A stretch of 64,000 nucleotides of DNA from an uncultured Methanosarcinales archaeon (GTDB lineage: Archaea > Nanobdellota > Nanobdellia > Woesearchaeales > CAIVOO01): contig CAZAIK010000002.1 in assembly GCA_964485195.1 (NCBI GenBank), positions 1-64,000 of the forward strand. Reading direction: 5' to 3'. Below, piece after piece: positions 1 through 64,000 of the stretch. The number at the start of each line of letters is the position of its first letter. Within the stretch, counting starts at the first letter, position 1. The position numbers were made by a program, and so were the translations under genes. The notes under the pieces were generated by a model, which saw only the letters and a program-made list of their open reading frames with translations, was not told where the DNA came from and did no database searches.

Positions 1-1006
<1,006 letters not shown>

Positions 1007-1160
1007 TTTTCCTATGGCCGCAGGATCTTTCAGGATATCCAAAACTCAGTAATTCATACTTAACTGAATGTTAAGCATACATTTCTTTCTCGTGGAGGTG
1101 ATAGAGTTCACGGGAAAAATACGGCTCTTTTTAAATTTAAGTATATATGTTAGAAGTCTA

Positions 1161-1265
1161 TCAAGCTTGCGCTCTCCTTCTCCTTTTCTCTTTTTTCATC
1201 TTCTTGCGCTGCCATTTCCAGCGCATCTGTCCTTTTTTTTTCCAACGCCGCGAACTCCTTTTCAT
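1161..1265 (-). CDS. rpl41e: Ribosomal protein eL41 (L41e), 34 aa; not in ORF track
   Basis: Manual translation MKRSSRRWKKKGQMRWKWQRKKMKKEKRRRRAQA matches the long archaeal L41e pattern. Confidence 0.88.
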   Translation of the reverse strand: MKRSSRRWKKKGQMRWKWQRKKMKKEKRRRRAQA

Positions 1266-1356
1266 TTTAAAAGAAGTTAACAGGTCATTTATAAACGTTT
1301 CGTATATAAAACTGAAAATAAAAAGATTTATAATTTAGCTGGTTTTTTAAAGGAAA

Positions 1357-1665
1357 ATGCCTGTTGCAAAGAAAAAGACCGCAAAGAAGGAAGTGAAAAA
1401 GGCTGCTAAAACCTCTAAAAAGTCCGAGCCAAAGATAAATATATACTCCACACCCACCTGCCCATACTGCAAGCAGGCTAAAGAGTTTCTTAAAAAGAAT
1501 AATATATCATTTAAGGACATTAATGTTGCAGAAGACCAGAAAAAAGCCAGGGAAATGGTAGAAAAGTCAGGACAATTCGGGGTTCCGGTAATAGAGATAG
1601 GAAAGAAGATAATAGTGGGATTCCAAAAAGACGAACTAAAGGAAGCATTGAAAATCAAGGGATAA
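1357..1665 (+). CDS. Glutaredoxin/NrdH-redoxin-like protein with Lys/Ala-rich N-terminal extension
   Basis: YSTPTCPYC active site, GQFGVPVI, IIVGF. Confidence 0.9.
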   Translation: MPVAKKKTAKKEVKKAAKTSKKSEPKINIYSTPTCPYCKQAKEFLKKNNISFKDINVAEDQKKAREMVEKSGQFGVPVIEIGKKIIVGFQKDELKEALKIKG

Positions 1666-1671
1666 CAAAGA

Positions 1672-1860
1672 ATGGGAAGAATAAAAACACAGCCTGTCAA
1701 AAGGGCGACCAATGAAATCTTTGAGAAATACAAAGAAGAAATAAGCAGGGACTATGAGAAAAACAAGGAATTCCTGAAAGGAATGGAAATTCATTCAAAG
1801 AAGATAAGGAACATAATCGCGGGTTACTTAACGCGGCTTGCAAAAGCACAAGGAATCTAG
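1672..1860 (+). CDS. rps17e: 30S ribosomal protein S17e
   Basis: MGRIK...SKKIRNIIAGYLTR. Confidence 0.95.
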   Translation: MGRIKTQPVKRATNEIFEKYKEEISRDYEKNKEFLKGMEIHSKKIRNIIAGYLTRLAKAQGI

Positions 1861-1871
1861 GGGTGAGAAAA

Positions 1872-2201
1872 ATGGCAGAAGACAACGCAATGCTGATAGG
1901 GACAAAGCCTTTTATGAACTACGTTACCGGCGTGGTTATGCAGTTCACTACAAAGGGCGCCAATGAAGTGGTAATAAAAGCCAGAGGAAAATTCATTTAC
2001 AGGGCTGTGGACGTGGCAGAGGTAGTAAGGAAAAGGTTCCTCACAGACCAGGTGGACGTTACAAAGATAGAGATTGGGTCAGAGGAGTTCAAGAACAAGG
2101 AAGGGAAGGAAGTCAGGGTGTCAACAATAGAGATTACGCTTTCCAAGAAATCAGGCGCAGAGATGTCCGGCAAAGAAAAGGAAAAACCTTCTGAAGCCTG
2201 A
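1872..2201 (+). CDS. albA: DNA/RNA-binding protein Alba
   Basis: IGTKPFMNYV, IKARGKFIYRAVDVAE, VSTIEITL; ATG 1872 follows a GGGGTGA SD-like motif. Confidence 0.95.
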   Translation: MAEDNAMLIGTKPFMNYVTGVVMQFTTKGANEVVIKARGKFIYRAVDVAEVVRKRFLTDQVDVTKIEIGSEEFKNKEGKEVRVSTIEITLSKKSGAEMSGKEKEKPSEA

Positions 2202-2203
2202 CT

Positions 2204-3625
2204 TCAAAAAGGCAGCTTGAAACTTTTTCTTCCCTTGAACCTTTTGAATTTTTTCTTGTATTCCACTGGTATTTTCGCTTCTTTTTCGTGAGCAGAGACA
2301 GGTGGGAAAACCCCGCATCCTGCACAGAAAACAATGTTTCCTATTTCTCCGCAAATCCCTCCCTTTTTTGGGTCAGCAAATCTCTTTAAAAAATCTTTAT
2401 GTATCTTCCTTGGGATCAGCCTGTGCTGTCCTGAATTCTTGGTATATGTTCCTTCCTGAGGGTCGTTTCCCAGAAAGGATGATTGTTTGGGATCTGCAAT
2501 CAGCCTGTTCCAGTTTTTGCCCAGCTTTTCTGCAACCTTTGAATTCATAATTCTCAGTGGGTTGAAGATTGTGGGAATGTCATAATTCTCATACAAACCC
2601 ATTATCCTCATTGCAAACCCACTTGGCGGGACAGGGGCTTCCTGCACCAGCCTGGTCAGAACATTAACCCCTGCCTTTTTGTACCTGACAGCGTTCTCTA
2701 TCCTGAACTCATTGTCCCTTCCCCAGGCAAGAGGGCCGTGTTCCATCTCCTCATACCCGAAACTGTACTGGAGAACGCTGCCTGTTTTTTTCAGTGCATT
2801 TGCCATTCCCGGAATGAAAGGAAGGTATTTTGTGACCATAACAACCCCGAAATTATGCTTTTTCCCCAGCTCCAGCAAATGCATATTGTGCTCATAAAGC
2901 CATTCGTGCGCAGGGTCAGAATTCTTTCCCAGCCTGATGAACCTTACCTTGCCCTGCTCAGCTTCTATTTTCTTAATCTGCTCTTCGAGATGGGAAGCCT
3001 TGAACTGCTTTAGCCTCACCCCCCCGTAATTACCAAAGGAATAGCAGTATTCGCATCCCGTTGTCAGGTCGTGGGTTATGTTTCCCTGAAGATTCCTGGT
3101 GTAACTCACGCACCCCAGTGTGAAGTCAATATTGTGCACTCCTGTCCTGCACAGGGCATCAAATTCCCCCTTGCCAGTCTCTATTTCCACCTTTTTTTCA
3201 ATAACAACAGGCAGTATGGCGTTGGAGACGGAATCGAAATGGGGCTTTGCAGAGCTCAAGTCATTTCCGCAGTATGAAAGCACGTCTGCCCTGACATTTC
3301 TTTTAACCTCCCCCTCCAATTTCCTGCTTATCCTTTCATCAAGGGAATAAACAATCGCTTTTTTTCCTTCAAGAACCTTGCCAGGGTCGTGATAGGCAAA
3401 GTTGTTCAGGATGTTGAAGGGCGCGCCTTCAAGTTTTCTTTCGGGAAGCCATATGTCTATTCTTGCAATCGGAAACCCTTCGCCTTTGCGGTACCAGGCA
3501 GAGCCCAGATGCTTCGCATTTATGTCAGAAACTGCGGGAAATGCGCTGATGTACTGGGGCACCTTCCCGTAAATGTGTGCTGTTGGACCGGCGCTTGTGT
3601 CAAAAATCCTGCATTTAATCTCCAT
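2204..3625 (-). CDS. Radical SAM-like protein (spore photoproduct lyase-like) with atypical CX18CX2C motif and uncharacterised N-terminal domain
   Basis: DFTLGC-x18-CEYCY, IRLGKNSDP, VMVTK; C-terminal C-x8-CxxC. Confidence 0.55.
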   Translation of the reverse strand: MEIKCRIFDTSAGPTAHIYGKVPQYISAFPAVSDINAKHLGSAWYRKGEGFPIARIDIWLPERKLEGAPFNILNNFAYHDPGKVLEGKKAIVYSLDERISRKLEGEVKRNVRADVLSYCGNDLSSAKPHFDSVSNAILPVVIEKKVEIETGKGEFDALCRTGVHNIDFTLGCVSYTRNLQGNITHDLTTGCEYCYSFGNYGGVRLKQFKASHLEEQIKKIEAEQGKVRFIRLGKNSDPAHEWLYEHNMHLLELGKKHNFGVVMVTKYLPFIPGMANALKKTGSVLQYSFGYEEMEHGPLAWGRDNEFRIENAVRYKKAGVNVLTRLVQEAPVPPSGFAMRIMGLYENYDIPTIFNPLRIMNSKVAEKLGKNWNRLIADPKQSSFLGNDPQEGTYTKNSGQHRLIPRKIHKDFLKRFADPKKGGICGEIGNIVFCAGCGVFPPVSAHEKEAKIPVEYKKKFKRFKGRKSFKLPF

Positions 3626-3697
3626 ATCCTTTATTCTGGTTAAAAAAGAATATAAACCTTGAGTTAAATTTATAAATAGAAGAAGCCAATTAAATTT

Positions 3698-4303
3698 ATG
3701 TGGCCTTTTAGCAGACTTTCACCAAGAACGAGAAGATTGTTGGCGGCATTCGCGATTGCCGCGAGACTGCTTTTTTCTTCTGAAACTGCACTGGCTGAGA
3801 GTCCTGCAGCAAAAGCAGGATGGGCAGAAGTTGAAAAGGCAAAGGAAAGATACGCAAAAAATAAAAATCCTGAAAATGAAAAGATACTTGTAGCTGCATT
3901 GCAAAGGCTGATAAACCTGCTGAAAAAGGATGCTGAAAAAATGCCCCCTGAAAAGAGGGAAAAGGCAGAGGAGCAGATAGAAAGGCTGGAAAAAATACTT
4001 GCCACGTTTTCTGCAACTGAGATAGAATCAAGGGAGATACATCCCAAGGCGCTTGTTGCCATTAACAGTGAATCGCAGAAAATGCTCTCAGAGGATTATG
4101 AGATTAAGGGACCTCTCACAGTCACAATAAACAAGGAAACAATAATCCTGCTTACTGACAAGGAACTTAAAAAAATATATGAGCAGATCGGGAAAATAAA
4201 AAACCTTCAGACCAGAAAGAATGTGGCACAGCTGAGAATGAAAACTGCCCTTTCCAAAAAGCCGAAAGTTCTTGAGCAGCTTCAGGAAGCAGAGCAGGAA
4301 TGA
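3698..4303 (+). CDS. Hypothetical exported helical protein
   Basis: RTRRLL plus hydrophobic stretch and ALA cleavage-like site; TATA-like box upstream. Confidence 0.6.
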   Translation: MWPFSRLSPRTRRLLAAFAIAARLLFSSETALAESPAAKAGWAEVEKAKERYAKNKNPENEKILVAALQRLINLLKKDAEKMPPEKREKAEEQIERLEKILATFSATEIESREIHPKALVAINSESQKMLSEDYEIKGPLTVTINKETIILLTDKELKKIYEQIGKIKNLQTRKNVAQLRMKTALSKKPKVLEQLQEAEQE

Positions 4304-5073
4304 CCTTTCCAAACATTAAAGGCAAGCACAAGCACAACTCAATGGTTTCTCCGAAGGACTTCATTAAATACAAAAAGTGGTTGAGGCAGTTCCCTTCTGG
4401 AAATCCGCCTGAAGGGGTTATTATCTGCTATCACAAACCCTTATTCAAGAGGATAATCTCCAGGCATAAGACTAAAAAAAGCCCTTTCTGGACAGGAGAG
4501 CTGCATTTTCTCAAGGAAACAAAAAACAAATTAGCAATTGTTGGAAAATTCGGGATAGGCTCCCCTGTCGCAGCAATAACACTTGAAGAGCTGATAGCCT
4601 TCGGGGTGAAAAAATTCATAACAGTCGGAACTGCAGGAACACTCAGCAAAGAGCTGAAGGTGGGGGACATAGTATTGTGCAACAAATCTGTTCGTGATGA
4701 GGGGACAAGCCATCACTACATCAAGTATGCAAAGTATGCTTACCCTTCAGATAAAATGCTAAAAAAGTTAAAGAAATATATGGATGAGAATAAAATAAAA
4801 TATTTTCTTGGGCCCAGCTGGACCATAGACGCACCTTACAGGGAAACAGTAGAGGAGGCCAGGCATTACCAAAATGAGGGAGTGCTTGTGGTTGAGATGG
4901 AAGCATCTGCATTGTTCTCAGTTGCGCAGGTAAGGAATGTTGAAATTGCAGCATTATTCGCGATAAGCGATTCCCTGGCTGAGCTGAAATGGAAGCCGAA
5001 ATTCCATTCAAAAAAACTGCAAAAAAGCGTTGAGAACCTTTATGAGATTGCCAGAGATATTTTGATGGCTTAA
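4300..5073 (+). CDS. Nucleoside phosphorylase (PNP/UDP family)
   Basis: GIGSP, VGTAG, RDEGTSHHY, TIDAPYRE, VEMEAS, ISD. Confidence 0.92.
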   Translation: MTFPNIKGKHKHNSMVSPKDFIKYKKWLRQFPSGNPPEGVIICYHKPLFKRIISRHKTKKSPFWTGELHFLKETKNKLAIVGKFGIGSPVAAITLEELIAFGVKKFITVGTAGTLSKELKVGDIVLCNKSVRDEGTSHHYIKYAKYAYPSDKMLKKLKKYMDENKIKYFLGPSWTIDAPYRETVEEARHYQNEGVLVVEMEASALFSVAQVRNVEIAALFAISDSLAELKWKPKFHSKKLQKSVENLYEIARDILMA

Positions 5074-5134
5074 TTTTCCTGTGTCTCTTTCACTACAAAC
5101 TAATTATTTAAACTGCTTGGGGAAACTTCTTACT

Positions 5135-5346
5135 ATGGAGATTATCTACACTTCCCACGCTGAAGACCGGATTGAAGAACGTAAAATAGAAAAAATCTGG
5201 ATAGAAGAAACAATAAAACTCCCTGCTTAACAAGAAGAAACAGAAACAAGTACTATGCAACCAAAAAGCTTAATGGTAAAATATTAAAAGTTGTCTTTGT
5301 CAAGGAAAAGTATATAAAGGTAATAACCTCTTATTTTGTAAAATGA
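5135..5346 (+). pseudogene. DUF4258 (RelE/BrnT-like) toxin, frameshifted
   Basis: MEIIYTSHAEDRIEERKI...KLPA* continues in another frame as LTRRNRNKYY...LKVVFVKEKYIKVITSYFVK*; stop overlaps the next ATG (ATGA). Confidence 0.8.
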
Positions 5347-5549
5347 GAATAAAATATGACCCGGAAGCGGACGCTATATACATCAAGCTGAGGGACAGTA
5401 AAGTTCACAGCACAAAAGAAATAGGTGAGAACACTGTTCTTGACTTTGACGAATCAGGAGAGGTAATCGGGATTGAGATATTATTTGTCAGGGAAAGAAA
5501 TCCGGATATTTTGAGGGAATTGCAGGTTGAAAATTTAATTTCTGCTTAA
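5343..5549 (+). CDS. DUF2283 family putative antitoxin
   Basis: YDPEADAIYI...LDFDESGEVIGIEIL. Confidence 0.9.
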   Translation: MRIKYDPEADAIYIKLRDSKVHSTKEIGENTVLDFDESGEVIGIEILFVRERNPDILRELQVENLISA

Positions 5550-5552
5550 AAA

Positions 5553-6128
5553 ATGATATTGCCAATAACAAGAGAGCAGGCCATAGAGCTTTTGGAAAAG
5601 TACAACAAGGACAAGTCAGACTTTCCCCATTATCTTGAGAGTGAGGCAATAATGGGAGCGCTTGCTGAGAAACTGGGAGAGGACAAGGATTACTGGAAAA
5701 TGCTTGGACTGCTTCATGATGTGGATTGGGGCATAACGAAGAACAATCCTGAAGAGCATTTGACAAAAGCCCCTGGAATTTTAAGGGAAGCTGGCTTTGA
5801 CGATGAGTTTATCCAGATTGTCCTGTCGCACGGATACGGGTTTGAATGCGCAGGGCTGAAGGAAAAGAAGAGGACGAGAAAGGTGGAGCACGCCCTTGCA
5901 GCTGCAGAGACAGTGACCGGGCTGATACACGCATATGCCCTGATGAGAGGAAGCCTGGAAGGTATGAAAGTCTCAGGCCTTAAGAAGAAAATGAAGGACA
6001 AGAGGTTTGCAGCGGCGATAAGCAGGAACATCATTATGGAGTGCGAACAGCTCGGCCTGACCCTGGATGAATTCCTTGAAATTGCCATAAAGGCGGTGCA
6101 GTCAATAGCAAAAGATGTTGGGTTTTAG
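5553..6128 (+). CDS. HD-superfamily (HDIG-type) hydrolase
   Basis: H..ESEA, GLLHDVDW, SHG, KDKRFAA. Confidence 0.88.
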   Translation: MILPITREQAIELLEKYNKDKSDFPHYLESEAIMGALAEKLGEDKDYWKMLGLLHDVDWGITKNNPEEHLTKAPGILREAGFDDEFIQIVLSHGYGFECAGLKEKKRTRKVEHALAAAETVTGLIHAYALMRGSLEGMKVSGLKKKMKDKRFAAAISRNIIMECEQLGLTLDEFLEIAIKAVQSIAKDVGF

Positions 6129-6179
6129 CCTTTTTCCTGCTTCTATTTTAAGGGGTTAATTCAAGTTAATTGTGCAAAA

Positions 6180-6277
6180 GCTGGTGCTGCGCTCCGTTCG
6201 ATTATTTAATCGCTTCTGAACCCGATTCATTTGTAATCTGAAGGTTTTGGTTGGCAACTGCGCCAGGCAGCACCAGC
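6180..6277. ncRNA. Candidate structured small RNA (~98 nt), family unassigned
   Basis: Perfect 11-bp terminal stem GCTGGTGCTGC/GCAGCACCAGC enclosing three further hairpins; relatively GC-rich island in an AT-rich intergenic region. Confidence 0.45.
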
Positions 6278-6360
6278 GCTAACATAGAATACTTGACTTT
6301 ACCCTTTTAAGGTTATATTTATAAAGGTAAAATGTTTAAAGACTGCTTAGAGGTGTTTTT

Positions 6361-9300
6361 TTGTCAAGAAAAGCTAATGCAGGCATTTTAGGAGCTGTAG
6401 CAGTGGGATTTGCCCTGCTTTTGGCTGTTGTCTCCCTCAACTTGGACTATACAGGTTTTGCTGCCTATGGCGGTGATGGAAGTACAGACTGCGGCAAATC
6501 TGTTAATGAGACTTCAGAATTGGAGGGGGACATTACTGACTGTCCTGGAGTAGGGCTTCATATAAACGCTTCTGATATTACTCTAAGGTGTCAGGGCTAT
6601 TCGATAACGCACGATTCAAACCCTCCCCCACCTTCACATTTTGGAATAAATGTTTCTGGTTTTAACAACGTCACCATTAAAGATTGCAATATAGTGGGCT
6701 TTTATTCCGGAATTTATCTTAGTTCAACCTATAACATTTCTTTAAGAAACAATAATGTCACTAACAATTATCATGGGGGCATTGTTTTGAAATTTGCCAA
6801 CAACACTCATATTACTGGAGGGAGGTTTTACAATAACAGCCCTGATTTTATAGTGGATAACACTGGCGAATCGCCATTTTTCTTCAATATGTCCCATTCA
6901 GTATTTGACAGCCCTTCAGGGCTCTTGGAAAATTACACCGAGCTGAGCATTGACGACTCTATACTGGCTAATAGGGCATATGCTGTGAGCTGGTCCAATG
7001 CTTCAGGACCCCTTCCTGAAGACCACATTAGTTTTGAGAACAAGTATGTAGAAATAAGGCTTTACGACTTTTCAGACCCAGTAAGTATTGATTCTGTAAC
7101 CTGGCACTGGAGTGAAGGAGGGACTCCTTCTTACAACCCTTCAAAATTTGAGTTGTGGGCTTTTGAGGAGGATTCCTGGAAGCTGAAAAACAACAGCCCG
7201 GGGGAAGGTCACATAGGCTTGTCAAACTTTAACCCTCAGAGTATTTATGGAATACTGCAAAATAACAATTTAACCTGTAACAGCATAGTAACATCAAGCG
7301 CAACTATGGATGAGGATTTGATAAACTGCACCGGCGTAGGGTTGCATATCAACGCTTCTGACATCACTCTTGACTGCGCTGGTTATTGGATAAGGTTTAA
7401 TGAGAGTTTAAGTCCAATGCTATACCAGGATATTGGCATAAATGTATCTAATAAGGAAAACATTACCATTAAAAACTGTAATGTTGAAGGGTTTAGCCAG
7501 GGTCTCTATTTTAGACACACACACAATTTCACAATCATTAACAACACCGTTTTTAATTCATCTGATTATGGCTTTGATCTTTTTCAGTCCTCAAACAACT
7601 CTTTCATTAACAATTCTGCTCACTCTTCCAGTCAGACTACAGGATTTAACTTCTTTGACAATTGTAATAATAACATTATTCTAAACAACTCAGCTTCCGG
7701 CGCCAATGGTGCCGGATTTGACGTTGCAGACTCTGCGAATAATACGCTTTACAACAACACAGCTTTCAGTAATTCGCAGGGGTTTCATTTTCTTGATGCT
7801 TACAACCTAAAAATGGATAATAACATAGCTTACAATAATACAAATGATGTCCGCTTTTATGGTTTTGACTCTTTCGGGTTTAATATGACTGATATGTATT
7901 TTCTTAACCCTGCAGGAAGTTTTGATAATTATACCAGGCTTTCTATAGAAGACTTTGTCGGATCAAGTACCCAGTATTATATTAACTGGTCTGCTAATTC
8001 TTCTGGATTGCCTTACCTTCGTTCCAGTTTTGCCAACAAGTTTGTGGATATTGTTAATTATTCCGGCAGCGTCAGCATTGATTCAATAAACTGGAGCTGG
8101 GATGAATCAGAGCTTTCTGGTTATGACGAGTCTCGTTTTGAGTTATGGAAATACAACAGCACTAATGAATGGGAATTGCTGAATGACAGCCCTGACACAA
8201 CTAATAATGTTCTTGGCTTGTCCAGTTTGAATCCTGCCAGCACCTACGGAATATTGCAGCGTTCATTGTTGGACTGTGGTGATCTTGTTAATGAGAATAC
8301 TGTTTTGGAAGCTAACTTGACAAACTGCAGTGACGTTGGATTGCATATTAATACATCTGATGTTACCCTTGACTGCGCTGGTTATCATATTCTTTTTAAC
8401 AAGAGCTTGAGCCCCGGAAGCTCTGATTATGCCATTAATGTTACTGGGTTTGACAATGTCACTGTTAACAATTGTAATGTTAAGGGATTTAATTATGGTT
8501 TTTACCTTGATAGTGCTGATAACGCTACTTTAGTGAATAATACTGCTAATAACAATACAATAGGTTTTCAGTTTTCATCGTCAAGCAGGGAGAGTGTTTT
8601 GATTAACAACTCTGCTGTTTTAAACACCCAAAAGGGCTTTTATATAGCTGGTTATAGCCACTCTGCCAGCCTGATAAATAATTCTGCTTTTGGAAATGGG
8701 CGCGGAATTGAAATACACGATTCTGTGGCTGACCTGAATGGAAATAAATTATATGATAACAGCTATGACCTTTATGTAAATTTTGAAACTATAGGGCAGG
8801 TCTTCAAAATGACTAATGCTTTTTTTCTAAACCCTTCCGGAACTTTGGAAAACTATACTGTTCTGGATATTTATGATAGCCTGAACATCGGCGACGAGTA
8901 TTTCATTAACTGGTCTGTTAATTCTTCTGCCTTGCCTGCTAATCGTGAGAGCTTCGCAAATAAGTTCGTTGACATTGTTAACACGACAGGCAGCATTAGC
9001 ATTAATAAAATAAATTGGAGCTGGGATGAATCAGAGCTTTCTGGTTATGACGAGTCTTTGTTTGAGCTGTGGGTGTATAACAGCACAAATCAGTGGGAAT
9101 TGCTGAATGACAGCCCTGACACAACTAATAATGTTCTTGGCTTGTCCAGTTTGAATCCTGCCAGCACCTACGGAATACTGCAGGAAACTCTTTTTGTGAA
9201 CCTCACAGTTAACATAACATCCCCTGCAAATAACTCTGTTTTCAATATAAGCGACGAGTTCAAGGTTTACGCTAACATAACCAACAACGGCACAGGCAAC

Positions 9301-12300
9301 GCGACAGGGTGCAATGCCAGCTTAAGCATCACAAATGAGTCTGTTATTAACATAACATCAACTGAAACCTTCCTACATACTCTGGGAAATATTACGGCAG
9401 GCAATTCCACAGTTGAAACCTGGAATTTAACCGCAGAGCTGATAGGCAAAGTGAACATAACAGTTAATTTAAGCTGTGACACAAACTCTTCATACGACGC
9501 TGTTCACAACATATCAGTCCAGGATGTTTCAGCTCCTTTCTTAACAGTCCAGGAGCCTGTGAATGATTCTTGGTATGGTAGTGATGTTATGGATTTGAAT
9601 TTTACTGTTTCTGATGTTTATTTGGATAGCTGCTGGTTTGTTAATGTTACTGGTCAGAATGAAACGCTTATGAATTGTCAAAACGTTTCTTTTACTGCTT
9701 TGGAAGGGAATAATAATGTTACTGTTTATGCGAATGATACATCTAATAATGTGAATTCTTCTCAGGTGTTTTTTTATGTTGATTCTGTTAGTCCTGTTAT
9801 AACTGTAAGTTCTCCGGTGAATAACACGAATTATACTTACACAAATATTGACTTGAATTTTACTGTTAGTGATGTTAGTCTTGATAGTTGTTGGTTTACT
9901 AATGTGACTGGTCAGGACATTGCCTTGTCAGGCTGTGCCAATGTAACGTTCACGGCTTTGCAGGGTGATAATAACGTAACTGTTTATGCTAATGATTCTG
10001 CTGATAATGTGAATTCTTCTCAGGTGTTCTTCTTTGTTGACAGCCTGCCCCCTATATTTGACAATGCAAATATCTTGCCCCCAGCGGATTCCGAGTTTAA
10101 TCAGACAGATACAGTCAGGCTGCAGGTTAATGTTTCTGAAAGCAGTGATGTTACTGCTAACATTACCTGGAATTCTAACTCGGAAATTGTTAATTTGTCT
10201 TACAACGGCACTGATTGGTTTTATAACTCAACATTTAACAATACCTTTTTTGTGGGACTGTATAATGTAACTTTTAATGCTACTGATGTTTTTGGCAACG
10301 GCAATGTTTCATATACCAACTTTACTGTGAATGACGTTACAGCTCCTCTTGTTGTTAATGTGACTCCTGAAGTAGGGAGCAACTATACGAATGGAACTGC
10401 GGTTGATATAACTGCCAATGCCACCGACCCTTTCTATAACAACTTGGATGTTGTCCAGGTTAATGTTACCTGGGCTATGGGCAGTTTTCAGGGTGTGATG
10501 GACAACGATTCTGAAATCTATAATTACACTTTCACGAACACGGCAGGATATCTTGGTGTCTATAATGTAACCATAATCGCTAATGATACTTCTGGCAATG
10601 TTAATGATACAGAAACTACCTGGTTTAACATTACGAGAATAAATGCTGCTCCGGTTGTTATCTTGAACAAGCCTGATAACAACGCCCAGGTAAACAATAC
10701 CAACAATGTTACTTTGAATTTCACAGTGACTGATGAGTTTAATCTTACTTTAATCTGCGGTTTATACGTCAACGGCAACCTGAATCAGACTAACACTTCT
10801 GTGCAGAATAACACTATTACAAATTTTTATGTAAATGTAACTCTTGGGGGATATAACTGGAGCGTGAATTGTTCTGATGGGGACCTGAGCAATGCTTCTG
10901 GGACGAGAAACTTCACTGTGAATGATACTGTTGCTCCTGCTCTTGCTGTTCAGGAGCCTGTGAATGATTCTTGGTATGGTAGTGATGTTATGGATTTGAA
11001 TTTTACTGTTTCTGATGTTTATTTGGATAGCTGCTGGTTTGTTAATGTTACTGGTCAGAATGAAACGCTTATGAATTGTCAAAACGTTTCTTTTACTGCT
11101 TTGGAAGGGAATAATAATGTTACTGTTTATGCGAATGATACATCTAATAATGTGAATTCTTCTCAGGTGTTTTTTTATGTTGATTCTGTTAGTCCTGTTA
11201 TAACTGTAAGTTCTCCGGTGAATAACACGAATTATACTTACACAAATATTGACTTGAATTTTACTGTTAGTGATGTTAGTCTTGATAGTTGTTGGTTTAC
11301 TAATGTGACTGGTCAGGACATTGCCTTGTCAGGCTGTGCCAATGTAACGTTCACGGCTTTGCAGGGTGATAATAACGTAACTGTTTATGCTAATGATTCT
11401 GCTGATAATGTGAATTCTTCTCAGGTGTTCTTCTTTGTTGACAGCATTCCGCCGGGAGTGGAAAATGTGACTAATGTCAGCGTCACTAATGAAACTGCCA
11501 ATATAAGCTTTGACATTACAGAAAATGCCAACGGCACTGTTGATTACGGGACTACTCTTGCCCTGGGCAGTTCCGCTTTTAACCAGAGCTTTTCAACACC
11601 TCTTGTTGTGAATCTTGGCGGATTGTTAAACAACACTCTTTATTATTACAATGTCACCAGCTGTGATGTTTACGGAAACTGCAACGAGTCAGGAGTTTAC
11701 GATTTCACCACTTTGCAGAATCCTGACACCACTCCCCCTAAAGTCCTTAGCATCATTCCTTCTCCTGGCTCGCAGTTCAACCAGACAGATATCGTGACAA
11801 TTTCTGTCAATCTTTCAGAGCAAAGCAATGTAACTGCCACCATTTCCTGGCGTTCTGCTTCGATGGAGCTGAATTTGCCATACAACGGAACCGATTGGTG
11901 GTACAACAATACTTTTGGAAATACCACGCAGCCAGGGCTGTACAATGTGACAATTAATATGACCGATCAGGTGGGGAACAGCAACATAACCTCTGCCAAT
12001 TTCACTGTCAATGACCTAACTGCCCCTGCTGTAACCATAATTTCCCCTGATAAGGATGAATATGATAAAGATGAAAAAGTCCTTTTCAGCGTAAATGTCA
12101 CAGACGCTTATTATGACAGCGTGGATACAGTTTCGGCAAATATCTCTTTGCCGAATGGCTCGGCCATTTCTCTGAGTCTAGTTGAGGATGGAAACACTCA
12201 GGTATTCAACAACACTTTTAACAACACCAAATCAGCAGGCTTGTATAATTTCACTGTCCTCGCAAATGACACCAGTAGAAACATTAATGTCTCTTCAGGA

Positions 12301-13053
12301 AATTTCACTGTATTGGAGGAGGAAAAACTCCCCCCACCTTCTCCTGTATCAAGAAAAAAAGGGGTGAGCGTCAATCTCCCTCCCCTTATAGGCTCTTTTG
12401 AGAAAAACAGGACCAATGTTACTGCGGATGTTGAGGAAGTTGAAGTGGAAAGAATAACAGAACTGCCTTACACTCCTCTTGAAGTGAACCTTTCACTGAA
12501 TGAAACATACAAATTCAGGATTGAGGGAGAAATCCATAATGTTGCAATCAGAGATGTTTCACTCTCAAGCGCGGTGTTTGAATTCAGGTCTGAGCCCGTC
12601 TCCAAAGAGGTGTTTGTGAACACTGCAGAAGAATTTGACATAAATAATGACAGCGTAAATGAGGTTTCCGTTACCTTAAAGGAAATAACAGGCAACAACG
12701 TGACTTTTGACATCAACAGGATAGCGCCAACACCGCCTCCTGCTGCTGAGCCGGAAGGAGAGCCAGTGGAAGAAATGCCTGCAGAAGGCCTGACCCTTCA
12801 GAAAATACTGCCTCCTGCCTTCCTGGCAGGACTGCTGGTCGTACTTATTGTGCTGGCAGTCAGGCATCACAAGGCTCAGGCTGTTTATAAAAAACCTGAG
12901 GAAAGGCAGAGGGAAAAGCTTGTGGAAGAGATTGAAGAGTATGTCAAAGAGGCTGAGAGTGAAGGCTTTGCTGACGAGAAAATAAGGCAAAGGTTGCTTG
13001 AAGAGGGCTGGCCTGAAAATCTGGTGAATGAGGCTTTCAGAAAATCAAAGTAA
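6361..13053 (+). CDS. Giant (2230 aa) membrane-anchored surface glycoprotein: three parallel beta-helix (NosD/CASH-like) modules, many Ig-like repeats, C-terminal TM and cytoplasmic helical tail
   Basis: N-terminal hydrophobic signal; repeated GLHINASDITLDCAGY; very dense N-x-S/T sequons; TM LAGLLVVLIVLAV; GAGGTG SD before TTG. Confidence 0.9.
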   Translation: MSRKANAGILGAVAVGFALLLAVVSLNLDYTGFAAYGGDGSTDCGKSVNETSELEGDITDCPGVGLHINASDITLRCQGYSITHDSNPPPPSHFGINVSGFNNVTIKDCNIVGFYSGIYLSSTYNISLRNNNVTNNYHGGIVLKFANNTHITGGRFYNNSPDFIVDNTGESPFFFNMSHSVFDSPSGLLENYTELSIDDSILANRAYAVSWSNASGPLPEDHISFENKYVEIRLYDFSDPVSIDSVTWHWSEGGTPSYNPSKFELWAFEEDSWKLKNNSPGEGHIGLSNFNPQSIYGILQNNNLTCNSIVTSSATMDEDLINCTGVGLHINASDITLDCAGYWIRFNESLSPMLYQDIGINVSNKENITIKNCNVEGFSQGLYFRHTHNFTIINNTVFNSSDYGFDLFQSSNNSFINNSAHSSSQTTGFNFFDNCNNNIILNNSASGANGAGFDVADSANNTLYNNTAFSNSQGFHFLDAYNLKMDNNIAYNNTNDVRFYGFDSFGFNMTDMYFLNPAGSFDNYTRLSIEDFVGSSTQYYINWSANSSGLPYLRSSFANKFVDIVNYSGSVSIDSINWSWDESELSGYDESRFELWKYNSTNEWELLNDSPDTTNNVLGLSSLNPASTYGILQRSLLDCGDLVNENTVLEANLTNCSDVGLHINTSDVTLDCAGYHILFNKSLSPGSSDYAINVTGFDNVTVNNCNVKGFNYGFYLDSADNATLVNNTANNNTIGFQFSSSSRESVLINNSAVLNTQKGFYIAGYSHSASLINNSAFGNGRGIEIHDSVADLNGNKLYDNSYDLYVNFETIGQVFKMTNAFFLNPSGTLENYTVLDIYDSLNIGDEYFINWSVNSSALPANRESFANKFVDIVNTTGSISINKINWSWDESELSGYDESLFELWVYNSTNQWELLNDSPDTTNNVLGLSSLNPASTYGILQETLFVNLTVNITSPANNSVFNISDEFKVYANITNNGTGNATGCNASLSITNESVINITSTETFLHTLGNITAGNSTVETWNLTAELIGKVNITVNLSCDTNSSYDAVHNISVQDVSAPFLTVQEPVNDSWYGSDVMDLNFTVSDVYLDSCWFVNVTGQNETLMNCQNVSFTALEGNNNVTVYANDTSNNVNSSQVFFYVDSVSPVITVSSPVNNTNYTYTNIDLNFTVSDVSLDSCWFTNVTGQDIALSGCANVTFTALQGDNNVTVYANDSADNVNSSQVFFFVDSLPPIFDNANILPPADSEFNQTDTVRLQVNVSESSDVTANITWNSNSEIVNLSYNGTDWFYNSTFNNTFFVGLYNVTFNATDVFGNGNVSYTNFTVNDVTAPLVVNVTPEVGSNYTNGTAVDITANATDPFYNNLDVVQVNVTWAMGSFQGVMDNDSEIYNYTFTNTAGYLGVYNVTIIANDTSGNVNDTETTWFNITRINAAPVVILNKPDNNAQVNNTNNVTLNFTVTDEFNLTLICGLYVNGNLNQTNTSVQNNTITNFYVNVTLGGYNWSVNCSDGDLSNASGTRNFTVNDTVAPALAVQEPVNDSWYGSDVMDLNFTVSDVYLDSCWFVNVTGQNETLMNCQNVSFTALEGNNNVTVYANDTSNNVNSSQVFFYVDSVSPVITVSSPVNNTNYTYTNIDLNFTVSDVSLDSCWFTNVTGQDIALSGCANVTFTALQGDNNVTVYANDSADNVNSSQVFFFVDSIPPGVENVTNVSVTNETANISFDITENANGTVDYGTTLALGSSAFNQSFSTPLVVNLGGLLNNTLYYYNVTSCDVYGNCNESGVYDFTTLQNPDTTPPKVLSIIPSPGSQFNQTDIVTISVNLSEQSNVTATISWRSASMELNLPYNGTDWWYNNTFGNTTQPGLYNVTINMTDQVGNSNITSANFTVNDLTAPAVTIISPDKDEYDKDEKVLFSVNVTDAYYDSVDTVSANISLPNGSAISLSLVEDGNTQVFNNTFNNTKSAGLYNFTVLANDTSRNINVSSGNFTVLEEEKLPPPSPVSRKKGVSVNLPPLIGSFEKNRTNVTADVEEVEVERITELPYTPLEVNLSLNETYKFRIEGEIHNVAIRDVSLSSAVFEFRSEPVSKEVFVNTAEEFDINNDSVNEVSVTLKEITGNNVTFDINRIAPTPPPAAEPEGEPVEEMPAEGLTLQKILPPAFLAGLLVVLIVLAVRHHKAQAVYKKPEERQREKLVEEIEEYVKEAESEGFADEKIRQRLLEEGWPENLVNEAFRKSK
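8092..9177 (+). repeat. Patchy identical tracts between beta-helix modules 2 and 3 (8092-8133/9016-9057 and 8170-8253/9094-9177)
   Basis: 42-bp and 84-bp identical tracts at offset 924 within otherwise diverged modules. Confidence 0.85.
9550..10044 (+). repeat. 495-bp exact intragenic repeat, copy 1
   Basis: Identical to 10951-11445 (offset 1401 bp = 467 codons). Confidence 0.93.
10951..11445 (+). repeat. 495-bp exact intragenic repeat, copy 2
   Basis: Identical to 9550-10044. Confidence 0.93.
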
Positions 13054-13446
13054 GTATTCTATTGAGAACCTTTCATTGTCAACTATGGAAACCACGGCAG
13101 CGCAGGGTCTTTCAGGGGCAAGCTTTTTTGGCAGCCATATCTTCTGCCTGCCTTTTATTGGCACGTGTTCTGTTGCATTATTCATAAGTAATTCATAAGC
13201 ATCATCCCTTCTCAGAAAATCATCCATCCAGAAAATGTCATCATAATCAATAGCATCTCTTAATCTTTCCGCAAGTCGAGTGTGCCTTTGTTCTGAATAC
13301 CCCACAAGCAGGCCTTTTTCCTGTTCATACACTGCAATGCCTTCCTTCTTGAAAGTGTCTGCTATTGAAGCAGGAAGGTGCATCCAGCACCTGCTGCCTT
13401 TTTTGTGCACTGCTGTTCCGAATCTTTTGGGAAACTCCATTTTCAT
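13045..13446 (-). CDS. Divergent MraZ-like (tandem AbrB/SpoVT) protein
   Basis: Two AbrB-like halves (KKGSRCWMHLP; KGRQKIWLPKKL) and MraZ-like LLVGYS.., LLMNNATE, ERFSIE. Confidence 0.5.
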   Translation of the reverse strand: MKMEFPKRFGTAVHKKGSRCWMHLPASIADTFKKEGIAVYEQEKGLLVGYSEQRHTRLAERLRDAIDYDDIFWMDDFLRRDDAYELLMNNATEHVPIKGRQKIWLPKKLAPERPCAAVVSIVDNERFSIEYLL

Positions 13447-14774
13447 TCAAAGAATTCTTTATGAACTGCTCTTACAGCTTTCTCTGCATCTTCAGCTTTG
13501 ACTGCGAATCCTATATTTATCTCGTTTCCCTGTGAGATAAGCTCTATGTTTATCCCTTCTTTTCCTACTGCGCTAAACAGCCTTCCGGAAACCCCTGCAG
13601 TTCCTTCCATTCCTCTCCCTACTGCAAAGACATTTTTTCTGTTGTACCTTGTTTCGACAATCCCTATCTTTTTCAGTTTTTTAACAGATTCAGATTCCAA
13701 TATCTCCGCATCTGATTCGCCTATGGTGAAGCTAATGCTGTTTTCAGAAGAGGAAGTTAATCCAATGTCAAGCTCTTCCGCTCCCTCACCTATTAATTTC
13801 AAAAAGCCCCTTCCGCCAACCATCCTGTTTGTCTTGACTTTTATGATTATGTCATTCACTTTGGGATCCATGGTTATACCTTTAACAACGCCTTTAATTT
13901 CACATTGTTCCGGGCCAATAACTGTGTAAGCTCCTTCTGGGTCAAGCGTGTTAAATACATAAATAGGCATATCAGCTTCCCGAGCAGGAGGTATGCACCT
14001 GGGGTGCAGCTTAGCTCCCCATCTTGAAAGCTGCTCTGCTTCTTCATAGCACAAGTCGCTGATGGTTTTTGCATTTGGAACTATTGCAGGATTCGCAGTC
14101 ATGACTCCATTAACATGAGTCCATAACTCAACACCCTCTGCTCCAAGATAATTGGCTATCTGTGTTGCCACTAAATCAGACGCTCCCCTGCCACCTGTAT
14201 AGATTTCTCTTTTTTCAGGATTAACGCCTATATAGCCGGAAACAATAGCAAGAAATTTTTGCCCTAAGAAGTTTTCCCTGACTTTTTCCCTTGAAACTTC
14301 AGGGAGAGGCTCTGCATCACCGTGATTGTCGCTTACAAAATAGCCAACATTGGGGTTTCCTGTGAAAAAAGGCCTGGCATCTGTTTCTGTCTCTCTTGCC
14401 AAAAATGCAGCGAACAACTTTGAGCTCACCTTTTCCCCAAATGACTCCACCAGGTCAAGCCATTTCCTGAAATCCTCTTCTGGATTTTTAAGCGTATTTT
14501 CAAGTGCAGAAAAATCGTCATCCAGAATCCTGGGCCAGACTCCTGACTCAATGCATATATTATCATGTTGTGATTTAATATCCTTAAAAAAGGGATAATA
14601 ACTTTGCCCGGAGTGTGCCTTTTTACCTGCTTCAATGAGCTTGTCAGTTACGCCTCCTAATGCAGAAACAACAACGATATCACCAGGCTGGCACCTTTTT
14701 TTAACAACCCGAGCAGAGTTATACATATTTTCATAATTTTCAAGCGAGCCGCCGCCGAATTTAATTACTTTCAT
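13443..14774 (-). CDS. lysC: Aspartate kinase with C-terminal ACT domains
   Basis: KFGGGS, VVSALGGVTD, GRGASD, GVMTANP, VGRGMEGTAGVSGRLF. Confidence 0.93.
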   Translation of the reverse strand: MKVIKFGGGSLENYENMYNSARVVKKRCQPGDIVVVSALGGVTDKLIEAGKKAHSGQSYYPFFKDIKSQHDNICIESGVWPRILDDDFSALENTLKNPEEDFRKWLDLVESFGEKVSSKLFAAFLARETETDARPFFTGNPNVGYFVSDNHGDAEPLPEVSREKVRENFLGQKFLAIVSGYIGVNPEKREIYTGGRGASDLVATQIANYLGAEGVELWTHVNGVMTANPAIVPNAKTISDLCYEEAEQLSRWGAKLHPRCIPPAREADMPIYVFNTLDPEGAYTVIGPEQCEIKGVVKGITMDPKVNDIIIKVKTNRMVGGRGFLKLIGEGAEELDIGLTSSSENSISFTIGESDAEILESESVKKLKKIGIVETRYNRKNVFAVGRGMEGTAGVSGRLFSAVGKEGINIELISQGNEINIGFAVKAEDAEKAVRAVHKEFFE

Positions 14775-14874
14775 TTTACTGGAGATATAACCGTCAGCTA
14801 TATAAATCTTGCCATTTTATTAACTTGCAAGTGGTATCACAACATTTAATTTATAAAGCATCAAGCCATTTAAA

Positions 14875-15465
14875 ATGAAAATAGTCGCATTTGCAGACCC
14901 TCACGAAAGCCTCACGTCCATCAAGGAAGTGGAAAAAAAGGCGAAAAACGCTGATTTGATAGTCTGTGCAGGGGATATCTCAATTTTTGAGCAGGAGCTG
15001 GAAACCTTCCTGGAAAGGATAAACAAGATCGGCAAAAATGTGCTCCTGATACACGGCAACCACGAAGGGGAGGAAATAACAGAAACATTATGCCAGGGGC
15101 TGAAAAACCTTTTTTTCATCCACAAGAAGGTTCACAAAATAGGAAAATATGTTTTTATCGGCTACGGAGGCACGGGATTTGAGAGTAAAGAGCCTGATTT
15201 TGAAAAATTCATTGAAAAGAACAAGGCAAAGATAAATCCAGATGAAAAATTGATATTGGTCACGCACGGCCCCGCACACGGCACAAAACTGGACTTGTTG
15301 TGGGATGAGCACAGGGGGTGCAGGTCATTCACCAAATACATTAAAAAATTAAGGCCTGTGCTGCACATTTGCGGTCATTTCCACGAGACATTCGGGGCAA
15401 AAGACAGGATGGGAAAAACAAGACTAGTGAATCCGGGCCCCAAGGGAATGCTGGTTGTTATTTAA
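14875..15465 (+). CDS. Calcineurin-like metallophosphoesterase
   Basis: DPH, GD, GNHE, THGP, GHFHE, NPG. Confidence 0.92.
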   Translation: MKIVAFADPHESLTSIKEVEKKAKNADLIVCAGDISIFEQELETFLERINKIGKNVLLIHGNHEGEEITETLCQGLKNLFFIHKKVHKIGKYVFIGYGGTGFESKEPDFEKFIEKNKAKINPDEKLILVTHGPAHGTKLDLLWDEHRGCRSFTKYIKKLRPVLHICGHFHETFGAKDRMGKTRLVNPGPKGMLVVI

Positions 15466-15595
15466 TTTTATTTTTTATTTTAAACTAAAAAATTATTTAT
15501 TTTGTCTCGCATTATTCTTTTTTTGTTTGTTTGGTTCGACTGCACTATTGCCATGCAAGAATAAAAATAAGAATACGTCAAAAGCAGGCATAAAT

Positions 15596-16540
15596 TTAGC
15601 TAAGAAACCTGTTTTTGATGTCTTCTTCCTTCATCATCAAAACAACCCTGGACTCCATTTTCTCATCGATAACCTTGTAATTGCAGTGTTTCGCTATTTC
15701 CTCTGCAAAGGCTTTTGTTTCCTTATGCAAAGGCATATTCTCATCCCTTAACCTCAATCTGGAAAAGCCCACCCACATATAGGATTTTACCTCAACAAAC
15801 GTTGGATTGGCTCTTCTTATTATTCCTGCATAGCTCTCCGGCTTTATCATGTTCATATTTTTAATTGCAGTTATTCTCAGGCAGGTCCTGACACCCCCTT
15901 TTCTAAGCTCATTCAGAACATCCATTGACTGCATCAATTTTTTCCACGCATCATCCTGCTTTGTTCTTGAAATCTTGTTGTATAATTCCTCGTCCGGCGC
16001 AAAAACAGAAACATAAAGCTGGGTCGGCCTTATTTCTCTGAGTTTCTCAGGATACATCCCGTTTGAAACGACAAAGGAAGTCATGCCTTTTTTGCGGATG
16101 ATCTCAACCATTTCCTTCAGCCTAGGATAAATTGCCGGCTCGCCTGAAAGTGAGATTGCAAAATGAAGCGGATTTTGGGATTCCTCATATCTTTCCCAGT
16201 CAAGATTTTTGTTCCCCTTGAACCCCACAATCATTTGCAGCTGTTCATTAATGCAACCGTTGACTATCTTCTCAGGAGAATCCTCTTTTTTTATTGTTGT
16301 CCCCTCGTTGAATTCTTCATCCATCGCCCTCCAACAGAAGACGCACTCATTGGGGCAATAATTCAGCGTTGGGGTCATCTGCACGCATCTGTGGCTTTGA
16401 ATTCCATAAAAAGTGTTCTTGTAGCAAACATCCTTCCCTGTTAATGACTTCTTTACATATTCACATACTTTTGATGCTGAATGTCTCCCCACAATCCTGT
16501 ACTGCTGCTTCTCCAGAAGTTTTTTGAGTTCCTCCCGCAT
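15596..16540 (-). CDS. taw1: 4-demethylwyosine synthase (radical SAM, Tyw1/Taw1)
   Basis: CYKNTFYGIQSHRCVQMTP, CPNECVFCWR, AISLSGEP, EVKSYMWVG. Confidence 0.95.
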   Translation of the reverse strand: MREELKKLLEKQQYRIVGRHSASKVCEYVKKSLTGKDVCYKNTFYGIQSHRCVQMTPTLNYCPNECVFCWRAMDEEFNEGTTIKKEDSPEKIVNGCINEQLQMIVGFKGNKNLDWERYEESQNPLHFAISLSGEPAIYPRLKEMVEIIRKKGMTSFVVSNGMYPEKLREIRPTQLYVSVFAPDEELYNKISRTKQDDAWKKLMQSMDVLNELRKGGVRTCLRITAIKNMNMIKPESYAGIIRRANPTFVEVKSYMWVGFSRLRLRDENMPLHKETKAFAEEIAKHCNYKVIDEKMESRVVLMMKEEDIKNRFLS

Positions 16541-16591
16541 AAGCTGGAAATATCAATAAAACTTTTAAATGCATCGGGACTTTGGTTTTGT

Positions 16592-17083
16592 ATGCTTGAA
16601 GCAATAAAAAGGCTGGAGAATTCTCCGGAATTCGTGGAATACAAGAAGGACAATCCTGACGCTTTCCTCGTGCACGTCTTTTACATGCTGGACGAGGCAA
16701 ACAAAAACGCCATTCAGATTGGCTATTACAGCAAGGCAAGTGACAAGATAACCACTTTTATTATAGACAAGGAATCTATCACCAAAAATCCTGAGGCAGA
16801 GGTTTTCAAGGAGCAGGAAACAATTATGAATCCAATAAACATTGATGGGGTTAAAATCGGGGTGGACGAAGCCCTCAAAATAGCAGAAGAGCTTCAGAAG
16901 GAAAAATACAAGGAGCACAGCCCTGTCAAGCAAATAGCAATATTGCAGCACCTTCCTGTGGGCCAGGTGTGGAACGTCACTTTTGTTACAAGGGCATTCA
17001 AAACATTGAATGTCAAGATAGACTCAAATACAGGAAAAGTGGTTTCTGACAAGCTCCTGTCCATAATTGAGTTTGGCAAATAA
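16592..17083 (+). CDS. Conserved hypothetical protein (PepSY-like C-terminus)
   Basis: WNVTF...VKIDSNTGKVV; ATG 16592 lies downstream of a TTTTAAA box. Confidence 0.65.
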   Translation: MLEAIKRLENSPEFVEYKKDNPDAFLVHVFYMLDEANKNAIQIGYYSKASDKITTFIIDKESITKNPEAEVFKEQETIMNPINIDGVKIGVDEALKIAEELQKEKYKEHSPVKQIAILQHLPVGQVWNVTFVTRAFKTLNVKIDSNTGKVVSDKLLSIIEFGK

Positions 17084-17153
17084 TAACTTAAGGATAGAAA
17101 AGCTTATAAATGGGCAATTCTCCTCTTTTTACAGTCAGCTGGGGGTGCAATAA

Positions 17154-18599
17154 ATGACAATTAAAGAAGGCATATACTTAACGCTTTTAGACAAAATAAT
17201 CTATTCCAAAAGGATCCTCAGGCCGCCTTTAATGAAGATGTTTCTGAAAAAGCTTCACAAGGAGCTTGTTGAAAATCCGGAAAACCCGGACAGCCTAAGG
17301 CACGTTCGCGAGAAGAAGTACCAGTGGCTTGTCGCGACACTTGAATGCGCCTTGAGAAATGTTGACAAGGGCTACATCTCAAGGGATGTTATGAGAGGGA
17401 TGATGAAAGTCTTTGTAAGGAACGCCCTTATGAAAGACCCTGAAAAAATAGAGGAAGCAAAAAAGAAATACAGCGTTATCCCAGGCTTCATTGTGCTTTC
17501 ACCAACAAGCAAGTGCAACCTCAAATGCGAGGGCTGCTATGCAGCAGTGCCGGGAACAAAGTTCAACACCCTGCCATATGACATCGTTGACAAGGTTTGC
17601 GACGAATGCTATAACAAGTATCACCAAAGATTTATGACAATCAGCGGAGGAGAACCATTTCTTTACAAGGACCAGGGCAAAACCCTGTTTGATACCTGGA
17701 AAAAATATGACCAGATGTTCTTCCTTGTCTACACAAACGGCCATTTCATAACCCCTTCCATAGCCAGGAAGCTGGCAGAGCTGGGAAATGTCACAGTGGC
17801 CATATCTGTGGAAGGAATGGAGAAGGAGACTGATGAAAGAAGGGGAAAGGGAGCTTTCAAAAAGGTGCTGACTGCTTTCAAGAATTTAAGGGATGCCGGC
17901 GTTCCCTTCGGCGTGTCAGTGACGACCACAACAAAAAATGTTGACATATTATTGTCTGAAAAGTTTTACGACTTCCTTTTTAACAAACAGGGAGTTTCCT
18001 ATATGTGGCAGTTCCAGCTGATGCCTGTGGGGCACGGCAGAAGGGCTATGAAGCTTACAATAAGCCCTGAGCAGAGAATAAAGCTTTACAGGAAATGGGA
18101 GAAATTTCTTGCTGAAGAAAAATACAGCATCGCGGACTTCTGGAATTCAGGGGTGTTGTCAGACGGATGTCTTGCATATGCCAAAAATGGGACAGGATAT
18201 TTGTACATAAACTGGGATGGCAAAATAATGCCCTGCGTGTTCGTGCCTTACTACAAGCACAACATAAAGGACCTTTACGCAGAGGGCAAGTCGCTTGTGG
18301 ACGCTGTGAAGTCAGACTTCTTTGAAAGGGGAAGAAAATGGCAGACAGACTATGCGAAGAAGAAATGTAACTGGCTAATGCCCTGCTCAATCAGGGACCA
18401 CGCAAGGAACTGGAAAGAGAACATAGCGACTCCTGACATAAAAGGGGAGAATGAGGATGCCCAGGCAGCCCTTGAGTCAGAGGAATATTGGGAAGCCCTT
18501 GAAGAATTTGACGAGGAAATAGAGAAGCTTACCCTGCCCGTATGGGAGGATGAGTATCTTGGAAAGAAAAAAGTAACTGCCAAACCAAGAACAAAATAA
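17154..18599 (+). CDS. Radical SAM protein with SPASM/twitch-like C-terminus
   Basis: CNLKCEGC, SGGEP, YTNG, GCLAY...PCVF. Confidence 0.9.
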   Translation: MTIKEGIYLTLLDKIIYSKRILRPPLMKMFLKKLHKELVENPENPDSLRHVREKKYQWLVATLECALRNVDKGYISRDVMRGMMKVFVRNALMKDPEKIEEAKKKYSVIPGFIVLSPTSKCNLKCEGCYAAVPGTKFNTLPYDIVDKVCDECYNKYHQRFMTISGGEPFLYKDQGKTLFDTWKKYDQMFFLVYTNGHFITPSIARKLAELGNVTVAISVEGMEKETDERRGKGAFKKVLTAFKNLRDAGVPFGVSVTTTTKNVDILLSEKFYDFLFNKQGVSYMWQFQLMPVGHGRRAMKLTISPEQRIKLYRKWEKFLAEEKYSIADFWNSGVLSDGCLAYAKNGTGYLYINWDGKIMPCVFVPYYKHNIKDLYAEGKSLVDAVKSDFFERGRKWQTDYAKKKCNWLMPCSIRDHARNWKENIATPDIKGENEDAQAALESEEYWEALEEFDEEIEKLTLPVWEDEYLGKKKVTAKPRTK

Positions 18600-18621
18600 A
18601 TTTATTTTGTTCTTAAATTTC

Positions 18622-18834
18622 TTATTTTTCTGTCCTTATGCACTGGACAGGGCATATGTCCACGGCGTCGCTTGCGCATTTCAAATCCTCAACTTCCAGC
18701 TCTTGGTTGTTTTCAACTTTCCTGGCTTCTTTTAATGTGATTATGTCACCTTCAAGCACAAAAAATTTCTCACAGGCCGCCTGACAAGCCCCGCAGCCAA
18801 TGCACTTATCTGTTTCCACTATTATCTTCGGCAT
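18622..18834 (-). CDS. Ferredoxin
   Basis: CIGCGAC...CPVQCI. Confidence 0.92.
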   Translation of the reverse strand: MPKIIVETDKCIGCGACQAACEKFFVLEGDIITLKEARKVENNQELEVEDLKCASDAVDICPVQCIRTEK

Positions 18835-19615
18835 TTTTGTATTGCACCTCTTTTTGTTTTCTATTAAAAATCACCGCCAATGCCAGCAGGGCAATGCCCA
18901 AAACCAGCATAGCTACCTGAATGTAAACCAGGTTCCTGAAAAACCCTGCGCTCGTGAAAATCTCCTGTATAGCAACCGAAGGAAGAATGCCTATACCTGA
19001 AATCAGGAACACATATCCGAAAGCACTGGCTTTCCTCACCCATCCTTCTGAAACAAGGAAAAGCAGGACTGCAAGGATGATATCTGTTATTATAAGGAAC
19101 CAGTGGTAAGTCCTGTATTTTTCACGGGACTGCCGGGCTATAAGCGCGGGGAATGTTTCTGTTTCAGCAAAACAGCTGAAAAATCCGCAGTCATATTCCT
19201 TGTAATAGATGGCATCATATATGGAGTTTGAAAGCAGTGCCCTGAAGGAAATCTCATCAACCTGCGAGCAGTCAATATCCAAGGGCTCCCTGGTTATGTT
19301 AAGCTCAACACTCTCCTTGTCTTCGCATTCCCTTCTCACATAAGTTTCCGCTCTCCTGAGGCTGTCCTCAGAGCTCTCTTTTTCAACCTGTTCCGCGATC
19401 ATCCCGGGAAAGAACTGCTTTCCTGTATCATAATCAGTGAAATTAAGAAAGATGTAGTTTCCAAAACTTAGGGCAATGGCAAGTACCAGCAAGAATCCCA
19501 CTAATCCTCTCAAAGCCATAAGGATGGTGTTTAACAGGGATTTAATAATCTTCTCATTAGGATTTGCAGATTCAGCTTTAAATGTGGATATATCATCCCT
19601 GTCAAATGGTAACAT
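18806..19615 (-). CDS. Membrane protein (4 TM, Cys-containing extracellular loop)
   Basis: Hydropathy pattern. Confidence 0.7.
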   Translation of the reverse strand: MLPFDRDDISTFKAESANPNEKIIKSLLNTILMALRGLVGFLLVLAIALSFGNYIFLNFTDYDTGKQFFPGMIAEQVEKESSEDSLRRAETYVRRECEDKESVELNITREPLDIDCSQVDEISFRALLSNSIYDAIYYKEYDCGFFSCFAETETFPALIARQSREKYRTYHWFLIITDIILAVLLFLVSEGWVRKASAFGYVFLISGIGILPSVAIQEIFTSAGFFRNLVYIQVAMLVLGIALLALAVIFNRKQKEVQYKNAEDNSGNR

Positions 19616-19675
19616 ACGCGAGGTTTATAAAAGACGGGACATCTTAAGATATAAGGAATTCAAGAATAAAACAAA

Positions 19676-19927
19676 ATGACAGAAGATTTAGAAAAAAGGA
19701 TTATTATAGAAAAAGCAGACACAGAGAATAACATAATATTTAGCGGACTTGCTCTAGCTGCATTAATAGCCGGTGCTGCATTTGCATATACTGGGCATAC
19801 ATCAGGTTCAGAATTTGTAGAGGGTGTTGGGTATGGTGTTATTGGTATGGATGTTTTTATGAATATAGCATATAGGGGACTTAAATATTTGAAAAAGAGA
19901 GACTTAATTAAAAAAGAAACCCAATAG
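19676..19927 (+). CDS. Small membrane protein
   Basis: Two hydrophobic segments. Confidence 0.55.
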   Translation: MTEDLEKRIIIEKADTENNIIFSGLALAALIAGAAFAYTGHTSGSEFVEGVGYGVIGMDVFMNIAYRGLKYLKKRDLIKKETQ

Positions 19928-19932
19928 CCTAA

Positions 19933-22518
19933 TTAACCGCATCCTTTTGGTGAGATCCAGCAGCAGTCGTTGTATTCACACCCCCCCATATTCACGACAT
20001 TGTAATGGGTGTTTCCGCATCCCGGGCAGGGCTTTTTTGGGAGTGCTGTATTCTCACCTTCAGAAGCAGAGGATTCCATAGCGACCGATCCTCCGTTGAG
20101 CTGCATTATCTGGTTGGACATAATCTCTGCCTTGGCTATCCTGTTATTGTAAGTTGTTATAAGGCCCCTGAGCATTAATGTTTCCATTTCTATCATCTTT
20201 TCTGCAAGCTCCCTGCTGAACTGGTCAAAGCCCATAAACCTGTCCAGCAGCAGGCTGTGCGCAAGCGCGTCTGAGACAGAGAAATTCTTTCCGAACTTGT
20301 CCTGGCCTATGCTCGGTCCCGGCGTTCCCAGAATGTCCTTTGCGATTTCGTGAGGGCTTTCCCCCTGCTGAAGCCTTCTTGAAGTGTGAATGGCATTGGT
20401 TGTGATTGCCTCGTAAGTGCCTGCAGCCCACCCCTTTGAGTTAAGGAAGGTTTCCCATACGAACCCGTCGCGATAAGCCAGAGTGACGTACAAGTGTTCG
20501 GTTTCAACAGGGTTATCTGAAACCGGCTCTCTTATAACCAAAGCAGGGAGAACCTTTCCCCTGCCAAGGTCTTTTCCATAAGTTATCTTTCTCAGCTCAT
20601 TAAGCTGCGCTTTCTTAAGCTCCAGCGAGTCTTCCTGTTTTCCCTCACCTATGTTTAACACCTGGTCCCTGGACTTGTCCCTGTAAACAGTAAGCCCCTT
20701 GCATCCCAGCTGATGCGCCAAATCATATGCCTGCCGAATGTCTTCAGGGGTTGCGTGTTCCGGAAAGTTAACTGTTTTTGAAACAGCATTGTCAGTATAT
20801 TTCTGGAATGCGGCCTGTATCTTGATGTGCCATTCAGGGGAAATGTCCAGGGCTGTCTTGAAAATGTCCTTTATCTCCTGGGGCGCTTCCTCTATTTCCT
20901 GCACAGTGCCTGTCTCTGCAATTTTTTTCATAAGCTCTTCACTGTAAAATTCTTTTTCCTTTGCAATTTCAACAAAATAAGGGTTCACTTCAGGCATTGG
21001 GTCGCCGTCAAGGACTTTTTTTCTCACAAAGGCTATGGCAAAGTAGGGCTCTATGCCGCTGGAAGCTCCTGCTATTATGCTGATTGTTCCTGTGGGAGCG
21101 ATGGTGGTGATGGTAGCATTTCTTACGGGCTTTTCGTTTCCTTCAGCAAAAACGCTTTGCTTGAAATTAGGGAAAGCTCCGTATTTTTTTGCCATCTCCT
21201 GGGATGCTTCCCGCCCCGCGGCGTATATTGTTTCCATTATCTTTTCGACGATTTCCAAAGCTTCTTCAGAATCATAGGGCATCCTTAGTTTAACCAGCAT
21301 GTCGGCAAATCCCATAACTCCCAGCCCTACCTTCCTGTTTCCCTTGGTCATTTCCCATATCTCGGGGAGAGGGTAGAAGTTTATGTCTATGACATCATTG
21401 AGGAACTCAACAGCCCTTTTTACCTGCTCAGCCAGTAATTTGTAATCAAATTCATTATTTTTAACTAATTTTATGAGGTTTATGGAGCCGAGATTGCACG
21501 ACTCATATGGAAGCAGCGGCTGTTCTCCGCACGGATTTGTGCTTTCAATCTTTCCTATTTTTCTGGTAGGATTCTTTTCATTGACCCTGTCAATAAAAAC
21601 AACTCCGGGCTCCCCATTTGTCCACGCGCCTGCCACTATCTTGTCCATCACCTCCTTTGCTTTCAGCTTCTCCACAACCTCTCCTGTCCGAGGATTGATC
21701 AGCTCATACTCTTCATCTTTCAATGCCTTGTTGTAAAAGTCCTCTGTTATCCCTATGGAAATGTTGAAGTTTTGGTTCTGCTTGCCGTCTTTTTTGCATT
21801 CAAGGAATTCAAGGATGTCAGGGTGGTCCACGTTAAGAATTCCCATATTCGCTCCCCTTCTGGTGCCTCCCTGCTTTATCTCTTCTGTGGCAGCGTCAAA
21901 CACCCTCATAAATGAGACAGGCCCTGAGGCGACCCCGTGAGTGGTTGAGACAAGGTCATTTCTCGGCCTTAGCCTGGAGAATGAGAAGCCAGTGCCTCCC
22001 CCGCTCTTGTGTATCAGGGCGGTATGCTTTATTGCCTTGAATATTCCTTCTGTGTTGTCTTCCACAGGCAGGACAAAACAGGCAGACAGCTGCCCTAAAT
22101 CCTTCCCTGCATTCATTAAGGTGGGAGAGTTTGGTATGAACTTTTTGGAGGCCATGCTTTCATAATATGACCTTGCCCTTTGATATATGGAATCCTCTGT
22201 TTCCTTTTCATCAACCACGGCCCTTCCCATTGCGATGTAAACCGCAACATTCCAAAGCCTTTCCTCAGGAGTTTCTACAATCTCTCCTTTCTGGTTTTTC
22301 TTGAGATATCTTTTTTCCAGAACGGTTTTTCCGTTTTCAGAAAGGTCAAATTTTATGTCAGGCCTGGGGCTGTTGACAAGATGATGATACTTTTCTATGA
22401 CTTTAAGCCTTTTCTCTTCATACTTGTTGAATTTCTCAGCAGTTTCAAGTTCTTTTTTCTGTTTTTCAATTCTTCCTTTCAAAACACCTCTTTGCTTTGT
22501 TACAATATCATTTCCCAT
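19933..22518 (-). CDS. nrdJ: Class II (B12-dependent) ribonucleotide reductase with TSCPD-like domain and C-terminal Cys-rich tail
   Basis: PNSPTLMNAG, QLSACFV, TNPCGEQ, IAPTGTIS, CKGLTVYRD. Confidence 0.95.
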   Translation of the reverse strand: MGNDIVTKQRGVLKGRIEKQKKELETAEKFNKYEEKRLKVIEKYHHLVNSPRPDIKFDLSENGKTVLEKRYLKKNQKGEIVETPEERLWNVAVYIAMGRAVVDEKETEDSIYQRARSYYESMASKKFIPNSPTLMNAGKDLGQLSACFVLPVEDNTEGIFKAIKHTALIHKSGGGTGFSFSRLRPRNDLVSTTHGVASGPVSFMRVFDAATEEIKQGGTRRGANMGILNVDHPDILEFLECKKDGKQNQNFNISIGITEDFYNKALKDEEYELINPRTGEVVEKLKAKEVMDKIVAGAWTNGEPGVVFIDRVNEKNPTRKIGKIESTNPCGEQPLLPYESCNLGSINLIKLVKNNEFDYKLLAEQVKRAVEFLNDVIDINFYPLPEIWEMTKGNRKVGLGVMGFADMLVKLRMPYDSEEALEIVEKIMETIYAAGREASQEMAKKYGAFPNFKQSVFAEGNEKPVRNATITTIAPTGTISIIAGASSGIEPYFAIAFVRKKVLDGDPMPEVNPYFVEIAKEKEFYSEELMKKIAETGTVQEIEEAPQEIKDIFKTALDISPEWHIKIQAAFQKYTDNAVSKTVNFPEHATPEDIRQAYDLAHQLGCKGLTVYRDKSRDQVLNIGEGKQEDSLELKKAQLNELRKITYGKDLGRGKVLPALVIREPVSDNPVETEHLYVTLAYRDGFVWETFLNSKGWAAGTYEAITTNAIHTSRRLQQGESPHEIAKDILGTPGPSIGQDKFGKNFSVSDALAHSLLLDRFMGFDQFSRELAEKMIEMETLMLRGLITTYNNRIAKAEIMSNQIMQLNGGSVAMESSASEGENTALPKKPCPGCGNTHYNVVNMGGCEYNDCCWISPKGCG

Positions 22519-22522
22519 TAAA

Positions 22523-22966
22523 TCACCTCTTCAAAGCTTTAACTTCCTTTTCAAATTCTTTTATGTCTTCAAACGAGCGGTAAACAGATGCGAATCTTAT
22601 GTATGCCACTTTGTCTATCATCCTTAGCTTTCTCATTACAATCTCCCCAATAACGTTGGAGCGTATTTCTTTTGATTTCCTTCCCTTTACCCTGTTTTCT
22701 ATGTCTGTAACAATTCTCTCAACTCTTTCCGGGCTTACCGCCCTTTTCTGGCAGGCAATTTTTATACCTTTGGTTAACTTTTCCCTTTGGTAAGGCTCTC
22801 TTTTCCCGTCTTTTTTTATCACACTTATGTCAAGCGATTCCGGTTTTTCATAGGTGGTAAACCGCTTGTTGCATTTAAGGCACTCCCTCCGCCTTCGCGC
22901 AACATCATTGATGTTTCTCTTGTCTATTACTTTGGTGCCAGTGCTGTTGCAGTAAATACATTTCAT
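22523..22966 (-). CDS. nrdR: Transcriptional repressor NrdR (Zn ribbon plus ATP cone)
   Basis: CIYC, RRRRECLKCNKRFTTYE, VIKKDG, DKVAYIRFASVY. Confidence 0.96.
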   Translation of the reverse strand: MKCIYCNSTGTKVIDKRNINDVARRRRECLKCNKRFTTYEKPESLDISVIKKDGKREPYQREKLTKGIKIACQKRAVSPERVERIVTDIENRVKGRKSKEIRSNVIGEIVMRKLRMIDKVAYIRFASVYRSFEDIKEFEKEVKALKR

Positions 22967-23018
22967 TTTCTGTAATTTGTGGTTGTGGAAAATCTCCCCG
23001 CCGAGACGTCATGTTATG

Positions 23019-23066
23019 TTACAATATGTTGGGGGTGCTTTGTAAAAATAGCCCAATATGTTGGAA
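23019..23066 (-). promoter_or_regulatory. Two tandem NrdR-box-like operators (23019-23034, 23051-23066) downstream of TATA box at 23086-23093
   Basis: ttaCAATATGTTGggg and gccCAATATGTTGgaa versus bacterial consensus acaCwAtATaTwGtgt; 32-bp spacing. Confidence 0.8.
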
Positions 23067-23295
23067 AAGAAGGATTATCAGAAGATATTTAAATATTCCT
23101 GTGTTTTAACATATATTAAAGAAAATTATTTTCAGTATTCGTTTACTATGAGAAAGTTAATTTAATCCTTGGAGCATTATAGTGTGAAAATGTTGTTAAA
23201 AGAAATATATTATCCAATCCCTATTTTTTACCTTAATGAACTTTAAATATCATCCTTCCTTAAACCCTTAAAGGCCGGAAAAAGAGGTGATAGCA

Positions 23296-23400
23296 TTGGT
23301 CAACGAAAAATTCAAAAAAATAAGTTATAATACCATTAAGAAGAACAAGACGCTCTCAATCTTCTTTTCTGATGAAAAAGAGACCAAACCAGCAGCTTAA
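23296..23400 (+). CDS. Putative 34-aa small protein
   Basis: GAGGTGA SD 5 nt before TTG; MVNEKFKKISYNTIKKNKTLSIFFSDEKETKPAA. Confidence 0.4.
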   Translation: MVNEKFKKISYNTIKKNKTLSIFFSDEKETKPAA

Positions 23401-24143
23401 CCCCTGAATTTAAGCTTGTTTCTTTTGATATAATCGCTTATCTCCTTGAGCACGCCCTGCCGGGTCATTTCGGGCGTGATAAGGCTGTCACAGTCTAAGT
23501 CAACAATTTCTGTGCCCTTGCTTTTCAAAAACAGCCTCCACTGCCCTTTTTTGTATCTGTCATCAATTTTCCGAAGGAAATCCTCTTTTTCAAAATCGCT
23601 ATTGTCCTTCTTTTCCCTTTTGTAAAGCCTCCTGTACGCGATTTCAGGGTCGATTTCCTGTACTACAACCAGGCCGGGAGCGTGGTGAAGGGCAAGAATA
23701 TTTCCCGGAAGGCTGGCAATGTCATTCACGCCTAACCTTTCCCTGTTGTCATTTGCCTGCACTGCCTGATAAACCAGAGAGCTTATTATTGACCTGTCCT
23801 GGAAAACAAACAGTTCTTTTTCCAACGCAGGAACCACAATCTTCTGGTAAAGCTCTTTCCTGTCCTCTGCAAATTTTTCAGCAACATATTTGGCAGAATG
23901 TTCAGGAAGCTTCGTGAGAATATCTTCTCTTAATTGCCTGCCGGTGTTGTGAAAAGTGGGTTCGCAGGTGAGGATGCACTGAACATCATTTAGCAGAGAA
24001 GGCTCTTTGCTTAAATCTGCCTCTTTTTTTCTTAAGTCCAGGAAACTTATTTTTGCCTCCTTCAGGTAATTTATTACACCATCAAATGCCACGCCCTTGC
24101 CACAGCCGTCAATCCCCTCTATGATTATGAATTTGCTATTCAT
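23397..24143 (-). CDS. tmk: Thymidylate kinase
   Basis: IEGIDGCGKG P-loop, EPT, DRSIISSLVYQ, FEKEDFL. Confidence 0.9.
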   Translation of the reverse strand: MNSKFIIIEGIDGCGKGVAFDGVINYLKEAKISFLDLRKKEADLSKEPSLLNDVQCILTCEPTFHNTGRQLREDILTKLPEHSAKYVAEKFAEDRKELYQKIVVPALEKELFVFQDRSIISSLVYQAVQANDNRERLGVNDIASLPGNILALHHAPGLVVVQEIDPEIAYRRLYKREKKDNSDFEKEDFLRKIDDRYKKGQWRLFLKSKGTEIVDLDCDSLITPEMTRQGVLKEISDYIKRNKLKFRG

Positions 24144-24144
24144 T

Positions 24145-25002
24145 TTACATGCCGGCAATTGTCTTGCTTACAATCTGCTCAGCCAATTCCCTGTCCTTGT
24201 TTATCACAACTTTTATGTCCATCTTTTTCTCAAAAACCTTCCTTATGAGATCAGGAACGTTGATGTCAGAAACATTATTTGCCTTTGAAAACGCATTGTG
24301 AAGCCTGGAGCTAAGTTCTGCGGGGATAAAAACCTGTATTACCATATCCCCAAAAACCAGCAGGTCAGAAGTTTCAGCGCACTTTACATTTGTCTTTGCC
24401 CTTACCCCGAGCTTTTTGTAGAATTGTGCGGCCCAAACATCTGTGGGTGTGGAATTTGCGCATAGCAGGAACATCCTGTGGCCCTTGCTGATTATCGTGG
24501 AAATCCAGTTATACTCAGCCCTCATGTAAAACAGAGGCCGCCATTCGTGATTGTGCTGCAACACTATGCTTGTTTTCTTGCTGGAGTTAAGCACGTAATG
24601 CTTCTGCAGGTAATAGAGATATTTTTCCACATCAAACCAGCTCTCAAAAGTCAATACCTGGAAATTGCCCTCAATCTTTGAATCTTTCACTCCCTCCAGG
24701 ACATTAACCCTGCTCTTAGTGTAATAGTTTGACTGGGTTATTTCAGTGTAATCGTGAATCTGCTTCAGCCAGTAAAGGTTCAGCTGGTACCCCTCTTCGT
24801 TTTTTGAGATTACGCCTTCTTTCAGAAGGTCCTGCACTGTCTTGTAAACTGCCTGATAAGTGGCCTTATAGCCGTATTTCTTTTTTATGACATTGTATAG
24901 CTTCTTGATGGTGAGCGGCCAGTCATAGCTCAATACAGAGATGACATAGTCCTTTGTGTTGCTGTTCTTGTCAAGCTGGGGAACGTAAAGATTCAGGGCC
25001 AT
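24145..25002 (-). CDS. Winged-helix transcriptional regulator with C-terminal effector-like domain
   Basis: LTIKKLYN...TYQAVYKTVQDLLKEGVI...YQLN. Confidence 0.7.
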   Translation of the reverse strand: MALNLYVPQLDKNSNTKDYVISVLSYDWPLTIKKLYNVIKKKYGYKATYQAVYKTVQDLLKEGVISKNEEGYQLNLYWLKQIHDYTEITQSNYYTKSRVNVLEGVKDSKIEGNFQVLTFESWFDVEKYLYYLQKHYVLNSSKKTSIVLQHNHEWRPLFYMRAEYNWISTIISKGHRMFLLCANSTPTDVWAAQFYKKLGVRAKTNVKCAETSDLLVFGDMVIQVFIPAELSSRLHNAFSKANNVSDINVPDLIRKVFEKKMDIKVVINKDRELAEQIVSKTIAGM

Positions 25003-25079
25003 AAAATTTCATTTGCCGGGATATTTATAACCTTTTGGTTTAATTATTTAAAAGAAAAAGTTTAGTAATCGGCTGGTGG

Positions 25080-25313
25080 TTACTCAGTCTCTATGGTCTT
25101 TTTCTTGCTTGACAGCCCGGAACTTATCCGGACCTTCCTGCCAAGGATTCTTGAAAGGAAACTCACCAGCTCCCTGTTTGCCTTGTTTTTTTCAGCAGGG
25201 GCTGCTATGCTCACCTTAACAGCGTTCTCCTTTTCGTCAAATCCGGCAATCTCATTCTTCTTTGCATTGGGCCTTACAATCACCCTGAACTTCTTGTTTT
25301 TGAGAATGTTCAT
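25080..25313 (-). CDS. DUF167/YggU family protein
   Basis: VRPNAKKN, AAPAEKNKANREL, SGLSSKKK. Confidence 0.9.
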   Translation of the reverse strand: MNILKNKKFRVIVRPNAKKNEIAGFDEKENAVKVSIAAPAEKNKANRELVSFLSRILGRKVRISSGLSSKKKTIETE

Positions 25314-28300
25314 TTACACCTGCTCAAACTTTATCTTTTTGAAATGTTTCCTGAGCTTTTCAGGAGCATCCTTAACTACCAGTACCCTTGGCCACAGTTT
25401 CTTGTTGGCAGCAACCACAAGCTTGGCCAGTTCTTCGTCAATCCTGAACTCATCCTTAACCTCCACAACCTTCCTGAAATCCTTCCTGCTGAGGTATATT
25501 GGCAGCAGCTCGTGAGGCCTGTCCTTGTCAGCAAATACCTTCTTGTATTTTTCCATAACATCCTTTGTTACATAAAGCCGCCTGTAATCATTAATCCTGT
25601 CCCGGTCCAAAAGCTTTTTGACTGCCTCATCCTTGGCAAAGGTCCTTCTTCCAAGGAAAAAGATGGGGAGAAATGTTGCCAATAAAACAAGGGGTATCAG
25701 GCCCCAGAGCATTACCCTTCTTGAAGTGGCTTCATTATTTCCATTTGCTGTAAGTGGCTGAGGGGATTCCAGCACAGATGTGACTCTCTTGTTTGATTCT
25801 TCTCTTCTGGTTGCTTCCACAACCTCCTTGACAACAACTTCCTCCTCTTCATCTGCTTCTTCAGGGGACTCGTTGTTTTTTTGCTGCGGGGGTATTACAG
25901 GACTGCTTCCCCCACCCCCTCCTGAACCTCCTCCGCTGCTTCCTCCCGAGTTATAGCATCCTTCGTAAGTGCAGGATGCAGAGCAGGACAAAATGCCTGA
26001 ATCATATCCGAGTGAAGCGCAGCTTTCCCCTTTCAGGTCGCTGCCGTCGCAATCTTCTGTTCCCAAGGCTATGTTATCCCCGCAATATTGAACTGAGAAA
26101 TTCCTTGTTTCTGAAGCTGTAGCATATTCCCCATCAGAGCAATTGACAAGCCAGGAATGATAGCCTCCTGTTACATTAATGACAAATTCGGTAAGGGTGT
26201 TGTTCTGAACTGACTGGTTTGTTTTGTTCAGGATTCCATCAATGTAGATGGAGCAGTTTAATGTTAAATTGTCATCCGTCACGGTGAAATTAAAAGTGAC
26301 AGGAGTCTCGTTATCTGCCGAAACAATAACAGAATTGTTATCAGGCTTTTCAAGGTTAACTTCAGGGGGAACATTTAGCAGGAAGATGATGGGGGTGTCT
26401 GTCAGCAACCCAATGTCCTGCTGCGGATTGACTGAGATGTTGTAACTGTCATCCTTGTTGCTGCCATTCCACGTCAGGTTGGGATTAATTATTCCGTTAT
26501 TGTCTGAAACACCGCTAAACAAAATATCAGTGCCATTGCTTATGTTTATTGTTCTGTTAGCCACAGGAGTGCCATTAGTGTAATTTACATAGACTGGGTA
26601 GTATCTGTTTAATCCCGGTGTTCCAAAGGCTATAGTGATAACGTCAGGCATATCAACGTGCCCTCGCATTATAGGCTTTGAAAACTGTCTCCAAACCATT
26701 TCATCAGTAATATTTGACTGCGGCGATTCAAAATTAATCTCTGAGTTTTCATAAATATCTAATATTCTGAGAGTTATATTGTAGGAGCGGGTTAAAGCAT
26801 TACCTGAAGTCTGCAGGGTCTGGTTAATAATTACATTACTTATTGAATTGTTTGAATCTTCAGAAATTATCAAATCCTGCCAAATAATAACATTCTCTAT
26901 TTTATTGCTGGAATTATCATTTAATTCTAGATTGCCGAAGAAAGTTGAATTATATACTTCGTTTGAAGAGTTTTCATTCAATGTTAAAGTAAAATAAAAG
27001 TTTGAACCTGTCACAATATTCGGTTTATTCCCCGATAAATAAACTTGGGAATTATTTGTTGTTAAATTATAGAGATTATTAACGCCATAAGTTTTAATGT
27101 TAAATCTATTGGCTTTTCCAATAACATAAGAGTCAGATATTGTTAAAAAAGCACTTTCATTGATTATTATATCTTTTGGACTGCTTGCTTCATCCAATAT
27201 AAGACTGCTTAAGTTCAAAATAAAAGTGGCATTCGGCCCCACTGTTAATGTCTGGTTTTGGAAGTAAAGGTTCTCATTCTCGCACGCTACTGTTACGTTG
27301 CCTGTTATGTTCCAGTCGATGTTTGGGGGCGGAAGTCCGCACCCTGGCAGTACTGTTATGTCATCGGACAAGTTTAATGTTTCAAATCCTGTGTCGTTGC
27401 AGGTGACATTGTAAAAATACAGGTCCGCGATTGTGAAATTCCTTATATACCTGAACAGATTGTTGTCATAATTCATCAGCCCGCTGTTTCCGTCGCTGAA
27501 GCTTATGTTGCAGGTAGCGGTGCTTATGGGGGCTCCCGAGCTTCTGTTTGTATAGTTCGCAAAAAATGAAACATTCTCGCGCGTATACCTTATTGTTCCG
27601 TTGTCAACATCGTCAAATATGTTCAGCTGCGAATTTTCTCCTGCTGTGTAATTTGAGAATCCTGTAACGGAGAACGTCAGGTTATTGTCTTCATAACTTA
27701 TTACGCTGCAGTCCTGGCATTCGTTCCCGTCTTTCAAAATAATGGGGGTTTTGTTGAATGAAAGGCTGTAAAATGTTATGTTTGCAGAAATGTTCAGGCT
27801 GCTGTACTTTGTGCTGTTCAGCCCTATAAAATTCTTTCCCACTATGAAGGATGTTGAAGCGGAGCTTAAGTTTACGCTTCCATTGAATTTTATTTTCACG
27901 TTTCCGTTCCTGTCGCTCACTGAATTGTCTGTTTCATTAATATTCATTATCAGGTTGATTGAAGCAAGAATGTCAAGCCTGGGGAAAGTGTAATTCAGTA
28001 CTGAAATGGACTTCCCCCCGTTGACCAGCAGCGTCTTGACCTCTCCGGGTGTTAAGTCTGCATTGTTGACCAGCCTGCTGTACTGCCTTAGCAGGGCAGC
28101 AGCTCCGGCCAAGTGAGGGGCGGCCATGGAAGTGCCTGCCTTGTCTGAAACTCCAGAATCGTCTTTCGCGGATGTTATTATGGCTCCGGGAGCGAGAGTG
28201 TCAAGTATTGGTGCCATATTTGTAAAGCAGGCTACCTGATCAACTGCTGATGTTGTATCTGAACAGGAGGAGTATCCCACACTCCCAACATCAGCATCGT

Positions 28301-29399
28301 AGGTTGCGCCCACGGAGGTGCAGTTTTGAATGCAGGCAGGGGCTGAGATGTTGTTGATTTGCGCGTCATTTCCCGATGCAGCAACCACGAAAATTCCCAA
28401 GTCGTTTGCGTTGTTTATTGAAGGGGAAAATGTCTCGTTATAGCTGTCATCGCATTCAGAATCGTACAATCCACCTCCAAGGCTCATTGTAATCACCGAA
28501 ATATTGAAATTGGAAGCGTTTGCAGTGCACCAGTCTATTCCCGCTATTATGTCGGCCAGGGGGCATCCTGCTCCGCACACCCTTAATGCGGTTATTGTCG
28601 CGCCAGGGGCCATTCCCTTCACAGTCCCGTTTCCTGCCACAATACCTGCCACGTGGGTGCCGTGGCCGTTCTCGTCCATAGGGTCGTTATCGTCGCTGTA
28701 AAAATCATAACCTGCTATGACTTTTGAGCAGTTGCCTGCCAAAAATGTTTCATTGGTGCACCCTCCCAGGCTTTCGTGCTGGTAATTAACCCCTGAGTCT
28801 ATAACACATATTGTTTCTCCAACGCCAGTTATGTTCATTCCTGAAACCTGTATGCCGTGGACTGCGGTTGCGTTCACCACATCCCTTGATTCATCAAGGA
28901 AAAGCTCAAACTCCCTGTTCTTGATAATCCTTTTAACATTGGGGTTTCTTTTGAGCTTTTCAAGACCTCCCTTGGAAATGTTCCCCGAGATTGCGCTCAC
29001 AGTTGAATACCTGTGCTTCAGCTTCAAATCCGGCTTTTCATCTTCAGAAACGAAAAGACCTGTTATCAGATTCTTTGCCCTGTTTATTGTCCTGTTGCCT
29101 TTCTCATAACTTACGCTCTCAAGCACTTCTTCCTGAACCTTCCTGATTTTTTCCTTTTTTATCTCTATTTTCTTCCCGCCATTCTTTTCAGACTTTAATT
29201 CGTAATCTTCAGGCTCATCCAGGACAATTATAACGTCAGCAAAATCCTTTTCTTCCAATTCTTCAAGAACTTCTTCATCTACCTCTGCAGAAGCCAGAAC
29301 AACAAAACCGGTGAAAGCTGGGTTTACAAGGACAAAAACGAACAATACCACGATCGCTATGATAAGGTAAGTCAGACGAACTCTGTTTATAAGGGGCAT
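25314..29399 (-). CDS. Membrane-anchored subtilisin-like (S8) serine protease with surface modules
   Basis: I9-like prodomain; VIDSG, HGTHVAG, AASGN, GTSMAAPH triad motifs; Gly/Ser linker; C-terminal TM. Confidence 0.93.
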   Translation of the reverse strand: MPLINRVRLTYLIIAIVVLFVFVLVNPAFTGFVVLASAEVDEEVLEELEEKDFADVIIVLDEPEDYELKSEKNGGKKIEIKKEKIRKVQEEVLESVSYEKGNRTINRAKNLITGLFVSEDEKPDLKLKHRYSTVSAISGNISKGGLEKLKRNPNVKRIIKNREFELFLDESRDVVNATAVHGIQVSGMNITGVGETICVIDSGVNYQHESLGGCTNETFLAGNCSKVIAGYDFYSDDNDPMDENGHGTHVAGIVAGNGTVKGMAPGATITALRVCGAGCPLADIIAGIDWCTANASNFNISVITMSLGGGLYDSECDDSYNETFSPSINNANDLGIFVVAASGNDAQINNISAPACIQNCTSVGATYDADVGSVGYSSCSDTTSAVDQVACFTNMAPILDTLAPGAIITSAKDDSGVSDKAGTSMAAPHLAGAAALLRQYSRLVNNADLTPGEVKTLLVNGGKSISVLNYTFPRLDILASINLIMNINETDNSVSDRNGNVKIKFNGSVNLSSASTSFIVGKNFIGLNSTKYSSLNISANITFYSLSFNKTPIILKDGNECQDCSVISYEDNNLTFSVTGFSNYTAGENSQLNIFDDVDNGTIRYTRENVSFFANYTNRSSGAPISTATCNISFSDGNSGLMNYDNNLFRYIRNFTIADLYFYNVTCNDTGFETLNLSDDITVLPGCGLPPPNIDWNITGNVTVACENENLYFQNQTLTVGPNATFILNLSSLILDEASSPKDIIINESAFLTISDSYVIGKANRFNIKTYGVNNLYNLTTNNSQVYLSGNKPNIVTGSNFYFTLTLNENSSNEVYNSTFFGNLELNDNSSNKIENVIIWQDLIISEDSNNSISNVIINQTLQTSGNALTRSYNITLRILDIYENSEINFESPQSNITDEMVWRQFSKPIMRGHVDMPDVITIAFGTPGLNRYYPVYVNYTNGTPVANRTINISNGTDILFSGVSDNNGIINPNLTWNGSNKDDSYNISVNPQQDIGLLTDTPIIFLLNVPPEVNLEKPDNNSVIVSADNETPVTFNFTVTDDNLTLNCSIYIDGILNKTNQSVQNNTLTEFVINVTGGYHSWLVNCSDGEYATASETRNFSVQYCGDNIALGTEDCDGSDLKGESCASLGYDSGILSCSASCTYEGCYNSGGSSGGGSGGGGGSSPVIPPQQKNNESPEEADEEEEVVVKEVVEATRREESNKRVTSVLESPQPLTANGNNEATSRRVMLWGLIPLVLLATFLPIFFLGRRTFAKDEAVKKLLDRDRINDYRRLYVTKDVMEKYKKVFADKDRPHELLPIYLSRKDFRKVVEVKDEFRIDEELAKLVVAANKKLWPRVLVVKDAPEKLRKHFKKIKFEQV

Positions 29400-29439
29400 A
29401 TAGTCCTTTAAGAATTACTAGGGTATATAAATTTTAGGG

Positions 29440-32415
29440 TTATGTAAATCCGCAAACATCTTTTAATTTGTATAGGAAATCGGAAATCTCACCTTCAAAA
29501 ACTGAAGCTGTGCTGGAATACACGGGCTTTATCCTGGGCCTGCTCATACTGCCACAATCCTTATTGATATTAGCATCTAAACAAGAGGCTTGTGAGTCTG
29601 TTAATGGGGGTTCGAAATCATCTAAAGGAGATATGTATTCATAGCCAGCTCTTATTGTCCCATCGTCAAATCCATCTACATAAAGTGAAAAAGCATCACA
29701 GCCTGGCTCGTTAATATCCTGATAATAATCTTCCTGCCAGAAGTAAACACTTTTATCCTGACCCAGGACCCATGCAATATCATAAGCTTCCTCCTCTGTT
29801 ACAAACACAGAGATATTAGCATATGTTTCATTTGTGTTTCCTCTCAGGTCTGTCGCTGTCAGCTTGGCTTTGTGCTCTTTTGCAACGTCATAAATCCTTT
29901 GCATTGAATCATTGCTGCTGTTGAACGGTTCTTTATCGTAAGTTACGTTCCACATGTGCTGGTTGGTGCCTCCGCAGTTTGAGTAATCAACGTCATTGTC
30001 TGTTATGCCATCCCCGCTTGTGTCCACTTCAATGTCCTGGTCCATCGTCACGTTGATGTTGCAGTAGACAAAGTCCTGCTCCCACATCAGGTAGAAGTAC
30101 CCTTCCTTGTCCTTTACTGTGTTCTCCTCATCCACAGACTTGTACCACAAGTCTATGGTTTCATTTGAGTACATTGTTATGTTTTCTGAGCTTATGTCCA
30201 GGATTGTCTGCAGTGAGGGGGTGTTGCCTGAATCGTTTATGAAGAAAGTCCCTATCATATGCATTTTTCCCCACCTTATGTTGTCGTAAACGTGGATGTC
30301 ATATCTTCCATCGTCCCATTCGCAGGGAACCCTGAACGTGAATTCCTTGTCATATTTCTGCCCGTCGGCAGGCAAGAACAGGGTTTCATTGGGGTTGTTA
30401 ACGTCAGAGCAGTACACTATCCCATCCTCGTTTATTATCCCTGAGACATTGTCGCACACGTGCCTGTTGTCTGTGGGGACACCTGTGAGGGTGTGGTTTT
30501 CAACTGCGAATGTTATGTTCACATCTGTTGTGCCCACGTTTATTCCAAACATGGTGAACTCAACATACTGGTTGCAGGTGTAGAAATTGCCGTGCTCGTA
30601 CTTACCGTTATGAAGTATGTGCCCTTGCACATTAAAATCATTATCGGAGTCGTAGCTGTCATTCTTAAATACATCTGAATTATGCCCCCTGCCGTTGTTC
30701 GTCCTGTTGGTGAAAATGTTGAAGTCCTTTTTCTTTGAGCCCTGCAACACTATATGCCATATTGTGTTTTCAGGCAAATAAGCTTCATAATATCCATTGC
30801 TGTCTATTGTTGTGTCTGGAGTGGGTTTTGGCTCCAGTGCATCGGTGTCTGTTTTATTTAATGTCACGTCATATTCAGTCACTTCATAAAACGAGATGTT
30901 AACACTTGAGACTGCGTTGCCTATCTCATCATAAATCGTTCCGTTAATCAGTGTTGTGTTTGCAGTGCAGTATGCTTCAGCAGTTCCCTTGTTCAGGCAG
31001 GTGCTTTGGTTTCCACAGTCATCGTCAGTCAGGCACGCACTGCTGTTAACTAAGTATAATGCATCAACATAGCCGTAAATTACCTGGTGATACTTGCTTT
31101 CCGTGTTGTTATACCATCTCTTGCTCCAGCCGTCAATTATCCAGTTGTGGGTTGCGTTTGAAGTGTTGAACTCTCCCATGAATACTGAATGGTTTTTTAA
31201 TTCCGGATATCTGGTGAGGTTCAGTTTTAGTGTTTCATACTCCGCGTCGATTATCAAGGGTCCCCAGTTATTAATTGTTGTATCGTGATGAGTGCCCCGT
31301 TCAACACTTGCAAGGCTGAGATTCCTTGTCCTGTTGGTGATTATGATTTCATTCTGCATAACATTGGTCATATCAACTTTAAACTGGGTTATGTTCCTCT
31401 CAGTTCCGTTAAGGATGGCAAAGGCCGTGTAGGAAGGGTTCCAGTATTCCAATACAATCTGGTGGCTTCCATCGTATGGGAATGAAGGATCTGACGAACT
31501 TAATGTTGCGTTTCCCCACATCATTGTTATGCCGTTGAAGGTTTCCTGGTCTTCCTTTGTTGTTGCAAAGAAAATCCCATCCAGCTCCATAGTGCCAACA
31601 ATGCCTGTGCCGTTTGTTATGTTGAAGTCAAAAATGCCTTTTTCCAGCCATCTTCTCCAGCAGTCATCCCCCTGGCAGGTGGTATTCGGGCCTGTGTGGC
31701 TGTCAAGGAACCTTGGCTGCCTTAGCAAATCATAATGTGTTTTGTTGGCTCCGTAAAACCTGAACCTTGCGAATAATGTTCCGTTTGCAGGGTTGATCTG
31801 CCCCGTTGTTGAGTAATTGGTAAAGTGGGGGACCTCAAAAACAACCTTTCCCCCTGAATTATCTATCAGGCTGCAGTCATTGCATATTTCATTGTTTCTG
31901 AGTATTAGAGGAGGGTGGGAGTAGTCAATGTTTAGCGTTAGTGTTGCTGGGATGTTAAGGTCCAATGAGTCTGACTCCACGCTGATGAAATTATGGGATA
32001 TTTTCATTTCAAGTTCACTGAAATCAACAGCTTCGCTGAATTCAATCCTTCCGTAATCATTTTCAAAGACTTTCTGCGTGCTGCTCTCCTCATCATTTCC
32101 ATAAGAAGAGCTTGAGCTTCCTGACGAACTGCCTGAAGAGCTTGAGCCTGTGATGGGAAGCATTCCCGCTCTTTTGTTTTCCCCGTCATCCTGGATTTCT
32201 TCTTTAGGATAGTGTATTTCAATAATCTCGGGCTCTTCTTCCTCTATAACTTCTGGGCTGATATTGCCCTCCTGAGCCTGCATCACTGAGACGGAATCCC
32301 CTATTACAAGGTCTTCAGAATCCCAATTGACATTATTGAGTCCCAGCAAAACAAAGGATATGCCCAGGACTATGACAGACATTACAACTATTCCGATTGG
32401 AAAACCTTTATTCAT
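29440..32415 (-). CDS. Large surface/secreted glycoprotein (~990 aa)
   Basis: N-terminal TM, Ser-rich linker, FEVPHFTNY module, DTSGDGITDND Ca-binding/PKD-like motif. Confidence 0.8.
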   Translation of the reverse strand: MNKGFPIGIVVMSVIVLGISFVLLGLNNVNWDSEDLVIGDSVSVMQAQEGNISPEVIEEEEPEIIEIHYPKEEIQDDGENKRAGMLPITGSSSSGSSSGSSSSSYGNDEESSTQKVFENDYGRIEFSEAVDFSELEMKISHNFISVESDSLDLNIPATLTLNIDYSHPPLILRNNEICNDCSLIDNSGGKVVFEVPHFTNYSTTGQINPANGTLFARFRFYGANKTHYDLLRQPRFLDSHTGPNTTCQGDDCWRRWLEKGIFDFNITNGTGIVGTMELDGIFFATTKEDQETFNGITMMWGNATLSSSDPSFPYDGSHQIVLEYWNPSYTAFAILNGTERNITQFKVDMTNVMQNEIIITNRTRNLSLASVERGTHHDTTINNWGPLIIDAEYETLKLNLTRYPELKNHSVFMGEFNTSNATHNWIIDGWSKRWYNNTESKYHQVIYGYVDALYLVNSSACLTDDDCGNQSTCLNKGTAEAYCTANTTLINGTIYDEIGNAVSSVNISFYEVTEYDVTLNKTDTDALEPKPTPDTTIDSNGYYEAYLPENTIWHIVLQGSKKKDFNIFTNRTNNGRGHNSDVFKNDSYDSDNDFNVQGHILHNGKYEHGNFYTCNQYVEFTMFGINVGTTDVNITFAVENHTLTGVPTDNRHVCDNVSGIINEDGIVYCSDVNNPNETLFLPADGQKYDKEFTFRVPCEWDDGRYDIHVYDNIRWGKMHMIGTFFINDSGNTPSLQTILDISSENITMYSNETIDLWYKSVDEENTVKDKEGYFYLMWEQDFVYCNINVTMDQDIEVDTSGDGITDNDVDYSNCGGTNQHMWNVTYDKEPFNSSNDSMQRIYDVAKEHKAKLTATDLRGNTNETYANISVFVTEEEAYDIAWVLGQDKSVYFWQEDYYQDINEPGCDAFSLYVDGFDDGTIRAGYEYISPLDDFEPPLTDSQASCLDANINKDCGSMSRPRIKPVYSSTASVFEGEISDFLYKLKDVCGFT

Positions 32416-32508
32416 ATCCACCCCTTGGACTGTTGAGCTAAGAGCTTTTTTTATAAAAAGCTTTGCAAAACAAGACCAAAAGCTTTATAAAGCGAATTTT
32501 GGCAGTGC

Positions 32509-32829
32509 TTAGTTGTAATCCCTCCATACGTGCTTGCACTTGGTGCACTTGTAGAACTTTGTTTCCGGCTCATCGCCCGCCCTGGTCTGCTGCGTCCAGA
32601 AATAGGCCCTGTCATTCCCGCACTTGGGGCAGTCAATCTCAACTTCAGGAAGGGTTTCCACCTCTTCCTCCACAACCTCAACTTCCTTGTCTTCCTCTTT
32701 CCTTTTCTTGTGCTCCCTTATCTCCACAGATTCAGCTCCTTCCTTATGCCCGCATTTAAGGCATTGCAGGAAGGTCTTTCCGTTTTCCTTTTTTGGGGCC
32801 ATTATTGAGCCGCATTTCTTGCAAAACAT
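32509..32829 (-). CDS. tfs: Transcription factor S (TFS)
   Basis: FCKKCG...CPKCG...QTRAGDEPETKFYKC. Confidence 0.95.
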   Translation of the reverse strand: MFCKKCGSIMAPKKENGKTFLQCLKCGHKEGAESVEIREHKKRKEEDKEVEVVEEEVETLPEVEIDCPKCGNDRAYFWTQQTRAGDEPETKFYKCTKCKHVWRDYN

Positions 32830-32832
32830 TTT

Positions 32833-33450
32833 TCACCTTAAGATTCCCATTACTGAAAAGAAAAGGTCAACTGCAGCTATCTTGATCCATCCAAGATAGG
32901 GTATCCTCAGGACAGCCTTTCCCACAACACTTTCCTGGCTGATGTTTTTTTCATTAAGCCAGAATGCTGTTATCTGCTGCTGGTTGTTGTCCCCCTTTGT
33001 CTCATAAACAAAACCCCCGCTGGCATTCCGCATATCCACCACCCTGTGTATTATGGGGTCGGGCCTTCCGGCCATAAACACAAGGATGTCGCCTGTCTCT
33101 GTTTTAGAGGGGTTAGTTCCGGCAAGAACCATAAGGTCTCCCTTGTTAAACCCATTTTTGAAGGGGAAATCCAGAAAATCTTCCTTGCTGATGTTCTTTT
33201 GTTCATAAAAATTATTGTGCATATTCCACCAGGAATCAAAATCTGAGTTGTGCTCCATGCTGTCCGAGACCACGGCAACTATGGGAAACTGTGTTCCCAG
33301 GGCAAGCCCCATTCCCGGGTAAATGAGGAACTTGATTAAGACAATTGCAAGGATTATGTTCACAATCCAGCTCAGGAGGGAATCCTCTTCCCAGATGAAA
33401 TACCAAATCTTTCCCAGCGTTGTCTTGGGCTTTTTCTTTTCCTTGCGCAT
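32833..33450 (-). CDS. Signal peptidase I (Sec11/S26)
   Basis: VVSDSMEH, KGD, IIHRV, TKGDNN, IPYLGW. Confidence 0.92.
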   Translation of the reverse strand: MRKEKKKPKTTLGKIWYFIWEEDSLLSWIVNIILAIVLIKFLIYPGMGLALGTQFPIVAVVSDSMEHNSDFDSWWNMHNNFYEQKNISKEDFLDFPFKNGFNKGDLMVLAGTNPSKTETGDILVFMAGRPDPIIHRVVDMRNASGGFVYETKGDNNQQQITAFWLNEKNISQESVVGKAVLRIPYLGWIKIAAVDLFFSVMGILR

Positions 33451-33532
33451 TTTCTAAAAGTTCAAAGAAGCTTTTTTAAAACTATCTTTTTTTGCACATA
33501 ATATTATAAAGTTAAAAACTTAATTGTCAACG

Positions 33533-34114
33533 ATGACTCAATACTATGAAGCCATACTCCAGCTGAGGAATCCGCGAAGGGAAATTATTGATTTTGTTAA
33601 ATCAGAAGCTGCCAAAAAAAACGCGAAGATTGTCAAGACTGAAAAGCAGAAGAACGGGCTTGACATGCAGCTTTCCTCCAGAAAATTCGCGCTTGCCCTG
33701 GGCAAGAAACTGGCGGATAGATACGGGGGGAAATTAAAAACATCTGCCAAGCTTGTGGGAAGGAAAAATGACAGGAACGTCCACAGGGTCACAGTCTGCC
33801 ACGAAGCTTCTGAATATCGGGAGGGGGATGTTGTAAATGTTGACAACAAGATTGTGAAAGTGAAGAACGTGGGCAAATTCCTTTCTGGCGTTGACCTGGT
33901 TACAGGTAAAAAGGCCAAGGTTGAAATTAAGGGCAAAAAAATTAACAAACTGGAAAAACACAGGACAATCATTTCAAAGCATAAGCCGGGGTTGGAGGTG
34001 ATACATCCTGTGTCTTACCAGTCTGTCCCTGTTGAAAATACTTCGGATACGAAAAAAACAAAGGTCAGCGTTGTTGTTTCAGGCAAAAAAATCTACATCA
34101 TCCCTGGTATTTGA
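33533..34114 (+). CDS. NMD3-related protein (no N-terminal Zn ribbons)
   Basis: YYEAILQLRN, NGLDMQLSS, AKLVG..VHRVTV. Confidence 0.75.
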   Translation: MTQYYEAILQLRNPRREIIDFVKSEAAKKNAKIVKTEKQKNGLDMQLSSRKFALALGKKLADRYGGKLKTSAKLVGRKNDRNVHRVTVCHEASEYREGDVVNVDNKIVKVKNVGKFLSGVDLVTGKKAKVEIKGKKINKLEKHRTIISKHKPGLEVIHPVSYQSVPVENTSDTKKTKVSVVVSGKKIYIIPGI

Positions 34115-34550
34115 AAGCCCCTCCCTGTGTTTTGTTCGCCAGGGTCGCTTCCTCGTCTGAAAGGCCTGCGGAAAGCCAGTCATTTCCTTCTATCTTCTGG
34201 GGGTTTCCTCTTTGCTGCCTTGCTGCTGCCCTGTTATAACAGCGATCAAGCGCGCTTTCAAACAAGCCTCTGTACTCAGGGTTGATACTTGTGCTTTCTA
34301 TAGTGTCCTTGAGCAAATCAATTTCCATAAGGGTGGCTTCTGACTTTCTCACCATCTCAAGGACCTTTTCTCCCAAGTCAACTTCCTGCTGGGTTCCCTT
34401 TACCTGAATTGAGGCATTTCTGAGGATCCTCCTGTCCGCCTCCAGTGCAATGACTATGTTGCTTGCTATCTGATATGCCTGTTTGGCAGGGTTATTGTTC
34501 AATCCGCCCCAGCCTCCGCTGGCAGGGCTTCTGTATGGGGGTTTGTACAT
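34098..34550 (-). CDS. Hypothetical protein
   Basis: ORF with GGTGA SD. Confidence 0.6.
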   Translation of the reverse strand: MYKPPYRSPASGGWGGLNNNPAKQAYQIASNIVIALEADRRILRNASIQVKGTQQEVDLGEKVLEMVRKSEATLMEIDLLKDTIESTSINPEYRGLFESALDRCYNRAAARQQRGNPQKIEGNDWLSAGLSDEEATLANKTQGGAFKYQG

Positions 34551-34610
34551 ATTATCACCAAGTTTGTTGTCTGTTTTTTAATCAAAATAAAAACAAAAAA
34601 TAGGGCTTTA

Positions 34611-35549
34611 TCAGCCCCTTGCAGGTATATTTTGAGGTCTGCCTATTCCGGCACCAGGACCTTCTTCGGGTTCCTTTTCCTCTTCTTCTATCTCTACCTC
34701 TGTTTCTTCTTCCTCTGCTTCATCTTCTTCTCTTTCCTGATCCCTTATTTTCTCGTCAAGACCTTTTGCCTTTATTTTCACTTCTATCTTGTTCTTCTTT
34801 TCCTTTGCCGATGCCTTGACTTCCCTTGCCTTTTCACTTACCGAAGCTATCAAAGTATCTACAGTCTGCTGCTCTTCCTGGCCCAGGCCTTTTACCTTTT
34901 CCTTTATCTTGATTCTTGCCTTTTCTACTCTCTGCTCCTGCTCCTGGATTTCACTTCCCAGTTCCTCTATTTCCTCCAGGTCGCCTTCTTCGTCGCCGTT
35001 GCCTATTTCCTCAACATTCTTCTCAACATATGTCATTGATTCATCATAGGCAGATGCTGCTTTTTCAGCTGCTGCGAACTTTTTCTTGGCAATCATGGCC
35101 TGTACTTCCAAAAGCCTTTCCTTTGCGTGGGCAAGACCTTTCTTTGCCTTGGCAGCCTTGTTAAATGTCAGGGCAAGGCTTATTCTTTCCATAGCCCTTT
35201 CAAGGCCCCATAAAAAGCCGTTGTCAGGCGTGATTCCTCCGTCTTCCTCTGGATCTTCCACAGTTTCGTTAACATCGCCCTCTTCTTCCTCTGGCATTTC
35301 CACTGTTTCGTTTATTTCTTCAAGGTCTTCCTCTTCGGAAACAGTTTCATTAAGGTTTTCCTGCTCTTCAGGCTCTTCTGTTTCATTCATCTCTTCAGTT
35401 TTGTTCAGGTCTGAAGGGTCGTCCATTTCATCAGACAAGTCTTCTGCCTGATTGGTTCCTGTCTCATTCATCTGCGTAGCATTTTGCGCCAATGCAACTG
35501 CTGAGAACAGAAACAGGAACAACACCAAAAACACTCCTATTTTTTTCAT
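34611..35549 (-). CDS. Secreted acidic coiled-coil protein (DUF5667-like)
   Basis: Signal peptide; GITPDNGFLWGLERAMERI...HAKERLLE. Confidence 0.75.
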   Translation of the reverse strand: MKKIGVFLVLFLFLFSAVALAQNATQMNETGTNQAEDLSDEMDDPSDLNKTEEMNETEEPEEQENLNETVSEEEDLEEINETVEMPEEEEGDVNETVEDPEEDGGITPDNGFLWGLERAMERISLALTFNKAAKAKKGLAHAKERLLEVQAMIAKKKFAAAEKAASAYDESMTYVEKNVEEIGNGDEEGDLEEIEELGSEIQEQEQRVEKARIKIKEKVKGLGQEEQQTVDTLIASVSEKAREVKASAKEKKNKIEVKIKAKGLDEKIRDQEREEDEAEEEETEVEIEEEEKEPEEGPGAGIGRPQNIPARG

Positions 35550-35551
35550 TT

Positions 35552-36067
35552 TTATACCTCCTCGTGCTCATAATCCAGGGAATTTTCTATCAGTCTGCTG
35601 TAAAGCTCCTTAACCCCCTTGTCTAAAATGGATCTCCATTTCAAGGGGATTTCATCGTTTAAAACCTCTACCCTGTCTTCTAGATCTTTAATTTGGTTGG
35701 AGAGTGGGTCATAATTCGGCTGGAAACACTGACTTTCCTTTTTTATTCTTTCAGATATATCAACTATTTCCCTTGCCATGATGTTAAGCCCTTCAGGAGG
35801 CAGGGGAGATCCGTTATAATGAACTTCCACTTTGCCTCTGCTGTGCAGCATTTCAATAATGTGAAGGAAATAATTTTCAGGCCTTTTTGGGGTGACTTTG
35901 CCAATGACCTCCTTTTTTTGCGGGGTTTCTTGCTGATATTGTTGCTGTTTGTAGTTAGTGGCAGGTGCTGTGCCTGGTTGTGGCCCTATCGGTGTTCCCT
36001 TTACAGCCCGTTTTCTGCTCTCTGGTTTTTTTCTTTTTCTTCCAAAAAGTCCTTTTATCGGAGTCAT
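35552..36067 (-). CDS. Hypothetical protein
   Basis: ORF; ATG 36067 is ~21 nt downstream of TTTATAAA (36088-36095). Confidence 0.6.
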   Translation of the reverse strand: MTPIKGLFGRKRKKPESRKRAVKGTPIGPQPGTAPATNYKQQQYQQETPQKKEVIGKVTPKRPENYFLHIIEMLHSRGKVEVHYNGSPLPPEGLNIMAREIVDISERIKKESQCFQPNYDPLSNQIKDLEDRVEVLNDEIPLKWRSILDKGVKELYSRLIENSLDYEHEEV

Positions 36068-36175
36068 GCTACATTGTATAGCACCCATTTATAAATAACC
36101 TTTTTCGTGAACAGTCAGCTTTTTCCAGAAAAAACAGCCATTTTTTGGCTTTTTATGTTCATCTATGTTCATTTT

Positions 36176-37042
36176 TCATTCTCTTAGAAAAATGATGTTT
36201 TTCTTGCCTCTTTTTTCCTTGTAAATTATGTTTCGGTCTTCTAATTCCTTGAGAAGCCCGGAGAGCTTTGCTTTTGAGAATCCAGTTACCACTCTCAATG
36301 TGCCCTGCTCGCACTGCTTTCCCCTTGATTTAAGTATTCTTATAACCTGGGCTTCATCTTCCTTCAGGTGCTCCTCAACTGTTGCCTTCCTTGTTTTCAC
36401 CACTACCCTTGTTTTTGGCTTTCTCCTCCATAAAATTGTGCCCAACACCGCTATCGCCACAGCGGCTATTATGAGGATGTATATCAAAAAGAAATAATCC
36501 CTTTTTTCCCTTAACTTCACTAGCGTTGAAATAGAATCGCCTTTTTCAGCATTCTCCCTAATCCAGGTTATCCTTATCCTCTGCCCGTCAGATGTTATGC
36601 TGTCTGCTTTCGGGAACACCGCGTTGGAAACAAGGGTGCCTTCATCAACAGGCCTTGCCAGCTCCAGGTTGCTGGAGAGAATTACATTTACCTGCAAATT
36701 TCTTATGTCATCAGGATACGTGAATTCAGCCACAAAATTGTTCTCGTCTATGAACTTTTTGGTGAGGTAAGATGTTTCAATATGCCTTCCCTCTATTGTT
36801 ATGTTCCTTGGCTTTTCAGGAATCTCCATTGCTTTTCCGTCCGCAACTGCGGATATCTCGCTCGCGTCGTTGGGAATCTGAAAAGTAAAATTCTGCTTTT
36901 CAGGATAAGTTATTTCCTGCACCACATACGCATTGCCAAGGGAAACCCTGAAATCTATATCATAGGAGTCTATGGCTGCAAAACTCTCGGGGATTAGGGA
37001 TAAAGCTAAGAGCAATACAATTAATAGCTGTGTTTTTTTCAT
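36176..37042 (-). CDS. Membrane-anchored protein with extracellular domain and C-terminal wHTH (COG2512-like)
   Basis: Signal peptide, TM, then LKEDEAQVI..QGTLRVVTGFSKAKLSGLLKELEDRNII.KEKRGKKNII. Confidence 0.85.
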   Translation of the reverse strand: MKKTQLLIVLLLALSLIPESFAAIDSYDIDFRVSLGNAYVVQEITYPEKQNFTFQIPNDASEISAVADGKAMEIPEKPRNITIEGRHIETSYLTKKFIDENNFVAEFTYPDDIRNLQVNVILSSNLELARPVDEGTLVSNAVFPKADSITSDGQRIRITWIRENAEKGDSISTLVKLREKRDYFFLIYILIIAAVAIAVLGTILWRRKPKTRVVVKTRKATVEEHLKEDEAQVIRILKSRGKQCEQGTLRVVTGFSKAKLSGLLKELEDRNIIYKEKRGKKNIIFLRE

Positions 37043-37115
37043 ATATTATTATTATGAAATAACTTTTTAAAGGTTATGAAAAGCTTTAAAAGACGATGCA
37101 TTGTTTTTCTTATTT

Positions 37116-38183
37116 ATGGCTGACATAACTCTTGACGGCTCTTATCTTGAAGGCGGAGGGCAGATCCTGAGGAATGCGCTTGCGCTTTCCTGCCTGACTG
37201 GAAAATCCTTTTCCATCACCAACGTAAGGAGGGGAAGGGACAAGCCGGGGCTGAAGGCGCAACATCTTTACTGCGTGAAGGCAGCAGCCCAGCTTACCAA
37301 GGCAGAGTTCAGCGATGTGGAAATAGGCTCCTCATCAATGGAGTTCTTTCCCAAGAGGCTTTCAGCAGCAACGCTTGACATTGACATAGGGACTGCCGGT
37401 TCCATAACACTGTTCCTGCAGGCAGTACTAATACCCTCAATGTTCGCAAACGCCCCTGTGAAAATCCTGGTGACAGGCGGCACTGACGGGAAGTGGAGCA
37501 TGCCGTTTGATTACTTTAAAGAGGTCTTTTTTCCCCACATAAAGCAGTTCGCCGGCATTGAGGCGAAGCTTTTGAGAAGGGGATATTATCCCAAGGGAGG
37601 GGGCAAGGTCGGGATTAATGTAAGCCCCAAGGTAAAGCTTTCTGATTTCAATAACTTTGCTGATTTTTACTACTATACCAAGAACCAGGGGAGAGGCATC
37701 ATCAGCCTGGAGCAGGGCAATGTTCTTCAGGTAAAGGGGCATTCACACGCATCAAAGCGCCTTGCCGGCGCAAATGTTGCTGAGAGGCAGGCAGAAATGG
37801 CGCAGATGAGCCTTAAAAAACTTGGATGCCCTGTCAATATAGATTCAGGTTATGCTGATTCCCTTTCACCCGGCTCGGGCATAACCCTTTGGGCAAAGTT
37901 TGACTCAGGCGCAATCGTGGGGGCGGACGCGCTTGGCGAGAGAGGCAAGCCTTCTGAAGACGTGGGAAAGGAGGCTGCGGAAAAGCTAATCAGGGAAATC
38001 AGCAAGGGCGCACCTATTGACAGCCATCTGGCTGACAATCTCATCCCCTTCCTCGGATTGTTCGGCGGAAAGATAAAGGTTGCTGAAATAACCAACCATA
38101 CACTAACCAATATTTATGTTACAGAAAAATTTCTCGGAATAGAATTTGATGTTGACAGGAAGAAGAGAATAATCGCTGTTTAG
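37116..38183 (+). CDS. rtcA: RNA 3'-terminal phosphate cyclase
   Basis: EGGGQILR, GLKAQH, TAGSITL, GGTD, RGYYPKGGG, DSHLADNL, HTLTN. Confidence 0.96.
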   Translation: MADITLDGSYLEGGGQILRNALALSCLTGKSFSITNVRRGRDKPGLKAQHLYCVKAAAQLTKAEFSDVEIGSSSMEFFPKRLSAATLDIDIGTAGSITLFLQAVLIPSMFANAPVKILVTGGTDGKWSMPFDYFKEVFFPHIKQFAGIEAKLLRRGYYPKGGGKVGINVSPKVKLSDFNNFADFYYYTKNQGRGIISLEQGNVLQVKGHSHASKRLAGANVAERQAEMAQMSLKKLGCPVNIDSGYADSLSPGSGITLWAKFDSGAIVGADALGERGKPSEDVGKEAAEKLIREISKGAPIDSHLADNLIPFLGLFGGKIKVAEITNHTLTNIYVTEKFLGIEFDVDRKKRIIAV

Positions 38184-40078
38184 TCAATGCTGGCCAGCTC
38201 AATGTCTGTCTTGAGAGCCATAACATCATAATAAACCTTTTTTCTTTCCTCTTCACCAACCCTCATTTTGGAATATGTGTTTTTAATCTGGTCATAAATA
38301 GTTCTTGCCTCGTTAATCCTTTTGCTGTTAACAGCCTCTTTTGCCCCCTCAATAAGCTTGTAGATTTCCTGCTCTTCAGGGGACTCTGCTGATACTGCCT
38401 CTTCCTGGACTTCCTCAGGCTCCAGCTGGTAGCGCTTCATCTCCCTGGAAAGATAGCTCCTGAAACTCATATCATCAATACCTTCCTTTTCCTTTTCCAG
38501 TTCGTCTTTCAGCCTTGCAGCTGCCTCTTCCCTTTCCTTGACTGCTCTTTCTCTTTCTTGCAGTTTTGCCTCTTTTTTAGCCATCTCATTTCCCTTTTCC
38601 TGCAGTTTCTGCAGCTTCACAGACTGCTCTTCAATCTGCTTATTGAGGTTGTCCAGCTTCTTTTTCATATTTGTGAAGTCCCTTTTCATCTGCGGAACAT
38701 TCTCTTTCAGCTCTTTTGCCCTGCTTATCTCCTGCTCTTTTTCCGTGATGTCCTTTAATCTTGATTTGATTTCCCTTTCTTTTTCTTCAATCTCTTTTTC
38801 TTTTGCTTGCAGTGCCTCCTGCCCTTCCTCTATCTTCTGGAATGTCTTGACTATCTCATCTTCTTTTTCCCTTATCTCTTTCTTGTCATTCTCTATTTCC
38901 TCCAGTTCCTTGTCTACCTGAGCTTTGTCCTCTTCTATTTCTGCAAGCTTTTTACCAACTTCTGCCTCTTTCTTGTTAAGCTCTGTCTTTTTGGAATCAT
39001 ACTCTACCCTTACGTTTTTCAGGAGCTCTCTTGATTCTGCTATTTCTTTTTCCAGTGAATCCCTCTTTTTGGTAAGGCTCATCACATCATCCATTAGCTT
39101 TTTCTGCTTGTCCTCAAGGATTTTGTTTTCCTCCCTGAGCTCGCTTTCCTGCTCTGAGACTTTCTTTTCCCTCTCCTTCAGGGATTTCTCCTTCTCCTGC
39201 AGTGCATTTTCCTTCTCGGAAACTGCAGACTCCCTCTTTTCCAGCTCCCCTGTTTTGCTCTTTATTTCTGTCTCTTTTTTCTGGAGCTGTTTCATCTCTT
39301 TTTTCAGCTCTTCTGCCTCTTTCCTGTTGCTTTCAATCTCGGAATTCAGCTTCTCCTTCTGATTTTTCAAATCCTCTACCTCCTTCTGGAGCTGTTCGCG
39401 CATCTTTATCTTGCCCTTGTTGTCCTTCTCGAGGCTCTTTTTTGTTTCCTCTAACTTCTTCCCACTTTCCCTGATTTGCCTTTCCCTTTCATTCAGGTCA
39501 GCCTCTTTCTTTTCAAGGTTGGACTGCTTGGTCATTATCTCCTCTGTTTTCTTGGCAACCTCTGCCTCCTTCTTCGTGAGATTGCTTTTCAAATCCTTGA
39601 GCTCTTTTTCCTGCTTGCTGATGCGCTGTTTTATTTCATCTTCCTCTTTTTTTGCATTGTCAAGCGCTTTCAGAATTTTGTTTTTCTTCTCTGACAGTTT
39701 TTCTATTTCCTCAACAAGCTTTCTCTTGTCCTTGTCAAGCTCTTTGACTTTCCTGGACAGTTCCTTGTTTATCGTGTTGAGCTCCCTTTCCTTGCCTTCC
39801 AAGGTTTTTTCCTTGTTGTCCAGGGCAGTCCTCCTGTTGATTAAGGAATCTTCCTTTTCATTGAGCTTTACCTTCTTTTCATTCAGCTCTTTCTCAACCT
39901 TCTGCAGGAGCCTTTCCTTTTCTTCAAGGGCCTTTGCCTTCTCCTTCAGGTCCTTTTCCCACTCTTTCAGGTCCTTCTTGAACAATGACGAGAACAATAC
40001 CTTGCTTTCCTTTTCCTTGGGTATGTTTGGGGGTTCTGGAACTGGGACATCATCCTTTGATTTAGACTTAACTGCCAT
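38180..40078 (-). CDS. Long coiled-coil protein (632 aa) with small C-terminal helical domain
   Basis: About 500 aa of K/E heptads, no NTPase motifs. Confidence 0.8.
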   Translation of the reverse strand: MAVKSKSKDDVPVPEPPNIPKEKESKVLFSSLFKKDLKEWEKDLKEKAKALEEKERLLQKVEKELNEKKVKLNEKEDSLINRRTALDNKEKTLEGKERELNTINKELSRKVKELDKDKRKLVEEIEKLSEKKNKILKALDNAKKEEDEIKQRISKQEKELKDLKSNLTKKEAEVAKKTEEIMTKQSNLEKKEADLNERERQIRESGKKLEETKKSLEKDNKGKIKMREQLQKEVEDLKNQKEKLNSEIESNRKEAEELKKEMKQLQKKETEIKSKTGELEKRESAVSEKENALQEKEKSLKEREKKVSEQESELREENKILEDKQKKLMDDVMSLTKKRDSLEKEIAESRELLKNVRVEYDSKKTELNKKEAEVGKKLAEIEEDKAQVDKELEEIENDKKEIREKEDEIVKTFQKIEEGQEALQAKEKEIEEKEREIKSRLKDITEKEQEISRAKELKENVPQMKRDFTNMKKKLDNLNKQIEEQSVKLQKLQEKGNEMAKKEAKLQERERAVKEREEAAARLKDELEKEKEGIDDMSFRSYLSREMKRYQLEPEEVQEEAVSAESPEEQEIYKLIEGAKEAVNSKRINEARTIYDQIKNTYSKMRVGEEERKKVYYDVMALKTDIELASID

Positions 40079-40222
40079 ATTTCACCCCCTTGCAGATGTT
40101 ATAAGAGGTCTATTTATATATTTTTTTAACCATTGTAAAATGAATATATACACTATATTTGACTCCTTTGGAAGCAGTAATCCTCCAAAACCTTTATAAA
40201 TTGCCTCCTTCCCCTCTGGCGT

Positions 40223-40396
40223 ATGGTTGAGAAACAATTGGTATGCACTTCCTGCAAGGAAAGAATCACCAACAAGTCTGTAGTGAGGTTTATGTGTCCC
40301 AAGTGCGGCAAGTATGAGATAATAAGGTGTCCCCATTGCAGGGCCATAGCTGCAAAATACAAATGCCCGGAGTGCGGTTTTGAGGGTCCCAACTAA
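40223..40396 (+). CDS. Zn-ribbon RNA-binding protein (DUF1610/HVO_2753-like), 57 aa; not in ORF track
   Basis: CTSC..FMCPKCG..IIRCPHCR..YKCPECGFEGP; conserved position upstream of EF-1beta. Confidence 0.92.
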   Translation: MVEKQLVCTSCKERITNKSVVRFMCPKCGKYEIIRCPHCRAIAAKYKCPECGFEGPN

Positions 40397-40397
40397 A

Positions 40398-40682
40398 ATG
40401 GCAAAAGTGATAGTCAAGATGAGGGTTATGCCCGAGTCCACTGAGGTGGATCTTGAAGAGCTGGAGAAAAAGGTAAGGGAAAAAATAATTTCCTTTGCAG
40501 GAATGGAAAATGCGGTCAACAATGTTGAGAAAAATCCTGTTGCCTTCGGGCTGAAGTCCCTGGACATTACCTTTGCGGTTGATGAGTCAAAAGGTGACAC
40601 AGAACCTTTGGAGGATGACATCAGCAATCTTGAAGAGGTTGCTTCTGTTGAAATCACTTCTGTTTCAAGGGCGCTGGGATAA
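40398..40682 (+). CDS. ef1b: Elongation factor 1-beta
   Basis: RVMPESTEVDL, PVAFGLKSL. Confidence 0.93.
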   Translation: MAKVIVKMRVMPESTEVDLEELEKKVREKIISFAGMENAVNNVEKNPVAFGLKSLDITFAVDESKGDTEPLEDDISNLEEVASVEITSVSRALG

Positions 40683-41228
40683 ATACTCTTCTTTAAGAAG
40701 CCCGTACAATAGCATGTTCTGCCATTCGCTGTTCCTGAATTCAATCTCCCTTAACATTCCCTCGAGTACAAATCCTGATTTTTCAAATATCCTTTGTGAG
40801 GCGATGTTCTTTTCAAATGCCCTGCCGTTTACCTTGTGCAGTTTCAATTTATTGAATGCAAAGTCAAGCATAAGCCCAGCTGCCTCTGTCACAATCCCCT
40901 GATTCCTATATTTCTTTCCAAGCCAGTATCCCATTTCAGCGTTCTGGAACCTTTCCTCTTCCTTTAATCCGTGAAGTCCTGTCCCTCCTATGACCTTGCC
41001 TGTTTCATTCAATGCAATCACTAATGGGAAACCTTTCTTCCTGTTGATGTCTGAATGGCTTTTCCTGATGAAGCTTGCTGCATCCTTTTCGCTGTAAGGA
41101 TGAGGAATGTTTGCAGTCCACCTGGCAACGCTCTCATCATTTATGTTTTCAACTAAATGAGGCAGGTCAGATATAGTGTACCTCCTGACCGTGATTCTTT
41201 CTCCGGGCAGTTCAATCCTGTTTTTCAT
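40665..41228 (-). CDS. GNAT acetyltransferase (RimJ/RimL family)
   Basis: EMGYWLGKKYRNQGIVTEA, NIASQRIFEKSGF. Confidence 0.92.
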   Translation of the reverse strand: MKNRIELPGERITVRRYTISDLPHLVENINDESVARWTANIPHPYSEKDAASFIRKSHSDINRKKGFPLVIALNETGKVIGGTGLHGLKEEERFQNAEMGYWLGKKYRNQGIVTEAAGLMLDFAFNKLKLHKVNGRAFEKNIASQRIFEKSGFVLEGMLREIEFRNSEWQNMLLYGLLKEEYLSQRP

Positions 41229-41329
41229 AGGACATTAATAGCCCGGATAGTATATAAATGTTACTAATAATAAGTGGTTACAAAGTTACAAAAGGAAAGT
41301 ATATAAACTTTTCACAATTCCCTGGTTGC

Positions 41330-41659
41330 ATGGCAGATGAAATCTTTTCAAGATATGAGATAAAATCCAGCCAGACTGATTCAGAACTGATACCAATGAA
41401 GATAACGCTTCCTGTTGAAGCAGTAACTGATAATCTTGATTATTTGGCAATATATATGAGAGAAAAACAAGCATTTCATGTGCCAGAAAAACTGCCCCAG
41501 AATCTTGACTGGATATCTTTTATAGATGAGGTCCTGCTTTCCCATGCAGAACCGGAAATATTTGGTTTATATGTTGATGAGATAAAAGAAATAGGAATAA
41601 AGGATAACAAAATATACATAGACTGCCTTCTGCATGATCCGGATTGGAATAGTTTTTGA
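41330..41659 (+). CDS. Hypothetical protein
   Basis: ORF downstream of TATATAAA. Confidence 0.55.
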   Translation: MADEIFSRYEIKSSQTDSELIPMKITLPVEAVTDNLDYLAIYMREKQAFHVPEKLPQNLDWISFIDEVLLSHAEPEIFGLYVDEIKEIGIKDNKIYIDCLLHDPDWNSF

Positions 41660-41665
41660 ATCAAC

Positions 41666-41779
41666 TCATCTCCAGGTTCTCTGCTTCCACCTGAAGTAAA
41701 CCCTTCCGTTGTCACCGAACTCTATCTGCTTCCACCTGAGCTTTCTCCTTTCCGATTTTATGAAGTTTAGCTTGGTCAT
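41666..41779 (-). CDS. Putative 37-aa basic Trp-rich peptide
   Basis: MTKLNFIKSERRKLRWKQIEFGDNGRVYFRWKQRTWR; ATGA overlap with upstream ORF. Confidence 0.5.
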   Translation of the reverse strand: MTKLNFIKSERRKLRWKQIEFGDNGRVYFRWKQRTWR

Positions 41780-42030
41780 TTTACCAAAAAATGCAGCAAC
41801 CCCCAGTTTTTTCCCCAAAAGCTCAGCACGATTGAGGCTATTATCACGAATATGAAAAAGCGCGCATCAAACCAGTGCATCACCTTGGTAAAAAAAACAA
41901 GCCAGTAAAAAGGCATCGAGGTGAAAAACAATGCCTTCTTACCAAGGCTTGCCAGCGGTTTTCTAAATGAAAACGCCTCTTTTACCCGTGTCTGTGCGAC
42001 TATGCTGAATGAATTTATTGTTTGTTCCAT
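41776..42030 (-). CDS. Small 2-TM membrane protein
   Basis: Hydrophobic segments; ATG at 42030. Confidence 0.55.
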   Translation of the reverse strand: MEQTINSFSIVAQTRVKEAFSFRKPLASLGKKALFFTSMPFYWLVFFTKVMHWFDARFFIFVIIASIVLSFWGKNWGLLHFLVK

Positions 42031-42040
42031 TATTTTTTTA

Positions 42041-42078
42041 TGCCCGAGGGCCCTGCAAAAATGCAAGGCCTTCGAGCA
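42041..42078 (-). other. 17-bp intercistronic hairpin
   Basis: UGCUCGAAGGCCUUGCA-UUUU-UGCAGGGCCCUCGGGCA; two positions pair as U-G only on the minus strand, one A-C mismatch. Confidence 0.7.
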
Positions 42079-42096
42079 CACCCCCAACAAATGAAT

Positions 42097-43065
42097 TTAA
42101 TGCAAAACCTCGTTGTATCCTCCGGAAGGCGCCCCGCTTGTCGGATAATATCCAGTTTCCCTTGGGCTGGCTCTTGATTCCCTGTTGGCAGCCACCAGGC
42201 AGTCAACTATATCCTTGTTCAGCCTTCCGCGCTTGCTGTCTGTAATTATGTTGCCCAGCGCCTCACGCACGCTGTAGCTCTTGGGCCTGTAAGGCCTGTC
42301 CTCAATCAGCGCGTCAAAGACATCCACCACTCCTGCTATCTGCGCGAACAACGGGATGTCATCCCCTTCCAGTCCGTAGGGATAACCGCTCCCGTCCAGC
42401 CTTTCGTGATGGTAAAGTATTACTTCCATGCTTTCCTGAGGCAGGTCATATGTTGTTGCCGTGATTGCATTGCCAAGCTCAGGATGCATCTGCATAATCT
42501 CCCTCTCTTCCGGAGCAAGCAGTCCGGGCTTGTTCACTATGTCCAAGGGAAGCGCATATTTCCCGATGTCGTGATTGACCATTCCTCTCAGAAGCTTAAT
42601 CCTATCCTCCTTTGGAAGGCCCATAGTTCTTCCCACAACTTCTGCCATCAGTGTGGTGGAGATATGATGAAGTGATGTCTTGGCATAATCCTTGTAGCCC
42701 GGAACCTGAGGAAAAACCTCCATCTTCCTGGCGTACAATATGGGTGCGATGTGTTTTTTCAGCCCTGCTTCTTTAAGCAGGCTCTTCACATCCTCATCAG
42801 TCTGCTCCAAAAACATCCTGGTTCTTGCCTTCCTGTCATCCAGAACAGCAAGGCAGTAGTTGAAGAACATGAATTCCTCATTTACTGCGTGGGCAAGCCC
42901 TTCCTGGTTTGCTATCATCCTCTGCAGCAAGGGATCTTCCTGCAGCAGGTTATAGAGCTCTCCCTCTGTCAGCCTCGGATTGGCTATGCCTGTCAAATCA
43001 CTGTCTGATAAATTCCAGTCTTCCCCCATTATTTCCTTCATTTTCATCGACCACTCCGGTGACAC
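42097..43065 (-). CDS. HD-GYP domain protein (cyclic dinucleotide phosphodiesterase family)
   Basis: HDIGK, HPELG, HHERLDGSGYPYGL, DVFDAL..RPYR; GAGGTGA SD before GTG. Confidence 0.9.
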   Translation of the reverse strand: MSPEWSMKMKEIMGEDWNLSDSDLTGIANPRLTEGELYNLLQEDPLLQRMIANQEGLAHAVNEEFMFFNYCLAVLDDRKARTRMFLEQTDEDVKSLLKEAGLKKHIAPILYARKMEVFPQVPGYKDYAKTSLHHISTTLMAEVVGRTMGLPKEDRIKLLRGMVNHDIGKYALPLDIVNKPGLLAPEEREIMQMHPELGNAITATTYDLPQESMEVILYHHERLDGSGYPYGLEGDDIPLFAQIAGVVDVFDALIEDRPYRPKSYSVREALGNIITDSKRGRLNKDIVDCLVAANRESRASPRETGYYPTSGAPSGGYNEVLH

Positions 43066-43124
43066 TGTCTTTCACCTCTTTTTACATAGCTACCGCTACG
43101 CGGAACTTGTTTTGTTTTTTTGCA

Positions 43125-43150
43125 GAGCTGAAGCTAACTAACTTCAGCTC
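43125..43150 (-). other. Hairpin downstream of cdc6
   Basis: GAGCTGAAG...CTTCAGCTC inverted repeat. Confidence 0.65.
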
Positions 43151-43167
43151 AAATTTTCCCCCTAACC

Positions 43168-44349
43168 CTAAATGCTTCTCCTAAGCAGTTTTTCTGCCTT
43201 GGCTTTCAAACCCTTGTCCAGGTTCACGGTGATTTTTCTTGCCTTTTTCTTGGTTGTTTTCAACCACCCCACTTCTGAGTTGATTAGTGACAATTCATCA
43301 AGATTGACCAAGAAGGTCCTGATTCTTCTCTCTGTCAGCGGCTCTATGTTGTATGAGGAACAAAGCTCAAGATAAGCTTTGTAAACCTCTCCTCCCCCGA
43401 CTTCCAGATCCTTTCTCTCGTTTTTCAGCACTGCCATATACAGCAGCTTCTGGTGCTTGGGCAGGCTCGCTATTATGTTGAGCACAGAGTTTTCCTCTAT
43501 GTTCTTGTCAGCGTCCTCCACAAGGTCAATAGTTATCTTCTTCTTGTTGCTGGCAACCGCAATCTTTGCGCAGGCATCCGTCATTTCCAGCGCCCTCCTC
43601 GCGTCGCCTCCCCTGTTTGCCTCTATCTCCGCTATCTTCCTTATCACGTTATCGCTGACCACACCCTTCTGGAAGGCAATGTTTGCTCTTTCCTTCACTA
43701 TGTCAAACAGCTCGTTGGCATTGTAAGGAGAGAATATTATCTTAATCCTTCCAAAAGCTGACTGTGTCCTTGGCTTGATGTAGTCCGAAACTTTCACGTC
43801 ATTGGATATGGTTATTGTTGACACTTTTCTCTTTACCTGGTCATTGATCCTGCTCAGCCTGTAGAGCACGTCATCCCCTGATTCCCTCAGGGCGTAGTCA
43901 ACCTCGTCCAGGATTATGAGCACGTTCTTGCTGTCATTGTTCATCACCTTGTTGAACTCGTCGATTGTCTTTGTCCTGTTCCACCCCATCTTCGGATATT
44001 TCTTCTCCTGATTGACCTGAGAAAGGATAGATAACAATATGGCTGTTTCAGTCCTGTTCTCAGAGCAATTCACGTAAGCTGTCATCAAGTCCACTGATCG
44101 TTTTCCTGCCTCTTCCTTGAGTTCCTCCATTAAGTCAAGCAATAATGCTGACTTTCCCGTGCCCGGGTTTCCATACACTAATACGCAGGCCACGGGAGAA
44201 TTCATTAATACAGGAGCCAGCTCCATAACCAGCTCGTTCTTCTGCTTTGTCCTGTGCTGGAATCCTGTTGGCGGCTGTAGCGCGAACAGCACATCCCTGT
44301 TCTTGTAGATGTTGTTTTCCAGCACGCTTGAAAATGTTAATTCTCTCAT
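43168..44349 (-). CDS. cdc6: Cdc6/Orc1 replication initiator
   Basis: YGNPGTGKS, YVNC, ILDEVD, FSPYNANEL, GDARRA, C-terminal WH; start reassigned to MRELTF, downstream of TATA at 44371-44380. Confidence 0.93.
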   Translation of the reverse strand: MRELTFSSVLENNIYKNRDVLFALQPPTGFQHRTKQKNELVMELAPVLMNSPVACVLVYGNPGTGKSALLLDLMEELKEEAGKRSVDLMTAYVNCSENRTETAILLSILSQVNQEKKYPKMGWNRTKTIDEFNKVMNNDSKNVLIILDEVDYALRESGDDVLYRLSRINDQVKRKVSTITISNDVKVSDYIKPRTQSAFGRIKIIFSPYNANELFDIVKERANIAFQKGVVSDNVIRKIAEIEANRGGDARRALEMTDACAKIAVASNKKKITIDLVEDADKNIEENSVLNIIASLPKHQKLLYMAVLKNERKDLEVGGGEVYKAYLELCSSYNIEPLTERRIRTFLVNLDELSLINSEVGWLKTTKKKARKITVNLDKGLKAKAEKLLRRSI

Positions 44350-44485
44350 GCTGGGAGGGAATACTTTCCTTATATTTAAATGTTTCCTTTTTTTCCAAAG
44401 GTTAATTAATTTCCGATACTTCCGATAATCTTCAGAGCCTCCAGAAAACAAAAATTTAAATAGTTGGGCCCTTTTGGATTTAGCC

Positions 44486-45049
44486 ATGCTTTATGACTTG
44501 TTAACCAGCAGACCTGCCATTAACATCCTGAAAAAGCTCTCTGACAAGGACAAGGACAAAAAATATGCCATTAAGATAAGGGAGCTGGCAGGGGATTACA
44601 AAAAGGCAGAGGAGGCCGTGAAATTGCTTTCTGAACGCGGGCTGGTGTATGTGGAGGATGGCCTGCTGTCAATATCTGAAAAGGGCAAGAAGTTCATAGA
44701 CATATTTGATCAGCTGGTTGATTTGTCCAGCCAGAAGGAGAAGAAAAGGGAGACCAACGTGGAGATACGCTACGACCTGTCTGATTTTGAGAAGAAAACA
44801 TTGTTTATGCTCCTGAGGCTGCAGCAGGAAACCAACAGGCCTGTTTCACTTACAACGCTTTCACGGGAACTGTTCCCCTACGAGAATTATGAGCAGAAGA
44901 AAACCAGGGTTTCAAGGCAGTTGAACAAACTTGAACATCTCAACCTTGTGAGAAAGATAAAGAAAAGGGAAGTGATGGCAGAAGTAACAGATACAGGAAC
45001 AAAAGTCGTCAAGAGGCAGCTGGTCACAGAGATTTCAAGAATTGCTTAG
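44486..45049 (+). CDS. Tandem winged-helix protein divergent from cdc6
   Basis: Two wHTH-like units (LSERGLV..SISEKGK; VSRQLNKLEHLNLV..EVTDTG). Confidence 0.7.
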   Translation: MLYDLLTSRPAINILKKLSDKDKDKKYAIKIRELAGDYKKAEEAVKLLSERGLVYVEDGLLSISEKGKKFIDIFDQLVDLSSQKEKKRETNVEIRYDLSDFEKKTLFMLLRLQQETNRPVSLTTLSRELFPYENYEQKKTRVSRQLNKLEHLNLVRKIKKREVMAEVTDTGTKVVKRQLVTEISRIA

Positions 45050-45053
45050 TTTT

Positions 45054-45542
45054 TTAACCAGCAACAGAATTCAATTTTTCCAATTTCTTAGAATACTGCT
45101 CTCTTTTGATTGGGATAGTCTCTTTTCCTCTTTTATAAATTTCTTTTAACGCTCTTAATGGAATAATAGTGAAAAGAACATCATTAATTTTTACTTCAAC
45201 AAAATCATATGGAAGATCTTTATAGTACTCTTCAATTGCGTCAAATGTAATCTTTACATCATCTTTGAATATTTTTAAAGAATGATAATCAGTTTCCTCA
45301 TAACGCAATTCTTTATTTTCTTTAATTTTGTCAATTATTTTGGAAAAAGAGGATTCTGGAACAAGAAGGTCAATATCATTAATGCTTATTGTTTCGTCTC
45401 TTGTGTAAGATGCGTAAGGGAGACTTCCATAAACAATTGGTTTAATGTTGAGTTCTTTACATATTTCAAAAAGTTCTTTTGCAAAAGAGAGCAGTTTTGA
45501 AAAGTATTTTTTATTCTGTGGCTGATAGTAAATAGATTCCAT
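45054..45542 (-). CDS. Nucleotidyltransferase-superfamily protein (AT-rich)
   Basis: VYGS...NDIDLLV motif. Confidence 0.65.
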   Translation of the reverse strand: MESIYYQPQNKKYFSKLLSFAKELFEICKELNIKPIVYGSLPYASYTRDETISINDIDLLVPESSFSKIIDKIKENKELRYEETDYHSLKIFKDDVKITFDAIEEYYKDLPYDFVEVKINDVLFTIIPLRALKEIYKRGKETIPIKREQYSKKLEKLNSVAG

Positions 45543-45620
45543 AATAGATATGATGCGCATTGTGCGATTTAAATGTATTGGAAATTTCCTACCTGAACAA
45601 AATCACAACAAATTCTTAAT

Positions 45621-46664
45621 TTAATATGACCTTTTTTTATTTTTAAGGATTTCGCTGTTTTCAGCTTTTTTATTGAGAATGTCAATGAACCTTTTCTCGG
45701 GCATCTCACATTTTATGCCCTCTTCAGCGAAATGAGTTCTTGCCGCATTGATACTGTTCTCTTTCAGTCTCTTAACTACTTCCTTTATTCTCGGAGTTTT
45801 TCCCTTTGAAAGCCTGTCAAGGCTGTAAAAGCCAACCTGTTCAATTTCAGACTCATCCCTTAAAACTTCAAGGAGTTTTGTTGACTCTGCATCTGAATGC
45901 CTCAGCATTTTCTCTATCAATTTTTTGCTGTTTAACATTCCTGTCCACAGGGGGCCAGCTTTTTGAAAAAAGTTGTGCTGTTTTATGATTTCATCGCATT
46001 TGCCCTTTCCCTTCTCGCACCTGAGAAAAATCCTGTAGTAATGGTCTTTTGAATATGACAATACCGGCGTCAGGGCCTTTTCATACTGAACACCTATTAA
46101 CTGTATCTTTCTTGCCAAAATCCTTATGCCAATCTCGTGCATAAGGTAATTCCTTAATGGCCTTGCCCAGTATTTTCTCTTGCAGGCATTCGCATAAGTT
46201 CCTGTCAATGCTGCTGTGTCAGTAGCAGTGACTGCAAGAACCCCTTTTCTTGCAATCCTTTTTACTGCGGAATCAAGAAAGGGGTTGGGAGTTCCGAAAG
46301 GGTCAACATCAATGTAGTCAAAACCTCTTGATTCAAGAAGAAAAATATTTGCGTCCTTGTTGTGGATGTTTGCCCTGATATTGTTATGCTTCAGGTTTTC
46401 CCTTATTAGCTCAACAGCCTTTTCAGAATGGTCATTGACGTCAATTGAACTTATCTTTCCTGTTTCCCTAATTAACCTTATTGCCCTTATTCCTGTGCCT
46501 GCCAAGGGGTCCGCAGCCCTGATTTCCCTGTCAAAATAAGACTTGACTAACAATATGGAAAGAGTCCTGTTCAGCCTCATAACAGGATTGTAGAAAATTC
46601 CCATCCTCTTTGAGACTACTTTCGGGGTTTCTGCCTCTATCTCAGCCAAGCCTTCCTTAATCAT
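45621..46664 (-). CDS. trm1: tRNA (guanine26-N2)-dimethyltransferase
   Basis: FYNPVM..NR, AGTGIRAIR, DVDPFGTP, TATDTAAL, GPLWTG. Confidence 0.95.
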   Translation of the reverse strand: MIKEGLAEIEAETPKVVSKRMGIFYNPVMRLNRTLSILLVKSYFDREIRAADPLAGTGIRAIRLIRETGKISSIDVNDHSEKAVELIRENLKHNNIRANIHNKDANIFLLESRGFDYIDVDPFGTPNPFLDSAVKRIARKGVLAVTATDTAALTGTYANACKRKYWARPLRNYLMHEIGIRILARKIQLIGVQYEKALTPVLSYSKDHYYRIFLRCEKGKGKCDEIIKQHNFFQKAGPLWTGMLNSKKLIEKMLRHSDAESTKLLEVLRDESEIEQVGFYSLDRLSKGKTPRIKEVVKRLKENSINAARTHFAEEGIKCEMPEKRFIDILNKKAENSEILKNKKRSY

Positions 46665-46793
46665 GCTTTTCTGGTATGAACTGTGTTTTTAAAGGTTGTC
46701 CCGGCCGCAGCTTCCAAAACTTAAATATTCTTTTTATTCACTCTTTTTATGAAATCCAAAGATTTAAATACTATAGCTACTTATAGGTTCGCT

Positions 46794-47012
46794 ATGGTAA
46801 CAACAATCCAGGTCAGCGAGGAGCTGGCAAAGGAATTGAAGAAAAGGAAAATGCACGCAAAGGAAAGCTATGAGGACGTAATCTGGGACTTGCTTGAGGA
46901 CACTATGGAGCTTTCTGAAGAGACACTTAAGAACATTGAAGAAGCCAAAAAGGACATAGCCAAGGGCAGGGTTTACACCCACGAACAGATAAAAAAGGAG
47001 ATGGGCCTATAA
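46794..47012 (+). CDS. Antitoxin (archaeal RHH/RelB-like)
   Basis: TTIQVSEE..ESYEDVIW..DIAKGRVYT; abuts the toxin gene. Confidence 0.85.
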   Translation: MVTTIQVSEELAKELKKRKMHAKESYEDVIWDLLEDTMELSEETLKNIEEAKKDIAKGRVYTHEQIKKEMGL

Positions 47013-47260
47013 TGTATTCCCTTGCCTACACAGACAAGTTTCGCAGGCAATTCAAAAAACTTGGAAAAAACATTCAGAAAAGGGTTATTTCTGCCCTGGA
47101 AAGAATTAGAATAAGGCCTTACCCCCACGTGAAGAAACTGGTTGGCTACCCTTATTACAGCCTGAGGGCGGGAAGCTACAGGATAATCCTGGACATAGCG
47201 GGTGACAAGCTGGTTATATACTCCCTTGAAGTGGGACACAGGAAGAAGGTTTACAAGTGA
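47012..47260 (+). CDS. relE: RelE/ParE family toxin
   Basis: KKLVG..YSLRAGSYRII..VGHRKKVY. Confidence 0.92.
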   Translation: MYSLAYTDKFRRQFKKLGKNIQKRVISALERIRIRPYPHVKKLVGYPYYSLRAGSYRIILDIAGDKLVIYSLEVGHRKKVYK

Positions 47261-47312
47261 GGTTGTGTTCGCGACTTCTTAAGATTAAATAGCTAAAAAA
47301 AGGCCATCTTCA

Positions 47313-47615
47313 ATGAGACATAACCTTGTTGAAGAAACTGAGCCTTTTTCTGAAGTATACAAAGCTTCTGACCTTTCCGAGCGGATATGGATTAACAAGA
47401 TACGGGATCAGCTGGCAGAAAAACTGAATGTCGGCAAGAAATTGCGTTTTGACTGGTTCAGGGAGAAAAAACTAAGAAATAAGAGGCTCTCCTTCCTGAT
47501 CAACAGGCGGCTGGGAAAAGCCCTCCTGATAGCCTTCGGAACTAAAAAAGAGCAGCAGAAAATCATTGATTATATCCTTTCTAACAAGGATAAATTTATG
47601 GAATACGTACGCTAG
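47313..47615 (+). CDS. RelE-like toxin-fold protein
   Basis: GKKLRFDWFREKK..KRL.FLI..LLIAFGTKKEQQ. Confidence 0.65.
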   Translation: MRHNLVEETEPFSEVYKASDLSERIWINKIRDQLAEKLNVGKKLRFDWFREKKLRNKRLSFLINRRLGKALLIAFGTKKEQQKIIDYILSNKDKFMEYVR

Positions 47616-47749
47616 CGAACCTTTTTGACTCTTCCCTCCTTTATAGCCTTGGCGCTTGCCTCCATCTGGAGCAGGAGGTCGTCAGCTATTGCTTCCTTTC
47701 TCTTGAGAAGTTTAAATTCCTCCTTTGGTATACAAACTGTCTCTGCCAT
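47612..47749 (-). CDS. Putative 45-aa RelB-like antitoxin, convergent; not in ORF track
   Basis: MAETVCIPKEEFKLLKRKEAIADDLLLQMEASAKAIKEGRVKKVR; own TATA-like box. Confidence 0.65.
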   Translation of the reverse strand: MAETVCIPKEEFKLLKRKEAIADDLLLQMEASAKAIKEGRVKKVR

Positions 47750-47790
47750 AGGATTAGGATGCATTTCTGATTTATAAGTTTTGCGCGGGT

Positions 47791-48312
47791 TTACCAGGAC
47801 CCTTCGTGAACGACATTCCCGAGATTAAGCAATTTTTTATCATCCACTTTTTCTTCATCTGGATAGCCAATCGGAAGGATTGTTATCGGCATTACCTTTT
47901 CAGGAATTGAAAGTATTTTCCTGACATTGTCTGCAATTTCAGGCCTTGACAGCTTGCATCCGCTGATGTAAACAGTGCCCAGCCCCAACTCGTGGGTTGC
48001 AAGAAGAATGTTTTGCGTTGCGCAGACCCCGTCCTCAACATACCTTGACGGGGACTTCTCAGTGTCCACGCACACAACGATTGTGACAGGAGCGGTGAGA
48101 ATATGCTGCCTGTTATCCTCATCTTTCAATTCCGCAAGCTTTTCCCTTTTTTCTTTGTCTTTAACAATTACAAAATGCCAGGGCTGGCAGTCCACAGAGG
48201 AAGGAGCAGCAACAGCGCATTCAAGAATCTCCCTGATTAATTCACCAGGCACTTCCTTATCCAGAAAAAGCCTTCTCGACCTTCTCGTCTTGATGCAGTC
48301 AATTGTTTGCAT
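47791..48312 (-). CDS. Nitroreductase family protein
   Basis: RRSRRLF, APSSVDCQPWHF, LGLGT, PIGYP. Confidence 0.93.
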   Translation of the reverse strand: MQTIDCIKTRRSRRLFLDKEVPGELIREILECAVAAPSSVDCQPWHFVIVKDKEKREKLAELKDEDNRQHILTAPVTIVVCVDTEKSPSRYVEDGVCATQNILLATHELGLGTVYISGCKLSRPEIADNVRKILSIPEKVMPITILPIGYPDEEKVDDKKLLNLGNVVHEGSW

Positions 48313-48361
48313 GGATGAGAATTAATTTGAATGTATTTAAAAGTTTTGTGAGGTTAATAAA

Positions 48362-48640
48362 TCAATACCAGCCCATTAATAACCCAAGTAATCCTAGTAC
48401 CAATAAAAGTGTAGCCGCTGAAGCATTAATCTTTCTTATATAAGGAATCCCTTGTAGCCATATACTTACCCTCTTATTGAACTCAGGAACAGCTACCAGT
48501 ACAAATGAAATAATTATTAATGCTATTGATAGCTCCATATATGCTATAATTAAGCCTCATTTAAGTATCTTATTGAAGATGGAACTTAAATTTATAAACA
48601 ATCCTTTTCTAATTAATCTTATTATAGCATATAATTTTTC
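48362..48640 (-). pseudogene. 5'-truncated membrane-protein relic with in-frame TGA (48557-48559)
   Basis: Frame ..EKLYAIIRLIRKGLFINLSSIFNKILK*GLIIAYMELSIALIIIS..LLMGWY. Confidence 0.45.
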
Positions 48641-48716
48641 AGTTGCCTGGTTTTGTACTAGAACTTCTTATTCTTGACATATTATAGCTTCTTTGCTCTT
48701 TCGTTAGTGTATCCAT
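48639..48716 (-). pseudogene. vsr: Vsr (very short patch repair endonuclease) N-terminal fragment
   Basis: MDTLTKEQRSYNMSRIRSSSTKP is the typical Vsr start; stop after 25 aa. Confidence 0.8.
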
Positions 48717-48847
48717 CTAAAAACAGAAAATGAGTAATTTTTAAATAATTTACTGCAAAATACAGTAATTTATGCCCATAGCGTCGTAGTCCTCGCTACT
48801 GCCTACCTTATATGCTTCCTTTCTTCTCTTGGGGATGGTGTTTTTGA

Positions 48848-48991
48848 ATGGAATTGGCTGTTTTGGGTGCTGGAGGGCTGGCTTTGGGCCTTGTAAGGTT
48901 TGGCAGCAGGTATCTTGCTAACAAAACTCTCAAGGACGACCTTCTGGGATGGGCTCTGGTAACAGCAGGGCTGCTGCTGTTCCTGTTTTGA
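48848..48991 (+). CDS. Putative 47-aa membrane peptide
   Basis: MELAVLGAGGLALGLVRFG...GWALVTAGLLLFLF. Confidence 0.4.
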   Translation: MELAVLGAGGLALGLVRFGSRYLANKTLKDDLLGWALVTAGLLLFLF

Positions 48992-49155
48992 GCTGCGCGC
49001 CCTTGTTTCTCACATTAATACCTTGCAAAGCCAGTAAAGAAACTGTCCATAAAATAATTTCAATTACCGCAGGAGTGGATGTGGCATTCGCAACGCCCAA
49101 TCTTAAGTATATTCATTGATCCCTAACAAAAGCTTTATAAATATGTATTACATAA

Positions 49156-49695
49156 ATGTATCATATGGTACAAAAATGTAGTATAATGCGGGTGGCAGCT
49201 GTTTTTTTCCGTGAGCCCACCAAACAGCACTATCTCAAGGAGATAAGCGCCAAAGCAGGACTGGCCCACACTTCAGCAAAAAAGCACCTTTCAGAACTGA
49301 AAAAGATGCCAATAATAACTGAAACTGCGGAAAAAAGGGGAAAAAGGAATTTTCCTGTTTACAGGGCAGACCTTGAAAGCAAACCCTACAAGAACGCGAA
49401 AAAGCTGTTCAACCTTTCTGAAATAACAAGAATAACCTCCTTCCTGAAAGACAGCCTCGCCCCAAAATCAATAATCCTGTTCGGAAGCTATTCAAGAGGG
49501 GAAGACATAGAGGACAGTGACGTTGACATCTTTCTTGAATGCAAAAAAGCGGATGTTGACATGAAAAATTTTGAAAAAGCCCTGAAAAGGAGGATACAGC
49601 TGCATTTCAATCCCAGTTTTAAGGATTATCCCAGGGAGCTGAGGAACAATATAATCAACGGCATTTTATTGTCAGGTTACTTGGAGGCTTTCTGA
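49156..49695 (+). CDS. HTH-MNT minimal nucleotidyltransferase (antitoxin)
   Basis: N-terminal HTH; LFGSYSRGED..DSDVD. Confidence 0.9.
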   Translation: MYHMVQKCSIMRVAAVFFREPTKQHYLKEISAKAGLAHTSAKKHLSELKKMPIITETAEKRGKRNFPVYRADLESKPYKNAKKLFNLSEITRITSFLKDSLAPKSIILFGSYSRGEDIEDSDVDIFLECKKADVDMKNFEKALKRRIQLHFNPSFKDYPRELRNNIINGILLSGYLEAF

Positions 49696-49696
49696 A

Positions 49697-50090
49697 ATGA
49701 AAACAAAAGTTCAGGTTGACAGGCAAAAAGCAAAAGCCCTTATGAAAATGGCTGACCAGACCCTGGCAAGACTTAAGGAGACAGACCTTGAAAAATACCC
49801 CTCTAACACCCTTACTGACTATTATGACATAGTCCGCAAGATTAAAGATTATGGAGGCGTTATCCCTGTTAAGAGGGGTAAAGGTAAGAGGGGAAGGAGC
49901 TCATCAGGAGCTGATAAGTTACATCTGCAAAGAACATGGCTTTGAAGAGTCAGTAAGGGTTTTTCTGCAGGATATGAGAGACTGCAGGAACAGGATTGCC
50001 TATGAAGGATTCTCAATCAGTAAAAATTACATAACAAACAATGCACAAAGGATAGACAGGATAATTGCAGGGCTAAAAGATTGTTTTTGA
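49697..50090 (+). pseudogene. HEPN-like toxin partner, frameshifted by a 7-bp tandem duplication
   Basis: AAGATTA-AAGATTA at 49838-49851; removing one copy joins YYDIVRKI to MEAL..GAH..RNRIAYEG. Confidence 0.85.
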
Positions 50091-50138
50091 AATTTTCGCA
50101 ACAACATTTAAAAAACATTCCCATTATTCCTCTCATTT

Positions 50139-51899
50139 ATGGCAGGGAGGATTCGCTCACCCATATGCACTGTTGTTGGGCACGTTGACCACGGAAAAAG
50201 CTCAATCCTTGACAGGATTAGAGGGAGCGCTATTGTTGCCTCTGAAGCAGGGGGAATCACCCAGGCAATAGGGGCTTCGATAATTCCTATTTCAACCATC
50301 AGGAAGATTTGCGGGCCTTTGCTTGAAAAGCTGAACATTAACTTCACCATCCCGGGATTGTTGTTCATAGACACCCCTGGGCACGCCGCCTTCACCAACC
50401 TGAGAAGAAGAGGGGGGAATCTTGCTGATATAGCAATACTGGTTGTTGACATTAATGAGGGGTTCAAGCCCCAGACTGTGGAGTCAATAGAAATTCTGAG
50501 GTCTTACAAGACTCCTTTTGTGATAGCTGCGAACAAGATAGACCTGGTACAGGGCTGGCGCTCTGACACTCAAGCTCCCGTCCTGAAAAACATTCAAAAC
50601 CAGGGCGAATCTGTAATCACTGATTTTGAGACAAAGCTTTTTGAGATTGCTGCAAAGACAGCGGAGTTTGGCATGGATTCGGACAGGTTTGACAGGGTTG
50701 AGGATTTCACGAAGAAGATTGCCATAGTTCCCTGTTCGGCAAAGACAGGGGAAGGGATTCCGGAGCTTCTGATGGTGATATCCGGGCTTGCCCAGAGATA
50801 CCTTGGGGGAAGGCTGGCCTGCTCCCTGGAAGATGAAGCTAAAGGAACAATCCTGGAAGTGAAGGAGGAAAAAGGTTTGGGAAAAACCCTTGATGTCATT
50901 CTTTATGACGGCTGCTTAAGTGTCGGGGACACCATAGTAATAGGGGGGGTTGACAGCCCTGTTGTTGCAAAGATAAGGGCCTTGCTGGAGCCGGCCCCGC
51001 TTGAGGAGATGAGGGGCAAGGCAAAGTTCAGGTCTGTGAAGCAGGTTGCAGCGGCTATGGGGGTGAAGATATCTGCTCCCGGAATTGAGGATGCAATAGC
51101 GGGAATGCCCTTGCGCTCTGTGAAAGGTGACATTGAGAAGGTGAAGCAGGAAGTGCAGAAAACAGTTGAGGAGGTTATAGTGCAAACTGGCAGGGAAGGC
51201 ATAATCATTAAGGCAGACACATTGGGCTCTTTGGAAGCTTTGTCAAAAATGTTGAAAGAGGAAAATGTTCCCATAATGAGGGCATCAATAGGCAACATAA
51301 CAAAAAAGGACATCACAGATGCAGAGTCAAATCTTGATAAAGCCCCTCTTCACGCCGCAATACTTGGATTCAACGTGAGGCAGGAAGCTGAAAACCACAC
51401 AAGGGTGAAGATACTTACTAATGATGTCATCTACAAATTAATAGACGGCTTCAAGGAATGGCAAAAGCAGGAAAAAGAGAGGATGGAGGCGGAAAAGCTT
51501 GACAAGCTGGTGAAGCCGTGCAAAATCCAGCTCCTTCCGGGTTATGTCTTCAGGCAGAGCAATCCCGCAGTTGTTGGATGCGAAGTGCTGGCAGGGGAGG
51601 CAAGGACAGGAAATCCCATAATGAACGAGAAAGGAGAATCATTGACTTCAATAAAGCAAATACAGCACGAAAGTGAAAACCTGACTTCGGCCCCGAGGGG
51701 AATGCAGGTGGCGATGTCATTTGAAAACGTCACAGTAGGAAGGCAGATCCACGAGAATGAAATACTCTACAGCGACGTTCCGGAAGATGACTTCAGAAGG
51801 ATGAAGGAACTGGCCCAGTATCTTTCAGATGAGGAGAAGAAACTGCTAAAGGAGATAGCTGGGATAAAACGAAAGCAGAGCGAAGTGTGGGGGATATGA
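50139..51899 (+). CDS. infB: Translation initiation factor aIF5B (IF-2)
   Basis: GHVDHGKS, EAGGITQ, DTPGH, NKID. Confidence 0.97.
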   Translation: MAGRIRSPICTVVGHVDHGKSSILDRIRGSAIVASEAGGITQAIGASIIPISTIRKICGPLLEKLNINFTIPGLLFIDTPGHAAFTNLRRRGGNLADIAILVVDINEGFKPQTVESIEILRSYKTPFVIAANKIDLVQGWRSDTQAPVLKNIQNQGESVITDFETKLFEIAAKTAEFGMDSDRFDRVEDFTKKIAIVPCSAKTGEGIPELLMVISGLAQRYLGGRLACSLEDEAKGTILEVKEEKGLGKTLDVILYDGCLSVGDTIVIGGVDSPVVAKIRALLEPAPLEEMRGKAKFRSVKQVAAAMGVKISAPGIEDAIAGMPLRSVKGDIEKVKQEVQKTVEEVIVQTGREGIIIKADTLGSLEALSKMLKEENVPIMRASIGNITKKDITDAESNLDKAPLHAAILGFNVRQEAENHTRVKILTNDVIYKLIDGFKEWQKQEKERMEAEKLDKLVKPCKIQLLPGYVFRQSNPAVVGCEVLAGEARTGNPIMNEKGESLTSIKQIQHESENLTSAPRGMQVAMSFENVTVGRQIHENEILYSDVPEDDFRRMKELAQYLSDEEKKLLKEIAGIKRKQSEVWGI

Positions 51900-52351
51900 A
51901 GCTGAAAATACTCAACACCAAGGAAATAAAAGACATTAAGAAGAGGATTCTTGAGCAGTGGGGTGTTGATTTCAAGACAGATTACGCTTTCCTACTGTCA
52001 TCAAAAAACAAAATTTATCTTGTTTCCAAGGACATAGCAAAGCTTGAATATGAAAAGTTAAGATTGCAGGTTGTCGGGCTTTATTTCGGCGAGATTATGA
52101 AGAACAAGGAAATAAGGCTTTCCATAGAAGGGAGCCAGCTCATAGGAAGGGAAGCAAAAAAGAATGTTGTTGAAATCTCCCGGAGCCAGGTCAAAAAATG
52201 GCTTTTCGGAGAGGATTTGAGAATAAAGACAGAAAAAGAGGGGTTTGTGATAGTCAAAAGCAATGATGACTTTATGGGAACAGGGAAAATAAAGGGAAAT
52301 GAATTGCTTAACTTTATCCCAAAAACAAGGAGAATCAGCTCCGGCGTTTAG
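51896..52351 (+). CDS. Nip7/RsmF-type PUA-like domain protein
   Basis: GLYFG..IRLSIEGSQLIG..KNVVE..FIPKTRR. Confidence 0.75.
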   Translation: MKLKILNTKEIKDIKKRILEQWGVDFKTDYAFLLSSKNKIYLVSKDIAKLEYEKLRLQVVGLYFGEIMKNKEIRLSIEGSQLIGREAKKNVVEISRSQVKKWLFGEDLRIKTEKEGFVIVKSNDDFMGTGKIKGNELLNFIPKTRRISSGV

Positions 52352-52640
52352 CCATTAACCCTTTCATTGCGGAACAAAGGGTGGTTAGTTCTTTTTTTGC
52401 CTTGTCTTCTGGAAAGACGCGTTCAACACGTCTGGTTTCTTTATCATATTTCATATAATACCAAACACCTGAATCCCCATCCAGGAGTTCTCTTATTGTC
52501 GGGTCAGGTTCAGGCTTGCGGCAATGCCGTTGCCTGACTCTTCCTTGCATAAGCGGTCCGTAAGGAAAACCCATCAGAAGCTCTTCTGTCCGCATACGTT
52601 CCTGCATATAAATATCCGGATCATCGTCCACGCCAAACAT
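52335..52640 (-). CDS. Hypothetical protein
   Basis: ORF with upstream TTTAAA box. Confidence 0.5.
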   Translation of the reverse strand: MFGVDDDPDIYMQERMRTEELLMGFPYGPLMQGRVRQRHCRKPEPDPTIRELLDGDSGVWYYMKYDKETRRVERVFPEDKAKKELTTLCSAMKGLMAKRRS

Positions 52641-52684
52641 ATTATATTAATATCCCAGAAGTTTAAATACTTTTCTCATATTGA

Positions 52685-53599
52685 TCATTCCGAAGACCAG
52701 AAGAATTCATACTGGGGACTGACTGCCTCCTTCACGACTGAACTAACCTCATTCCATCTCTTGGTGTTGAGCCTTCTCCTCATAATTTCTTTCTCCCTCA
52801 GCTTGTGGCTTGCCGTGCTTGACTCATCCTCGGCAGCTTTGTGGGAATTTTCTGTCCTCAGCTGGACCTCGCAAACCCTGCCATCGTGCTCCCCTATGAT
52901 ATGAACTGCCTCGTAGCCGTTGCTTTTCGGGTTCATAAAATAATTCTTCACCTGCAAATTCTCCATTAAGCTTCTTGATATCTTCATAGCTTCCCTTATG
53001 TGCTCATAACCTTCAAAAATACCCCTTATGCCAAACAGGTCCTGCACTATCTCTCCTCTTTCATTTTCAATTGCGTCATTCCTTCTCGGCCTCAGGCCAA
53101 CTATCTTGTCAGTTATCTTTGCAGAGGATTCCTTCACTCTAATCTCTCCCCACTTGAGCTTTTCCTGTTTTTCAGGCAAGTAAATAAAGAATGACTTTGC
53201 GGGGTACATTTCTCCCTTGCAAATCCTGCAGCTGGGAAGGTAATTCTTTGTTCTTTCCTCGTCAGACATCTCTTCAAGAATCTTCTCATACTTATTGTAA
53301 TTGTCCAGCGGAACAATCCTGCCTGTCTCCTCGTGGTCCATATTCTCGCACTGGGCGTTGACCACCCAATTGATCTCATAACCTTCTGGCATGAAAGGAA
53401 ATAGAAGCTTCCTGGCAAGATCGTGAAGAGCAACCTCTCCTTCTTTTAATTCCCTGAAGAAATCCTTCCTTGCAGAAGCTATCAATCCTGAATCACAGAG
53501 AATTGGCTTTCCCCTGTCAACGGACTCCCTTATTCTGCCAAACAACCCCCTCAGGCTTTCTGATTCCACTATTCCCTCAAGAGGGTATTGAAGTATCAT
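52685..53599 (-). CDS. Stand-alone RelA/SpoT-type nucleotide pyrophosphokinase (small alarmone synthetase-like)
   Basis: RVK, DLFGIR, KNY..NPKSNGYEAVH, EVQLRT..SH.AAE, ASH motifs. Confidence 0.85.
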   Translation of the reverse strand: MILQYPLEGIVESESLRGLFGRIRESVDRGKPILCDSGLIASARKDFFRELKEGEVALHDLARKLLFPFMPEGYEINWVVNAQCENMDHEETGRIVPLDNYNKYEKILEEMSDEERTKNYLPSCRICKGEMYPAKSFFIYLPEKQEKLKWGEIRVKESSAKITDKIVGLRPRRNDAIENERGEIVQDLFGIRGIFEGYEHIREAMKISRSLMENLQVKNYFMNPKSNGYEAVHIIGEHDGRVCEVQLRTENSHKAAEDESSTASHKLREKEIMRRRLNTKRWNEVSSVVKEAVSPQYEFFWSSE

Positions 53600-53622
53600 A
53601 GGTATTTTTTAAAGCAAAATTC

Positions 53623-53985
53623 TCAGCAGGGGGTTACCTTGCAAGAATCTGGCTGACTTTGCTCTTTCATTCTTCTTTTAATGTCTCTTGTAGCCTTATA
53701 ATTGTCAAGCATGTTGTTCATCTGTACTGCAACTACATCCTCTAAATATTCTCCAGCAAATCCTGATAACACTACACTTACTAATACTGCAGTCGGAAAT
53801 AATGTTTTGAAGTACAGGGTTTCACAAGATGCCCAAGAAGCTGCACATACTCCTGCGTATGCTAGCAGAGGAGCAGTAATTGATGCTGCAGTAACTAAGG
53901 TTCCTTTAGCTACTTCTTTTCTGGCCTGCCTTAACTGATACTCCAAGCTGAGCTCTTTATCTTCCTGAACTATTTCCTGGATCAT
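53623..53985 (-). CDS. Small 2-TM membrane protein
   Basis: Hydrophobic segments. Confidence 0.6.
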   Translation of the reverse strand: MIQEIVQEDKELSLEYQLRQARKEVAKGTLVTAASITAPLLAYAGVCAASWASCETLYFKTLFPTAVLVSVVLSGFAGEYLEDVVAVQMNNMLDNYKATRDIKRRMKEQSQPDSCKVTPC

Positions 53986-54020
53986 GGCATTTTGTTAAAA
54001 TAACTTATTTATAAACTTTT

Positions 54021-54737
54021 CTATTGTAACAACTTCTTAGTGGTATCTTTTATGTATCTGAGTTCGTGAAAGGAAAGCATCCTGACATTCTTCTCCAAAG
54101 TCCTCTTATTAAGCCCCATTTTTTCAATAACCCCTCTTGCCTGCTTTTTTGTCCTGCCAGTTGAGTCAGCAATTGCCTCTCTCAAGGCGTTCTTTGTCTT
54201 TTTTGTGGGCTGCAAGGACATTTTTTCCATTACAGGACTGCCTTGTTTCTTTCTCACTTCAACAATAAAGGAGTCTGTCTTTGGAACAGGGCTGAATTTC
54301 TCCTTCCCAATCCTTTTTATTTTCCTGACATCCAGAAACTCGTTTTTCAGGAATGACAAGGAAGTCTCGTTGCCTTCCATTTTCTTCACGAAGCTCTCAG
54401 GCAAAATCAGGACAGCCTTTTTGAAGTGGTGCAGAATAAGCTCCCTGAACAAGGGCTCGCATATGGCATAGGGCACGCTTGAAATAAGGTAGTCAAATTC
54501 TCTGTTTTTTATGTTATCAACACCGTCCCCGTGAATTTTTTTTGCATCCTTTTTTATTCCCTTCAGGAGTTTTTCATCCTTCTCAATGATTGTCAGGTTG
54601 CATTCCGGAATGAATTTTGTTAATTCCCCGTGCCCCGGCCCTATTTCAACAACAGCATCACTCTTCCTGATCTTACACAGGGAAACAGCTAACTTTGCAA
54701 CTTCATCATCCTGGAGAAAATGCTGGTCAAGCTTCAT
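54021..54737 (-). CDS. rsmA: 16S rRNA dimethyladenosine transferase KsgA/Dim1
   Basis: QHFL, EIGPGHG, SSVPYAI, FSPVPKTDS. Confidence 0.9.
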   Translation of the reverse strand: MKLDQHFLQDDEVAKLAVSLCKIRKSDAVVEIGPGHGELTKFIPECNLTIIEKDEKLLKGIKKDAKKIHGDGVDNIKNREFDYLISSVPYAICEPLFRELILHHFKKAVLILPESFVKKMEGNETSLSFLKNEFLDVRKIKRIGKEKFSPVPKTDSFIVEVRKKQGSPVMEKMSLQPTKKTKNALREAIADSTGRTKKQARGVIEKMGLNKRTLEKNVRMLSFHELRYIKDTTKKLLQ

Positions 54738-55191
54738 TTTGTTTTATGTCAGCGACTACTGGTTTAGCAATGTTTATTAAATCCTCTCTTTTTAATTCAA
54801 TTCCTGCAATAGGGTTTCCTGAACTGATGCTGACATTTTCCTTTTCTTCAATTCCCTTGTCTAATATTACAGGAATGTCCACGAGCAAAGGGGGAATTGC
54901 GCCCATTTCATAGCCGGTTACTTCCTCAATCTCTTTCTCAGACGCAAAATTCAGCCTTTTGCATTTCAGAACCCCCCTCACTTTCCTTAAATCAATCTTC
55001 CTGTCTGCAGTGCAGCATGTCAAAAAATAGTTGTTGTCCTTGTCAGCAAGCAGAATGCATTTTATCATCTCATCCAAAGGAATGTTTCTTTCTTTTGCAG
55101 CATCCTCGCAGGTGTAAACTGGTTTTTTATGAGGCAGTAATCTGTAGGGGATATTCAGGGAATCCAGGTATTTGGTTATTTTTGTCTCCAT
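54727..55191 (-). CDS. YbaK/EbsC aminoacyl-tRNA deacylase family
   Basis: IKCILL, TGYEMGAIPP, SSGNP. Confidence 0.9.
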   Translation of the reverse strand: METKITKYLDSLNIPYRLLPHKKPVYTCEDAAKERNIPLDEMIKCILLADKDNNYFLTCCTADRKIDLRKVRGVLKCKRLNFASEKEIEEVTGYEMGAIPPLLVDIPVILDKGIEEKENVSISSGNPIAGIELKREDLINIAKPVVADIKQNEA

Positions 55192-55223
55192 TGCCTGTTA
55201 AAAAGAAAAGCTGGTTTAAAACA

Positions 55224-55988
55224 TTAATGCATCTGCTCAGGGGAGGGCGTTTCTTCAGATTCTTCTGAAGAGCCTAGCTCAATCACTATCAAACTTTCGG
55301 GAACCATTCCCCGCAATGCCCTATTGCCCATCTCAGCGGCAAAATTCACACTTAATATTTGTTTATAATAATCATCCATGCCTTTTATGTCTCCGGGCGT
55401 TAATACATCATAAACAATATCAACTATCCTTTTAACTTCCTGCTTGTCATAGTCTTTGGAACTGACCAGGAATATTTCTGAGCCGTAAACCCTGTGCTTT
55501 ATCAATTTGTGGATATCTGATTTCCTGGGCAGTTTTTCGTCGTCCAGATTTAACCTAATGGACCATCTTGCCCCAATACCTCTTTTTTGAAGGTCCTCTT
55601 TATCCAAAGCGTTTACATATTCTGGAAGCGAGCCATTTATCCTGATGAGATTGCCCTCATTCAGGATTCCGTAAGCTATGGCAAGACAATCATATGGCTT
55701 TTCTTCAGGGTCTGCACTGGCAAGCTTTTTCTTTATATCCCTCTGCACTTCCTGAAGCTTTTCAGGAGACATTTTTTTTATTATCTCTGATTCAAGCTGG
55801 CTTAACTTTTCAGAGCCGCTGAGCTTCAAGTCGTAATATTCCAACATTCTATATAAGGAAGGATATTTCTGCCTTTGAAGAAGAATGATGTCCCTGCACT
55901 CGTCATCTATCCTTCCAACCCTTCTGCTTTCTTCACTGACAAAAACAGTGTCCCTGATCTCATTCCTGTAGCCGGGTATGTATATCAT
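55224..55988 (-). CDS. Hypothetical protein
   Basis: 254-aa ORF with TATA upstream. Confidence 0.6.
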   Translation of the reverse strand: MIYIPGYRNEIRDTVFVSEESRRVGRIDDECRDIILLQRQKYPSLYRMLEYYDLKLSGSEKLSQLESEIIKKMSPEKLQEVQRDIKKKLASADPEEKPYDCLAIAYGILNEGNLIRINGSLPEYVNALDKEDLQKRGIGARWSIRLNLDDEKLPRKSDIHKLIKHRVYGSEIFLVSSKDYDKQEVKRIVDIVYDVLTPGDIKGMDDYYKQILSVNFAAEMGNRALRGMVPESLIVIELGSSEESEETPSPEQMH

Positions 55989-56043
55989 GAAAATTTACAT
56001 AAACATATAATTTATAAAACTTTTGAATGTAACCACTTAAAAG

Positions 56044-56139
56044 TTATACAGGGACCAGTACAAATGCGTAAAGAACAATGATTATAACAACAAAGGCAAG
56101 CGCCACACACAGCCATATTATCTTGTCATTTTTGCTCAT
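56044..56139 (-). CDS. Putative 31-aa single-TM microprotein; not in ORF track
   Basis: MSKNDKIIWLCVALAFVVIIIVLYAFVLVPV; overlaps the HAD stop. Confidence 0.55.
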   Translation of the reverse strand: MSKNDKIIWLCVALAFVVIIIVLYAFVLVPV

Positions 56140-56845
56140 TTTTCAAAATACCCAAAAGCTTTGATAAATTGGTAACCTCATAATCCACATAGTTAAATTT
56201 CTTTCCCTTTCTTGTGGAAGCCCAACGCCCCTTTTTCATCCAGACTGTCTTCATTCCCATCTCCTTGGTGGGCTTCAAGTCCATTTCAGGCTTGTCTCCA
56301 ATCATAATGCATTCAGAAGGCTTCAGGTTAAACTTTTTTAGCCCTTTTCTCCACAAGGACTTGTCAGGCTTGTTCTTTCCGGTGTCGTTGCTGGTAACTA
56401 TCAGGTCAAAGTACTTCCTCAATCCAAGTATCCTTATCTTGTTGTTTTTGATGTAATTGTTGAGACAGCCGTCAGAATCCGTGACCATTATCCTTTTGTA
56501 GGCCTCCAGCTTCCTCAAAACATCCTTGGTGTCAGGAAATGTCTTAATCTTTGCGAAAACAGTTTTCCAGTAAAGCCTTTCCAGCTCCTTTATCTTTGAC
56601 TCGCTTGCCCTGACACCCATTCTTTTCAGGGTTTCCCTCAGCCACACCTTCCGGTTGTAGTCCTTGGGATTTGAAGAAACACCCACAAACTCATATTCCG
56701 CTTTTTTGAAAATTTTGAAAAATTCCTTTCCGTTAATGCCGAACTCCTTTTCCACACGACTGGAAAGTTTTCCCTTTACAGCCTTCCTGGCCTCGTCCCT
56801 GTCTTCCAAGGTGTCGTCAAGATCAAAGAAAACCGCCTTTAGCAT
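56126..56845 (-). CDS. HAD-superfamily hydrolase
   Basis: FDLDDTL, KP, IGD..D. Confidence 0.92.
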   Translation of the reverse strand: MLKAVFFDLDDTLEDRDEARKAVKGKLSSRVEKEFGINGKEFFKIFKKAEYEFVGVSSNPKDYNRKVWLRETLKRMGVRASESKIKELERLYWKTVFAKIKTFPDTKDVLRKLEAYKRIMVTDSDGCLNNYIKNNKIRILGLRKYFDLIVTSNDTGKNKPDKSLWRKGLKKFNLKPSECIMIGDKPEMDLKPTKEMGMKTVWMKKGRWASTRKGKKFNYVDYEVTNLSKLLGILKNEQK

Positions 56846-56846
56846 T

Positions 56847-57422
56847 TTATCTTACTTCTAAAAGCTCTATGGTGAAGGTTAACGTCTCTCCAGCAAGAGG
56901 ATGGTTCAGGTCAACCACCGCTGAAGTTTCATTCACCTCTATAATCTTGAAAACATTTCCCTGCCTGTCCGAAACCACAGTGCCTTCCCTTACCTCCTCG
57001 CTGTTATTGACTCGGGAAAGGTTGAATGATGCTATGTTCCTCGGGTCATATTCCCCGTATGCAAGTTCAGGAGGTATTGTAACAGTCTTTGTCTCACCAT
57101 CCTCCATGCCATAAATTGCATCCTCAAATCCTTTTATGAAGCGGCCCTGGCCCACAACAAGCTCCAAAGGCTCGTAACTTTTTTCAGGGTTATGGATTCC
57201 TGCCTCCCGCGCTGCTTTTTCAATATTGGTGTCAAAAACAGCACCTTTAACCATCGCAACATATTCCACCAGCACAGTGTCTCCCTGGTCTGCAACCTCC
57301 GGCTTTTGAAAAACAAGGTATGTTGCTATTATTACAAGAATTATGGCGATGACAGCAAGAACAGTGTTCTTGTTTCCTTTTAGTTTAACTTCCTCCTTTT
57401 TCCTCTTACTCTTTTTTTTCAT
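56847..57422 (-). CDS. Membrane-anchored FKBP-type peptidyl-prolyl isomerase (SlyD-like)
   Basis: FDTN, IKGFE, IPPELAYG, DLNHPLAG; N-terminal TM. Confidence 0.92.
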   Translation of the reverse strand: MKKKSKRKKEEVKLKGNKNTVLAVIAIILVIIATYLVFQKPEVADQGDTVLVEYVAMVKGAVFDTNIEKAAREAGIHNPEKSYEPLELVVGQGRFIKGFEDAIYGMEDGETKTVTIPPELAYGEYDPRNIASFNLSRVNNSEEVREGTVVSDRQGNVFKIIEVNETSAVVDLNHPLAGETLTFTIELLEVR

Positions 57423-57618
57423 CAGCAAGATCTTCCAGCGGCTTTTCCTTTGTAAGGTCAACACCCAAATCCTGAAGTGCCTTCACGTGCATCTTCATAA
57501 GCTGCTCCACAATCTGCAGAAGTCGTGAAAGCTCCTGCCTTTCCTTTGCAAGAGTGCTTAATGCTCCCTTGTGAAAGCCAACCTGTTCCTCCTTTGGAAC
57601 ATTCTTTTCCTCTGCCAT
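57406..57618 (-). CDS. Small conserved hypothetical protein
   Basis: EQVGFHKGALSTLAKERQEL helical ORF with TATA. Confidence 0.65.
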   Translation of the reverse strand: MAEEKNVPKEEQVGFHKGALSTLAKERQELSRLLQIVEQLMKMHVKALQDLGVDLTKEKPLEDLADEKKE

Positions 57619-57662
57619 AAAACCCTGAAAAGCCGGTCTTTTATAAATATTTTGAAAAAGTG

Positions 57663-58418
57663 TTATTTTTGGGCTAAATGCCTGTTAAACCAGGAAACAG
57701 AAAGTTCTATGAACTGGTCCAGTTGCTCTGTGAAATCGTGGTCTGCTCCGGCAATGATTTCAAGCCTGGATTCCTTTGAAAGGTATTTCATCGCGTTTTC
57801 TGAATCCTGCAAGGGCACTCTGTCATCCTTGTCCCCGTGAATGACAAGAACAGGGCATTCAATTCTTGAGCATAATGGTTTCTGGTCCACCTGCTCCCCG
57901 TCCTTCAGCATCTGCCTGTCAATAATTATTTTCTTTCTGACACCTTTGTCCCTTGTTTTTGTGATGTGCCCTTTTTCCTTGAGCTCCTGAAGCTGTTCAG
58001 CTGAATACCTCTGTTCCCGGGAGTATTTAATTTTTTCAGTCACAGGCGCCCACAAAACCATTGTTTTTATCCTTTCATCACAAACTTTAAGCGAGATCAA
58101 GCTGCCCAGGCTTAACCCCAGCAAGCCAATTCTTTTCAACCCTTTGCTCTCCACGTAACTTATTGCAGATTGCAGGTCATCAACCTGTTTGTCAACAGTA
58201 AGGGAATCATCATCGCTCTCTCCGCAGCCGCTAAAGTCAAAATTCAAGACATTATGCCCTTCATTGTTAAGGGCTTCTGCTGTTTTGTCAAACCTGCCTC
58301 ATTCAGATTTATCGCCAGTGAATCCGTGGGACATTATGATAACCCTATTTGAATCTGCACCGTGAAAATTTCCAACCAGGTTCAATCCTCTTGAATTCTT
58401 AAAAACCACTTTCTGCAT
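57663..58418 (-). pseudogene. Alpha/beta hydrolase with in-frame TGA at codon 40
   Basis: MQKVVFKN..SHGFTGDKSE*GRF..FDFSGCGES..GLSLG..HGDKD..GADH; TGA at 58299-58301. Confidence 0.85.
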
Positions 58419-58507
58419 ATTGAACTAATCAAGAAAGAGGTTTATATAAATATATCGAGCATTAAATCAATAACATTTAAAAACTCTGATCTGTTTGTTT
58501 TTCCATA

Positions 58508-59446
58508 ATGCGGGGCGACAGGAAGCTGGTGAAGTACATCAGGAAACAGCTTAACGCTGGATACACAAGGGGCGAGATAGTACCCCATCTTGTGAAAAGC
58601 GGACACAAGAGGGAGGTTGTTGAGAGGAACTTTGAGGTTGCCATCGCCCCAAAGACAAAATTTATTGAGAAGATTGTGGAGTTCCTCAGCATAGTTGCAC
58701 TGGCAGTCCTTATATTCTGGGTGGGCTTTTCCTCAAACGCCCCCTTCGGCTCTGTGATAGCAGGATTTCTTCCTGCAATACTTTCATTGATATTTCTCAT
58801 TTCAGTTGCGGAGACAGGGAGGCACGTGCGTTACTCGTGGGCAATGCCTGTTGTTTTCGCGGTTGCCTTCATAATACTGGGCGCTGTGCAGGCCCCGCCT
58901 TTCGGAAGGATGGAAATTGGAAAGCTCGCATTCCTCAACCTAGTAATCTCATACATATTTCTTATAATAATAAGTTATCCTGAGGCTTACAGGAAGGAGG
59001 AGCATTCAGAGCCCAAGGAGAAGGAGAAGAAGATAGGGCAGCATTTCAGCACCATAGAGGACAAGTGCAAGGCGCTTAATTTCGTTATCGGAAGGGTTTA
59101 CCGCTCAAGCAACGGCGGGACGACTTCAATGCGGGACGAGATAAGGATTAGCAGCGACCTGTACAACGAGTTTGAAAGGCTGGTTAAGGAAGGCACCAAG
59201 GACGAGATGCTGAAGACGCTGGATCAGATAGGGGGCAGCATACTCAAGCTTCAGAAAACAGAAAAGGAAGTCCTGGGAAGCAAGGCCAGCCGCCTGAAAA
59301 ATCTTATAAGGGACGAGCACGGCAACAGCAGGGTTATAGACGTGCTCGCAAAAAACGACAATGATCCTGTGATGAACTACTACTCAGATGCGCTGGACTC
59401 TTACAACGAGATAAGAAAAAAGATAGAAGTTATGCATTCTGTTTAA
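58508..59446 (+). CDS. Membrane protein (4 TM) with N-terminal helical module and C-terminal cytoplasmic domain
   Basis: Hydropathy; IEDKCKALNFVIGRVY. Confidence 0.75.
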   Translation: MRGDRKLVKYIRKQLNAGYTRGEIVPHLVKSGHKREVVERNFEVAIAPKTKFIEKIVEFLSIVALAVLIFWVGFSSNAPFGSVIAGFLPAILSLIFLISVAETGRHVRYSWAMPVVFAVAFIILGAVQAPPFGRMEIGKLAFLNLVISYIFLIIISYPEAYRKEEHSEPKEKEKKIGQHFSTIEDKCKALNFVIGRVYRSSNGGTTSMRDEIRISSDLYNEFERLVKEGTKDEMLKTLDQIGGSILKLQKTEKEVLGSKASRLKNLIRDEHGNSRVIDVLAKNDNDPVMNYYSDALDSYNEIRKKIEVMHSV

Positions 59447-59478
59447 AAACTTCAAAAAAAAAGATGTAATGAAAAAAT

Positions 59479-59997
59479 TCAGGCCCTGCTGTAAAGCCCT
59501 ACCAGTTCTCCCTTCGCAAGGATGCGGCCTTCCATTGCACCTTCCACATCTTCCTTTTTGGCATCGCTTCCCAGGTCAAGTGTGGTGTCCAATGCATAGA
59601 CCTTGAAAAAATACCTGTGGGTGCCTGAAGGCGGGCACGGCCCTCCGTAATGATTCTTCTTGAAACTGTTAATGCCTTCTGTTCCGGGAATGCTGTTCTC
59701 CTCTATCAGCTCTCTCGGAGGGATATTCCAAATAACCCAGTGCACCCAGGTTCCGGCAGGAGCGTCAGGATCATCAACTATAAGAACCAGTGTCTGGGTT
59801 CTGTCAGGAATGTTCTTGATGTTCAAGGGCGGGTTTATGTCCTGCCCGTCGCAGGTGTATTTCTCGGGAATGTTCCCGTTGTCTGTGAATGCAGTGCTTG
59901 TAACTTCCATTTTGTCCATTTTTTCCACCCCGTTTTTTGTTTCTGCAGCGCAGGCTGTCAAAAAAACCAAAGCAAGTATAAGGATTAAGCGCCTCAT
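59479..59997 (-). CDS. YbhB/YbcL (PEBP) family lipoprotein
   Basis: LTAC lipobox; YTCDG, DDPDAP, HW, GPCPP.G.HRY. Confidence 0.93.
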   Translation of the reverse strand: MRRLILILALVFLTACAAETKNGVEKMDKMEVTSTAFTDNGNIPEKYTCDGQDINPPLNIKNIPDRTQTLVLIVDDPDAPAGTWVHWVIWNIPPRELIEENSIPGTEGINSFKKNHYGGPCPPSGTHRYFFKVYALDTTLDLGSDAKKEDVEGAMEGRILAKGELVGLYSRA

Positions 59998-60027
59998 ACT
60001 CATTAAATAACTCAATGATTTATAAAA

Positions 60028-61125
60028 TTATTCCAGGTGGATCTCCACAATGTCATCGTCCTGCACCTCGTGATGCAATGACTTCTTCTGGCCGGGGAAT
60101 TTTGCGGATTTTCCCCACACCCTTGCATACTTGAATCTTTTAACAAAATCCCTGTGAATCTTTTCGCACACAGTCCTGACTGTTGCAGGCGCCTTTATTA
60201 CAAGAGGCTCTTCCAGGTCTGCTTTTTTGCCTGCCTCTTTCATGTAAATCCTGATAAAGCTGAGGGTGTCAAATATTTTTTCCTTGAGCTTTACAATGCC
60301 CTTCCCTTTCTTTGCCGAGATAGGAATTGCCTTGAGCTTTCTGGTCATCAGCTCTACGACTTCCCTGGGGGCAGTGTCTATCTTGTTAAGAACTGTTATT
60401 GCCGGCACATAATGCTTATTCCCTTCTATGCAGTCGATGAGTTCGTCAGCATTTATATTGTCTCGTATCACGACGTCTGCATTGCTTATCCTGAATTCTT
60501 TCAGGATGTCCTTTATGGTCTGCTCGTCAAGATAGGTGAGCCTTACAGTTGAGCTCACATCAATGCCGTCTTTTGCCTTCTTCACTATCTTCACGTCCGG
60601 CTTTCTTGTGTTGATCCTGATGTGGAAATCATAAAGCTCCCGTTTCAGCACTTCATACTGCTCTTCGGGATTCAGGACGTCAAGGACAAAGAGAACAAGG
60701 TCGCACGACCTTGTGACTGAAAGCACTTCCTTTCCCCTCCCTGTTCCTGCAGCAGCCCCTTTCAGGACTCCTGGCACGTCAAGGATCTGAATCTTTGCGT
60801 GGTTGCATTCCATCACCCCAGGAATAACTGTTAATGTGGTGAATGCATAAGCAGCTGTTTTAGACTCTGCCCTGGTCAGCTTTGTCAGCAATGTTGATTT
60901 TCCAACCGAGGGAAACCCGACCATTATGACTGTCGCGTCGCCGCTTTTCCTTACAGAATAGCCTTCTCCCTTGCTTTTCTTCGTCCCCCTGTGCTCCTGC
61001 TTTTCCTTCAGTCTGGCGAGCTTTGCCTTGAGCAGGCCTATGTGGTGCTGCGTTGCCTTATTGTAGGGAGTTCTCCTTATTTCATCCTCAATTGCTTTTA
61101 TCTCCTCTTCAACAGTCATTTTCAT
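60028..61125 (-). CDS. drg: DRG/Obg-family GTPase with TGS domain
   Basis: GFPSVGKST, YAFTT, DVPG, NKID, WGKSAKFPGQ. Confidence 0.95.
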   Translation of the reverse strand: MKMTVEEEIKAIEDEIRRTPYNKATQHHIGLLKAKLARLKEKQEHRGTKKSKGEGYSVRKSGDATVIMVGFPSVGKSTLLTKLTRAESKTAAYAFTTLTVIPGVMECNHAKIQILDVPGVLKGAAAGTGRGKEVLSVTRSCDLVLFVLDVLNPEEQYEVLKRELYDFHIRINTRKPDVKIVKKAKDGIDVSSTVRLTYLDEQTIKDILKEFRISNADVVIRDNINADELIDCIEGNKHYVPAITVLNKIDTAPREVVELMTRKLKAIPISAKKGKGIVKLKEKIFDTLSFIRIYMKEAGKKADLEEPLVIKAPATVRTVCEKIHRDFVKRFKYARVWGKSAKFPGQKKSLHHEVQDDDIVEIHLE

Positions 61126-61172
61126 TGAATATTATTCAAAATGTTTATAAATTTAATCAGATAAGGGAGTAT

Positions 61173-61676
61173 ATGCTTGAGCAATTTTACACTCCGGTGG
61201 TGGATACTTTCTTTAGCATAATCTCGGCACTGGCAATTTTTCTTATTGCCCTGATAGTGGGGAAGTTTGCGGGGCTTATAGTAACCAACCTCATTTACGA
61301 ACTGAAGATAGAGGAGATACTTGAAACAGTGGGGTTCAAGTTTTTCATAAGCAAGGTTGCCGGAATGGCTGTTTCCCTGGCAATTTACATCACAGGAATA
61401 GTCATCGCCCTCAACCAGCTCGGGATCACAAGGATTGTGGTAATAGTGCTGGCAGTATTCTTCGCAGTAATAATAGCGCTTGCGATATTCCTGGGAGTGG
61501 CTGACATAATAAGGAATTTCTTCCTGGGGCTGTTCTTGCGGAAGAGATACCTGGGTAAAAGAATGGTTAACATTGAGCCTGTTAAGGGGAAGGTTGTTGA
61601 AGTCGGCTTTACAAGAATAAAAGTCCTGACAAAGGAAAAGGATTTGCTGGTGGTTCCTTTCAGCGCGTTAGATTGA
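61173..61676 (+). CDS. Short MscS-like membrane protein
   Basis: TM helices, IIRNFFLG, GKVVEVGF.RIKV..VVP. Confidence 0.7.
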   Translation: MLEQFYTPVVDTFFSIISALAIFLIALIVGKFAGLIVTNLIYELKIEEILETVGFKFFISKVAGMAVSLAIYITGIVIALNQLGITRIVVIVLAVFFAVIIALAIFLGVADIIRNFFLGLFLRKRYLGKRMVNIEPVKGKVVEVGFTRIKVLTKEKDLLVVPFSALD

Positions 61677-61907
61677 TTCCAGCTGGCTGATGACGTTGTA
61701 AAGCTGGGTCCTTGAATATGCCTGCAGGTTCCTGTCATCCACTATGCTCTCAAGCTCGTGCATGGCCTTGCTTATTTTCATGGAAACGTCCCCCTCATCA
61801 TTAAGAATGTCTATGACAATGTTAACCTTGTCCTTCAGGTTCTTGGGAAGTGTATTGTCTTCAGAAAGCTCCTTCATAAACTCCACAACTTCAATAAGCA
61901 CGTTCAT
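61668..61907 (-). CDS. UPF0147 family protein
   Basis: DNTLPKN..D.NLQAYSRTQLYNVISQLE. Confidence 0.9.
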   Translation of the reverse strand: MNVLIEVVEFMKELSEDNTLPKNLKDKVNIVIDILNDEGDVSMKISKAMHELESIVDDRNLQAYSRTQLYNVISQLESI

Positions 61908-61910
61908 CTT

Positions 61911-62240
61911 TCATTCCTTTTTCTGCTCTTTGTGTTTTTTCAGAATCTCTTCCCTTAGCTTTTTCACGTTTTCCTGCGCCTTTTCTTCCTGCTTCTCAAT
62001 ATTCTTGAGCCTCAGGGAAAGCATTTCATTGCGCTCTTTCAGTTCTTTTTCCACATTCTCTTTTTTGGACTTGAGCATCAAGCTTCCCACAATCTTGTAG
62101 ACTGTGTCAGTATTCTTGATTTCCTCCTGTGCAGATTCCACTTCAAGAAGTTGCGCCTGAAAGGACTGCTTTTGCATTAGCAGCTGCTGCATGTTCTGCT
62201 CAGCCCTTTGCAGTTCCTGAACCTTTTCTTCTGCGTTCAT
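61911..62240 (-). CDS. pfdB: Prefoldin beta subunit
   Basis: VYKIVGSLM flanked by coiled coils. Confidence 0.92.
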   Translation of the reverse strand: MNAEEKVQELQRAEQNMQQLLMQKQSFQAQLLEVESAQEEIKNTDTVYKIVGSLMLKSKKENVEKELKERNEMLSLRLKNIEKQEEKAQENVKKLREEILKKHKEQKKE

Positions 62241-62458
62241 TTTAATTTCATCTTTTCGTGGACAGTGAGCAGCTGTGTTATTGTATTTACTGTTGCCCTC
62301 AAAGCAGTTGCATCCTTTGCCTCCACTTCAAAAATAACATCTCCCCCTTGTTTTTTGACTGAATATTTTGAGCGTTCCTTGTCAATTCCTTCCGGAGCGA
62401 AGCATTCCAGCAGGCTTTCCCGGTTTCCTGTAACCTTTATACTGGCTGAATACTTCAT
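62237..62458 (-). CDS. pcc1: KEOPS complex subunit Pcc1
   Basis: AKDATALRATVN. Confidence 0.88.
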   Translation of the reverse strand: MKYSASIKVTGNRESLLECFAPEGIDKERSKYSVKKQGGDVIFEVEAKDATALRATVNTITQLLTVHEKMKLK

Positions 62459-62589
62459 CTTGCCTTTATCTTTGTGGCAACAGTCCTGGGCTTGAAAAGT
62501 ATCTTGCTGCCGCAGTAAGGACACCTGACTTTCTTTCTCAAATACTCATCACTTACTTTCTTGTTACAGTAAAAGCATTTGTATTCCAT
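62455..62589 (-). CDS. rpoP: RNA polymerase subunit P (Rpo12), 44 aa; not in ORF track
   Basis: MEYKCFYC..VRCPYCGSKILFKPR. Confidence 0.93.
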   Translation of the reverse strand: MEYKCFYCNKKVSDEYLRKKVRCPYCGSKILFKPRTVATKIKAR

Positions 62590-62591
62590 TT

Positions 62592-62885
62592 TCAAACCGC
62601 CTCTTCTGTTTTTTTGCTCTTGAAGACAGCCTCTTTCTCTTCCTTCTTCGCAGTGCCTGCCTTAACCTTTTCTTCAAGATAGTATGCGTTGCCTGTGAAT
62701 TTAGAATTGCACTTTCCGCATTGCCATATGCCGACAGCGAGCCTTTTGGCGGCGGTTTTCATGCAGTAGGGGCACTTGCCCAGCTTTTTGGATTTCTTCT
62801 CTATGTCAGCCAGCTTGTTCTTGAGCCTTCTCCCGTACCTGGGGCCAAAACGCTTAACAGAACCATATTTTTTTTTAGCTGCCAT
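62592..62885 (-). CDS. rpl37ae: 50S ribosomal protein L37Ae
   Basis: RFGPRYG, CPYC, GIWQCGKC. Confidence 0.95.
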   Translation of the reverse strand: MAAKKKYGSVKRFGPRYGRRLKNKLADIEKKSKKLGKCPYCMKTAAKRLAVGIWQCGKCNSKFTGNAYYLEEKVKAGTAKKEEKEAVFKSKKTEEAV

Positions 62886-62984
62886 TTTCTTACCATTACA
62901 CCAATTTGGATTTGGAGGCAATATTTAAAGATTTCTCTCAAAACTTTGGTTATATTTATAAATCATTCGTTTTTAAGTTTTATT

Positions 62985-64000
62985 ATGTCTGAAGAAGAGA
63001 AAAAACAGCACAAACTGAAAAGAGTAGTGAAGGAACTTGGCCAGCATAGAGGGCGCCATACAGAACTGGTGTCTGTGTACATACCCGCTGGCTATGATAT
63101 CAACAAGATTGTAAACCATCTTCAGCAGGAGCAGGGCACTGCTGAAAACATCAAGTCAGCCTCAACAAGAAAGAACGTCATATCTGCCCTTGAAAAGATG
63201 ATACAGCATCTGAAGCTGTACCCAAAAACCCCTGAGAACGGGCTTGCTGTCTTTTCAGGCAATGTTGCAGAGAGGGAAGGCCAGACAGACGTTAGGGTGT
63301 GGGCTGTGGAACCGCCTGTCCCCCTCAACATCAGGATTTACAGGTGCGACAAGGAGTTCGTGCTGGAACCGCTTAAGGAAATGCTTGAGGTAAAGGACGT
63401 TTATGCCCTGCTGGCAATGGACAGGAGAGAGGCGGACCTGGCGCTCTTGAAAGGGAAGCAGATAATATCCTTGATGTCGGTCCACTCAAATGTTCCCGGA
63501 AAGTACAAGACAGGAGGGCAGTCAGCCAGAAGGTTTGAGATGAACAGGGAGCTGGCAGCAAAGGAATTTTACAGGAAAATCGCAGAGCTGATGAAGGAAA
63601 AGCTCTTTTCCATGGGAAAGAATCTCAAGGGAATCCTTGTGGGAGGGCCCGGCCCCACCAAGCACGAGTTCATAGAGACAGGACACCTGGTCACAGAGCT
63701 GAAGGAAAAGATAATAGGTGTCAAGGACTTGTCTTACACCGGCGATTTCGGGCTTCACGAACTTGTGGAAAAATCACAGGACATACTTGCATCTGAAGCG
63801 ATAGCAGAGGAAAAGCAGATAGTGCAGAAGTTCCTGGAACTGCTGGCCGCAAAGCCCGAAGCAGTTGCCTACGGCAGGACAGAAGTGGAAAAGGACCTGG
63901 AAATGGGAGCAGTGGAAACGCTTCTCCTGTCAGACACACTGACGGACGAAGTGACTGACACATTATCTGAAAAGGCAGAGCAGTCAGGAGCGGAAGTTAA
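62985..64000 (+). CDS. prf1: Peptide chain release factor aRF1 (runs off window end); not in ORF track
   Basis: TELVSVYIP, NIKS, YRCD, GGQS. Confidence 0.95.
   Translation, partial: MSEEEKKQHKLKRVVKELGQHRGRHTELVSVYIPAGYDINKIVNHLQQEQGTAENIKSASTRKNVISALEKMIQHLKLYPKTPENGLAVFSGNVAEREGQTDVRVWAVEPPVPLNIRIYRCDKEFVLEPLKEMLEVKDVYALLAMDRREADLALLKGKQIISLMSVHSNVPGKYKTGGQSARRFEMNRELAAKEFYRKIAELMKEKLFSMGKNLKGILVGGPGPTKHEFIETGHLVTELKEKIIGVKDLSYTGDFGLHELVEKSQDILASEAIAEEKQIVQKFLELLAAKPEAVAYGRTEVEKDLEMGAVETLLLSDTLTDEVTDTLSEKAEQSGAEV

What the first reader, a model, noticed from the sequence alone, without database searches (positions are those of the whole stretch)
22523..23100. Bacterial-type NrdR switch on an archaeal promoter: tandem NrdR boxes over the predicted start site of nrdR-nrdJ
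Seen: full-length nrdR lies 4 nt upstream of nrdJ. Upstream are two copies of CAATATGTTGG (boxes 23019-23034 and 23051-23066, 32 bp apart) and a TTTAAATA box at 23086-23093 on the coding strand, which places the predicted TSS in or beside the distal box. Known: bacterial NrdR binds tandem acaCwAtATaTwGtgt boxes usually about three helical turns apart and senses dATP/ATP. NrdR homologs occur in some archaea, but I know of no characterised archaeal operator. Inference: an autoregulated dNTP-sensing repressor blocking TBP/TFB-recruited RNA polymerase. This NrdJ has no recognisable ATP cone, so overall activity control may be transcriptional.
Basis: partly seen in the sequence, partly recalled or inferred. 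Interest (0 to 1): 0.78.

Follow-up and report, generated by a model that had tools for sequence, protein, structure and literature searches.

The report
NrdR operator on an archaeal promoter
A tiny DPANN-type archaeon carries the nucleotide-sensing repressor NrdR with two genuine NrdR binding boxes just behind the TATA box of its own nrdR-nrdJ operon; the site is real and conserved, but it is one more example of a system already reported in some archaea.

Summary
nrdR (22966..22523, minus strand) ends 4 nt before nrdJ. Two identical 11-mers lie 32 bp apart at the stated coordinates, and TTTAAATA lies 19 nt upstream of the distal box.

Both boxes carry all six published conserved NrdR-box positions, with a 16-bp linker. 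They are the only such pair in the 1.13-Mb genome.

The genome is archaeal and sits in an order that holds Woesearchaeota genomes. NrdR was found in 48 of 61 genomes searched in that order. 28 of 48 nrdR loci have tandem boxes 31-33 bp apart, including 26 of 30 loci where an RNR gene follows nrdR. A TATA box usually lies 16-22 nt upstream of box 1.

Eight of nine NrdR-less relatives with RNR genes lack box pairs. The protein keeps the bacterial DNA-reading residues and most of the nucleotide-site residues.

Best reading: an autoregulated, dATP/ATP-sensing repressor that covers the start site and blocks RNA polymerase.

New here: a second NrdJ paralogue has an ATP-cone and no boxes. The boxed one has no ATP-cone.

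NrdR in archaea is already in print, and this scan found the same layout before in other DPANN genomes. No binding or start-site data exist. Verdict: a new member of a known kind, of moderate interest.

The parts
22523..22966 (-). nrdR, 147 aa: Zn-ribbon (C3, C6, C29, C32) plus ATP-cone
   Evidence: TIGR00244 176.1 bits against a cut-off of 124.65; PF22811 58.6 bits and PF03477 79 bits. Aligns over residues 1-145 with solved bacterial NrdRs: 9fxk E 1.5e-38, 7p37 E 2.5e-27.
19933..22518 (-). nrdJ (class II, B12-dependent ribonucleotide reductase), 861 aa, no ATP-cone; starts 4 nt after the nrdR stop
   Evidence: NF006417 968.3 bits (cut-off 961) and TIGR02504 714 bits. Pfam finds only Ribonuc_red_lgN and lgC.
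23051..23066 (-). NrdR box 1 (distal), TTCCAACATATTGGGC; predicted to cover the transcription start
   Evidence: C4, A6, A8, T9, T11 and G13 are all present (against PMC13584703 section 7). PWM 12.3 bits, 7th best of the genome.
23035..23050 (-). 16-bp linker between the boxes
   Evidence: Start-to-start distance is 32 bp. The published linker length is 15-16 bp (PMC13584703 abstract).
23019..23034 (-). NrdR box 2 (proximal), CCCCAACATATTGTAA; 52 nt before the nrdR ATG
   Evidence: All six conserved positions are present. PWM 15.0 bits, joint best of the genome.
23086..23093 (-). TATA box TTTAAATA, 19 nt upstream of box 1
   Evidence: An exact TTTWWAWA lies within 50 nt upstream of box 1 in 20 of 28 relatives' operators, against a mean of 3.1 in shuffles.
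23058..23066 (-). Predicted transcription start zone (inferred, not mapped)
   Evidence: Inference from the recalled rule that an archaeal TATA box is centred about 26-27 nt before the start. No RNA data were available.
23397..24158 (-). Neighbouring dTMP kinase gene (tmk), same strand, 430 nt upstream of nrdR
   Evidence: TIGR00041 92.4 bits (cut-off 83.25). tmk also lies upstream of nrdR in L047 and L049.

Best explanation
This is a functional, autoregulated NrdR operator placed on an archaeal core promoter. TBP/TFB would bind the TTTAAATA box. The two NrdR boxes lie 19 nt further down and cover roughly -3 to +13 and +30 to +45.

When dATP rises relative to ATP, NrdR is expected to switch to its DNA-binding tetramer, as shown for the bacterial protein. 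One Zn-ribbon pair would sit on each box, three helical turns apart, and kink the DNA. That would block recruitment of RNA polymerase or promoter opening at nrdR-nrdJ.

Shown here:
- gene identities;
- box sequence and spacing;
- uniqueness of the pair in the genome;
- conservation of boxes and of TATA phasing in relatives;
- co-occurrence of boxes with NrdR;
- conservation of DNA- and nucleotide-contact residues.

Inferred: the start site, actual binding, the nucleotide response, and repression rather than some other effect.
For: 1. Published box criteria are met in both boxes (C4, A6, A8, T9, T11, G13; 16-bp linker): against PMC13584703 sections 3 and 7.
2. It is the only pair in 1.13 Mb. 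The motif is depleted elsewhere: 64 sites of 9 bits or more, against 133-164 in shuffled genomes.
3. In the window plus 47 relatives of the same order, strict cores occur at 3.76 per kb in the 250 nt before nrdR and at 0.33 per kb elsewhere. 17 of 20 successive spacings are 31-33 bp.
4. PWM pairs occur in 28 of 48 loci. That is 26 of 30 loci where an RNR gene follows nrdR and 2 of 18 where none does.
5. The relatives' consensus is aCACwAyATrTwGTGt.
6. An exact TTTWWAWA lies within 50 nt upstream of box 1 in 20 of 28 loci (shuffle mean 3.1, maximum 9 in 1000). The gap is 16-22 nt in 12 of them and 9 nt in 4.
7. Boxes also precede RNR genes not placed after nrdR. G052 has a pair on another contig. 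G011 has a pair before nrdD, which there lies upstream of nrdR. G028 has one strong box 82 kb from nrdR.
8. Of 10 NrdR-less relatives, 9 yielded RNR loci (58,528 nt) and 8 of those 9 have no pair.
9. D15, R17, the RRRR motif and R35 align with the S. coelicolor DNA contacts D15, R17, R26-29 and R37. K51, E57, K63, Q73, F125, V128 and Y129 align with its nucleotide-site residues (residue roles from PMC9110341, passages read).
Against: - No binding, start-site or expression data exist.
- The window's boxes are weak members of the family: 12.3 and 15.0 bits against up to 22 in relatives. They lack most of the outer ACA/TGT arms. Nine single sites of 12 bits or more exist in the genome.
- My PWM was trained on the same upstream regions it was counted on. 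Only the strict literature pattern and the spacing are independent of that.
- The second nrdJ of this genome has no boxes. The bioRxiv preprint 10.1101/2025.03.28.645925 (passage read) says NrdR-encoding species have sites before all RNR operons.
- G058 has a textbook pair but no NrdR was found in its 95%-complete assembly.
- The two RNR loci of G009 show no box.
- G031 has NrdR but no RNR gene was found.
- S. coelicolor K69 aligns with I70 here, and R51 with K52.
Confidence: 0.85

Rival explanations
1. The boxes do bind NrdR, but the outcome on an archaeal promoter differs from simple block of polymerase recruitment. For example, box 2 at about +30 to +45 could act as an elongation roadblock, or the site could mainly set nrdR autoregulation with little effect on nrdJ.
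For: Box 2 lies well inside the transcribed leader, 52 nt before the ATG. In 4 of the 20 loci with an exact TATA the gap is only 9 nt, so the geometry is not uniform. No archaeal transcription data were found in the library for NrdR.
Against: Box 1 covers the predicted start in both gap classes. nrdJ starts 4 nt after nrdR with no room for its own promoter, so both genes share one fate.
Confidence: 0.08
2. The boxes are an inert relic that travelled with a bacterial nrdR-nrdJ cassette and no longer act as an operator.
For: NrdR is mainly bacterial. Haloarchaeal nrdR-nrdAB modules came by transfer (PMC3019208, passages read). Bacterial NrdRs are 46-57% identical to the window's, about as close as most archaeal relatives.
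Against: The same-genus relative (L042) has diverged throughout the intergenic region but keeps two boxes, the 32-bp spacing and the same 19-nt TATA gap. The layout recurs in 28 of 48 loci drawn from a sample of the order that spans 55 families. GC content here (0.433) shows no anomaly. Woesearchaeal NrdRs mostly group together in the tree.
Confidence: 0.04
3. The palindromes are bound by a different, unidentified archaeal regulator, and NrdR is coincidental.
For: G058 has perfect boxes while no NrdR was found. Earlier scan notes describe other palindromic operators at archaeal nrdD promoters that are not NrdR boxes (e1-919999, e1-5393020; not tested here).
Against: The motif equals the bacterial NrdR box at all six key positions and in its spacing. 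The base-reading residues D15 and R17 are kept. Eight of nine NrdR-less relatives lack pairs.
Confidence: 0.03

Closest known systems
Streptomyces coelicolor nrdRJ operon with its NrdR operator (PDB 7P37/7P3F; PMC9110341)
   Same: nrdR is co-transcribed with a class II RNR. Two 16-bp boxes lie about three helical turns apart over the start site. D15, R17, the RRRR motif and most nucleotide-site residues align.
   Different: The promoter is an archaeal TATA box, not sigma-70 -35/-10 elements. The protein has 147 aa and lacks the C-terminal tail (the solved chain has 195 aa), and has a 2-residue deletion after position 21. K69 aligns with I70. The outer arms of the boxes are degenerate.
Escherichia coli-type NrdR (PDB 9FXK, 9GEX, 9FVR, 9FZF; PMC12176259)
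   Same: These are the best solved sequence matches, E 1.4e-38 to 4.1e-38 over residues 1-145. The tandem-box logic is the same.
   Different: E. coli NrdR controls three RNR operons and nrdR is not in an RNR operon there (PMC12176259 abstract and introduction passages). Here only one of two RNR genes has boxes.
Haloarchaeal nrdR-nrdB-nrdA / nrdR-nrdA-nrdB modules (PMC3019208, Tables 2 and 3 as read)
   Same: nrdR sits directly before an RNR operon in an archaeon.
   Different: Those are class I RNRs judged to be recent bacterial imports, one of them plasmid-borne. Here it is a class II RNR in a DPANN lineage where NrdR is a majority trait. I did not examine haloarchaeal boxes.
Archaeal repressors that bind downstream of TATA and block polymerase recruitment (MDR1, LrpA, Phr; recalled, no call)
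   Same: The operator overlaps the start site and leaves the TATA/BRE free.
   Different: They belong to unrelated protein families (metal-, amino-acid- or heat-responsive). None has a Zn-ribbon/ATP-cone architecture or senses dATP.

Membership tests
NrdR repressor (TIGR00244) | Equivalog HMM score above the curated cut-off | tested here: met
   176.1 bits against 124.65.
NrdR repressor (TIGR00244) | N-terminal Zn-ribbon with two CxxC motifs | tested here: met
   PF22811 58.6 bits. C3, C6, C29 and C32 are invariant in 48 sequences.
NrdR repressor (TIGR00244) | ATP-cone domain | tested here: met
   PF03477 79 bits, residues 48-134.
NrdR repressor (TIGR00244) | DNA-reading residues D15 and R17, plus backbone arginines (R12, R26-29, R37 in S. 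coelicolor) | tested here: met
   D15, R17, R24-27 and R35 align with them; R12 is K12 here (residue roles from PMC9110341).
NrdR repressor (TIGR00244) | Residues of the two nucleotide sites (K50, R51, E56, K62, K69, Q72, F124, V127, Y128 in S. coelicolor) | tested here: inconclusive
   Seven are identical (K51, E57, K63, Q73, F125, V128, Y129). R51 is K52 and K69 is I70 (residue roles).
NrdR repressor (TIGR00244) | dATP/ATP-dependent oligomer switch and DNA binding | not testable with these tools
   Needs purified protein.
Tandem NrdR-box operator | 16-bp partly palindromic box with C4, A6, A8, T9, T11, G13 | tested here: met
   Both boxes carry all six (criteria from PMC13584703 section 7).
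Tandem NrdR-box operator | Two boxes separated by a 15-16 bp linker | tested here: met
   16 bp.
Tandem NrdR-box operator | Lies in an RNR promoter and overlaps the polymerase binding site or start site | tested here: inconclusive
   It lies 19 nt behind a conserved TATA box. The start site is not mapped and no RNA run was listed.
Tandem NrdR-box operator | Conserved before orthologous operons | tested here: met
   28 of 48 loci, and 26 of 30 nrdR-RNR operons.
Tandem NrdR-box operator | Present only where NrdR is encoded | tested here: met
   8 of 9 NrdR-less relatives with RNR loci have no pair. The exception is G058.
Tandem NrdR-box operator | Sites before all RNR operons of the genome (as stated for bacteria in 10.1101/2025.03.28.645925) | tested here: not met
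   The second nrdJ (contig C5) has no box; the best score near it is 7.9 bits about 1 kb away.

The most novel reading that the evidence does not exclude
NrdR with its operator is not a sporadic bacterial import. It is an old, largely vertically kept, majority trait of the Nanoarchaeota-type DPANN phylum. Its operator has been re-phased onto the archaeal core promoter, with box 1 fixed about 18 bp behind TATA, over the start site.

In this genome the system divides dNTP control between two NrdJ paralogues. One is controlled only at transcription (NrdR boxes, no ATP-cone). The other is controlled only allosterically (ATP-cone, no boxes).

If binding and repression were shown, NrdR would be a nucleotide-sensing repressor that works on both bacterial and archaeal transcription machineries.
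Probability: 0.5. Interest if true: 0.55.

Novelty: new member of a known kind. Interest (0 to 1): 0.4.

Why it matters
NrdR has been studied experimentally only in bacteria, as far as the papers I read show. Its published box surveys name bacterial genomes only (methods of PMC12051234 and PMC13584703) or aimed to cover more bacterial phyla (PMC9110341).

This site, with its conserved relatives, gives a concrete and testable archaeal operator. Its geometry relative to TATA is defined: about 18 bp behind it, over the predicted start.

It also offers a natural contrast within one genome. One RNR paralogue has NrdR boxes and no ATP-cone. The other has an ATP-cone and no boxes. That bears on how transcriptional and allosteric dNTP control share the work.

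For uncultured DPANN archaea it is one of the few regulatory circuits that can be read straight from sequence.

Tried and rejected
- The 16-mer consensus ACACWATATATWGTGT with up to 3 mismatches gave 0 hits in the window. The window's boxes match the core, not the arms.
- The published permissive regular expression gives 88 pairs in this genome and 17 pairs outside promoters in the relatives' loci. I dropped it as a test and used the six-position core instead.
- RNA evidence: no RNA holder was listed. Two DNA runs of one study hold the stretch and may be its source.
- Leader structure: the 107-nt stretch from box 1 to the ATG folds no better than shuffles (z = +0.81).
- Rfam at gathering threshold finds only the SSU rRNA in the window. 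No tRNA was found.
- The NrdR tree is poorly resolved: 13 of 124 branches have strong support. I draw no donor or direction of transfer from it.
- The 2026 MMBR review on NrdR (PMC13602944) is not held. It may already describe archaeal distribution or boxes.
- The search (NrdR, NrdD, fused) gave 13 papers. I saw only the listing and did not read them for fusions.
- The neighbourhood look-up of earlier scan notes returned nothing for this place.

Full report
**Observation**

On the minus strand the region reads TTTAAATA (23093..23086), then 19 nt, then TTCCAACATATTGGGC (23066..23051). A 16-nt linker follows, then CCCCAACATATTGTAA (23034..23019), 52 nt, and the nrdR ATG at 22966. The exact 11-mer CCAACATATTG occurs twice in the window, only here, 32 bp apart. 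nrdR (147 aa) ends at 22523 and nrdJ (861 aa) starts at 22518.

**Genes and organism**

- nrdR passes the NrdR equivalog model (TIGR00244, 176.1 bits against 124.65). It has Zn_ribbon_NrdR plus ATP-cone.
- nrdJ passes NF006417 (968.3 bits against 961) and has no ATP-cone hit.
- A dTMP kinase gene lies 430 nt upstream on the same strand.
- The window starts inside an archaeal SSU rRNA gene.
- The genome has 1,126,147 bases in 32 contigs and is 99.47% complete.
- One relative of the same order (G009, locus L008) carries an NrdR identical to that of a public record titled Candidatus Woesearchaeota archaeon (L067). Other close records are titled Pacearchaeota and Nanobdellati. The host is therefore a DPANN archaeon of the Woesearchaeota kind.
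- GC content around the operon (0.433) is like the rest of the window.

**Is it an NrdR operator by published criteria?**

PMC13584703 (sections 3, 7, 8 and 12 read) defines two 16-bp boxes 15-16 bp apart. [quoted passage not shown]

- Both boxes here carry all six, and the linker is 16 bp.
- With the strict core C.A.AT.T.G the genome holds 102 cores, against 341 expected from base composition. Exactly one pair lies 33 bp or less apart, and it is this one. The only other pair within 100 bp is 80 bp apart.
- A PWM built from relatives ranks the two boxes joint first (15.0 bits) and seventh (12.3 bits) in the genome.
- The motif is depleted genome-wide: 64 sites of 9 bits or more, against 133-164 in five shuffled genomes.
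- A relaxed pair scan (31-33 bp apart, both boxes at least 5 bits, one at least 10) returns this site alone.
- The published permissive regular expression is too loose for this AT-rich genome, giving 88 pairs.

**Relatives**

NrdR was found above cut-off in 48 of 61 genomes searched in the same order, counting this one. I took all 47 relatives' loci.

- An iterated palindromic PWM converged on aCACwAyATrTwGTGt, which is the bacterial NrdR-box consensus.
- PWM hits of 8 bits or more number 63 in the 11,966 nt before nrdR (5.3 per kb) and 28 in the other 148,378 nt (0.19 per kb). This count is circular, because the PWM was trained on those same regions.
- The literature-derived strict core is not circular. 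It gives 3.76 per kb upstream against 0.33 per kb elsewhere. 17 of 48 loci have a pair 30-33 bp apart, and 17 of 20 successive spacings are 31-33 bp.
- With PWM pairs (31-33 bp apart, both at least 5 bits, one at least 11), 28 of 48 loci have an operator within 520 nt upstream of nrdR.

The gene after nrdR in the 47 relatives:

| Gene after nrdR | Relatives |
|---|---|
| nrdD | 15 |
| class I/II RNR | 14 |
| something else | 10 |
| no ORF found by my rule | 8 |

Operators are present in 26 of the 30 loci where an RNR gene follows nrdR (15 of 15 nrdD, 11 of 15 class I/II). They are present in 2 of the other 18 loci. The boxes therefore follow the RNR operon, not nrdR as such.

**Promoter geometry**

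- An exact TTTWWAWA lies within 50 nt upstream of box 1 in 20 of 28 operators. Shuffles of the same segments give a mean of 3.1 and at most 9 in 1000 trials.
- A control window 60-110 nt upstream has it in 3 of 28, and the operator itself in 1 of 28.
- The gap from TATA to box 1 is 16-22 nt in 12 of the 20 and 9 nt in 4. The window and its same-genus relative both have 19 nt.
- By the recalled rule that archaeal TATA boxes are centred about 26-27 nt before the start, the start falls inside box 1 in both classes. The TATA/BRE stays free. The expected action is a block of polymerase recruitment or promoter opening, not of TBP/TFB binding. That is how the recalled archaeal repressors MDR1, LrpA and Phr work.

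**Co-occurrence tests**

I checked five genomes whose nrdR is not followed by an RNR gene:

- G052 has a pair (19.5 and 13.6 bits, 32 bp apart) before an RNR gene on another contig.
- G011 has a pair (14.6 and 20.8 bits) before nrdD, which there lies upstream of nrdR.
- G028 has one strong box (21.7 bits) before an RNR gene 82 kb from nrdR.
- G009 shows none at two RNR loci.
- G031 has no RNR gene that I could find.

I also checked ten relatives without NrdR (completeness 90-100%). Nine yielded RNR loci (58,528 nt). Eight of those nine have no pair. G058 has a textbook pair (20.0 and 19.0 bits) and a further strong box. Its assembly is 95% complete, so nrdR may simply be unassembled, but that is not shown.

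**Protein**

The window's NrdR aligns end to end with solved bacterial NrdRs. Residue roles come from PMC9110341 (passages read).

| Role in S. coelicolor NrdR | S. coelicolor residues | Window residues |
|---|---|---|
| Base reading | D15, R17 | D15, R17 |
| Backbone contacts | R12, R26-29, R37 | K12, R24-27, R35 |
| Nucleotide sites, kept | K50, E56, K62, Q72, F124, V127, Y128 | K51, E57, K63, Q73, F125, V128, Y129 |
| Nucleotide sites, changed | R51, K69 | K52, I70 |

The four cysteines and R17 are invariant in all 48 archaeal sequences.

**Regulon in this genome**

No nrdD was found. A second nrdJ lies on contig C5 (692 aa, 54% identical to the first). It has an N-terminal ATP-cone (84.9 bits), and a cobA-type corrinoid adenosyltransferase gene lies next to it. 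No box lies near it; the best score is 7.9 bits about 1 kb away.

So the paralogue without an ATP-cone has the NrdR operator, and the paralogue with an ATP-cone has none. It does not generalise: 19 of 29 RNRs that follow nrdR in relatives have an ATP-cone.

**Distribution and descent**

In an even sample of the phylum, 221 of 301 genomes have NrdR above cut-off. This tally includes this genome and two unpublished genomes, G277 and G278, both positive.

A tree of 128 NrdRs (149 columns) is weakly resolved, with 13 of 124 branches strongly supported. The archaeal rows lie mostly together. Three bacterial rows fall among them (Poribacteria, Gottesmanbacteria, Patescibacteria), and five archaeal rows fall in the mainly bacterial part. 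Strongly supported branches do not exclude a single origin. I infer no donor.

**What is in print**

- It is said to occur in 22% of archaeal genomes (PMC13584703 Importance).
- It is said to control 'a few archaeal RNRs' (PMC12051234 introduction).
- Haloarchaeal nrdR-nrdAB modules are listed in PMC3019208 (passages read).
- One preprint still says it is absent from archaea (10.1101/2025.03.28.645925, passages read).
- The box surveys of PMC12051234 and PMC13584703 name bacterial genomes only in their methods. The PMC9110341 survey searched GTDB species genomes and says it was iterated to cover more bacterial phyla.
- Searches for NrdR with DPANN, Nanoarchaeota or Woesearchae, and for the phrase 'archaeal NrdR', returned no paper. 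NrdR with 'TATA box' returned two papers whose listed titles look unrelated; I did not read them.
- The 2026 MMBR review on NrdR is not held and may cover this.

**This scan has seen it before**

Earlier notes describe the same layout on other DNA, in Woesearchaeota and Micrarchaeota genomes: e1-701610, e1-698990, e1-902408, e1-5262166 and e1-1201258. I reached the same reading from my own calls before I looked at them.

**Verdict**

This is a real, conserved NrdR operator on an archaeal promoter. It is very likely functional as an autoregulated dNTP-sensing switch. It is a new member of a known kind. The split between a boxed, cone-less NrdJ and an unboxed, cone-bearing NrdJ is the only feature particular to this genome.

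Noticed in passing
L147:719-3211 (-) and L148:723-3236 (+), relatives G132 and G069; not in the window: In one genus of the same order the only NrdR is fused in one open frame to the anaerobic reductase NrdD: Zn_ribbon_NrdR + ATP-cone (2 stretches) + NRDD, 830 and 837 aa. Six genomes (G195, G132, G184, G069, G180, G328) show open frames of 778-854 aa at the NrdR match. Before the L147 gene lie TTTATATA and two boxes 32 bp apart. I found no report of such a fusion, but I saw only a search listing.
   Followed up: partly
G000 contig C5, L056:916-2994 (-): A second nrdJ paralogue (692 aa, 54% identical) has an N-terminal ATP-cone, a cobA-type adenosyltransferase gene next to it, and no NrdR box.
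   Followed up: yes
G058:C66:10094-10140 and G058:C22:5030: A relative in which no NrdR was found (95% complete) has a textbook tandem operator before its RNR gene. It also has a strong single box next to a small NRDD C-terminal fragment.
   Followed up: partly
G031 (one contig, about 0.8 Mb, 99% complete): It encodes NrdR (197 bits), but neither PF13597 nor PF02867 finds an RNR gene. This may be an NrdR without a ribonucleotide reductase.
   Followed up: no
L028:3-1484 (-) and L053:1951-3429 (+): In one relative the RNR after nrdR begins with a thioredoxin domain. In another it carries a LAGLIDADG domain, which suggests an intein.
   Followed up: no
L058/L059 (G011:C1:6227-8004): nrdD matches the NRDD profile in two separate frames: positions 1-532, then 531-562 in a 50-aa open frame. 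The glycyl-radical end may be split off or frameshifted. In this genome nrdD lies upstream of nrdR.
   Followed up: no
window 6361-13053 (+), 25314-29399 (-), 29440-32421 (-): Very long ORFs of 2230, 1361 and 993 aa. The 1361-aa one has a subtilase S8 domain. ORFs 24145-25002 (-) and 18806-19615 (-), which flank the operon region, match no Pfam or NCBIfam family.
   Followed up: no
L041, L037, L044, L047, L049: nrdR in relatives often sits beside other nucleotide-metabolism genes: dUTPase (L041), AAA_18-type kinases (L037, L044), and tmk upstream (L047, L049, as in the window).
   Followed up: no
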